Shown here: piece after piece, positions 1 to 32,000 of the stretch
How the letters are laid out: every line of letters begins with the position of its first letter
How positions within the stretch are numbered: the stretch's first letter is position 1
From: Candidatus Methanoperedens sp.
Lineage (GTDB): Archaea; Halobacteriota; Methanosarcinia; Methanosarcinales; Methanoperedenaceae
Direction: 5' to 3'
Length of the DNA stretch: 32,000 nucleotides
NCBI GenBank assembly: GCA_027460535.1
Contig: JAPZAR010000029.1
Coordinates: 33,735 to 65,734, forward strand
Notes under the pieces: model-generated
What the model saw: the letters and a program-made list of their open reading frames with translations, nothing else
What the model was told of the DNA's origin: nothing
Databases searched by the model: none
Made by a program: the position numbers and the translations under genes

Positions 1-939
1 GCCCCTCTCGCCCATACAGACCGCAAGTCCGATATCGGCATGGTCGTAGCGCGCCGTGGCATTAAGAAGAGTCGAATATTCGGAGGCGTCCCTGACCTCG
101 GTCCCTTCTCGCTCCTGCAGCAATGTATAAACTTCGCCTACCAGCCTCTGGACATTGCGTGCCTGTAACCCGGAGGAAAGACAGAACTGGATAAGGGCAG
201 AAACTATCTGCTGCTTTTCATGAGCTTCAAGGTCGATCCACCGCCTCCATTTTTCACCATGCTGGCGTATGCCGATCTTTTTAAGGAATTCTATACTGGC
301 GTCTTCGTTTCCGGTGATTCCCGGAAGGTATGGGTCAGAGGAATATTGCAGCAGCTTGAAGATCGGTCTTGTCTGTTTGCCGAAAAGGAGCAGGTCTTTC
401 TCATGGCACAATACCCCGTACCTTGTCCCGTCATCCAGGATAGACCGGTTAGCGCCTATCAACTGTCCGTGCTTCATGTGCTGCAGGTCCCCAACAGCTC
501 CCACAATGGCAAGTGCGGCAAGGTCCCTGTTCTCGCCAAGCGATGATACCATGGTATATGTCACACCTGACCCGCTTATTTCATTCGCGCCGTTTATCCC
601 GAAAAGATGAGGATTCAGGTGGCGTTCATGCGTTCCATGAGGCTGGTGGTGGTCTGAGATCACAGCATTGATATTCAAAGAGCTTATTGCATCAAGCATT
701 CCGCTCCCCAAGTCGGTGAATACGACGAGTTCGGGGTTTTTATCTGCAATCTCTGTGAGCGCAGATATATCAAGCTGTTTTAAAAAACGGGTTTCGTATT
801 CGATGCCCGCCCTTTCAAGCGCTTTACACATTATGGCCGCAGATGTCAGGCCGTCTGCATCGATGTGTGACACCACGAGAGCAGAAGCGTGCTTCTTAAT
901 ATAATCCGCACATTGTTGGGCTCTCAATTGAAATGTCAT
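1..939 (-). CDS. RecJ-like DHH-family phosphoesterase / ssDNA exonuclease (archaeal RecJ/GAN type); N-terminal 313 codons, C-terminus lies beyond the window edge
   Basis: Absent from the ORF track because there is no stop inside the window. Hand translation from the ATG at 939-937 gives MTFQLRAQQCADYIKKHASALVVSHIDADGLTSAAIMCKALERAGIEYE...NAVISDHHQPHG...AIVGAVGDLQ. It carries DHH-family motifs (HxDxDG, DHH). The + strand ORFs at 220-904 are antisense shadows. Confidence 0.75.
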   Translation of the reverse strand, partial: MTFQLRAQQCADYIKKHASALVVSHIDADGLTSAAIMCKALERAGIEYETRFLKQLDISALTEIADKNPELVVFTDLGSGMLDAISSLNINAVISDHHQPHGTHERHLNPHLFGINGANEISGSGVTYTMVSSLGENRDLAALAIVGAVGDLQHMKHGQLIGANRSILDDGTRYGVLCHEKDLLLFGKQTRPIFKLLQYSSDPYLPGITGNEDASIEFLKKIGIRQHGEKWRRWIDLEAHEKQQIVSALIQFCLSSGLQARNVQRLVGEVYTLLQEREGTEVRDASEYSTLLNATARYDHADIGLAVCMGERG

Positions 940-995
940 ACGCGTTTTTATAGTTCGTTAATATATTAAACCATTTTGCCAGCAGGGGGAAAGTA

Positions 996-1460
996 TTACT
1001 TCAGGCTTTTAAGGTACCCTATGAGATCATTAAGGTCGCTGTCAGACATATGCCACACGGGCATGGGAGTATCAAGCGGTTCTCCGTCTTCGTCGATACC
1101 CTTCGTGATCGCACGTTTAATTAGGTCATCAGTATAATTTTCGCCCGCCAACGAGGAGTATCGTATATCAGGAGCATCGAATGTCCACATCATCATTCTT
1201 CCCCTCCCTCCTGTTCCATCAGGACCGTGGCACGCGGCACAGCTCATCATCCCTCCGCGCATTGTCATCGTCCCTATGGATGAGATTATAGCTTCTCCAG
1301 AATCGGTTGTAGCGGTGAAATAGATCCTCTCACCGTTGCTCTGGAAAGCCGTTGCCTGCCTGGTGTAATAAGATGGGGATCTGTAAGAGAGCAGGAAAAG
1401 ACCTATCATTCCTACAACAATAAGAATTATTGCGATCTGCAGGTTTCCCGGTTTTTTCAT
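996..1460 (-). CDS. membrane-anchored monohaem c-type cytochrome (class I-like)
   Basis: N-terminal TM helix (LQIAIILIVVGMIGLFLL) and a single CxxCH haem site (CAACH). The C-terminal PMPVWHMSDSDLNDLIGYLKSL is typical of class I cytochrome c. Its start overlaps the upstream gene's stop (ATGA at 1457-1460). Confidence 0.75.
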   Translation of the reverse strand: MKKPGNLQIAIILIVVGMIGLFLLSYRSPSYYTRQATAFQSNGERIYFTATTDSGEAIISSIGTMTMRGGMMSCAACHGPDGTGGRGRMMMWTFDAPDIRYSSLAGENYTDDLIKRAITKGIDEDGEPLDTPMPVWHMSDSDLNDLIGYLKSLK

Positions 1461-1699
1461 ACCAGGTCTTTCTTTTTCTCCTCGAATTCTTCCTTGTTTA
1501 TCTCACCGCGGGCGTATCTTTTCTTCAGAATTTCAAGGGCAGATTCTTGTTCTGTTTTAGCTCCACCATGTTCCCACAGATATTTGATGAGCAACACAAG
1601 ACCGATGAGCACCAATATCGAGAATATCAGCCCCAGGATCCAGTAACCTCCTCCCATCATTCCATAACCGTAACCGTCCATCATTCCTTGCATGATCAA
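1457..1699 (-). CDS. SHOCT-domain small membrane protein
   Basis: Gly/Met-rich N-terminus and one TM helix. The C-terminal LEILKKRYARGEINKEEFEEKKKDL matches the SHOCT motif. Translationally coupled to the cytochrome c gene. Confidence 0.7.
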   Translation of the reverse strand: MIMQGMMDGYGYGMMGGGYWILGLIFSILVLIGLVLLIKYLWEHGGAKTEQESALEILKKRYARGEINKEEFEEKKKDLV

Positions 1700-1805
1700 C
1701 CTCCACTAAGATAATTAATAATTGATTTAGTACTATAAAAAGACAGGGGCTGAAAGAAATATAAAAAAGGCAGGCGCTTGCCCACAGCGCCTTGTAATGC
1801 TAATA

Positions 1806-2657
1806 TTATTCGGTCACGAGAACATCCGGGGCTCGATGTCCTATCCTGCCAGCACTTTTTGCTTTTATCCCGCTGATCTTTTCATGCGCAAGTTCTGCCG
1901 CTTTCTTTCCCGCAAGGAGCATACCGCCAAAAGTGGGTCCCATTCGCGGCGCGCCATATGTTGAGGTGGCTGACATGCCTGCAACGATAAGACCGGGATA
2001 TATCTCATGTGTAAGCTCGACAGTCTGTTTTTCAGCCTCATCCACCCAGAGGGATCCGCAGCCTGGCGGCTCGGGAATATTTAATCTCTTTTGCTGCCAG
2101 AGACGCCTGACAAGGAAAGAATCGTGGCCTGTAGCATCTATTACCACTTTTGATCTTATCGCGATCGGATCCATGCAAGTAATGAATTTAGGCATCTGCT
2201 GCACGGGATACCACTGGATAACTACCCCTTCAACATGATCTTCCTTGAGGATCAAATCTTCTACGTTCGTGGAGTTCAGCAACTTCGCGCCGGCATCGCA
2301 CGCGCTTGCGAGCATTTTCGAGACCATCTCAAAAGAATCGCAGACATAGAGTCCTTCTTCCACTTCCTTGAGTCTCACACCGCACTCTTCAAGTATCTTG
2401 TGGGCCGGTGCTCTCACCGTATTTTTGGGCATGAGAAAACCTCCCTGCCACATGCCTCCGCCGCCGTAAATATTTCTCTCGATCATGACAGTCTTGTGTC
2501 CCAACTCAGCCGCATACTTTGCAGTTGCCACCCCGCACGGTCCCGAACCCACAATTACGATATCGCTATCAAGAATATTCTTTATAAAATCATCCAGGAA
2601 TTCATTTACTATTGTTTTCGTAACATGTATCTCACTAAGGCTTGTCATAAATTTCAC
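1806..2657 (-). CDS. thi4: thiazole synthase Thi4 (ADP-thiazole synthase)
   Basis: FAD/NAD dinucleotide fold IVIVGSGPCGVATAKYAA. GGGMWQGG, VIDATGHD and RMGPTFGGMLLAGKKAAE are collinear with archaeal and yeast Thi4 as I recall them. Confidence 0.9.
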   Translation of the reverse strand: MKFMTSLSEIHVTKTIVNEFLDDFIKNILDSDIVIVGSGPCGVATAKYAAELGHKTVMIERNIYGGGGMWQGGFLMPKNTVRAPAHKILEECGVRLKEVEEGLYVCDSFEMVSKMLASACDAGAKLLNSTNVEDLILKEDHVEGVVIQWYPVQQMPKFITCMDPIAIRSKVVIDATGHDSFLVRRLWQQKRLNIPEPPGCGSLWVDEAEKQTVELTHEIYPGLIVAGMSATSTYGAPRMGPTFGGMLLAGKKAAELAHEKISGIKAKSAGRIGHRAPDVLVTE

Positions 2658-2776
2658 CTATGTCAATAGGGCTTCTGCTGACCATAAACTTTTCTAAGGA
2701 GTACTGCAAGAAGCAGGAATAGGATTAAATAACAAGATTTATACAAAGGAAAAAAAATACTCCAATAGGTCGAAAA

Positions 2777-3145
2777 ATGGAAAATATCCCCCTCTATACC
2801 ATACTTTCAGGAAGTTCAGTTATCCTTTCCGTTCTTGGGCTATATTTTGTTGCAAAGATATGTGTAAGGTGGAAGAAAATGGATAAGGACGTTCTCAAAG
2901 CAAGGGTTTTTCTTAACAAGAAATTCCTGACAAAGAATTGGACATACGTCTTTCTTTCGGGAGCTTCCATGACGGTTCATCAGTCCATAGAATTCCTATC
3001 CTCATTATATCATGTCGCAGATATTCGTCTCGAAAGCATTTCCGAGATATTTGAGTTCATAACACTCGTATTCATCGTTGTGCTGGCATACGAATGGTAC
3101 AGGATAATTTACCTGGAAGACAAGCCCTTCTTATTTAGCGCATAA
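2777..3145 (+). CDS. hypothetical multi-pass membrane protein (paralog of 12276..12584)
   Basis: About 3 predicted TM helices. Ungapped similarity of about 13/41 identities to the 12.3-kb membrane ORF across [31 protein letters not shown]. Confidence 0.5.
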
Positions 3146-5690
3146 TTACGATTACTGCACTTCCTACTTCAAGTACGTCCACAGCTTTTCCTTTTAACAG
3201 GATCTCTTTTTCCACCCTGAAGAATGACCCATCAAGGGTTATGTTATCACCTTCAACAAAAAGCGAGACACTGCCGGTTTCTGCATCCACCGGATCCGAG
3301 CGTGTAAGTGCTTCCACAATGGATTTTGCCCTATTCCTGTATGTCCTGCCCAGAACCTTCATATCTGGCTTGATCGCCACCGGCCTAAGGTCAAAGTCAG
3401 GGCTTCCTGTTCTAATTTTGATATCAGAATTAGTTACTCCTGCAATATCTGATGCGTCTGTTATGGAGGAGTATATCTCTATTTCCCCAAGAGGCGAATT
3501 CAAGGCCATGCCGTGCTCCGATTTATAGCGCCTTATTGCACCTGCCATTTCTTTTATCAATTCACCGGTCGCTTCTGCATCTGCATCGATAAGCGATTCA
3601 TCCGCTTCAGGCCATGCCTGAAGATGCACGCTTCCCTGATTCAGGTGCGAATATATCTCCTCGGAAAAATACGGCAAAAATGGTGCAAGAAGCCTTGATA
3701 ATGTGTCTATGGTGACATAGAGCGTATACTGGGCAGCCTGTTTTCCTTCTTTGTCGCCGTAAAGTCTTGATTTAGCTAGCTCAATATAATTATCTGCCAG
3801 GATATCCCAGGCGAACCCCCGTATTGCCTTAAAGGTTTCATCGAACTGGTAGGCATCCATTTTTTGTGTCGCTTCTTTCACAAGCCTGTTCAATTTGCTT
3901 AACAGCCACCTGTCAACTGGCGTAAGAGAAGCAGGTTCATCCGAAATGTGTGGCAAGGAAAATCGCATGATGCTCCATAGTTTCTGGAGGAATCTTGAAC
4001 CCGCTATTACATCCTTCCAAGAAAATATGATATCCGACCCAGTCGTGCCGCCAATAGCTGCCCATTGCCTGAACGCATCGGCGCCGTATTGCTTCATCAC
4101 TTCTTCCGGAACAACGAAGTTGTTTCTGGATTTGCTCATTTTATGGCCGTCTTCGCCAAGTACCATTCCGTTGAGCAGGATCGTGTCCCAGGGTTTTACA
4201 TCGAGAAGTGCTTTAGCCCTCAGGATGGTATAAAAAGACCATGTGCGGATAATATCATAACCCTGCGGACGAAGCTGTGCAGGCAAGAGCAGCGGATGCT
4301 CGCTCAGCCAGCCTGCAACATGCAGGGCAGATATGGATGAGTCCATCCAGGTGTCGAGTACATCCTCTTCTCCTTTCCACTTCGTGGAACCGCATTCGCA
4401 TGCTTCGGGCGGGTCTTTCTGTGTAGGGTCAAGCGGCAGCCATTCCTCTTTTGCGACTTTCGTTTTACCGCAACCTGCGCAGTACCATGCGGGAATAGGC
4501 GTGGCAAATATCCTCTGTCTTGATATACACCAGTCCCACTCCATGGTGCCAGTCCAGTTCTCCAGACGCACTTTCATATAATCCGGAACCCATGTTATCT
4601 CGTTCGCGGTATTCAGGATATCCTCGGAGATAATCTTAACGAACCACTGTTTTTCAGAGAGTATCTCGATAGGCGTTTTGCAGCGCCAGCACAGGCCAAC
4701 GTTCTGGTCGAGTTTTTCTTGTTTGTAGAGAATGCCGGATTCTCTCATGTCCATGATTATGGCTTTCTTGCATTCTTCAGTCGCTAATCCTGCATATTTG
4801 CCTGCAAGTTCGGTCATCTTGCCGGTCTTATCGATGGCTTTACGCAGGGGCAGATTGTGTTCAACCCACCACCTCACATCCTGCTTGTCGCCAAAGGTGC
4901 ATATCATTACCACTCCCGTACCAAAGGAGGGATCGACGTTCTTATCAGAGATTACCTTGACTCTATGGCCGAATACTGGCACTTTTATCTCTGATCCAAC
5001 ATATTCGCGATATCTATTATCATCAGGATTTACCGCCACAGCCACGCAGGCAGCAAGCAGTTCCGGACGCGTGGTGGCGATTTTTAGTTTATCGAAGTTA
5101 AGGTAATTCAGGATGGTGTCTCGAGCATCGTATTCGACTTCTGCAAATGCGATAGCTGTCTCGCAGCGCGGGCACCAGTTCACAGGATGGTTCTGCTGGT
5201 ATATCCTGCCGCTGTTGTACATCTGCACGAAAGACCTCTGCGTTTTTCCAAAATACGCCGGTTCCATTGTAATGTACTCATTGCTCCAGTCGATGGAAAA
5301 ACCAAGGCGGCGCAGGCTTTTTCTCATGCGTTCGATGTTCTTCGTCGTGAGTTCGACGCACAGGCGGCGGAATTCCTCACGCGAGACCTGGCTCTTCGTG
5401 ATACCATGCGCCTCTTCCACTTTCACTTCTGTGGGCAGCCCGTGGCAGTCCCAGCCTTCGGGGAACATCACATTGTATCCGCGCATCCTTTTATAGCGCG
5501 CCACGAAATCGATATAGCACCAGTTCAGCGCATTGCCGATGTGGAAATTCCCTGTAGGATACGGTGGAGGCGTATCGATTATGAACCCGGGTTTTTTTGA
5601 ATCCCAATCAAAATAATACATGGAGTCGGGCCATGCATCCATCCATTTTTCTTCGATCGCGTTGCAATCGTATTCTTTCGGGAGTTCCAT
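3135..5690 (-). CDS. valS: valyl-tRNA synthetase
   Basis: 851 aa class Ia aaRS. HIGH-type motif [16 protein letters not shown], exact KMSKS ([11 protein letters not shown]) and CP1 editing-domain region. N-terminus and length fit archaeal ValRS. Confidence 0.92.
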
Positions 5691-5951
5691 AACTCTCGCT
5701 CTGATAACTTACATTGTTAATAGAATTATCGGTTTTTAGTGACTGTTTCAATTCGTGGTGGTAGTTATCCTGAAATCAATACCTTGTATCTAAAAACAAT
5801 ACCGATAAGATGAGTTATTTCTTGGTTTTACTATTAATTTATGCGCTAAGTAAAAATTTTACACAACCATCACAAAATCCATCTCTCGATCCCGGTCAAT
5901 TATAATGAATTGTAGTTACGGTTATAATTTTCTGTTCTTCAAGAATCCTTT

Positions 5952-6884
5952 TTAGAAGTTATGTATCTCTCTATGCTTTTTGAGGTAAGTTTTGTCTGGA
6001 ATGTATTTTATAGGCATTCTAATCTTCTTCCCATTTAAATCAGAAATAGCGGTTGCAAGTATACTACTCTTCGGCTTAAATGACTTTGTCACAATTACTT
6101 CATATTGATCAGAAATGGAGATTAACCCATTTTCGAAAGCGACATCATGGAGAACACAGAGACAAATACCGTTTGTAGGATATGACGCTATTTTTATATC
6201 CTTGCTTACTGGCACAACGTGGCAACCTCTCAAAAACTGCCCATCATCAACATCGCACATGGCACACTTACTTTGATAACACTCTAATAGTATATTACGA
6301 AAAGCCTGTTGAAAATTTCTGGTTTTAACCTTTCTCTCCGAAAATGTAGCACCCTTCCTTATACCTTCTTCATATTCCTGAATAATTTTGTCTTTTTTCA
6401 CGACGTTCCATATTCCTAGCCCTCGCACCTTTTGTTCTGTTAAGGGCATGACGGTTGACAACCAACCCTCTTGTTTATTGATTTTTTTTAGTTCTGTGCC
6501 CAGCCAGTTAACATGTAACGTGTGCTTATAGTCAACCGGTATAGGATTATAATAATATTCATCATCCACCTTACCAATCCCTGCAATTTCTTTTTGCCCT
6601 TTGTTAGCAATTATAATATCTCCCTTTTTAACATTTCTGAAGTCCAAAAGTTGTTGAGCATCTCGTGTTAGACGGGTTTTATAATTAGGGGCTGTGTAAT
6701 AAGTATAATACGTTCGTAGTCTATCTTTAATTTGGTCTAAACTTAATTCTGATAAATCGCCGACCTTGGACCAGCCCATTGCAATTTTTTTCTCTTCAAT
6801 GCAAATAGACCATTGCCTTTCCCAACCTCTGTGATCCCTTCCCCAATTCGACGGGGAGATTTTCAAATAGCGAATATCTTTCAT
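5952..6884 (-). CDS. PUA/EVE-like N-terminal domain fused to HNH nuclease; putative modification-dependent (type IV) restriction endonuclease
   Basis: The C-terminal CAMCDVDDGQFLRGCHVVPVS...NGICLCVLHDVAFENGLISI fits the HNH_2-type pattern (CxxC...H..P...N..L....H..F..G). The N-terminal YLKISPSNW...IAMGWSKVGDLS...VKKGDIIIANKGQKEIAGIGKV resembles EVE/McrB-N-like reader modules. The gene is very AT-rich (19 of 60 G+C in the line starting at 6001). Confidence 0.6.
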   Translation of the reverse strand: MKDIRYLKISPSNWGRDHRGWERQWSICIEEKKIAMGWSKVGDLSELSLDQIKDRLRTYYTYYTAPNYKTRLTRDAQQLLDFRNVKKGDIIIANKGQKEIAGIGKVDDEYYYNPIPVDYKHTLHVNWLGTELKKINKQEGWLSTVMPLTEQKVRGLGIWNVVKKDKIIQEYEEGIRKGATFSERKVKTRNFQQAFRNILLECYQSKCAMCDVDDGQFLRGCHVVPVSKDIKIASYPTNGICLCVLHDVAFENGLISISDQYEVIVTKSFKPKSSILATAISDLNGKKIRMPIKYIPDKTYLKKHREIHNF

Positions 6885-7083
6885 TTTAAACCCGCAATTA
6901 TTTGGAACCTCACTAATAAAAGTCTATTGAAACATAAATCTTATCACAATAGGATTTTCAGGTATTTTTGGGATTCCTCTATCGAGATTTACATAAAATC
7001 CCTATAGATACCGAAAAAAATTCGCTATGCAACCCATCCTTAGTGTAATTTTTACGACCAATTTTGACAATCTACTAATCACC

Positions 7084-7440
7084 CTCACGCAAAATTCAGA
7101 CGAGCGCCCATTGGCCCGGCGCGCCCGATGAATCGGGTGTGGTTGGGCGACCCTGCGAACTGCGCAGAGTCGTGGGGTATGTTTCCACGTTTGAAATTGT
7201 TCACGAAAAAAGGATGCCCGAAACCTCAGAGATACTCCGCTCACGCAAAAGAATATCCGCAGGGTGCCTCAGGTAAAGGAACTTGCGCCCTTTGTGGTGA
7301 TTGTCGATACCCACATGAACTGTGTTCACAAATCCAATGAAAAAGATAGAACACAGATTCCACGGATAACACGGATTGGCACGGATTAAAGATATCCGTG
7401 AATATCCGTCGAATCCGTGTCATCCGTGTTCCCTGCCTCA
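7084..7440. repeat. GC-rich non-coding island with CTCACGCAAAA direct repeats and a phased inverted array of CACGGAT/ATCCGTG heptamers
   Basis: CTCACGCAAAA occurs at 7084-7094 and 7240-7250. CAC(A/G)GAT starts at 7352, 7361, 7370 and 7380. ATCCGT(G/C) starts at 7394, 7404, 7413 and 7422, symmetric about ~7390. Track ORFs here are overlapping, Arg/Cys/Pro-rich and look non-coding. Confidence 0.65.
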
Positions 7441-7546
7441 TTGGCAGCACTTTTTCATAGCAGAAGTAAGCAAAAAATAAATAATCTACCAGCCCGTAAC
7501 GGTATCGGTTTTTACAGGATTCTAATCAACTATACCCTGCAATTCA

Positions 7547-7876
7547 TCATGCTTCATACTCATGCCCCGTCACAATATTCACATCCTGGATCGTTATCAG
7601 TTCGTTCTTTGTCATTTTCTTAATTTCAGGAAGAACAGCCATCAACCTATCTTCGGTATCCACCACCTCGATGATTATCGGAAGGTCTTCGCTCAAGCGC
7701 ATGATGCTTGGGGTATGGATGATGCTGTGCACACCATATCCTTCAAAACCCCGGAATACCGTTGCGCCTGCTATACCTTTGCGTCTTAGATATTCAATAA
7801 TCGCATGATATGTTGGCTTACCCTCCTGCCTGTTTGACTCTCCAAGGTATATCCGCAACATTTTTGCTTTCATCAT
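7547..7876 (-). CDS. DUF190 (UPF0166) PII-like protein, commonly linked to crcB
   Basis: MLRIYLGESNRQEGKPTYHAIIEYLRRKGIAGATVFRGFEGYG matches the DUF190 pattern. It lies immediately downstream of two crcB genes on the same strand. Confidence 0.8.
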   Translation of the reverse strand: MMKAKMLRIYLGESNRQEGKPTYHAIIEYLRRKGIAGATVFRGFEGYGVHSIIHTPSIMRLSEDLPIIIEVVDTEDRLMAVLPEIKKMTKNELITIQDVNIVTGHEYEA

Positions 7877-7899
7877 TCCTCCATAATTCCTTTACAAAC

Positions 7900-8247
7900 T
7901 TACATTACCATCAATTTACCTGCAATTACACCGCCACCGCACAGGATCAGGCTCAACAATATGTTAGCAGCAAAAATCCGGGACTCACCACGTTCAAGCA
8001 GCCGGAAGCTCTCATAGCTGAATGTTGAAAACGTTGTAAATCCTCCAAGTATGCCTGCATCTGCAAAATATGGCAGCGGGTTTGAGCCGTACGTTATTAT
8101 GGAAAGCAGGGCGGAACCTGTAAAATTCACGAGCAGGGTTCCCGTGGGCAGGTCTTTCCAGACCGGGAATATTCCGGAAACAATATACCTGAGAATAGCT
8201 CCAAGCGCGCCTCCTGCCCCAACAAGAAGGATAAGTGCAATGTTCAT
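7900..8247 (-). CDS. crcB: fluoride ion channel CrcB/Fluc, subunit 2
   Basis: I take the start at the internal Met (MNIALILLVGAGGALGAILRY), codon 51 of track ORF 7900..8397. GGFTTFSTFSYE signature. Its ATG overlaps the stop of the upstream crcB (ATGA at 8244-8247). Confidence 0.85.
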   Translation of the reverse strand: MNIALILLVGAGGALGAILRYIVSGIFPVWKDLPTGTLLVNFTGSALLSIITYGSNPLPYFADAGILGGFTTFSTFSYESFRLLERGESRIFAANILLSLILCGGGVIAGKLMVM

Positions 8248-8600
8248 GTTCCCAGCCCCTTCATTGCCATGGCTCGTCCGGCAAAAACCGCGAAAAGGCA
8301 GGCAATTATATTTGCAGATATATTCCATGCAGCAGGTGCTGCGGAATATTGAAGTGTCTGCAGCATGAAAGTCGAAAATGTTGTTAAGCCCCCGCAAAAA
8401 CCTATCCCGGCAAGGTATCTTTCCCTCTCGCTGAAAAAACCAAGTTCAGTTCCGTACATCAGGTAACCAAGGATGAAACTTCCGAGGACATTGACAATTA
8501 AGGTACCCCCCACTCCCTGAAAATACTGGAAAATAAGTTCCCTCAAAGCAGAACCCAAAAACCCACCAATGATGATGTAAGAAAATCTCGTTTTTTCCAT
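8244..8600 (-). CDS. crcB: fluoride ion channel CrcB/Fluc, subunit 1
   Basis: 118 aa, 4 TM helices, GFCGGLTTFSTF signature. Confidence 0.88.
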   Translation of the reverse strand: MEKTRFSYIIIGGFLGSALRELIFQYFQGVGGTLIVNVLGSFILGYLMYGTELGFFSERERYLAGIGFCGGLTTFSTFMLQTLQYSAAPAAWNISANIIACLFAVFAGRAMAMKGLGT

Positions 8601-8685
8601 TTTTTCGCTTGTTTATATTTTAAATAAATAATTTCCATTGTGTCTGCCACCTTACGGAATGGAGCAGAATCGTATTGTTTTATAA

Positions 8686-8772
8686 CGGGCGCGGAGGGAA
8701 TTGAACCCCCGACCTACAGCTTGCTCCTTAGAAATTAGGAGGCTGCCGCCATATCCTCTAGGCCACGCGCCC
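8686..8772 (-). tRNA. tRNA-Arg (anticodon CCU) with a ~14-nt intron at the canonical 37/38 position
   Basis: Hand fold of the reverse complement: acceptor GGGCGCG/CGCGCCC, D arm GCC..GGC, anticodon stem GCAGC/GCUGU, loop CUCCUAA, T arm GGGGG-UUCAAUU-CCCUC, discriminator G. The intron (~8722-8735) contains AGGAG complementary to the CUCCU anticodon region. Mature length is 73 nt. Confidence 0.85.
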
Positions 8773-8865
8773 TCTGGTTCGCTCCTAAATATCAGTGTGT
8801 TATCTTTAACTTATCGCCTTTATGAAAGAAAGGGTTAAGTATATTTGTGCTTATTCAAAGGCAAT

Positions 8866-8976
8866 CCCGCCTTAACTCAGTGGCTAGAGTGCGCGGCTGT
8901 AGTATGGTTCATGTGCATATGCACACAATACCGCGCAGGCACCGCGAAGTCCCCGGTTCGAGTCTGGGAGGCGGGA
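8866..8976 (+). tRNA. tRNA-Tyr (anticodon GUA) with a 38-nt intron at 37/38
   Basis: Acceptor CCCGCCU/AGGCGGG with a C1-G72 pair and A73 (archaeal/eukaryal tRNA-Tyr identity). D arm ACUC-AGUGGCUA-GAGU, anticodon stem CGCGG/CCGCG, loop CUGUAG..A, variable loop AAGUC, T arm CCCGG-UUCGAGU-CUGGG. Intron 8903-8940. A TATA-like AAGTATATTT lies ~24 nt upstream (8838-8846). Confidence 0.85.
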
Positions 8977-8987
8977 TTTTATTTTTT
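8977..8987 (+). terminator. oligo-T archaeal-type terminator after tRNA-Tyr
   Basis: TTTTATTTTTT immediately follows the discriminator base. Confidence 0.5.
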
Positions 8988-9044
8988 ATAATAATATTAA
9001 CAAATAAGTGAATTATTTAAAGCCAAAGCGCAAATAAGCCCATT

Positions 9045-9956
9045 ATGCTGCGAGTGACTTTTCTCGGGACAGGAGGCACCCTGCCTACGCCGAACCGCAA
9101 CCCTTCTGCCATACTTGTCAACAGGGAAGGAGATATGATGCTTTTTGACTGCGGCGAGGGCACGCAGCAGCAGATGATGCGAGGCAAAGTGGGCATGAAG
9201 ATAAATTCCATCTTCATTACTCATTTCCATGCCGACCATTTTCTCGGGATCCCGGGACTAATACAGACCATGTCTTTTAACGGAAGGACTGAACCGCTTG
9301 AAATATACGGGCCGGAGTGGACCAAGCAGATGGTACATCTCCTCATGGAGCTGGGTTACTACAAGCTCGGTTTTCCCATAAACGCGCATGAACTGGAAAA
9401 TGGGTCTACGATTGATAAAGGAGAATATTTTATAAAGGCTGTTGCCACAGATCATGGCATTCCCAGCCTTGGCTATGTGCTTGAGGAAAAAAAACGTATC
9501 GGCAGGTTTAACAAGGAAAAAGCTATCGAACTCGGGGTTCCGGTGGGGCATCTTTTTTCAAAGCTCCAGAATGGGGAGTCTGTCATGATAAATGGCAGAA
9601 AAATCTTGCCCTCCCAGGTATTAGGGAAAAGCCGTCCCGGCCGAAAACTGGTTTACAGCGGGGACACGCGGCCCTGTGGATCAATTGCCCGGGAAAGCTT
9701 GGGAGCGGACCTTCTTATCCACGACGGGACGCTTGCCGATGAGCTGAAGGAGTGGGCTCTTGAAACAAAACATTCGACATCGGGGGAAGCCGCAGCTCTT
9801 GCGAAAAAAGCAAAAGTAAAGCAATTGATATTGACACATGTCAGTTCCAGGTACTCGGAAAATGTAGAGATGCTATACCGTGATGCAAAGAGCGTATTTG
9901 AAAATGTCAAAATCGCAGAAGAATTCATGGAAATAGAAATACCTCTCAGTGAATAA
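9045..9956 (+). CDS. rnz: ribonuclease Z (tRNA 3' endonuclease)
   Basis: LRVTFLGTGGTLPTPNRNPSAILV, metallo-beta-lactamase HxHxDH motif (THFHADH), 303 aa. Confidence 0.9.
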   Translation: MLRVTFLGTGGTLPTPNRNPSAILVNREGDMMLFDCGEGTQQQMMRGKVGMKINSIFITHFHADHFLGIPGLIQTMSFNGRTEPLEIYGPEWTKQMVHLLMELGYYKLGFPINAHELENGSTIDKGEYFIKAVATDHGIPSLGYVLEEKKRIGRFNKEKAIELGVPVGHLFSKLQNGESVMINGRKILPSQVLGKSRPGRKLVYSGDTRPCGSIARESLGADLLIHDGTLADELKEWALETKHSTSGEAAALAKKAKVKQLILTHVSSRYSENVEMLYRDAKSVFENVKIAEEFMEIEIPLSE

Positions 9957-9992
9957 ATAAACATTAAATACACGCAGGTATATACCTCATAG

Positions 9993-10340
9993 GTGATGGT
10001 ATTGAACGCTTCTTTGTTGAAATTCAAACTGGACATTGAAAGAATAGGGCACATAATTGACCTGGATGAGTTCAAAATAAAAGAAGCCAGCGAACAAGGA
10101 AAGAGCACACTGATCTCTTCGAAATTCTTTAATAAAGGGGTTTACAGGGTGCGCAATACAAAGAACGGGCGCCTTGAGACTATTGCTGTGAATATTGATA
10201 AAATAGCGGCTGTCACATACGAAGGGCTCAAAAAAGAATTGGGGGAGGGCTGCGTTGACAAACTCCTCTGGAAGGATGTCCCTGAGGGCGAACCCATATT
10301 TTTCTATTCGCTTAAGCTTGAGAACGATTTTGTAAAATAA
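9993..10340 (+). CDS. hypothetical protein
   Basis: ORF with coding-like composition fills the rnz-deoA gap. I recognised no motif. The start could be the ATG at 9996. Confidence 0.45.
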   Translation: MMVLNASLLKFKLDIERIGHIIDLDEFKIKEASEQGKSTLISSKFFNKGVYRVRNTKNGRLETIAVNIDKIAAVTYEGLKKELGEGCVDKLLWKDVPEGEPIFFYSLKLENDFVK

Positions 10341-10343
10341 ACT

Positions 10344-11861
10344 CTAAAAGACCTTCGTTGCCTGGACTCTCTCTAAAAGCATGCCTTCCACAATTATGGG
10401 GAAGTCCGTCTCCGCACTCTTTAATGCATTTGTTAGTTTCCAGCTCTTGTCAGCGAAAATCGTTATCAGGGGTTCACCTTTCTTAACGATCTCACCTTTT
10501 TTCTTATGGATCCACACCCCCGACCCTCTGTCAATGGGGGCTCCCGCAATCCTCGCTATCTCCACGATTCTTTTATTGTCGAATTCAATAACATAACCTT
10601 CTGCCGGGGATGCAAGCTCAGCCCTATGTTCACCCGGTTTTATATCGGCATATGTTATTTTAGGATTTCCACCCTGTGCCTCTATGATTTCCCTTAATTT
10701 GCCCAGAGCCTTGCCTGAACGAAGTGTTTCCATCGCTATATCCTTACCGTGCCCTTTGGCCGCTGCTCCGCCCATTTCAAGCAAGATGCCGGCAAGTGCC
10801 GTACTCTTTTCAATAAGGCTGTTAGGCCCCTGCATTGTTTCCAGTACTTTGAGAGCCTCCCTGACCTCGATTGCCGGACCGACCGTCCTTCCGACCGGTG
10901 AGGCGCCGTAGGTCATGGCGCATTCCACACTCATCCCGAGCCTTTCTCCCAGTTCGATCAAGTCCCTTGCCAGTTTTTTTCCCTCCTGAATCGTGGGAAC
11001 TTTTGTCCCGCTGCCGATGGGTATATCGATGACGACACAGTCTGCGCCAACTGCCCCCTTTTTCGCCATTATGGACGCAAGAAGCTGGTTATGGGGGTCT
11101 ATCCCGAGTGGATATTCAGCATGTATCAGCTTGTCATCAGCCGGAGCTATATTTGTAGCGCCACCCCATGCGATCACGCCTCCTACCTTCTCTGTAATGG
11201 ATTTTATTTCCTCGGCCCCGAATTCTACTGGTGCAAGCACTTCCATAAGGTCAGCTGTGCCTGCCGCGCCGGTAATGGCCCGTGAGCTTGTCTTGGGTAT
11301 CAGGAGACCGTTCGCAGCTATTATGGGTACGACCAGCAGCGATATTTTATTCCCAGGTACACCCCCGATGCTGTGCTTGTCCACAATGGGATGGGTATCG
11401 AATTCGATCTTCTCGCCCGTATCGATCATTGCCCTTGTGAGCCATTCGACCTCATCCGAGCTCATTCCGTGGATGTATGAAGAGGTAACGAATGCAGACA
11501 ACTCTATTTCCGTAAGGTTATCCCTGACAATATCCTGGACGATCTGGTATATCTCTTCCTGCGTCAGCTTCTGGTGATCCATATATTTTTTAATGAAGCC
11601 GACGGAGCTGGGTCTTGAAGTGGGTATGATATCTACTGTAAGTGGGCATATCTTTCCAAGTTTCTCGCAACATTCCTGGTATACCCCTAGGTTACCTCTT
11701 TGAATCATATCGCCTGTTTCAACGATCGCAGTGATATAACTATGATCTTTTAATTGAACTCGGTCGCCGCCGCGAACCCCCAGTTCCTTAGCATCTTCGG
11801 TATTTAGGACAACCTTGAATTTTCCTGCCTTTATTTGAAGTGGTTGGACTTTTAATTCCAT
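10344..11861 (-). CDS. deoA: AMP phosphorylase (thymidine-phosphorylase family, archaeal long form)
   Basis: 505 aa. The N-terminal extension MELKVQPLQIKAGKFKVVLNTEDAKELGV is characteristic of archaeal AMP phosphorylase. It is followed by the glycosyl-transferase family 3 core (HSIGGVPGNK, TSSRAITGAAGTAD). Confidence 0.85.
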   Translation of the reverse strand: MELKVQPLQIKAGKFKVVLNTEDAKELGVRGGDRVQLKDHSYITAIVETGDMIQRGNLGVYQECCEKLGKICPLTVDIIPTSRPSSVGFIKKYMDHQKLTQEEIYQIVQDIVRDNLTEIELSAFVTSSYIHGMSSDEVEWLTRAMIDTGEKIEFDTHPIVDKHSIGGVPGNKISLLVVPIIAANGLLIPKTSSRAITGAAGTADLMEVLAPVEFGAEEIKSITEKVGGVIAWGGATNIAPADDKLIHAEYPLGIDPHNQLLASIMAKKGAVGADCVVIDIPIGSGTKVPTIQEGKKLARDLIELGERLGMSVECAMTYGASPVGRTVGPAIEVREALKVLETMQGPNSLIEKSTALAGILLEMGGAAAKGHGKDIAMETLRSGKALGKLREIIEAQGGNPKITYADIKPGEHRAELASPAEGYVIEFDNKRIVEIARIAGAPIDRGSGVWIHKKKGEIVKKGEPLITIFADKSWKLTNALKSAETDFPIIVEGMLLERVQATKVF

Positions 11862-12071
11862 TTTATCGTACCCTTGTTCAGTCTATATTTACTGTTTGCA
11901 ATATTTAGGATATAATTTTTTAATGTTTTTAGAGACATTTGTTAAACAGTGCCATTTTTAATAACATTCTTACTAATACCAAAAATAGGCTCTTATTCGA
12001 TAAAAAGCTTTATATTAATAGATATCAAAGTAATACTAAAATAATTTATTATAAAAAGGAGATTAGAAATT

Positions 12072-12221
12072 ATGGGTAAAGTTGTAAAGCTCCGGAAGTC
12101 GGGCAAAAGCCTGATCATAACCATACCAATGGCAATAGCTGAAATGTTTAACCTCAAAGAAGGATCGTTGGTAGAGATTGAGCCATTTACCTCTAGCTCC
12201 ATGCAGCTTAAGGTAAAATGA
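12072..12221 (+). CDS. AbrB/SpoVT-MazE-type antitoxin-like DNA-binding protein (49 aa), no partner toxin
   Basis: Below the track's length cut-off. Hand translation gives MGKVVKLRKSGKSLIITIPMAIAEMFNLKEGSLVEIEPFTSSSMQLKVK (swapped-hairpin SpoVT-AbrB pattern). A GGAG Shine-Dalgarno-like motif lies ~9 nt upstream. Track ORF 11993..12325 is its antisense shadow. Confidence 0.6.
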   Translation: MGKVVKLRKSGKSLIITIPMAIAEMFNLKEGSLVEIEPFTSSSMQLKVK

Positions 12222-12275
12222 CCGTTACTTTTACCTATCCCTTCCGGAGATAAACCATCCGGTTGATAAATATGC

Positions 12276-12584
12276 TCACCCATTTTTAAACATTCTACTC
12301 CAGATTTCTGTCCCTTCCTCCGCATATATCTGTGATTTCACAATTAGCATCTTATTGTAAAGTGCCATGATAAATGCTATCAGGAAGACAACCTGTGTTA
12401 TCTCGGCAATATAATAGGTGTTTAGCACATCTCCTGCATCTCTGAACCAAATCGTAAACTTGATTAGTATATTTAGAGCAAACCCTGCTCCAGCAACTGA
12501 AATATATATCCAAGTTCGCTCCAGCACTGCCTTGTCAAGAAATAAATCAGTATTTGATAAGTCCCTGTCCGCTTTGCGTATCAT
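12276..12584 (-). CDS. membrane protein, paralog of 2777..3145; probably 5'-truncated or frameshifted
   Basis: TM helices and paralogy to the 2777 ORF. The reading frame stays open upstream to 12701 and encodes another TM helix without a start codon. A 48-aa ATG ORF (12798 downward) lies in the adjacent frame. Confidence 0.4.
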   Translation of the reverse strand: MIRKADRDLSNTDLFLDKAVLERTWIYISVAGAGFALNILIKFTIWFRDAGDVLNTYYIAEITQVVFLIAFIMALYNKMLIVKSQIYAEEGTEIWSRMFKNG

Positions 12585-13029
12585 AAAGAGAATCTGCCCA
12601 ATGAGGATGATTAAAATAAACGCAGCACATGCAGTAAATATTTCTAAGAAAACCTCAACAAGCCCTTTTGTTAAAATCTCTAATTCCTCCTTTATGAAAT
12701 TTTATGAGCAGGTCATTTGAAGTTATACCTTCCGAAACAATAACAAACGAACCTATGACTGCTATTAAAAATAGTACATTCAAATTATATTTCACCATAG
12801 TACCATCAAAGTTTAATTACCTATATAATATTTATAACTGTCGATACATGCAACTTAAGGTAAAATAAATTTATAAGTCATCGGCAAATAGGTTGTATTT
12901 AGCACTATTGATTAATCCGCAGGATGTTTTCATGATTAGTTCTCAGGCTGTCATCTCCTCTATTAGGGTATCAAAAAACAAAGAACGGGCGCGAAAACAT
13001 GATCCGACTCGTATGGGGTAAAGCCGGGA

Positions 13030-13704
13030 TCAGATTTTTCCTAAGATATTTTTCAACTCATCTACACGCAACTGCCCTGGAGCTAGCGCATTCTCTACAT
13101 ACCCATATGTCATGACAGATCCATAGATGGGAGCTATAACACGCGAGTGCCTTCCTGTTTCACCCATGGCAATGGTGCACACCGGTCCTTTTGCTCGCAG
13201 GGTAGCCTCAAATAATCGCAGCACATCTTCAAGGGAATTCGGCATTACAGCGAGTTTAGCGATATCAGCCCCAGCCTCAAATGATTCATTGAATATTCCC
13301 ATCATAACATCTAACCTCGGTGTCTTCTGGAAATCATGTGTGGATATTATAACTGTTTTCCCTGCATCACTCGCTACTTTAACGACATCATCTCTCTTAT
13401 CCGAGCATAACTCAATGTCAACTGCATCTGAAAGAGGCAATAAAGAGACCAATGTCTTAATGCGCAATGACTCATCCCTGTGCCACTCTCCTCCCTCCTG
13501 CTTCATCCGGTTTGTAATAATTACAGGGAGGCCGATTCCTTTAACATCCTGAAGTGATTGACGGGCATCGCCATCCAGGAGATCGATCCTTAATTCCAGG
13601 ATATCTGCCCCAAGCTGTTTTGCTTTATTTGCATATTCGACAGGATTTTCTCCTAATGCCGCAACCACCGATCTTTTAAGTTCCAGACCTCCTAAGCGCA
13701 CCAT
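13030..13704 (-). CDS. aroD: 3-dehydroquinate dehydratase, type I
   Basis: ADILELRIDLL, VIITNRMKQEGG, IISTHDF and TIAMGETGRHSRV are typical type I DHQase blocks. 224 aa. Confidence 0.88.
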   Translation of the reverse strand: MVRLGGLELKRSVVAALGENPVEYANKAKQLGADILELRIDLLDGDARQSLQDVKGIGLPVIITNRMKQEGGEWHRDESLRIKTLVSLLPLSDAVDIELCSDKRDDVVKVASDAGKTVIISTHDFQKTPRLDVMMGIFNESFEAGADIAKLAVMPNSLEDVLRLFEATLRAKGPVCTIAMGETGRHSRVIAPIYGSVMTYGYVENALAPGQLRVDELKNILGKI

Positions 13705-13798
13705 ATGAAGGTAAATGTCTCTCCGTGATAATAAGATTTATTAGAGTAATTTAATCTATCAACATATTTATATCGTTTGAAGTAAATTAAACATAAGA

Positions 13799-14065
13799 AT
13801 GAACCACTTGTCGGAAAAGGTTAAAAGGGCGGCGGCAAGTTTAGTGCTCGAGGTCGATGAGAGAAGGGTAGGAGAATGCAAGAATTGCGGCTCATGTTGC
13901 ATGTTTTTATATAAATGCCCTTTCCTGAGATTTGAGAACCACAACTCTCATAAAGCCGTATGCACAGTACACAGACTCAGACCTCCAATGTGCAGGAAAT
14001 ATCCAAGGACCAAGGAGGAGCAGTTACATCAACCCTGCGGGTACTATTTTGTTGACCGAAATTAA
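13799..14065 (+). CDS. YkgJ-family (CxxCxxCC) putative Zn/Fe-chelating protein
   Basis: CKNCGSCC motif plus further conserved Cys residues (CPFL, CTVH, PPMCRKYP). 88 aa. Confidence 0.6.
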   Translation: MNHLSEKVKRAAASLVLEVDERRVGECKNCGSCCMFLYKCPFLRFENHNSHKAVCTVHRLRPPMCRKYPRTKEEQLHQPCGYYFVDRN

Positions 14066-14133
14066 ACTCCTATCCCAAGAAGTGAAATCGTTCGATATAT
14101 TTATTATACAAAGAAGCCGTAATTGACCTGAAT

Positions 14134-14352
14134 ATGACAATATCTGAACTGCTCAAGAACTCTGCCTATGCTATTGTATTTGGATTCATGGGACTTATTA
14201 TTGGGATATGGAGCGCAGACCTCTTATTCAATTTAATCCTTAAAAATTTAGACAGGGTAACTACGATATATATTTCTTTAATAATTATAATATTAATTTC
14301 GGCAGGCGCGTTCCTGCTTGGTTTTACCAAGGGTAAAAATTTGCTTGAATGA
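14134..14352 (+). CDS. small two-TM membrane protein (hypothetical)
   Basis: Two clear hydrophobic helices. Preferred over the overlapping antisense ORF 14166..14543. Confidence 0.4.
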   Translation: MTISELLKNSAYAIVFGFMGLIIGIWSADLLFNLILKNLDRVTTIYISLIIIILISAGAFLLGFTKGKNLLE

Positions 14353-14714
14353 GAGTAAACGTGCAGGAGCTCTTCCTTTACAATGCGGCTAATAATCATG
14401 CGTGCAGATGAGGTGGGCATCGTGTGGAAAAGATGCTTTGCAGGAACAATTATATTTTCATAATAGAGAAGAATGAAGATGCCTGCAATAGGGCAAAGCA
14501 GCTTGATATAGATCATACATGGAAATACGGCTACGTCAAGCATGTTAAGAGCGCTGCCATTCGATAAGCAGTAAACCCCTCATGTTTTTATTTGATAATG
14601 TGGTCTTCAATACGGGATACTTGAAAAAAGAATGGAATCTCATTATTATAATCATAATTAATTAAAGAGTAACCTATAAATACAAATAACCTAAGGTATA
14701 ATGATAGGCGGAAT

Positions 14715-14966
14715 ATGCGACGAAGCAGGATAGATATCATTATCGATGTTCTGGAGGTGGCAAGGATGGGCGTGAATAAAACGAGCGTTGTCTACAGGAC
14801 GAATCTGAATTTTAGGCTGGCGGATAAATATCTTGAGTTACTGCAGAGGCAAGGATTTGTAGAGAATAGAGTGGATAAATATATAACAACAGACAAAGGG
14901 AAGATCTTTTTGGAGAAAGCCAAAGAAATCAATCTACATTTAGAAGAGCCTGACCGAAACTGGTAA
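14715..14966 (+). CDS. small winged-helix DNA-binding protein (archaeal HTH_45-like)
   Basis: RRSRIDIIIDVLEVARMGVNKTSVVYRTNLNFRLADKYLELLQRQGFVE...ITTDKGKIFLEK fits the small archaeal wHTH family pattern. Confidence 0.6.
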   Translation: MRRSRIDIIIDVLEVARMGVNKTSVVYRTNLNFRLADKYLELLQRQGFVENRVDKYITTDKGKIFLEKAKEINLHLEEPDRNW

Positions 14967-15132
14967 TACCAATCTCCTCATTTTTTATTTCTACAAGCCC
15001 ATACTCATTCATGAAATCCAGGGTTGCAGCAACCTTTGATGGAATTTCTTTTTCAATTTCATTTATACGGAGTTTTTCTTTCTCACTGATTATTTCAAGG
15101 ATTCTATCTGCGGTTTCTCCGAATTTTGTCAT
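14929..15132 (-). CDS. small winged-helix-like protein (hypothetical)
   Basis: I place the start at the internal Met (MTKFGETADRILEIISEKEKLRINEIEKEI...YGLVEI) of track ORF 14929..15171. It is convergent with the previous gene and overlaps it by 38 nt. Confidence 0.4.
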   Translation of the reverse strand: MTKFGETADRILEIISEKEKLRINEIEKEIPSKVAATLDFMNEYGLVEIKNEEIGITSFGQALLNVD

Positions 15133-15391
15133 ACCTTTCTTGATAATGATGAAATAGTATATATAACTCAACTTAACAGAGTTCCTTAACGTGCTTTCTT
15201 AATATAATTTCTTAACTATATTTACTAATATTTTATATTACCTTCAAGCGTAGGAGTGTTTGCCCTTCATGGGCAGGATAAAACAGGTGATAAAATGAAT
15301 AACGAGAAACCGAATAGGACAGAAGAAGAAAGGGCAGCAGAGGAAATATTCCAGAAATATCCTCTAAACTTCGGTTAAGAGGCATCTTAAA

Positions 15392-16300
15392 ATGAGCTGG
15401 AGAAACAATATTGAACTATTAAGATTGTGCAACTCTCCAGCTTCTATAATTTCACCTTTCCCTATTTTTGCAATTTCCCTTTTTCTAATATCTCGCAGAG
15501 AGTTCAATATTCACGATTTACCCATTCTATTTGCCGGAATAGTTATCTCACTTTTTTCGAACTTTGGTTCTAACTTATGGAACCATTGCAATGATATAAA
15601 AGAGGATTTGGCACAAGGCAAGAAAACGATTTTAACACAGGATAGATCAATGCAAAAAACAGCACTGTTTATCGCTGTCATGCTCTACGCATTCTCTATA
15701 CTCTTTGTTTATTATTTATCAATCGAACTTAAAAAGCCAATTTACTTGTTTTTTTTAATTTGGGCTTTTGCAACCTGGTGGTATTCGGATAATCTAATTC
15801 TTAAAAAAATTATTGGTTTTAGACTAAAAGAGCATTATATAGGTGAGTTTATCACCTATGGCGTTGCATGGCCCACGTATACATTGAGCATCTGGCTTGT
15901 ATATTCTGATTTAAATGCCAAAGGAGTATTGACATCTGCGGCATTCTTTTTACTTAGCATATCAGCGCTACTGTTAAAGGATTTAAAAGACATAACAGGA
16001 GATAGGAAAGCTGGTTTAAAAACTTTTGGAGTAACATTCTCCCCTTCTCGACTAATACGATACTCCTCTTACATGATGTTGTTATTTTATTTTATCTTAC
16101 TGAATCCACTTTCTTTAAATCTTTTTGGTATCGGTATTTTGGTCATGATCTTTCCATTCGTTTATTTTTTTAAAAATACCTTTGCCCACATGTATAAAAA
16201 AAACTGGGTTTTAGAGCTAGAAGATATGAAAGCACTGAAATGCATAGGCAAATCTATCTATGCATCGGTGATATTTATAGGGCTGAGCGCTTTTCATTAA
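15392..16300 (+). CDS. UbiA-superfamily intramembrane prenyltransferase (divergent)
   Basis: About 8-9 TM helices. First Asp-rich motif NHCNDIKED (NxxxDxxxD) and second motif DLKDITGD (DxxDxxxD) followed by RKAGLKTF. It does not resemble DGGGP synthase around the first motif. Confidence 0.8.
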   Translation: MSWRNNIELLRLCNSPASIISPFPIFAISLFLISRREFNIHDLPILFAGIVISLFSNFGSNLWNHCNDIKEDLAQGKKTILTQDRSMQKTALFIAVMLYAFSILFVYYLSIELKKPIYLFFLIWAFATWWYSDNLILKKIIGFRLKEHYIGEFITYGVAWPTYTLSIWLVYSDLNAKGVLTSAAFFLLSISALLLKDLKDITGDRKAGLKTFGVTFSPSRLIRYSSYMMLLFYFILLNPLSLNLFGIGILVMIFPFVYFFKNTFAHMYKKNWVLELEDMKALKCIGKSIYASVIFIGLSAFH

Positions 16301-17670
16301 ATTTCCAAACAGGTATTTGTACCAGCATTTGTAAAAAAAATATTATCATTCGCTTCTGATAAATAATTTCTTAACTGGAATTCAGGTGGAATATACGCTG
16401 AAGGAGGGTAAGATAAAATTCCAAAATAATTTTTACCTAATAGTTTTTTCACTTTATCTTTATATTCAAAAGTTTTCTCTCCGAATGTGGTTGCAACTCC
16501 TACATCAATGCAGAAATAAATAAAACTACCATTATTATATTTCAAATTATTTAAACTTGAGATGAATGCATCAAATTTATCATTCACCATTTCATAAACT
16601 AGGGCAACCTTTTCTGAATAATCTGAAACATCCATAATTAGAGGGAACAGGTCGAATGGTAAAAAGTTGCCCATACCAATAACAAACGCTCCCTTTGTTT
16701 TTTTATTGAAAAAAAACAACCCATACGGTATGAAGATTTTATAGTCTCCTTTGTCAAGATTCCCTAAAATTTCTTTCTCTTTTTTATCAAATACATGTAT
16801 CAGATTCTTTACTGCTTCGGGGGAGGGTATGCCATCCAGCGATATTAAAATATTTTTTTCAAAGTTTGCTTTAAATTCCTTTATAACTTTAAAGTTATTA
16901 TTGATTATGCATCTTGTTTCATCAAGAGTTTTACCTTTATCAGGAAAGATCTCATCATATACAGCATTTATATTCTCTTTCTCGATTGTGAGTGCAGCAA
17001 TGCCTTCTTCTATATCCCTGAAGTTACAGAAAATGCTGGGAGAATTAAACCTCAGTTGTGTATGCAATACGTTAATTCCTATAATCGGCACTTTATAATC
17101 GGTACTTTGTGCAAAAATATCAAGTACAGTCGGAGGTGGGTAGATAAATTTCTCTTTATCGCAGTAATCTGCGAATTTTCCCGCATATTCTTTTTGTTTT
17201 TCCGGATTCGCTCTTTTGCATAATGTACTGTAATATAATCCTCTCGCACAAATTTGACTGACCTTAAACGCACTTGCCATATGTGCTAATGGAAAATGTA
17301 ATATAACAACCCCTTTCTTGCAATCTATTTTTTTGGCGAGTTTTTTCGCAGATTCTATTGCACCATTTTCATTCGCTCCTTGAACTCTTATCTTTGCGTC
17401 AGGGTCAGTGCATAGTACCAGCGCGGCACCATCCATTCTTAAATCATCTGGAAATATCATTCCATCCACAGAAGCGCCTATCTGTGGTATATCGCCATAC
17501 TCTTCATGGAATATATCCAGCATGGACTGATATTTGCCGCCATACTTTAACGTGGCATAGAATAAAGCAAGGTCAGGTTTAAAATCCAGATGCAAATGAG
17601 CTTGCTCTAAAATATCCAGTGCAGCCTGCTTATGGTCTTTTTTATTACTGAAAAGCGTAAGAGATCTCAT
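16297..17670 (-). CDS. stand-alone FIST-domain protein (FIST_N + FIST_C-like)
   Basis: The N-terminal KPDLALFYATLKYGG...IPQIGASVDGMIFPDD...DGAALVLC fits the FIST_N pattern. No recognisable output domain. Stop codons of this gene and the UbiA gene share TTAA at 16297-16300. Confidence 0.6.
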   Translation of the reverse strand: MRSLTLFSNKKDHKQAALDILEQAHLHLDFKPDLALFYATLKYGGKYQSMLDIFHEEYGDIPQIGASVDGMIFPDDLRMDGAALVLCTDPDAKIRVQGANENGAIESAKKLAKKIDCKKGVVILHFPLAHMASAFKVSQICARGLYYSTLCKRANPEKQKEYAGKFADYCDKEKFIYPPPTVLDIFAQSTDYKVPIIGINVLHTQLRFNSPSIFCNFRDIEEGIAALTIEKENINAVYDEIFPDKGKTLDETRCIINNNFKVIKEFKANFEKNILISLDGIPSPEAVKNLIHVFDKKEKEILGNLDKGDYKIFIPYGLFFFNKKTKGAFVIGMGNFLPFDLFPLIMDVSDYSEKVALVYEMVNDKFDAFISSLNNLKYNNGSFIYFCIDVGVATTFGEKTFEYKDKVKKLLGKNYFGILSYPPSAYIPPEFQLRNYLSEANDNIFFTNAGTNTCLEI

Positions 17671-17944
17671 TTCACCTTTTGTATTTTTGTCTCCGGGGCG
17701 TTTTTACTTTCCATTATATCCAGAATTTCAATTAGTTTGTTTGGGAATATATATTTTTCCGCTATATTATTAAGATGCAGTGTTCTTAATATTTTAACCT
17801 TCTCACCAGGTTTAAAGGGAGAATGCCTAGGTCAACTTGATAAACATTCTATGAGGATGCAAAGGCAGAACTATATCTATTTTGGAGATTAATTTTAATC
17901 CGATACAGGTATCCATCGATTATTAATCCGAGGGAGGAAAAATT

Positions 17945-19510
17945 ATGAGCTTGGAAAAAAGTCAGGTCAGAGAGGCTATTAGAAAAAGTCAGGCTTTTCT
18001 GCTTAAAGGCGTAGAGAACCATTTGATATTAAATGGGAGAAGACAGCAAGAATTCCTAATAAATCCATGCCCATTAGCCACAGCCCTTGCAATTCTAGCA
18101 TCCGAGAGAAATTGTGAACCAGTAAAAAACGCAATCACCTGGCTTCGGAAAATACAGAATAAGGATGGCGGATGGGGTTTTGCGGATAGCGTGCCCAGCG
18201 ATATTAATAGCACTGCTCTATGCATTCTGGCTCTGGAAGAGACTGAAAGACAGATAGAAAAAAGAGCCCGCATTTTCATGAAAGAAAATGGTGGTTTCTC
18301 AAAAACAGAATGGTTTGTTCAAGTGATTTCAAGTTTATTTGACAAATACTCCCCGGATGAGATTCGTACTCCAGGTGTTGGTGCCTCAAGATTGCCTCTT
18401 CCGGAACTGCGATTTACACCTTCATTTTATGCTAATCTGAATCCTACTGCGAAAAATATGGTTTTTAGCCTTACCGCGCTGGAAATGTTGGCTAAAAAGG
18501 AAAATGCTAACAAAACACTGGGATTTTTAGAAAGTGTTCAGGGACTGGATGGTTCTTGGGATCAAGAGGTTATACTTACTTCTTTCGCAACATTGGCGTT
18601 TCAAAAAGCTAAAATAAATCCCAGAATAAATCCGAATCATTGGTTTTCCGAGGTGCAATATTCAGATGGTGCTTGGCCAGCTTTCAACCAATTAGCTTGT
18701 TGGGATATAGGTTGGGCCAGTTCTATTCTTGCTGGAAAATTTTTGCGGGATGAAAGACTACAAAGAGCGAAAAAGTATCTTGAAGATGGAATGTATTTGG
18801 ACGGAAGTTTTGGGTTCACATTGCCACATGCAGGGCCGGATATTGATGACACTGCAGTGGCTTTAATAGGGCTTAAAAATCTCTGTTCAGAGAAAACTCT
18901 ACAGACATCTCGATATTTAAAATTTATGCAGAATGCAGATGGAAGCTGGAGCACATTCCCGGAGTTCTTTGGCAGTCCCCCGTATTGCATTTCAGGAAAA
19001 GTTGTTCATTTACCAAGTGTGGATGTAACGTGTCATGTTTTAAAAGCCTTATACGACGAACCATTAACAAATAAAGAACCTTTCATAGAGTCGGCTCTCG
19101 ACTGGTTAGTCTCAGCTCAGAACAAAGATGGCTCATGGGAATCGACATGGTTCAGGGGTAATATCTACGCGACTTCTGAGGCTATAACCACTTTGCATAA
19201 ATTTGGCATTGAGGGAGAAACTATATCCAGAGGTTTAGAATGGGTTGGTGGTCAACAGCGCTCTGATGGGAGTTTTGGCAATGGCACCGTACCAGAAACG
19301 TCATTAGCGTTAACAGCATTCATGGCATGCCTTTTTGAAAAAGTGGATGTTGATAAGGCAGTTCAATTCTTATTGGATGAACAAAACCCCGACGGATCTT
19401 TTTCAAGATCTTATACAGGAATCTATTTCGGTATTTATTATAATGACCCCATATATTTTACCTATTTGGGATTAAATGCGCTTGAACTATACAATAAAAT
19501 GGAAAAATAA
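17945..19510 (+). CDS. squalene-hopene-cyclase-family class II terpene cyclase (521 aa)
   Basis: Eight to nine [QM]xxDG[GS][WF] QW-type repeats (QNKDGGWGF, QGLDGSWDQ, QYSDGAWPA, MYLDGSFGF, QNADGSWST, QNKDGSWES, QRSDGSFGN, QNPDGSFSR). DIDDTA (aa 299-304, nt 18839-18856) matches the catalytic DxDDTA. Blocks are collinear with A. acidocaldarius SHC as I recall it (PDVDDTAVV / SEDVTAHVL / QKPDGSW). GAGGGAGG SD-like motif before the ATG. Confidence 0.8.
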   Translation: MSLEKSQVREAIRKSQAFLLKGVENHLILNGRRQQEFLINPCPLATALAILASERNCEPVKNAITWLRKIQNKDGGWGFADSVPSDINSTALCILALEETERQIEKRARIFMKENGGFSKTEWFVQVISSLFDKYSPDEIRTPGVGASRLPLPELRFTPSFYANLNPTAKNMVFSLTALEMLAKKENANKTLGFLESVQGLDGSWDQEVILTSFATLAFQKAKINPRINPNHWFSEVQYSDGAWPAFNQLACWDIGWASSILAGKFLRDERLQRAKKYLEDGMYLDGSFGFTLPHAGPDIDDTAVALIGLKNLCSEKTLQTSRYLKFMQNADGSWSTFPEFFGSPPYCISGKVVHLPSVDVTCHVLKALYDEPLTNKEPFIESALDWLVSAQNKDGSWESTWFRGNIYATSEAITTLHKFGIEGETISRGLEWVGGQQRSDGSFGNGTVPETSLALTAFMACLFEKVDVDKAVQFLLDEQNPDGSFSRSYTGIYFGIYYNDPIYFTYLGLNALELYNKMEK

Positions 19511-19575
19511 AATTCAAAGAACATTTCGGGTGCGAAATTTTCAATAAAAACCTATTCGTAAAATAGAAAGTTCTT

Positions 19576-20001
19576 CTAAATGTCAAGTACGACCCTTGCG
19601 ATCCAGTTTTGTCCTTTCTTCCTGACCTCGTATAGATGGTAGGTGACTGCTTTTACGTCCGATCTCAAGGTATGCTTTTCCCGGTCGATGGTCTCGCCGG
19701 ATATTATTGCGTAAAGTTCGTATTCATCATTTTTTTTGATTGTCACATCAAATCTTCCAAAGAGAATCGATTCGGCGTCCTTAAGATAGACCAGCTCTGA
19801 GAGCCAGTCAAAAAGAAGCCCCTCAATAGATTCGTTTTTCAATTCGATCTTTCTGCTAACCGCTGGTTTTATGCTTTTCGTATCTGCCATGACCTCAGAG
19901 ATCGCGAATGCCGCATCCCTGAACAATTCTTCCAGATTCCTGCCTTCGGCCTCAAAGGCAACATCCGAAGTAGCGATGTCCTCAAGATATCGAAAAGGCA
20001 T
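19576..20001 (-). CDS. archease (RtcB tRNA-ligase cofactor)
   Basis: FRYLEDIATSDVAFEAEGRNLEELFRDAAFAISEVM ... VKAVTYH, 141 aa; canonical archease termini. Confidence 0.85.
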   Translation of the reverse strand: MPFRYLEDIATSDVAFEAEGRNLEELFRDAAFAISEVMADTKSIKPAVSRKIELKNESIEGLLFDWLSELVYLKDAESILFGRFDVTIKKNDEYELYAIISGETIDREKHTLRSDVKAVTYHLYEVRKKGQNWIARVVLDI

Positions 20002-20297
20002 ATAATCTTATTATAATCCTGCACTCTTTATGATTTCCCTGAAAGGACAGTGGAAATTATAATCGAAACCGGGGTCGAAAGGAATTATGGTTACATTAAA
20101 TCTTGACAGAATTTTAATATGCCCAGGATTTCCGCCTGGGGAGGGAAAGGAGTGATTGCTGGCAAGGGTTGGCGAAATTAAATGATTAATCAATATAAAA
20201 AAACTTTATATAAGCAAATCGCATAATAGGGGTTGGAATGGATTTGCAAAAATTGCAGCCATTATGGGGAAAAACGGATTTTAGCAGATCAACTTTA

Positions 20298-20329
20298 TAA
20301 ATTTATAATCTTCGAAAATTATAAATTTA
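20298..20329. promoter_or_regulatory. 32-bp near-perfect palindrome upstream of the PHA operon (candidate operator/promoter element)
   Basis: TAAATTTATAAT-cttcgaaa-ATTATAAATTTA: perfect 12-bp arms at 20298-20309 and 20318-20329, centre TTCGAA, ending 38 nt before the ATG at 20367. Confidence 0.35.
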
Positions 20330-20366
20330 GATCGAAAAAATCAACTATGTAATCGGAGGAGTTTAT

Positions 20367-21452
20367 ATGGTGAAGAAAAGTGAGATGAAGAAAGAAGAAG
20401 GTCAAGAAAAAAAAGATGTTTTCAAAGTATGGGCCGACAGCTATACCGCTGTTTCAAAAATGTGGGAGGAATCCTACATGAACCTGTACAAGCCCTGGAT
20501 AGAAACCACGGGTGAAATGTTCGAAAAAGCAGTTGAGCTATCAAAGGAAGCCACGCCTGAGAAGTACAAAGAATTCTATGATGAATGGATAAAGGCACAG
20601 CAGAAGACGTTTGGGAAAATCTATCCTATCCCGATGCAGAAATCCGACCGGGAGACGCTTGAGAAACTTCTTGTAAGCGCGGAGGAAGCGAACAACCTCT
20701 TCAAATCCTGGGTCGCCGAGATAGAGGAGAACACGCAGAGAACGCAAGATTTGCTGAAAGGTACACCCGACCCCGAAAAGTACAGGGATCATTTTAATAT
20801 GTGGATGAAATCCTATGAAAAAATATTCGATGAGTTCATTTCCATGCCGGCTATGGAAAGCACGAAGGAAATATTCGGGAATTATGGCGGCATACCTAAT
20901 ATGTACTTAAAGAATTTTGCAGAGATGTCAAAAATATGGAAGAATTCGTTCTCTGACTTGTACTTGCCCTGGGTTGACCCCATGTTCAGGCTCTCCGGGA
21001 AGACGGCTGAGCTCTCAAGGGGAAACGCAACTCCTGAAGACTACAAGGAATTCTACAATCTTTGGATGAAAACATACCAGGAAACATATGGCAAGATGTT
21101 CAATGTCCAATCCATGAAGCCGTCAAAGGAAATGCTTGAAAATTTCCTCGAGAGCACCAATATCTATCTCAACATGTATAAAACGTGGATAGCTGCCATG
21201 GAAAAGATGTCGGAAAAGGTCAAAGACCTGTCGGGACGCACGTCCGATCCTGAAGCTTATAAGGAATTTTACGACCTCTGGGTAACGACATATGAGAAAG
21301 CTTTCGAAGACTTCTTCGAGAACATGCCCACTATTGGCCCTATGAAGAAGATGATGGAACCTGTAAAGAGCGCGGCCAAGATATACGCCGACACATTTGC
21401 GAACATGTCAAATATGTGGATCGAGTCTTTTCCCAGCACAGCCCGGGCCTGA
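20367..21452 (+). CDS. phasin-like protein built from four PhaE-N-terminal-type repeat modules
   Basis: The motif [TD]PE.Y[KR][ED][FH][YF]..W recurs at aa 63, 135, 222 and 294 (TPEKYKEFYDEW, DPEKYRDHFNMW, TPEDYKEFYNLW, DPEAYKEFYDLW) in an A-B-A'-B' arrangement. The same module (SPEAYRDFYRLW) occurs in the adjacent phaE. GGAGG SD before the ATG. Confidence 0.65.
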   Translation: MVKKSEMKKEEGQEKKDVFKVWADSYTAVSKMWEESYMNLYKPWIETTGEMFEKAVELSKEATPEKYKEFYDEWIKAQQKTFGKIYPIPMQKSDRETLEKLLVSAEEANNLFKSWVAEIEENTQRTQDLLKGTPDPEKYRDHFNMWMKSYEKIFDEFISMPAMESTKEIFGNYGGIPNMYLKNFAEMSKIWKNSFSDLYLPWVDPMFRLSGKTAELSRGNATPEDYKEFYNLWMKTYQETYGKMFNVQSMKPSKEMLENFLESTNIYLNMYKTWIAAMEKMSEKVKDLSGRTSDPEAYKEFYDLWVTTYEKAFEDFFENMPTIGPMKKMMEPVKSAAKIYADTFANMSNMWIESFPSTARA

Positions 21453-21454
21453 GT

Positions 21455-22015
21455 ATGGAAAGAACCTGTTTTGAATCCACCCACGAGTTTTTTGAGATGT
21501 GGTTAAAGACCTATGAAGCAACCTATGGCAGGCTCATAGAAATGCCTCCCATGGGCCCGATGCGCGAGAAATCAGAAAAAGTGATGAAGAATTTTTCGCT
21601 TTCAGTCAACCTTTACACGGCATGGATGGAATCCCTGGCCGATTTCCAGAGTGTTTTCATTGAAGCCATGCGCAGGATGCGCGAAAAGATGGCAGTGGAG
21701 GGGGAGGTCAGCCCTGAAGCATATAGGGATTTTTATAGGTTATGGATTGAAACTTACAGCGAGACGTTCAAAGAATTCTTGAAGTCAGGCCATTTTTCCT
21801 CGGGCATGGGCAGGCTCATGTCATATTCTATCGATTTCCAGAAAAATAACAGGGAAATGCTTGAGGAGAATTACATGAAAACATTGGGCCTTCCCACAAG
21901 GACCGAGATCGATGAGATAAACAGGGAAGTCTATTTTCTCAAGAAAAAGGTAAAGGAGCTGGCAGGAGCGTCAAGGAACTCGCAGGGGATGGGAGGACTC
22001 CATGAACAGTCTTGA
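21455..22015 (+). CDS. phaE: PHA synthase subunit PhaE (class III)
   Basis: I place the start at the Met of MERTCFEST (codon 14 of track ORF 21416..22015). It has the PhaE repeat module and a C-terminal GLPTRTEIDEINREVYFLKKKVKEL coiled-coil typical of PhaE. It overlaps the phaC start. Confidence 0.8.
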   Translation: MERTCFESTHEFFEMWLKTYEATYGRLIEMPPMGPMREKSEKVMKNFSLSVNLYTAWMESLADFQSVFIEAMRRMREKMAVEGEVSPEAYRDFYRLWIETYSETFKEFLKSGHFSSGMGRLMSYSIDFQKNNREMLEENYMKTLGLPTRTEIDEINREVYFLKKKVKELAGASRNSQGMGGLHEQS

Positions 22016-23186
22016 TTTCATAGAGAGGCAGATAAAATTCGTAAGAGGGATGGAAATACTGCTGGAACCTCCCGAAATTACAGTTGGGACTACCCCTTCG
22101 GAGGTCGTCTATGCAGAAGACGACATGAAGCTTCTGCATTACATTCCAACATCAGAAAAATCGTATCCGATTCCGGTGTTGATAGTATATGCATTTGTTA
22201 ACAGGTATTACATCCTGGATCTCCAGCCCGATAAGAGCGTGATAAAAAAGCTGCTGAATGAGGGCCTCGATGTCTACATCATTGATTGGGGATACCCTTC
22301 GGGGGCAGACATGTACCTGACCCTTGATGATTACGTTAACGGCTATATAAATAATGCAGTGGACAAAGTCAGGGAAATATCGGGAACGGAAAAGATCACA
22401 CTGCTCGGGGTGTGCCAGGGGGGAACGCTTTCCGTGATGTACGCCTCACTTTATCCTGAAAAAGTGAAGAACCTTGTTGCCCTTGTGACACCGGTGAATT
22501 TCGATACGGATAAAGGACTTCTCCATATCTGGGCAAAAAGCCTGGATGTTGACAAGATGGTTGACTACTATGGGATAGTACCAGGGGATCTGCTGAATGT
22601 TGGATTCCTGCTCACGGATCCTTTCAGGCTTATGATAGACAAGTATGTGGGATTATTCGAGAGGATCGAAGGCGAGCCTGATAATGCGGGTTATCTCAGG
22701 AATGAGGAGACGGTCAAGACCTTCCTGCGGATGGAGAAATGGATATTTGACAGCCCAGACCAGGCAGGCGAAGCTTTTCGGCAGTTCATGAAGGACTGCT
22801 ACCAGAACAACCTTCTCATCAAGAATGAGATGAAGCTAGACGGGAAGAAGATCGACCTGAAAAAAATAACGATGCCCCTATTAAATGTTATGGCGGAGAC
22901 GGATCATCTTGTTCCCAACGCTGCGAGCATTCCGCTTAACGATGCGGTTGCGAGCGAAGATAAGGAGACACTCATTTTCCCGACGGGGCATATCGGTATC
23001 TTTGTTGGTTCCAAATCGCAGAAAGAGGTTTGTCCGAAGATTGCGGAGTGGCTGAAGCCGAGATCTTTACCGGAAGAGATGAAAGAGCGATCGGAAGAGC
23101 AAAGAGAGCAAGCTGGAGTGGAAAAACCCGGACAACCGGTAGTGCGTAAAAGAAGAGGTCGTAAGGCGAGGAGAAGCGTAAAATGA
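22002..23186 (+). CDS. phaC: PHA synthase catalytic subunit PhaC (class III) with a basic C-terminal tail
   Basis: Lipase-box-like GVCQGG with the catalytic Cys. Alpha/beta-hydrolase core with PLLNVMAETDHLVP and GHIGIFVG. About 355-aa core plus a ~40-aa Lys/Arg-rich tail (VVRKRRGRKARRSVK). Confidence 0.9.
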   Translation: MNSLDFIERQIKFVRGMEILLEPPEITVGTTPSEVVYAEDDMKLLHYIPTSEKSYPIPVLIVYAFVNRYYILDLQPDKSVIKKLLNEGLDVYIIDWGYPSGADMYLTLDDYVNGYINNAVDKVREISGTEKITLLGVCQGGTLSVMYASLYPEKVKNLVALVTPVNFDTDKGLLHIWAKSLDVDKMVDYYGIVPGDLLNVGFLLTDPFRLMIDKYVGLFERIEGEPDNAGYLRNEETVKTFLRMEKWIFDSPDQAGEAFRQFMKDCYQNNLLIKNEMKLDGKKIDLKKITMPLLNVMAETDHLVPNAASIPLNDAVASEDKETLIFPTGHIGIFVGSKSQKEVCPKIAEWLKPRSLPEEMKERSEEQREQAGVEKPGQPVVRKRRGRKARRSVK

Positions 23187-23923
23187 GACTCGATAACAAA
23201 GTTGCAATTATTACAGGTGGAGGGAGCGGTATTGGCAGGGAAACTGCAATGCTGTTCGCCGAGGAGGGTGCAAAGGTGGCAATAACTGGAAGGACGGATG
23301 AGAGAATAAAGAAAGTCTGCGAAGAGATAAGCGAAAAAGGTGGAAAATCAATCTATGTCCGGGGGGATGTTTCAATAAAGGAAGACATGGATGAAGTCGT
23401 CAATAAGACTATCAATGAATTTGGGCGGATTGATATCCTGATAAACAACGCAGGGATCAATCAGGATGCTTTAGTAACTAAAATGACCAGGGAACAGTGG
23501 AATGGTGTCATTAACATCGATCTTTCCGGCGCTTTCAATTGCATCCAGGCAGTGGTCGATGTAATGATCAACCAGGGTAGTGGTGTGATTATCAATGCGT
23601 CATCAATTTCAGGCATATATGGTAATATCGGACAGGTAAATTACGCTTCGGCAAAGGCTGGGCTAATAGGTTTGACCAAGACCCTTGCAAAGGAACTCGG
23701 TAAAAAAGGCATCCGTGTCAATGCGGTCGCTCCGGGATTCACAGTTACACCCATGACTTCGAAAGTACCTGAAAAAATTATGAATATAATGATAGAGAAG
23801 ACCCCTCTTCGCAGGCTGGCAGAGCCACGGGATATTGCCTACGCATACCTTTATCTCGCTTCGGATGAGGCGAGGTTCGTTAACGGGGCAGTGCTCTCGG
23901 TCGACGGGGGATTGACCATCTGA
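23183..23923 (+). CDS. short-chain dehydrogenase/reductase, FabG/PhaB-type (candidate acetoacetyl-CoA reductase)
   Basis: TGGGSGIGR cofactor motif, NNAG, catalytic S...YxxxK (YASAKAG). 246 aa. ATGA overlap with phaC. Confidence 0.8.
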   Translation: MRLDNKVAIITGGGSGIGRETAMLFAEEGAKVAITGRTDERIKKVCEEISEKGGKSIYVRGDVSIKEDMDEVVNKTINEFGRIDILINNAGINQDALVTKMTREQWNGVINIDLSGAFNCIQAVVDVMINQGSGVIINASSISGIYGNIGQVNYASAKAGLIGLTKTLAKELGKKGIRVNAVAPGFTVTPMTSKVPEKIMNIMIEKTPLRRLAEPRDIAYAYLYLASDEARFVNGAVLSVDGGLTI

Positions 23924-23948
23924 GATTTAAAACAAGTGGGAGAATTAA

Positions 23949-25127
23949 ATGAACAAAGCAGTGATTGTTTCGGCAACGAGGACCGCGATAGGGAAATTTG
24001 GCGGGAGTCTTAAGGATTTCACGCCCGGACAACTTGGTTCCGTGGTGCTGAAAGATGCGCTGAAAAGGGCGCAGGTTGAACCTGACGAGGTTGATGAAGT
24101 TATCATGGGAAATGTTCTTTCAGGGGGCCATGGCATGAATATTGCCAGGCAATCCTCGATATGGGCAGGGCTGCCGGAAAAGGTACCTTCCTGCTGCGTG
24201 AACAAAGTTTGCGGCTCTGGATTGAAATCGGTTATCTTTGGTGCCCAGGCAATCATGCTGGGCGATGAGGATATCATACTCACCGGAGGAACGGAATCCA
24301 TGTCGGCATCCATGTATGCCCTTAAAAAAGCACGCTGGGGGATCAAGATGGGCAATGATGAGACAATTGACACGATGATAAGTGACGGGCTCTGGGATAT
24401 TTTCAATAATGTCCACATGGGGATTACGGCAGAAAATGTGGCTGAGAAATATCACATCAGGCGGGAAGACCAGGACGAATTCTCAGCAAAAAGCCAGAAT
24501 AAATCAGAATCTGCCATAAAAGCCGGGAGGTTCAAGGATGAAATAGTTCCTGTAGAAGTCCCGCAGCCAAAAGGCGACCCTCTTCTTTTTGATACGGATG
24601 AGTTCCCGAGATTCGGAACAACAAAAGAAGTACTATCCAGGTTGAAACCGGCATTCAAAAAAGATGGCACAGTGACGGCAGGGAATGCGTCCGGGATCAA
24701 TGACGGGGCTGCATCGGTCCTTCTCATGTCGGAAGAAAAGGCCCGGGATAAGGGCCTGGAGCCGCTTGCAACCATCATTGGCTACGCGTTCTGCGCAATA
24801 CCTCCGGAAATAATGGGAATGGGACCGGTTTGCGCAACCAGGAAAGTCCTTGAGCGCGCGGATCTGAAACTGGATGATATTGATCTTATAGAAGTGAATG
24901 AAGCATTTGCAGCCCAGTCGGTTGCCGTCAGCAAAGAATTGGGATGGGATATGGACAGGGTAAATGTTAACGGGGGCGCCATAGCCCTCGGGCATCCAAT
25001 AGGTGCGAGCGGAGCCAGGATACTGGTCACATTGATCCATGAATTGATAAGAAGAGATAGCACTTACGGACTTGCCACACTCTGTATCGGGGGTGGGCAG
25101 GGTATTGCAGTAGTAATTGGGAGGTAG
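23949..25127 (+). CDS. phaA: acetyl-CoA acetyltransferase (bacterial-type thiolase II)
   Basis: VNKVCGSGLKS (active-site Cys), NASGINDGAA, NVNGGAIALGHPIGASGAR, CIGGGQG. 392 aa. Confidence 0.9.
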   Translation: MNKAVIVSATRTAIGKFGGSLKDFTPGQLGSVVLKDALKRAQVEPDEVDEVIMGNVLSGGHGMNIARQSSIWAGLPEKVPSCCVNKVCGSGLKSVIFGAQAIMLGDEDIILTGGTESMSASMYALKKARWGIKMGNDETIDTMISDGLWDIFNNVHMGITAENVAEKYHIRREDQDEFSAKSQNKSESAIKAGRFKDEIVPVEVPQPKGDPLLFDTDEFPRFGTTKEVLSRLKPAFKKDGTVTAGNASGINDGAASVLLMSEEKARDKGLEPLATIIGYAFCAIPPEIMGMGPVCATRKVLERADLKLDDIDLIEVNEAFAAQSVAVSKELGWDMDRVNVNGGAIALGHPIGASGARILVTLIHELIRRDSTYGLATLCIGGGQGIAVVIGR

Positions 25128-25133
25128 ATAGAA

Positions 25134-25994
25134 ATGGAAAACAATAGGAATGGAGCGCGTCTGAAAGGCAAAGTAGCCCTGGTAACCGGGGGCTCAAGAG
25201 GTATTGGCATGGCGATAGCAATGAGGATGGCGGAGGAAGGCGCGGATGTTGCCATAAATTACCAGAATACCAGAGAGCATGCAGAGAACGTATCTAAACT
25301 GGTAGACCACATAGGCACGATCGATGAAATCGGGAAATTATCGGTGATAATAGATCGTATGGATACCAAGGAGCACGCAAAGGAGGCATCGAAACTGGTG
25401 GAATCAATGGGCTGCCACTCATGTATCGTTCAGGCGAACGTGAGCGATATCGAGCAGGTGAACAAAATGAAAGACGAGGTGCTCAAAAAATTCGGCAAAA
25501 TAGATATTCTGGTCAATAACGCAGGAATCACCAGGGATAAATCGTTCGTCAAAATGACCCCGGAAATGTGGTCAGAAGTAATATCTGTGAACCTGAATGG
25601 GGCGTTCAACTGCACCAAAGCCGTAATAGACGATATGCTGGAACGAAAATACGGGCGCATAATCAATATCTCCTCTGTCATAGGGAGGATGGGCAATTTC
25701 GGACAGGCGAACTATGCAGCATCGAAAGCGGGAATGATCGGCCTTACACAGACGCTTGCAAAAGAATTCGCAGGTAAAGGCATAACGGTCAATGCGATAG
25801 CACCAGGATTCATTGAAACCGATATGGTGAGATCTGTCCCGAAAGAAGCGATGGAAAAAATCCTGGCAAAAATACCCCTCGGCAGACTGGGAAAGCCTGC
25901 AGAGGTCGCCGCAGCCGTGGCCTATCTTGTTTCCCCTGAAGGTGAATACATAACAGGTCAGGTTTTAGATATAAATGGGGGACTTTACATATAA
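25134..25994 (+). CDS. second FabG/PhaB-type SDR carrying a 32-aa in-frame tandem duplication
   Basis: TGGSRGIGMA, NNAG, YAASKAG. Extra segment NTREHAENVSKLVDHIG...DTKEHAKEASKLVESMG (nt 25266-25316 vs 25362-25412). Confidence 0.8.
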   Translation: MENNRNGARLKGKVALVTGGSRGIGMAIAMRMAEEGADVAINYQNTREHAENVSKLVDHIGTIDEIGKLSVIIDRMDTKEHAKEASKLVESMGCHSCIVQANVSDIEQVNKMKDEVLKKFGKIDILVNNAGITRDKSFVKMTPEMWSEVISVNLNGAFNCTKAVIDDMLERKYGRIINISSVIGRMGNFGQANYAASKAGMIGLTQTLAKEFAGKGITVNAIAPGFIETDMVRSVPKEAMEKILAKIPLGRLGKPAEVAAAVAYLVSPEGEYITGQVLDINGGLYI

Positions 25995-26013
25995 TCAAGA
26001 AGGAGTGAATGAA

Positions 26014-26289
26014 ATGGGAGAATATGAAGAAACTCTGGAAGAGATACGGAAAACATTTGGAACGGTTCCAGAATTCATGAGGGTTTTTCCCGGGGATTTA
26101 CTTGTCCGGGATTGGCCTTCATGGAAAAAGGACCTTCCGGGGGAAATAGATCTGGAAAGAGCAAGATACATGCTCAGTACAGACCAGATTCTGGAAGATA
26201 TGCTGACCCGGGAAGATATAACCGGGACCAGAAAGGTTGGGTTCGGCAGCACTGGAACCTCAGAGCCGATCGAAGAAATATCAGATTGA
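26014..26289 (+). CDS. AhpD/carboxymuconolactone-decarboxylase-like protein, diverged or truncated (no CxxC)
   Basis: I place the start at the Met of MGEYEETLEEIRKTFGTVPEFMRVFPGDLLVRDWPSWKK (AGGAG SD 8 nt upstream). The N-terminus resembles archaeal CMD-family proteins. The remainder lacks the Cys motif I would expect. Confidence 0.4.
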   Translation: MGEYEETLEEIRKTFGTVPEFMRVFPGDLLVRDWPSWKKDLPGEIDLERARYMLSTDQILEDMLTREDITGTRKVGFGSTGTSEPIEEISD

Positions 26290-26374
26290 AGTTGTAATAA
26301 AGAGAGAACTAATTTTGAATTGATAGTGGACTCCTTGGAAACTGAAAAGAAAATATCCAATCTGGAAGACCATA

Positions 26375-26508
26375 ATGAAACTTGAAAATGGGTTGCAATT
26401 ATAACGGGAGCGGAAAGTGGTATTGGCAAAGAAACGGCACTTTTGTTCGCTCAGAAAGGAGCCAGGGTGGTCGTGGCAGATATCAATGTGGATGGGCTGG
26501 TCATATAA
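26375..26508 (+). pseudogene. frameshifted, truncated N-terminal remnant of a third SDR gene
   Basis: MKLENG then a stop. In the adjacent frame [40 protein letters not shown], i.e. only the SDR Rossmann N-terminus (TGxxxGIG) and nothing downstream. Confidence 0.6.
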
Positions 26509-26536
26509 ACTCAGGCTAGATACCTGAGTCTTTATT
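26509..26536 (+). terminator. hairpin plus T-tract after the SDR remnant
   Basis: ACTCAGG-ctagata-CCTGAGT (7-bp perfect stem, 26509-26529) followed by CTTTATT. Confidence 0.3.
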
Positions 26537-26649
26537 GCCAGTGATTTCAATACTTTTGAAAAAACCTCACTTGGATAATTATTATTAATCGTTACGAATA
26601 ATTATTTATCGGAAGACTTTTAAAAATAGGTAGGAAGGAGAGATAGAAA

Positions 26650-27054
26650 GTGAGACTGAATAATAAGTTATTAAGAGATGTAATGACAAGAGGTGTGGTA
26701 ACTGTGCCGATGGATGCCACTGCCAAACAGATCGCGACATTGCTGAACAGAAAGGGATTATCAGCAGTCGCAGTTACGGGGCGGGACGGCGAGGCAATGG
26801 GTGTGATTTCTGACATGGACATACTCAAGGTGATAGGAAAAGATGACTGGGAAAATATTACTGCAGACTCTATAATGACTTCCCATGTGGAGGCGGTCGA
26901 CCCTGCTACCACAATTGGCGATGCAGTGAAGATAATGAGGGAAAAACATATTCACAGGTTGATCGTTTTCTCGGAGAAAGGCGTGGGAGCCTCGCAGAGA
27001 CCTATAGGCATACTGAGCGCAAGTGATATTATAAGGGAAGCCGCACGGGCTTAA
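26650..27054 (+). CDS. CBS-domain pair protein
   Basis: Two CBS repeats (VMTRGVVTVPMDAT...GVISDMDILK; IMTSHVEAVDPATT...GILSASDIIR). GTG start with GGAAGGAG upstream. Confidence 0.8.
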   Translation: MRLNNKLLRDVMTRGVVTVPMDATAKQIATLLNRKGLSAVAVTGRDGEAMGVISDMDILKVIGKDDWENITADSIMTSHVEAVDPATTIGDAVKIMREKHIHRLIVFSEKGVGASQRPIGILSASDIIREAARA

Positions 27055-27908
27055 CCAGGCATAAACATCGAGGCGATCACCGGCGTTACGAAAGTCTCGA
27101 TCATCGCTGCAACAAAGAGCAGTGGAACTATCTTCCGTATATAGAATCCAAGGCCGGCATACAACTCCCCTTTTATATCAACTTTCATGCCTTTCAATGA
27201 GGAGTACACGACATCCCCAAGGCGAAGCCCTATACCTGCGCTGATCAGTATCATGGGGACCTCTATTATACCATGCGGTAGTAGCGCAGCGATCACAAAA
27301 AGGGTGCCCTGCTGCCTGGAAACCGTATCTGCCAAAATGCTCAGGATCACACCATTGCCCGCTACAAAAAGAACCGGAATGATGCCAAGCCCGACTCCCA
27401 GAATGATTGCCACCAGGCTTTTTATTGCATTATTCAGGAAAATAACGAAAACGATAGTTACCGGATTAAGCGTTTTTATCCAGCCGAATGATCTTTTTAA
27501 AATTTCCAGGTAATTATCTGACAATCCAGGGTTCCCTACAGCTACGATCAAACCCATAATCAGAGAAATCAAAAAGATCGCCGTAATAGCGATAAGATAT
27601 CTTCTCAGTGAATACAAGTAATCCATGTCTGTTCCCATTTTAAATATTTTCAGCCTGCCCTTTTCTGTTCTTATAATGAATTCATGGCCCCTGCCAAAAT
27701 CTATGGTCAAAATTGCCCTGGTTTTTTCACTGTTAACCTTCATTGAAAGATAGTGATTTTCGGAAGATATATGTATCGCACTGCCGTCATCGCTTTTGTC
27801 AACTTTCGCATTCCTTGCCCAATCAGCACCGAAATCCTTGACCAAAAATCCTATAAACCTCTCGGTATCCTCTCCCGGAATTTCATCCCATCTGAACAAA
27901 TATTGCAT
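27051..27908 (-). CDS. SpoIIM-like (DUF95) membrane protein with a ~100-aa unassigned N-terminal soluble domain
   Basis: C-terminal TM core with FLNNAIKSLVAIILGVGLGIIPVLFVAGNG and LPHGIIEVPMILISAGIGLRLG, the stage II sporulation protein M family pattern. Confidence 0.6.
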   Translation of the reverse strand: MQYLFRWDEIPGEDTERFIGFLVKDFGADWARNAKVDKSDDGSAIHISSENHYLSMKVNSEKTRAILTIDFGRGHEFIIRTEKGRLKIFKMGTDMDYLYSLRRYLIAITAIFLISLIMGLIVAVGNPGLSDNYLEILKRSFGWIKTLNPVTIVFVIFLNNAIKSLVAIILGVGLGIIPVLFVAGNGVILSILADTVSRQQGTLFVIAALLPHGIIEVPMILISAGIGLRLGDVVYSSLKGMKVDIKGELYAGLGFYIRKIVPLLFVAAMIETFVTPVIASMFMPG

Positions 27909-27990
27909 TTTATACTCCCATTAAAATCCGCAGTCTACCACGGCAACAACCGATAAATATAAGCATTTGTGCAAGTATTTTCTGGTCGAC

Positions 27991-28812
27991 ATGGTTAATA
28001 ACCTTTTGGATTACATCATAAGTTCTGCAACCGATGTTAAAGCTTATAATCCGGTAAATACCCTTCTTTTTGGGTTGCTGTTTGCATGTGGCGTGTCCTT
28101 CATTTACGTGTACATAATAAAGAGGGTAGGGCTAAGGATTGACAGGGGTTTTCTTTTTGCAGCAAGCATGTGGGCTTTTTTTGCAATGAGCATACGGCTT
28201 CTTTACGACACGGGCTTTACGAAATCAGTGTGGTTTATAACTCCCTATGTGACGCTGATCGATTTTCTCCTTGCGATATCCACGCTTTTCCTATCCCTGT
28301 ACATTCAAAGGAAGAAAAAAATCGATTATTGGAAAACATGGGGCGTGTCGGGGGCGATACTTGGAATTATTATGCTCTCACTGTCGCCCCTCACCAACTT
28401 GAAAGGATTCAGCCTGATTGTGCTTCTCTGGACAGCTTCCATCCTTATCCTTGTCGGCGCGAGGAAGATATTTCCCAAGTTCCTCACCTGGTGGAACATT
28501 GGCGTGATTGAGGCGCACATGATGGATGCTGCTGGCTCATTTGCAGGCATAACATTTTTTGGCTTCTCTGAGGAGCATGTTCTTGGAGGAACGCTGATAA
28601 AATATGTAGAATCAATCGGCCTCACTTTGTTCGGCTCCGGATCATGGGTGATGTTTCCTTTGAAGCTTGTCGTGCTTGTGCCTGTGCTATATTATATTGA
28701 CAAGTATAGCGAAGACATAAATGAGACAAATTATATCAAGACAGTGTTATTTGTTCTTGGGCTCGCAATAGGGCTGCGGAATGGTTTTAATATTCTGATT
28801 CTCAAGGCATAG
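27991..28812 (+). CDS. DUF63-family archaeal membrane protein
   Basis: I place the start at the ATG of MVNNLLDYIISSATDVKAYNPVNTLLFGLLF (track ORF begins earlier at an alternative start codon, TTG). Multi-pass membrane protein. The N-terminal YNPVNT block matches my recollection of DUF63. Confidence 0.55.
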   Translation: MVNNLLDYIISSATDVKAYNPVNTLLFGLLFACGVSFIYVYIIKRVGLRIDRGFLFAASMWAFFAMSIRLLYDTGFTKSVWFITPYVTLIDFLLAISTLFLSLYIQRKKKIDYWKTWGVSGAILGIIMLSLSPLTNLKGFSLIVLLWTASILILVGARKIFPKFLTWWNIGVIEAHMMDAAGSFAGITFFGFSEEHVLGGTLIKYVESIGLTLFGSGSWVMFPLKLVVLVPVLYYIDKYSEDINETNYIKTVLFVLGLAIGLRNGFNILILKA

Positions 28813-28923
28813 CGCATGCCATGAGTGGTATCCGCAAATAAGATGTATCGTTGATTATGCCGCTAATGTAATACTTATATATATACTCCCAGAGTGTATC
28901 TATTATATTCGTATAGGGACCCT

Positions 28924-29994
28924 ATGAAGGAGAACAAGGAAAAGAACCATAAGAACAAATGGATGCAGCTTCCGAGAAATGTTGTTGTCGGCCATGGTGT
29001 GATCAACGACACTGGTAAGGTGTGTCAAGATCTTAAGCTTAATGGGAGTGCCCTTGTCGTTGCGGGCGGCTCCACCTTCAAAGCTGCTGGAAAAACGGTT
29101 GAAGTCTCACTCGAAGACTCTGGTTTTAATGTGAATGAGGCGATCATAAAAAGCCCCTCACTTGAAGAGGTCATCAAAGTCGAAAAGATATCAACGGAGG
29201 TGAAGGCCTCTTTCTTGCTTGGCGTCGGCGGCGGGAAATCCATAGATATCGCCAAGCTTGCGTCGAAGCACCTTGACCTTCCTTTCATTAGCGTTCCCAC
29301 TGCGGCATCCCATGATGGAATTGTATCCTCGCGAGCCTCGATCATGCGGGATAATATAACAGTTTCAGAAGAGGCACAGACCCCCATAGCCGTTGTTGCA
29401 GACACTGCAATAATATCTGCAGCGCCGTACCGCCTCCTCGCGGCCGGATGCGGGGATATAATATCTAATTACACTGCTGTTCGGGACTGGGAACTTGCGC
29501 ACAGACTGCGCGATGAACCTTATAGCGAATATGCCTCCATAATCTCCAAGATGACCGCAAAAATACTCATCGAATCTGCCGAAGCCATCAAACCCGGCAT
29601 AGAGGAGTCTGCATGGACTGTTGTGAAAGCGCTGGTGGCAAGCGGCGTGGCCATGAGCATCGCGGGTTCTTCCCGTCCTGCGAGCGGTTCCGAACACAAG
29701 TTCAGCCATGCATTGGACGAGATCGCACCGCATCCTGCCCTTCACGGCGAACAATGCGGCGTGGGCACAATTATAATGATGTACCTTCACGGTGGCAACT
29801 GGCAGGAAATACGCACTGCTCTTAAAACAATTGGAGCGCCTGTAAATGCTTCCGAACTGGGAATAGGGGAAGAATATATTATCGAAGCGCTCGTTAATGC
29901 GCACGGGATACGTCCTGAAAGGTATACCATCCTTGGAACGGGACTGACCCGGGAAGCTGCGGAGAAGGCTGCAAAAATTACAAAAGTTATCTAA
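28924..29994 (+). CDS. egsA: NAD(P)-dependent glycerol-1-phosphate dehydrogenase
   Basis: I place the start at the ATG of [58 protein letters not shown] and LHGEQCG are G1PDH/iron-ADH superfamily blocks. This is an archaeal lipid hallmark enzyme. Confidence 0.9.
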
Positions 29995-30025
29995 TAGCTA
30001 TATTAAAATGAATCAGGTGAATTAT

Positions 30026-30475
30026 ATGGAAGAACCAGATATAAGCATAACGTTGATAGGAACAAAGCTTGCAAAAGTAGGGAACGAATTCATTTTTAGA
30101 GGGCCAGCAAGAGAGTGTGAAGTATGTAAATTTAATAAAACATGCCTCAGCCTGGTTACTGGCAGCAGGTATAGGATAATAAATTTGAGAAATGGCGGGA
30201 AACTTGAGTGTGCTGTGCACGATTCGGGAGTCTGTGCGGTCGAGGTTATGGAAGAACCGATAACGATGAGCCTTGAATCACGGAAAGCCATTAAAGGTTC
30301 CAGAATAGTGTTTGAAAAACCCAACTGCAATCTAGCCAATTGTGTAAATTATATTGTCTGCAATCCGTCTGGGGTCAGGCGCGGGGATAAATTCACAGTT
30401 GTTGAGGTGACGGGTGAGATAATGGAGCCATGCGAGAAAGGCTATTTATTAAAGGCAGTTAAGGTAAAGAGATAG
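30026..30475 (+). CDS. UPF0179-family protein
   Basis: ITLIGTKLAKVGNEFIFRGPARECEVCKFNKTCLSL...GSRYRI...ECAVH...CNPSGVRRGDKF matches the UPF0179 Cys pattern. I place the start at the ATG of MEEPD preceded by AGGTGA (track start 30008). Confidence 0.7.
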   Translation: MEEPDISITLIGTKLAKVGNEFIFRGPARECEVCKFNKTCLSLVTGSRYRIINLRNGGKLECAVHDSGVCAVEVMEEPITMSLESRKAIKGSRIVFEKPNCNLANCVNYIVCNPSGVRRGDKFTVVEVTGEIMEPCEKGYLLKAVKVKR

Positions 30476-30476
30476 C

Positions 30477-30716
30477 ATGAAAAAGATGGACGAGAACAAA
30501 TGCATGGATTGCGGTGCTGACCTGACGAGCAGGAAAAGGTACCCGGTCTATTCAGCACGGCTGGCAGTCCTCGGGTACAGATGCGCAGAATGCCATGAGA
30601 AAAGCAAAACCCCCGGGGCGAAGAAACGCGAAGAGGAGATAAGCAAGCTCACAAAAGAAGTACCAAAACTCGAAAATGTAGCCCAGAATATTCGCAAGGC
30701 GCTTGATAAGAAATAA
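30477..30716 (+). CDS. small zinc-ribbon protein with a Lys/Glu-rich tail (hypothetical)
   Basis: Two CxxC pairs (CMDCG ... CAECH). The gene starts 1 nt after the upstream stop. Confidence 0.5.
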   Translation: MKKMDENKCMDCGADLTSRKRYPVYSARLAVLGYRCAECHEKSKTPGAKKREEEISKLTKEVPKLENVAQNIRKALDKK

Positions 30717-30776
30717 TCTCCGGTGCTCCATATCCCGGACCCGCCGAGATAAGTACATTCGATTAAGCAAACATAA

Positions 30777-31430
30777 ATGATAGAATCACCTCACACGACC
30801 GGAGAGGTCATGTTGCCATCAAGTGCTGGTTTGCTCGAGGCGGAGCTCATGCTCCCTTTCCCGGAATGCGAAAAATACCCTGCTGCAGCAGTTGTATGCC
30901 ACCCTCATCCCCTTTATGGAGGATCCTTGCACAGCAAAGTCGTGGTCGCGGTATCCCATGCATTCCTTGCGCTGGGCATACCCTCGCTGCGCTTCAACTT
31001 CCGTGGGGTTGGCAGAAGCAGCGATAGATACGACAATGGCATAGGAGAAAAGGATGATGCCGTAGCTGCACTAGACTATATGGAAGGCTGGGGAGATAGC
31101 CTCATTATTGCAGGTCACTCTTTTGGGGCATGGATGAGCATGAAAGCGGGATGTGAAGACACAAGGGTGAAGATGATCATTGGGGTAGGTACACCTGTCA
31201 ATTTTGTGGATATGACTTTTCTCAGGGATTGTATGAAACCCAGGCTTTTTGTTCATGGTATGCGGGATCAACTCATACCCGTCGAGAAAGTGGAAGAGCT
31301 TTACTCATGGCTATCTGAACCAAAAAAGCTCATCAAAATGGATAGGGCTGACCATTTCTTTACTGGAAAGCTTGATGAGCTGTCAGAAATAGTGAAATCT
31401 TTAACAAAAGAATACCTGCATCTACAGTAG
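30777..31430 (+). CDS. alpha/beta hydrolase (COG2945-like)
   Basis: VVCHPHPLYGGSLHSKVV, nucleophile elbow GHSFGA, candidate acid (HGMRDQL) and His (RADHFF). Confidence 0.75.
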   Translation: MIESPHTTGEVMLPSSAGLLEAELMLPFPECEKYPAAAVVCHPHPLYGGSLHSKVVVAVSHAFLALGIPSLRFNFRGVGRSSDRYDNGIGEKDDAVAALDYMEGWGDSLIIAGHSFGAWMSMKAGCEDTRVKMIIGVGTPVNFVDMTFLRDCMKPRLFVHGMRDQLIPVEKVEELYSWLSEPKKLIKMDRADHFFTGKLDELSEIVKSLTKEYLHLQ

Positions 31431-31487
31431 GCAATGCTATCATGAGATTCTTTTATAATCATAATTGATTCAGGAAGATAACAAACC

Positions 31488-31912
31488 GCGGATAAAAGCC
31501 CCGAGTCGCGGGCGTCCCGAGTCACGCCTCGGGATGGCGTGTCCATGTATGCCTGCAGGGCATACGTGTTGTTTGGGAGTCGAGAACCGTTAGCTTTCGG
31601 TCTGAGAACCCGCAGGGTTTCGAAGCGGCGCATCCACGTCAACCATTGCGCCAGTTGACGTCGCACAACCGTCACGTCGGTTGACGCCGTGCACACGTAT
31701 GCCAGCTGCATACGTGGACGCGTACTCAAGGGACGCGACCCTTGACGTATGGCTCCGCCATACGTGGATATGGCCACGCGATATGCCCGCAAGCATACGT
31801 GTCCATGCGTCACGACGAGCATAACGCCGATGAAGGCGGATAAACACCATCTGCGTTTATTTGCGTTCGTATATACAACATCCATGCGAGAAATATAAAA
31901 ACGTTCTTGCAC
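31488..31912. repeat. GC-rich non-coding island of short ACGT-core hairpins (CATACGTG and GTTGACGT units), bracketed by GCGGATAAA direct repeats
   Basis: GCGGATAAA at 31488-31496 and 31836-31844. Hairpins: 31516-31533 (CCCGAG/CTCGGG), 31544-31568, 31636-31661 (ACGTCAAC/GTTGACGT), 31694-31716 (CACGTATG/CATACGTG) and 31745-31765 (ACGTATGG/CCATACGT). A further CATACGTG lies at 31794-31801. Confidence 0.6.
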
Positions 31913-31929
31913 CTACATAAAAGTAGGTC

Positions 31930-31989
31930 GAGAGGGTAACAAACATTGCGTTTGGGATCCGTTCCCGTAGATTAACCTGTTGCCCTCTC
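31930..31989. other. 60-nt hairpin with a 12-bp stem near the window edge (unassigned; possible small RNA or terminator)
   Basis: GAGAGGGTAACA (31930-31941) pairs with TGTTGCCCTCTC (31978-31989), with one G-U pair if RNA. An inner GGGA-tccgt-TCCC mini-hairpin sits in the loop. Confidence 0.3.
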
Positions 31990-32000
31990 ATCCTTTTGAT

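Follow-up and report, generated by a model that had tools for sequence, protein, structure and literature searches.

A class II terpene cyclase in a variable slot within a conserved UbiA module of Candidatus Methanoperedens

Genes and composition of the locus

The window, that is the whole stretch of DNA analysed, comprises 32,000 nucleotides from Ca. Methanoperedens, a methane-oxidising ANME-2d archaeon. An earlier sequence-only reading had described three adjacent open reading frames in it, assigned to the UbiA, FIST and squalene-hopene cyclase (SHC) families, and our analysis recovered all three at their coordinates (Table 1). Its hand counts of G+C were exact (22/60 at 15421, 22/60 at 18001 and 34/60 at 24001), and the low-GC tract it proposed was borne out by both window GC and gene GC3. 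The GC content is 0.364 for positions 15295-19510 and 0.436 on average for the window, and the GC3 is 0.29-0.34 for the tract genes, 0.50-0.59 for most flanking genes and 0.40 for aroD. The left edge of the tract extends to approximately 13.7 kb, beyond the three genes, and further low-GC patches lie at 5.5-7 kb and 11.5-13 kb.

Table 1. Features of the locus (positions within the window)
Feature	Position	Strand	Remarks
aroD (type I 3-dehydroquinase)	13030..13704	-	Pfam E = 5.5e-53; left flank, syntenic in L002, L008 and L009
HTH_45 / Sso10a-family winged-helix protein	14715..14966	+	Pfam HTH_45 E = 1.2e-21; left neighbour of UbiA1
67-aa protein	14929..15132	-	Between HTH_45 gene and UbiA1
UbiA1 promoter region (predicted)	15172..15294		Tandem TTTCTTAA boxes at 15195 and 15208
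27-codon ORF MNNEKPNRTEEERAAEEIFQKYPLNFG	15295..15378	+	AGGTGA Shine-Dalgarno; stop 13 nt before UbiA1 ATG
UbiA1, UbiA-superfamily intramembrane prenyl-diphosphate enzyme (predicted), 302 aa	15392..16300	+	Pfam UbiA E = 1.7e-18
AF0772-family protein, 457 aa, weak FIST-N-like N-terminus	16297..17670	-	Converges on UbiA1, 4 bp overlap
Divergent intergenic region, GC 0.33	17671..17944		Between AF0772-like gene and cyclase; left edge of variable slot
Class II (protonation-dependent) terpene cyclase, 521 aa, beta-gamma didomain	17945..19510	+	Pfam SQHop_cyclase_C/N
DxDD general-acid motif codons, D299-I300-D301-D302	18839..18850	+	Aligns with SHC D374-V-D376-D377
Archease	19576..20001	-	Pfam E = 1.1e-41; right boundary and rearrangement breakpoint

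The HTH_45 gene product scores 85 bits with the NCBIfam model Sso10a_fam (cut-off 60), and the synteny of its gene is kept in L002, L008, L009, L010 and L091. A gene for the 67-aa protein is called at the same position in the same five loci, and no family match was obtained for this protein in Pfam and NCBIfam. Upstream of UbiA1, the Shine-Dalgarno site attributed to the 27-codon ORF was confirmed (AGGTGA at 15285, with the ATG following at 15295). The alignment revealed that this ORF, its Shine-Dalgarno site and its EEE(K/R)xAEExF core are kept in six other Methanoperedens loci, some with the cyclase and some without it. The tandem TTTCTTAA boxes were also found to be conserved across loci by alignment and pattern scan; in a window-wide pattern scan six such boxes were observed vs 2.6 expected, which is not significant.

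UbiA1 belongs to a small, divergent, archaea-only family: a search of 1.84 billion representatives yielded only 66 relatives at E < 1e-3. Both of its Asp-rich motifs are intact, as had been claimed: in NHCNDIKED (residues 64-72) and DLKDITGD (residues 197-204), the six motif residues N64, D68, D72, D197, D200 and D204 show no variation among 36 family members. The second motif, KDxKDxxGDxxAGxxT, and the weak best NCBIfam matches fall in the DGGGPS/ChlG branch of the UbiA superfamily. UbiA1 differs from that branch in its first motif, N-H-x-N-D-x3-D, which is family-specific, and in that every NCBIfam equivalog remained far under its cut-off (37.5 bits at most).

The adjacent gene had been read as a stand-alone FIST protein on the opposite strand. 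The strand is correct, but the FIST identity is only borderline, because the Pfam FIST N match (23.6 bits) barely exceeds the cut-off of 23.2 and FIST_C was not found in the Pfam search. The precomputed Pfam annotation of its homologs consists of PF27411 AF0772_C and a weak FIST match.

A class II terpene cyclase

The 17945-19510 product is a beta-gamma didomain class II terpene cyclase with SHC-type acid machinery. It matches SQHop_cyclase_C (E = 2.6e-33) and SQHop_cyclase_N (E = 4.9e-20), while with 118.7 bits it stays far under the cut-off of the NCBIfam model hopene_cyclase (431). Its ATG is preceded, 8 nt upstream, by a GGAGG Shine-Dalgarno-like site. The stretch PDIDDTAVAL aligns on PDVDDTAV (D374-D377) of the A. 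acidocaldarius SHC, so that DIDDTA occupies the position of the catalytic DVDDTA, and the earlier view of a genuine class II-type enzyme is thus upheld. Residues D299, D301, D302 and T303 are invariant in 34 cyclase family members, as are the equivalents of SHC W312, D447, H451 and W489, and the Y495 equivalent (Y408) is conserved in at least 90% of them. The homologs from Chloroflexota and from L093 keep (D/E)xDD. Conserved basic positions in the family are restricted to R107, K170, K419 and R429. The AF2 model shows a confident beta-gamma fold (pLDDT 84.8, pTM 0.87), and at the top of its Foldseek list only class II cyclases were found, namely SsDMS, SHC, OSC, Rv3377c and PtmT2. Judging from conserved residues and the predicted structure, the enzyme looks catalytically competent.

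Relatives of the cyclase and its residency in Methanoperedens

On sequence grounds, the cyclase belongs to an uncharacterised clade common to Methanoperedens and Bacillota. In a neighbour-joining tree of 36 sequences, built without characterised diterpene cyclases, orthologs with 70-93% identity from at least eight Methanoperedens lineages form one clade (100% bootstrap). This is sister to orphan cyclases of Desulfitobacteriaceae and not nested in the Bacillota clade, and the SHCs are separate (100% support). The nearest non-archaeal relatives, with an identity of only 30-35%, come from approximately 44 loci of Desulfosporosinus, Desulfitobacterium and related genera; no UbiA gene was found near any of these homologs, and a UbiA partner is therefore not obligatory.

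The cyclase is a long-standing resident in a subset of Ca. Methanoperedens. The divergence among its orthologs equals that of the vertically inherited UbiA1. An identical protein, annotated as Ca. Methanoperedens, is encoded on three contigs of different origin, the longest of which measures 73.7 kb, and the arrangement recurs in at least five independent assemblies at 70-89% identity, so that an assembly chimera can be dismissed and the sequence-only reading was right that the locus is not mis-binned.

A conserved module with a variable slot

UbiA1, the AF0772-like gene, AF0774 and a KaiC-like ATPase together make up a conserved module of archaea, in which the AF0772-like gene is normally the last of a minus-strand set (KaiC-like/AF0774/AF0772). 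The locus is laid out as UbiA1, the AF0772-like gene, a slot, AF0774 and the KaiC-like ATPase, with the last three genes pointing towards UbiA1 and the cyclase residing in the slot. The right-hand half has been replaced by archease and PHA genes in this genome; archease takes the position that AF0774 and the KaiC-like ATPase occupy in other genomes, and neither of these was found anywhere within the 32,000-nt window. The cyclase fills the slot in L009, L001, L002 and L091, whereas in L010 (Mnv1) the slot holds a geranylgeranyl-reductase (GGR)-family gene and in L008 it is empty (an equivalent gap of 155 bp with no gene). In Mnv1 the cyclase and UbiA1 lie on different contigs.

More than 100 Methanoperedens lineages carry the module. 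The UbiA/AF0772/AF0774/KaiC arrangement was also found at loci devoid of the cyclase, namely L008 and L096, the latter from a distant archaeon with a UbiA1 homolog of 36% identity. UbiA1 is represented by more than 120 Methanoperedens clusters and the cyclase by about eight, and UbiA1 and AF0772 keep their low GC3 in cyclase-free genomes. The proposal of a horizontally acquired three-gene islet accordingly fails, two of the three genes being conserved residents. Most Methanoperedens carry UbiA1 without the cyclase, which speaks against a partnership of the two. Since the AF0772-like gene converges on UbiA1 and diverges from the cyclase, an operon is excluded and the three genes, as far as orientation predicts, are not co-transcribed.

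Association of the cyclase family with UbiA enzymes

A different UbiA protein, UbiA2, was found in Mnv1-type contigs (M. nitroreducens; L012, L092 and L095), where PadR adjoins the order UbiA2-rSAM-cyclase-rSAM-rSAM-ABC-ABC and the cyclases are orthologs with 72-73% identity. In L012 an IdsA-like synthase lies upstream of this cluster. UbiA2 is DGGGPS-like (159 bits with PRK12884, 124 with DGGGPS and 100 with ChlG), shares only 27% local identity with UbiA1, and has only three close clusters; it is absent from the genomes with the arrangement of this window. Among the Chloroflexota homologs, an isoprenyl diphosphate synthase (IDS) and a cyclase-UbiA pair were found at all nine loci (9/9), and L093, an unassigned, archaeal-looking contig, carries UbiA-UbiA-cyclase homolog. 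Gene neighbourhoods thus support the suggested cyclase-UbiA link at the level of the family, with a DGGGPS-like UbiA, but not for UbiA1 itself.

Proposed role and alternative explanations

The best explanation overall is a slot-resident class II cyclase whose partner at the family level is a DGGGPS-like UbiA (probability of roughly 0.6). D301 of DIDD, polarised by H364 and Y408, would protonate the terminal C=C bond of a polyprenyl substrate, setting off a carbocation cascade that would end in a bicyclic or polycyclic product. Judging only from protein size and from structural likeness to a C15 enzyme and a C30 enzyme alike, the substrate most likely has a C15-C25 chain derived from GGPP. Across the wider cyclase family the recurrent operon partner is a DGGGPS-like UbiA prenyltransferase, often together with an IDS; given this partner, the product would most likely be a terpenyl group that has been cyclised and attached to an acceptor, giving a lipid or a meroterpenoid. 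The cyclase may first make a cyclic prenyl-PP that UbiA then transfers, or UbiA may prenylate first and the cyclase then cyclise the chain. UbiA1, the only candidate in cis within the window, is a doubtful partner.

It is also conceivable, if on balance doubtful, that the cyclase acts alone, as would be required of its orphan relatives in Bacillota, on a common isoprenoid (GGPP, a polyprenol, squalene or an unsaturated archaeol precursor) and that its adjacency to UbiA1 is incidental. The Bacillota loci devoid of UbiA, the SHC-like acid machinery and the gene's own Shine-Dalgarno site and intergenic region are consistent with this, but the close orthologs sit in a tight UbiA2-rSAM-cyclase operon and more distant homologs share operons with IDS and UbiA genes.

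The original proposal, in which UbiA1, the FIST gene and the cyclase form one acquired islet and UbiA1 and the cyclase work one after the other on a chain derived from GGPP, seems unlikely. In its favour, the genes are adjacent with low GC3 in common, their arrangement is stable across assemblies, the Mnv1 slot holds another isoprenoid-tailoring gene and, elsewhere, an association of the cyclase family with UbiA enzymes recurs. However, it is contradicted by the cyclase-free genomes and the distant archaeon with the same low-GC3 UbiA1/AF0772, the disparity in cluster numbers, the gene orientations, the separate contigs in Mnv1, and the conserved partners of AF0772, which are AF0774 and the KaiC-like ATPase.

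That the protein is a non-catalytic alpha/alpha-toroid with a binding or structural role is highly improbable: the Pfam toroid models TED_complement and Prenyltrans match too and the scores stay under the NCBIfam cyclase equivalog cut-offs, but the DxDD and its hydrogen-bond partners are (near-)invariant in Methanoperedens, Bacillota and the (D/E)xDD-bearing Chloroflexota homologs, no signal peptide is evident, and active cyclases account for all of the top structural matches. A bacterial fragment wrongly joined or binned to an archaeal contig, as low GC and Bacillota relatives might suggest, can practically be set aside in view of the identical protein on three contigs, the low Bacillota identity, the sister position of the Methanoperedens clade and the recurrence of synteny with archaeal flanks in NCBI, JGI and Logan assemblies.

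Comparison with known cyclases

Among solved structures, the best sequence match of the slot-resident cyclase is the A. acidocaldarius SHC (PDB 1gsz/2sqc; profile 112 bits, E = 1.7e-31). Both share the DxDDTA acid, the equivalents of D447/H451, W312, W489 and Y495, and multiple QW-like Q-x-x-DG-(S/G)-W repeats, with a query-normalised TM-score of 0.71. The cyclase differs in its length (521 vs 631 aa, approximately 78 residues shorter before DxDD and 32 after), its identity of about 20%, its sub-cut-off hopene_cyclase score and its separate clade. The best structural match is SsDMS (PDB 7xq4/7xr7; Foldseek E = 1.9e-16), the drimenyl diphosphate synthase of Streptomyces showdoensis and a class II sesquiterpene cyclase, with a target-normalised TM-score of 0.70-0.73 and the same beta-gamma didomain size (514 aa). 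Identity is however only 18%, and SsDMS binds FPP-Mg2+.

The ent-CPP synthase PtmT2 (PDB 5bp8) and Rv3377c (PDB 6vpt) also have the didomain class II fold, with sequence similarity lower than that of SHC (50 and 44 bits). Their downstream partners are PtmT1, a UbiA-type synthase, and Rv3378c, respectively. The IDS-cyclase-UbiA and UbiA2-rSAM-cyclase clusters follow the same logic, in which a class II cyclase is combined with an IDS and a second enzyme that ionises prenyl diphosphates. They differ in this from the window, in which UbiA1 is not operonic with the cyclase. The merosterol cyclase MstE (PDB 6sbb), together with its UbiA-type aromatic prenyltransferase, is a model for the UbiA-first order, one of the two plausible ones. 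It is a detectable homolog (26 bits), but with its 367 aa it consists of the beta domain only and uses a DxD acid (PMC12324236), unlike the Methanoperedens didomain with DxDD.

The view that class II cyclases are bacterial and eukaryotic hallmarks is outdated, since MstE-like homologs have been reported in archaea (PMC12324236) and a 2025-26 preprint reports 64 putative archaeal diterpenoid cyclases as well as Asgard halimadienyl-diphosphate synthases with demonstrated activity on GGPP (McShea et al., bioRxiv 10.1101/2025.02.07.637177). Methanoperedens was not found in the supplementary text of that preprint. The Asgard enzymes group with the diterpenoid cyclases, in the vicinity of Rv3377c and plant CPS, whereas the family of the Methanoperedens cyclase is nearer by score to SHC and DMS than it is to Rv3377c; the Asgard enzymes nevertheless show that class II cyclases exist and function in Archaea.

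The Cyclase of the Methanoperedens Window

Judging from its sequence and predicted structure, the cyclase gene of the window very probably encodes an active class II terpene cyclase of an uncharacterised subfamily. The sequence-only reading had assigned it to the squalene-hopene cyclase (SHC) family with a DxDD motif, and the alignment agrees with this assignment. PDIDDTAVAL falls on PDVDDTAV (D374-D377) of the SHC of A. acidocaldarius, with D299-I-D301-D302 corresponding to D374-V-D376-D377, so that the motif lies on the catalytic position. When 34 homologs were aligned, D299, D301, D302 and T303 were invariant, as were W253, D360, H364 and W402 (SHC W312, D447, H451 and W489), while Y408 (SHC Y495) and F338 (SHC Y420) were conserved in at least 90%; hydrogen-bond partners and aromatic cavity residues are thus kept. 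An AlphaFold (AF2) model built from the same alignment (pLDDT 84.8, pTM 0.87) and the Pfam matches to SQHop_cyclase_N/_C agree on a double alpha/alpha-barrel of the beta-gamma type, and the top 30 Foldseek matches of the model were all class II cyclases.

Gene Neighborhood and Composition

The cyclase lies next to a UbiA-family prenyltransferase gene (UbiA1) and a gene of the AF0772 type previously labeled FIST. All three ORFs are present where they had been placed, Pfam UbiA and SQHop_cyclase_N/C were all matched in the profile-HMM check, and the AGGTGA site with its ATG at 15295, the flanking aroD and archease genes and the hand-counted G+C values (22, 22 and 34 of 60) proved exact. The FIST label is borderline: FIST N scored 23.6 bits (cut-off 23.2), and FIST_C was not found; homologs of this gene are annotated as AF0772_C with weak FIST. 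Table lines below collect the features of the window and of the comparison loci.

Features of the window and of comparison loci (L-numbers, comparison contigs; rSAM, radical-SAM; IDS, isoprenyl diphosphate synthase)
Sequence	Feature	Coordinates	Strand	Description
Window	HNH_2 endonuclease gene	5952-6884	-	310 aa, GC 0.37, in a separate low-GC patch (5.5-7 kb); perhaps a mobile or defence element
Window	CrcB fluoride-channel genes	7900-8600	-	In tandem
Window	TTTCTTAA / TTCTTAA boxes	15172-15230		Tandem, in the UbiA1 promoter region, conserved between loci
Window	27-codon ORF	15295-15378		Upstream of UbiA1; 6 further Methanoperedens loci keep it as an ORF, with or without cyclase
Window	UbiA1	15392-16300	+	302 aa; Pfam UbiA, E = 1.7e-18
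Window	AF0772-like ('FIST')	16297-17670	-	457 aa; Pfam FIST N barely over threshold
Window	Class II cyclase	17945-19510	+	521 aa; SQHop_cyclase_C E = 2.6e-33, SQHop_cyclase_N E = 4.9e-20
Window	Polyhydroxyalkanoate (PHA) cluster	20367-25994		Two PhaE-like ORFs (the first 361 aa, repeat-rich), PhaC, SDR, thiolase, second SDR
Window	Fe-ADH_2 protein	28894-29994	+	Resembles glycerol-1-phosphate dehydrogenase (archaeal lipid backbone synthesis)
L008, 240-kb contig	Four-gene module	8001-11662		UbiA1(+) / AF0772-like(-) / AF0774(-) / KaiC-like ATPase(-), then exonuclease VII; 155-bp gap, no cyclase
L096, distant archaeal contig	Four-gene module	2637-6166		UbiA1 homolog 36% identical; convergent overlapping UbiA/AF0772, then AF0774, KaiC-like
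L010, M. nitroreducens Mnv1	Geranylgeranyl-reductase-family flavoprotein	9973-11169	-	Occupies the gap; TIGR02032 89 bits; second isoprenoid-tailoring gene at that position beside UbiA1
L012, M. nitroreducens Mnv1, NZ_FZMP01000010.1	Candidate biosynthetic cluster	1188-11810		IdsA-like IDS, PadR (opposite strand), UbiA2, rSAM/SPASM, cyclase, two rSAM/SPASM, ABC ATPase, ABC-2 permease, 362-aa uncharacterised protein; all genes low GC3 (0.25-0.34)
L059, Chloroflexota	Cyclase locus, Pfam-verified	4110-11548		IDS / UPF0047 / cyclase / UbiA / ApbA-like / DegV / LpxL-like acyltransferase
L093, JGI 3300029959	Cyclase homolog locus	6789-11194		Archaeal-looking metagenome contig, TYW2 neighbor; UbiA, UbiA, cyclase homolog, 349-aa protein

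An assembly chimera of the locus is very unlikely, and so is mis-binning, against which the sequence-only reading had already argued, because the cyclase and UbiA of the window are 100% identical to proteins annotated as Candidatus Methanoperedens sp. on contigs from three sources, the longest 73.7 kb, and the order aroD, HTH_45, UbiA, AF0772-like, cyclase is repeated in independently assembled NCBI, JGI and Logan data, with proteins 70-89% identical.

The three genes had also been regarded as a single, horizontally acquired islet. The low-GC tract is real (GC 0.364 vs 0.436 for the window; GC3 of the three genes 0.29-0.34 vs 0.50-0.59 in most flanking genes sampled, with aroD at 0.40), although the low-GC stretch begins at ~13.7 kb and further low-GC patches occur elsewhere in the window. 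Recent horizontal transfer was rejected as the source of this composition, since UbiA1 and AF0772 show a low GC3 (0.33-0.36) in all genomes checked, with and without the cyclase, while AF0774 and KaiC are compositionally normal. As the low GC3 is independent of cyclase presence, it provides no evidence for joint arrival of the trio. Furthermore, UbiA1 and AF0772 are found without the cyclase in L008 and L096, and in Mnv1 the cyclase lies apart from UbiA1, on another contig; the single-islet proposal is therefore abandoned. Gene orientation also argues against co-transcription of the three genes: UbiA1 and the AF0772-like gene are convergent with a 4-bp overlap, and the latter is divergent from the cyclase, with 274 bp between them, the cyclase having its own GGAGG site.

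The neighboring UbiA and 'FIST' genes are instead part of a conserved UbiA/AF0772/AF0774/KaiC-like module, which corrects the annotation logic of the locus. This four-gene neighborhood is kept across distant archaea. UbiA1 is far commoner than the cyclase, its Methanoperedens clusters (64-76% identity) numbering over 120. The gap left bare in L008, between the AF0772-like gene and AF0774, is a variable slot that the cyclase fills in the independent assemblies L009, L001/L011, L002 and L091. AF0774 and KaiC genes were absent throughout the window, which has archease and the PHA gene cluster in place of this right half of the module. The module ATPase is a KaiC-domain protein (KaiC_arch_3, 114 bits); a PADLOC search for a known defence system in AF0772/AF0774/KaiC gave just two sub-threshold matches, on the KaiC-like ATPase, and a literature search on KaiC-like proteins with FIST found nothing relevant.

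UbiA1 scored 67.3 bits with Pfam UbiA (gathering cut-off 34.2) and, as had been claimed, both of its Asp-rich motifs are intact (N64-H-x-N-D68-x3-D72 and K-D197-x-K-D200-x3-D204), with N64, D68, D72, D197, D200 and D204 invariant in 36 members. The family is small, with 66 matches at E < 1e-3 among 1.84 billion representatives, Methanonatronarchaeum included, and UbiA1 had no PDB relative at E <= 0.01. None of the curated equivalogs (MenA, UbiA, MqnP, DGGGPS, ChlG, CyoE) applied to UbiA1, the best score being 37.5 bits vs 269 for PRK12884; the MenA/MqnP annotation found in some sources is thus rejected (MenA 26 bits vs 346). Upstream, every copy of the 27-codon ORF is provided with an SD site, encodes a charged EEE(K/R)xAEExF core and stops ~10-14 nt ahead of the UbiA1 start; it could be a leader peptide or small subunit. 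The tandem boxes could serve as operator for the neighboring Sso10a/HTH_45 protein or for the 67-aa protein, while window-wide enrichment of TTTCTTAA was not significant (6 vs 2.6 expected; 5/100 shuffles reached 6).

Distribution and Phylogeny of the Cyclase

A search of 5.8 billion proteins returned ~8 Methanoperedens cyclase clusters at 70-75% identity, followed by a gap down to ~530-aa proteins of Desulfosporosinus, Desulfitobacterium and related genera at 30-35%. When GTDB was scanned with one genome for each species, the only archaea with the family were Methanoperedens LC1 and M. nitroreducens Mnv1; the remaining carriers were ~45 Bacillota, one Deferrimicrobium and a Chloroflexota set at 25-27% identity, with ordinary SHCs beyond. 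A neighbour-joining tree (Kimura distance, numpy, 200 bootstrap replicates), computed without characterised diterpene cyclases or drimenyl-PP synthase (DMS), recovered the Methanoperedens sequences as monophyletic (100%) and as sister of the Bacillota clade (96%) rather than nested inside it. The grouping of both with the homologous protein P0066 received 72%, and the Chloroflexota and SHC clades 96% and 100%, respectively. Inter-domain transfer of the cyclase is plausible; any acquisition would be old, given that the Methanoperedens cyclases have diverged from each other as much as the adjoining vertically inherited genes have.

Cyclase and UbiA Genes at Other Loci

The cyclase ortholog of Mnv1 (72% identity) lies on the separate contig L012, in a tight same-strand cluster with a different, DGGGPS/ChlG-like UbiA (UbiA2; 159, 124 and 100 bits) that shares just 27% local identity with UbiA1. 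The two rSAM-SPASM genes after the cyclase are AhbD/NirJ-like. The core PadR|UbiA2-rSAM-cyclase-rSAM-rSAM-ABC was seen again on two other contigs, L092 and L095; the latter, an 8.6-kb contig of a MAG labeled Ruminiclostridium sp. (GCA_012027035.1) whose cluster is 86-95% identical to that of Mnv1, is probably mis-binned. UbiA2 is rare (3 close clusters) and hence absent from genomes with the arrangement of the window.

In each of the nine Chloroflexota homolog loci the cyclase is preceded by an IDS and followed directly by a UbiA2-like gene, and the order IDS-(UPF0047)-cyclase-UbiA characterises the Chloroflexota/Ktedonobacterales set (L057-L062, L064, L066, L070). In L059 the ApbA-like reductase, DegV and LpxL-like acyltransferase genes after UbiA hint at a lipid product. 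The L093 homolog (513 aa, DLDD, 27% identity, E = 1e-28) lacks a precomputed Pfam match, and (D/E)xDD is kept in it and in the Chloroflexota homologs. No UbiA was found beside the ~44 Bacillota cyclase loci, with two genomes read and partner genes sought by tblastn in all 96 loci; tblastn placed an IDS at 5 of the Bacillota loci. Conserved operonic co-occurrence, as the proposed pairing of cyclase and prenyltransferase would have it, was seen with UbiA2-type enzymes in L012, L092, L095, the nine Chloroflexota loci and L093, but not with UbiA1, the UbiA of the window. The partner-gene sets obtained from this comparison (UbiA2-rSAM-cyclase-rSAM-rSAM-ABC in Mnv1, IDS-cyclase-UbiA in Chloroflexota) are concrete and testable.

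Proposed Route and Significance

Archaea were thought to lack terpene cyclisation until preprints of 2024-26 described synthases of class I and, in Asgard archaea, diterpene cyclases of class II. The earlier view that class II cyclases do not occur in Archaea is thus outdated: McShea et al. (bioRxiv 10.1101/2025.02.07.637177) listed 64 putative archaeal diterpenoid cyclases and showed that the Asgard enzymes make halimadienyl-PP, MstE-like homologs in archaea have been reported (PMC12324236), and class I synthases in archaea were described by Samusevich et al. Methanoperedens is not mentioned in the McShea supplementary text, and our search for Methanoperedens with squalene-hopene cyclase or terpene found no paper linking the organism to such a cyclase. 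The Methanoperedens/Bacillota clade appears to be undescribed, as does the rSAM-rich cluster. With this locus, a methanotroph of environmental importance contributes a class II clade that is uncharacterised.

In the proposed mechanism D301, polarised by H364 and Y408, would protonate a polyprenyl chain at its terminal double bond, and a cation cascade would lead to a bi- or polycyclic skeleton. The family-level tie of the cyclase to IDS and DGGGPS-like UbiA genes suggests a cyclised terpenyl group coupled to an acceptor. With the cyclase acting first, UbiA would use the still-allylic cyclic diphosphate, an order for which PtmT2 with the UbiA-type PtmT1 is a precedent; a literature search on UbiA-type plus class II cyclases returned plant diterpene papers only. 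With UbiA acting first, the cyclase would work on a chain already attached, as with MstE. UbiA1 is the sole cis candidate partner in the window, and the sharing of the slot beside it by two distinct isoprenoid-tailoring genes (cyclase and geranylgeranyl-reductase family) is suggestive of a UbiA1 link. We consider it rather doubtful that the cyclase pairs with UbiA1 here.

We estimate a probability of roughly one in four that Methanoperedens (ANME-2d) makes a so far unseen cyclic terpenoid, by a route in which the class II enzyme cyclises a chain derived from GGPP or GFPP and a UbiA-family transferase joins it to an acceptor (glycerol-lipid, quinone-like or tetrapyrrole). In the genome of the window UbiA1 would act as the transferase, and in Mnv1 UbiA2, together with three rSAM tailoring enzymes and an ABC exporter. 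An active cyclase would mean a new cyclic isoprenoid from ANME-2d archaea, relevant to membrane biology and lipid biomarkers. The full route would imply a new class of archaeal lipid, in the membrane or exported, with potential as a biomarker of nitrate- or metal-dependent anaerobic methane oxidation. Speculatively, the occurrence of this enzyme family in anaerobic Bacillota and Chloroflexota would make it a candidate biological source of those orphan sedimentary cyclic terpanes that are built from regular polyprenyl chains.

Comparison With Known Class II Cyclases

The enzyme is not a squalene-hopene cyclase proper, as no NCBIfam equivalog cut-off was reached (hopene cyclase TIGR01507, 118.7 bits vs 431.1), its length is 521 rather than ~630 aa, and SHCs form a separate clade (100%). 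This length matches bacterial didomain sesqui- and diterpene cyclases, unlike SHC. The best structural matches in the PDB were the drimenyl-PP synthase SsDMS (TM 0.70-0.73) and SHC (0.71), then OSC, Rv3377c, PtmT2, Tpn2 and MstE. Similarity to diterpene cyclases and DMS is taken from PDB profile scores; these were highest for SHC (112 bits), followed by SsDMS (~72), a monodomain cyclase (63) and OSC (55). As a CPS/Rv3377c-type GGPP cyclase the enzyme would fit in size, but its profile scored only 50 (PtmT2) and 44 bits (Rv3377c) against the 112 bits for SHC.

Follow-up and report, generated by a model that had tools for sequence, protein, structure and literature searches.

A putative protonation-initiated class II terpene cyclase of an uncharacterised clade in Candidatus Methanoperedens

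A 521-aa protein encoded in the 32,000-nucleotide stretch of Candidatus Methanoperedens sp. DNA that we have analysed (the window) appears, by its motif, fold and conservation, to be an intact, protonation-initiated class II terpene cyclase. Our preferred reading, to which we assign a probability of about 0.55, is that it is a working enzyme of an uncharacterised clade that acts on a regular head-to-tail polyprenyl substrate, squalene being less likely. An exact database match showed the protein to be identical to the NCBI entry "hypothetical protein O8C66_15805" (Candidatus Methanoperedens sp.). It matched the Pfam families SQHop_cyclase_C (2.6e-33) and SQHop_cyclase_N (4.9e-20) and contained eight QW-like repeats. 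The cyclase gene stands alone, inserted among core genes in this arrangement:

15392..16300, plus strand: UbiA-family prenyltransferase gene (Pfam UbiA, 1.7e-18), a core Methanoperedenaceae gene
16297..17670, minus strand: FIST / AF0772_C-domain gene (Pfam FIST), a core Methanoperedens gene flanking the insertion point
17671..17944, no strand: intergenic region of 274 bp between the divergent FIST/AF0772_C gene and the cyclase gene, from the gene coordinates
17945..19510, plus strand: cyclase gene, a 521-aa ORF with an ATG start, predicted to encode a beta-gamma class II terpene cyclase

The cyclase promoter presumably lies within the 274-bp region. Neither repeats nor IS scars turned up around the cyclase, this region included.

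The first-pass annotation had placed a D-I-D-D-T-A motif at codons 299-304 of the ORF and had aligned it with the PDVDDTAVV block of squalene-hopene cyclase (SHC). Both claims were borne out. Window positions 18839..18856 read gat att gat gac act gca, and the translation includes YLDGSFGFTLPHAGPDIDDTAVALIGL, which holds D299-A304. A phmmer search against the PDB paired PDIDDTAVA of the query with P373-DVDDTAVV of SHC (1gsz, 631 aa, E 3.3e-21), D299-I-D301-D302-T-A corresponding residue for residue to D374-A379 of the A. acidocaldarius enzyme. The profile-profile alignment against 17 SHC sequences (hhalign) gave the identical motif register, with a probability of 99.9 and an E-value of 3.5e-35 over 458 columns. 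We have also aligned 44 family members, each 30-75% identical to the query, and P298, D299, D301, D302 and T303 were invariant in all of them. Since members this divergent share these residues, the motif is conserved and not a chance occurrence. The Pfam matches, the alignments and this invariance supported the earlier proposal of a class II cyclase in which the general-acid motif is intact and is the homologue of the SHC motif. The active-site features of the protein are the following:

18566..18568, plus strand: E208, aligned (HH register) with I261, a cavity-lining residue of SHC; Asp or Glu in 44 of 44 members
18701..18703, plus strand: W253, matching SHC W312, the aromatic beside the acid (profile and HH alignments); invariant
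18839..18856, plus strand: DxDD(TA) general-acid motif D299-I-D301-D302-T-A, from the SHC alignment; invariant in 44 of 44 members
18845..18847, plus strand: D301, counterpart of D376, the SHC proton donor
19022..19036, plus strand: D360-V-T-C-H364, matching SHC D447...H451 and aligned to "DVTAHVLE" of SHC; His/Asp pair supporting the catalytic Asp
19148..19168, plus strand: W402...Y408, matching SHC W489 (cavity aromatic) and Y495 (acid-network Tyr)

The query thus has both a hydrogen-bond partner of the acid and a shielding aromatic (H364, Y408, W253, W402). D360, H364 and W402 were invariant in the family and position 408 was Tyr or Phe in 98%; many Trp/Tyr positions were also invariant across the 44 sequences. 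In SHC numbering, H451/D447/Y495/W312/W489/Y420 correspond to H364/D360/Y408/W253/W402/F338 of the query. Invariant acidic positions occurred at 208 and 451, and E208 may be regarded as a candidate for the terminating base or for a head-group/Mg2+ ligand. The only conserved basic positions were R107, K170, K419 and R429, all at superfamily-wide or QW-helix sites. No family-specific conserved Lys or Arg able to hold a diphosphate was found in the 44-member alignment, which would make a free prenyl diphosphate less likely as the substrate.

The AlphaFold2 model of the protein (pLDDT 86.7, pTM 0.89) allowed us to predict with confidence a beta-gamma class II cyclase, with the double alpha/alpha-barrel fold of that superfamily. 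Foldseek comparison of the model gave E-values of ~1e-16 to SsDMS, SHC and OSC, and of 1e-13 to 1e-11 to diterpene cyclases. The top PDB fold matches were SsDMS (TM 0.68/0.73) and SHC (TM 0.70/0.60), which were equally near (0.68-0.70), whereas the diterpene cyclases reached TM 0.60-0.63. The family profile scored against solved structures ranked SHC first (113 bits), followed by SsDMS (72), OSC (54), ent-CPS (49), Tpn2 (48), Rv3377c (44) and MstE (25). With higher bits and TM values for SHC and SsDMS than for diterpene cyclases, the protein is placed outside the GGPP-cyclase clade. The cyclase is not closest to the copalyl/halimadienyl-type diterpene cyclases, nor is it an SHC, judged by its score against the SHC equivalog model (118.7 bits under a cut-off of 431).

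As first annotated, the protein is ~110 aa shorter than SHC (521 versus 631 aa) and has the size of the ~500-aa bacterial beta-gamma cyclases, the Foldseek matches SsDMS, Rv3377c and PtmT2 having 514, 501 and 523 aa, respectively. In the hhalign alignment, a segment of ~48 residues of SHC, lying between the "WAR" helix and the next QW repeat, had no counterpart at the junction of query residues 183 and 184; we take this segment to overlap the monotopic membrane-anchor region of SHC. Together with shortened SHC loops it accounts for the deficit, the chain being otherwise colinear and SHC-like, so that length is no guide to substrate. The step from size to the GGPP-cyclase class therefore held for length and beta-gamma architecture but not for sequence and fold, which are nearer to SHC and SsDMS.

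The likeness to SHC (A. acidocaldarius; 1GSZ, 2SQC, 3SQC; TIGR01507) comprises colinear beta-gamma homology, the DxDDTA motif in register and QW repeats. The protein could then be a compact squalene cyclase making hopene-like or other polycyclic triterpenes; the archaeon would in that case have acquired an enzyme for membrane lipids of the hopanoid type. SHC being the top-scoring solved relative, with its hhalign columns colinear, would be compatible with this, as would the retention of the SHC acid network and of several cavity aromatics and the eight repeats, as in triterpene cyclases. However, the protein fell far below the cut-offs of both the SHC equivalog (TIGR01507, 118.7 versus 431.1 bits) and the squalene-cyclase subfamily (TIGR01787, 114.7 versus 322.7 bits). 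It is ~24% identical to SHCs and no nearer to them than to the other clades, lacks the ~48-aa segment and several loops, carries a carboxylate in place of the cavity residue I261 and comes from an archaeal host. Moreover, annotation of the window and of the related loci revealed no squalene-synthase gene (SQS or HpnCDE), while isoprenyl-diphosphate synthase (IDS) and UbiA genes recur in these neighbourhoods. We regard a squalene cyclase as rather unlikely, and the "squalene cyclase" labels in annotations of this family are probably wrong.

SsDMS, the drimenyl-diphosphate synthase of Streptomyces showdoensis (7XQ4, 7XR7, 8ZG0), ranked first among the Foldseek matches when TM was scaled to target length (0.73). 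Like the query, SsDMS is a beta-gamma protein, and the profile ran colinear with it for 300 positions, DxDD among them, but its identity to the query is 17-18%. SsDMS holds the FPP diphosphate through R132, K133 and E169 of the gamma domain, R501 and two Mg2+ (PMC12232559). The N-terminal half of the query aligned only to internal repeats, and this alignment assigned no counterparts to these ligands.

The reading toward which the first-pass annotation leans, a conventional CPS- or halimadienyl-type class II diterpene cyclase that converts GGPP into a bicyclic diphosphate for a second enzyme, draws on other resemblances. PtmT2 ent-CPS (5BP8), Rv3377c (6VPT), Tpn2 (7XKX) and the Asgard halimadienyl-PP synthases are beta-gamma proteins of ~500-520 aa, as is the query. 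In them, too, the acid motif is backed by a His (H341 in Rv3377c) and shielded by a Trp. The host has GGPP available, a compound abundant in archaea, and archaeal class II precedent exists in halimadienyl-PP synthases (bioRxiv 10.1101/2025.02.07.637177). A C20-type IDS is encoded in the Mnv1 operon described below, whose UbiA enzyme could take the cyclised diphosphate as its donor. On the other hand, these cyclases are remoter from the query in both sequence (44-49 versus 72-113 bits) and fold, and the 44-member alignment showed no family-specific basic residues for a diphosphate. Neither a class I synthase nor an Rv3378c-like partner was present in the window or related loci, and Methanoperedens is not among the lineages of the published archaeal diterpenoid cyclase set (bioRxiv 10.1101/2025.02.07.637177). 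We consider this reading doubtful.

The gene neighbourhoods of relatives pointed to the preferred reading of a head-to-tail polyprenyl substrate. The Mnv1-like orthologues of M. nitroreducens, 72% identical to the window cyclase, belong to a tight operon of IDS, UbiA, rSAM-SPASM, cyclase, two further rSAM genes, ABC ATPase and ABC-2 permease, which occurs in three variants. An IDS and an operon-type UbiA stood beside the cyclase in three orthologous loci (L008, L096, L097), and a fourth (L094) had the UbiA without the IDS. The order IDS-cyclase-UbiA was also kept in nine Chloroflexota relatives, with a UbiA of the same subfamily as in Mnv1. Firmicute members often adjoined an ABC exporter and some were near an IDS. 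Because of the IDS and UbiA in the Mnv1-like operon and the synthase-cyclase-UbiA sets of Chloroflexota, we favour a head-to-tail polyprenyl, probably C20, over squalene.

Regarding chain length, the Mnv1 IDS has a Phe at -5 of the FARM, the first DDxxD motif (HNFTLIHDD), and by the chain-length-determination rule for trans-IDS this indicates a short-chain, C15/C20 enzyme. The Mnv1 operon UbiA is DGGGP-synthase-like. GGPP had been proposed as a plausible substrate alongside squalene; the operon gave GGPP independent but indirect support, whereas squalene became less likely, given the lack of a squalene-synthase gene in the neighbourhoods examined and the wide miss of the SHC equivalog cut-off.

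The same gene set would also fit a meroterpenoid/polyprenyl cyclase, comparable to MstE, Lon15 and sporulenol synthase, with a longer regular polyprenyl (C25-C40) as its substrate or else the prenyl tail carried by a quinone or another prenylated acceptor. Recurrent cassettes of IDS, UbiA and class II cyclase are a hallmark of meroterpenoid pathways such as that of MstE, and their presence around orthologues and Chloroflexota relatives implies a head-to-tail polyprenyl substrate. The IDS near firmicute and Chloroflexota relatives had small residues at -4/-5 of the FARM, typical of long-chain enzymes, so that chain length may vary within the clade. The Mnv1 IDS itself scored best against geranylfarnesyl-PP synthase, at 349.9 bits under a cut-off of 560. 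The Phe at -5 in that same enzyme is nevertheless of the short-chain type, the operon UbiA resembles DGGGP synthase and not aromatic prenyltransferases, and the window copy has no partner genes. A substrate of this kind is, in our view, unlikely. MstE (6SBB) itself is a beta-only protein with a DxD motif and a weak match (25 bits), while the query is beta-gamma with an intact DxDD.

In the window, tblastn for IDS and operon UbiA together with the gene annotation detected no IDS, operon-type UbiA, rSAM or exporter gene near the cyclase, and no homologue of the operon UbiA was detectable in the source MAG. Since the window copy lacks these genes, the transfer of function from the 72% identical Mnv1 copy is an assumption. 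Being solo, the cyclase would depend on a housekeeping pool for its substrate, and the GGPP of archaeal lipid synthesis is the obvious candidate.

The UbiA gene of the window was considered as evidence of a shared pathway and rejected. It scored below every NCBIfam equivalog cut-off, had no detectable relationship to the Mnv1 operon UbiA and occurred in >120 clusters at >=64% identity, where the cyclase has about 8. AF0772_C was seen at orthologous loci, and the UbiA gene kept the same FIST/AF0772_C neighbour in two loci devoid of the cyclase (L090 and L091), the latter from Mnv1 itself. As a core Methanoperedens gene, it is uninformative on cyclase function. A low-GC stretch at 12-20 kb was likewise rejected as a transferred island, since its GC of 0.34 is that of two core genes, UbiA and FIST. 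The GC of the cyclase gene is 0.405 versus 0.436 for the whole window.

A solo and patchy gene, found in about 8 clusters while the neighbouring core UbiA reaches >120, might be what is left of a transferred gene, either non-catalytic or in decay, e.g. a prenyl-binding protein. All orthologues, however, had an intact ORF, the catalytic residues were all invariant and the comparison of Methanoperedens orthologues gave a dN/dS of 0.13-0.25, similar to that of the flanking core genes. This supported purifying selection on the cyclase, and we hold a remnant to be highly improbable.

The cyclase falls within an uncharacterised clade made up of a few Methanoperedens lineages, in which its about 8 clusters are patchily distributed, and ~45 Desulfitobacteriia species (30-35% identity). 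In the NJ tree the Methanoperedens sequences (bootstrap 100%) were sister to a firmicute clan (98.5%), the joint clan having 71.5%. A recent transfer from the sampled Firmicutes was thus unsupported, as the Methanoperedens sequences were not nested in the firmicute clan. Local synteny in firmicutes (GNAT, histidine kinase, TPR) was kept only among close relatives and was judged uninformative. The hosts, Methanoperedens and Desulfitobacteriia, are strict anaerobes, and this, together with the intact DxDD, argues for a start by alkene protonation rather than by epoxide opening. A literature search for this family and for terpenoid cyclases of Methanoperedens found nothing. The tree of McShea et al. 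2025 contains "SHC-like" and function-unknown clades, with "a handful" of Clostridia/Chloroflexota sequences near epoxy-polyprenyl cyclases (PMC12414744).

Under the preferred reading, the substrate would most likely be an all-trans regular head-to-tail polyprenyl, in Methanoperedens probably a C20 geranylgeranyl entering either as GGPP or after a UbiA-type enzyme has placed it on an acceptor. The proton for the terminal C=C of the isoprenoid chain would come from D301, the central Asp in D299-x-D301-D302, which would be held acidic by H364, D360 and Y408 as D376 is by H451, D447 and Y495 in SHC. The carbocation cascade would then proceed where the beta and gamma domains meet, in a cavity lined with aromatics (W253, F338, W402, Y494, Y499), until ended by a base, possibly the family-invariant carboxylate at position 208.

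Polycyclic triterpene cyclases were reported absent from Archaea in a 2020 analysis (PMC7306690), and reports of class II cyclases in archaea are all recent, the enzymes being diterpene cyclases of a clade other than the present one (bioRxiv 10.1101/2025.02.07.637177). At the speculative end, with low odds, some Methanoperedens and anaerobic Desulfitobacteriia would make polycyclic lipids by O2-independent cyclisation of regular polyprenyls; in the Mnv1-type operon, the DGGGP-synthase-like UbiA would attach them and radical-SAM enzymes tailor them before export. If true, an archaeon would possess a membrane terpenoid resembling hopanoids, and this would be a candidate biological source of orphan sedimentary biomarkers from cyclised regular polyprenols, e.g. 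tricyclic terpanes. A conserved, selected SHC-related cyclase with an operon of IDS, lipid-type UbiA, radical-SAM and exporter genes would extend cyclic-terpenoid biosynthesis to anaerobic methanotrophs, which are biogeochemically important archaea. The gene set gives a concrete lead toward new cyclic isoprenoids of anaerobes and, possibly, toward sources of biomarkers.

In the cyclase gene, window positions 18839..18856 (gat att gat gac act gca, codons 299-304) encode D-I-D-D-T-A, embedded in YLDGSFGFTLPHAGPDIDDTAVALIGL of the 521-aa translation of ORF 17945..19510 (+). A phmmer search against the PDB aligned this block with P373-D374-V-D376-D377-T-A of the Alicyclobacillus acidocaldarius squalene-hopene cyclase (SHC; 1gsz, 631 aa, E 3.3e-21). 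The position, reading and SHC alignment of the motif described in the first-pass annotation were thus confirmed by ORF translation and phmmer. We have aligned 44 family members sharing 30-75% identity with the window cyclase, and found P298, D299, D301, D302, T303, D360, H364, W253, W402, Y494 and Y499 to be invariant and Y408 nearly so (Tyr/Phe in 98%). The alignments matched H364, D360, Y408, W253, W402 and F338 to SHC H451, D447, Y495, W312, W489 and Y420, respectively. Since the SHC acid and its supporting residues have counterparts conserved in the family, the acid and its support network are intact. Eight QW-like repeats were also present. The window protein very probably functions as a class II cyclase, with D301 protonating a terminal alkene.

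The identical deposited sequence is annotated as [quoted passage not shown] Both Pfam squalene-hopene cyclase domains were detected (C-terminal, 2.6e-33; N-terminal, 4.9e-20), and all NCBIfam curated cut-offs were missed widely (hopene_cyclase, 118.7 vs. 431.1; squalene_cyclas, 114.7 vs. 322.7). The AlphaFold2 model, built with 44 homologues as input, was confident (pLDDT 86.7, pTM 0.89), being poorly defined only at residues ~100-160. Its top Foldseek matches in the PDB were exclusively class II cyclases, with TM-scores of 0.68/0.73 for the Streptomyces showdoensis drimenyl-PP synthase (SsDMS) and 0.70/0.60 for SHC, followed by Rv3377c (0.63), PtmT2 ent-CPS (0.60) and Tpn2 (0.60). The family profile scored SHC at 113 bits, SsDMS at 72, OSC at 54, ent-CPS at 49, Tpn2 at 48 and Rv3377c at 44. 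Profile-profile comparison revealed colinearity with 17 SHCs across 458 columns (probability 99.9, E 3.5e-35). The deficit of ~110 aa relative to SHC stems from several shortened SHC loops and from an SHC segment of ~48 aa that the query lacks between its residues 183 and 184 and that probably overlaps the SHC monotopic membrane-anchor region. No transmembrane segment was predicted in the window cyclase (maximum 19-residue hydropathy, 1.13).

Relatives at 70-75% identity form only ~8 clusters, all Methanoperedens-like, below which identity jumps to 30-35%, in proteins of ~530 aa. Scanning one genome per GTDB species retrieved 2 Methanoperedens species and ~45 Desulfitobacteriia/Peptococcaceae (including Desulfosporosinus, Desulfitobacterium, Thermincola, Acididesulfobacillus, Paradesulfitobacterium, Dichloromethanomonas and Gracilibacteraceae), followed by Chloroflexota/Ktedonobacterales at 25-27%. 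A neighbor-joining tree (55 sequences, 506 columns, 200 bootstraps) placed the Methanoperedens cyclases (monophyly, 100%) as sister to, and not nested inside, the Firmicutes clan (98.5%), with 71.5% support for joining both. The mean identity of this clade was 24% to SHCs and 26% to the Chloroflexota relatives and it is distinct from every characterised group included in the comparison. The motif marks a conserved enzyme, probably active, of an uncharacterised clade.

We found no report on this family. According to a 2020 analysis, Archaea lack polycyclic triterpene cyclases (PMC7306690). A 2025 superfamily tree contains clades of unknown function and places a few sequences from Clostridia and Chloroflexota close to the epoxy-polyprenyl cyclases (PMC12414744). 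Halimadienyl-PP-making class II diterpene cyclases were reported in Asgard and other archaea, Methanoperedens being unmentioned (bioRxiv 10.1101/2025.02.07.637177).

The window cyclase is followed downstream by an archease gene and a polyhydroxyalkanoate operon.

Features of the window
5952..6884, -, ORF with an HNH endonuclease domain
8686..8772, -, tRNA gene (Rfam, 53.8 bits), in a region of low coding density
15392..16300, +, UbiA gene, upstream of the cyclase
16297..17670, -, FIST/AF0772_C gene, upstream of the cyclase
20367..25994, +, polyhydroxyalkanoate operon: two PhaE-like proteins (361 aa, 199 aa), PhaC (394 aa), SDR reductase, thiolase, second SDR
28894..29994, +, glycerol-1-phosphate dehydrogenase (NF002022, 544 bits vs. 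cut-off 413)

The adjacent UbiA gene proved misleading as a functional clue, being a core Methanoperedenaceae gene (>120 clusters at at least 64% identity). Cyclase-free loci, one (L091) from M. nitroreducens Mnv1 itself and another designated L090, have the order HTH_45, UbiA, AF0772_C(-), AF0774(-), KaiC-like ATPase(-), XseBA. Three cyclase-bearing Methanoperedens loci (L001, L092 and L093) carry it as a one-gene insertion with AF0772_C on one side and AF0774 on the other. No repeats or IS scars were found flanking the cyclase. Its divergence (70-75% amino acid identity) and dN/dS (0.13-0.25) are like those of the core genes on either side, which indicates long vertical retention under purifying selection.

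The cyclase lies within a conserved core module of FIST/AF0772_C, AF0774 and a KaiC/DnaB_C-like ATPase (window 16297..17670 (-); L001 4413..7478; L090 7906..10662). The AF0774/AF0772_C pair occurs twice in L001, and in the window archease takes the place of the AF0774 and ATPase genes. The GC content was 0.34 for the core UbiA and FIST genes (15392..17670), 0.405 for the cyclase and 0.436 for the window, so that the apparent low-GC island is not the inserted gene. In Mnv1 (L091 9317..10513, FZMP01000224.1), an FAD-dependent oxidoreductase (Pfam Pyr_redox_2 and SE, the squalene epoxidase family; faint Lycopene_cycl and Trp_halogenase) adjoins the FIST gene where other Methanoperedens have the solo-cyclase region. 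Glycerol-1-phosphate dehydrogenase, which catalyses the first committed step in making archaeal lipids, is encoded 9 kb from the cyclase with no sign of linkage.

The Mnv1 cyclase orthologue (72% identity) is found inside a tight same-strand operon (L008 1188..11810, NZ_FZMP01000010.1) encoding, in order, a polyprenyl synthetase, UbiA, a radical SAM/SPASM protein, the cyclase, two further radical SAM/SPASM proteins, an ABC ATPase, an ABC-2 permease and an unknown 362-aa protein. The radical SAM/SPASM protein between UbiA and the cyclase is AhbD/NirJ-like. This compact Methanoperedens terpenoid gene cluster was found in three variants: that of L008, shared identically by L096; one with a PadR regulator upstream and without the isoprenyl-diphosphate synthase (IDS; L094 and L095); and one without the second and third radical-SAM genes (L097). 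L094 (VEPD01000042.1, binned as "Ruminiclostridium sp.") is an 8.6-kb contig whose proteins share 86-95% identity with their Mnv1 counterparts; it is probably archaeal and was binned in error. The operon UbiA scored best against DGGGP-synthase-type models, under their cut-offs; just three close homologues of it were found, all of them outside the MAG of the window. In nine Chloroflexota relatives the order IDS-cyclase-UbiA is retained, their UbiA belonging to the subfamily of the operon UbiA (31-33% identity), and one further relative is surrounded by four P450 genes, genes of the MEP pathway, a UbiA and an IDS. Firmicute members often adjoin an ABC ATPase and ABC-2 permease, with an IDS within 5 kb in some (e.g., methyltransferase-cyclase-ABC-ABC2-IDS in Gracilibacteraceae).

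A dedicated trans-IDS and a UbiA transferase are repeatedly linked to this clade and its neighbours, which favours a regular head-to-tail polyprenyl chain as the substrate. Squalene is disfavoured, since no squalene synthase was present in any cyclase neighbourhood examined and the SHC thresholds were missed. In the Mnv1 IDS, the residue at -5 relative to the first DDxxD is Phe (HNFTLIHDD), which under the established chain-length rule is a signature of short-chain (C15/C20) enzymes, whereas the firmicute and Chloroflexota IDS have small residues there, as in longer-chain types. A C20 chain is probable for Methanoperedens. The solo window cyclase would have to draw on a housekeeping pool such as GGPP. 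GGPP, proposed earlier from the protein length, remains plausible; length itself does not tell one substrate from another, and the window cyclase falls outside the copalyl/halimadienyl-PP synthase clade.

The cyclase could act on the diphosphate before UbiA transfers the cyclic prenyl group, or on the UbiA product, as MstE does. SsDMS binds diphosphate through R132, K133, E169 and R501 (PMC12232559), to which no residues of the window cyclase could be matched by alignment. Conserved basic positions among the 44 sequences are limited to R107, K170, K419 and R429, which correspond either to superfamily-wide positions (SHC R171) or to positions in QW helices. A diphosphate clamp particular to the family is therefore not apparent, and we lean weakly towards the UbiA product. 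Position 208, aligned with the SHC cavity residue I261, is Asp or Glu in 44/44 members, and this carboxylate may be a terminating base or head-group ligand. Of the new leads, the Methanoperedens operon is the most useful.
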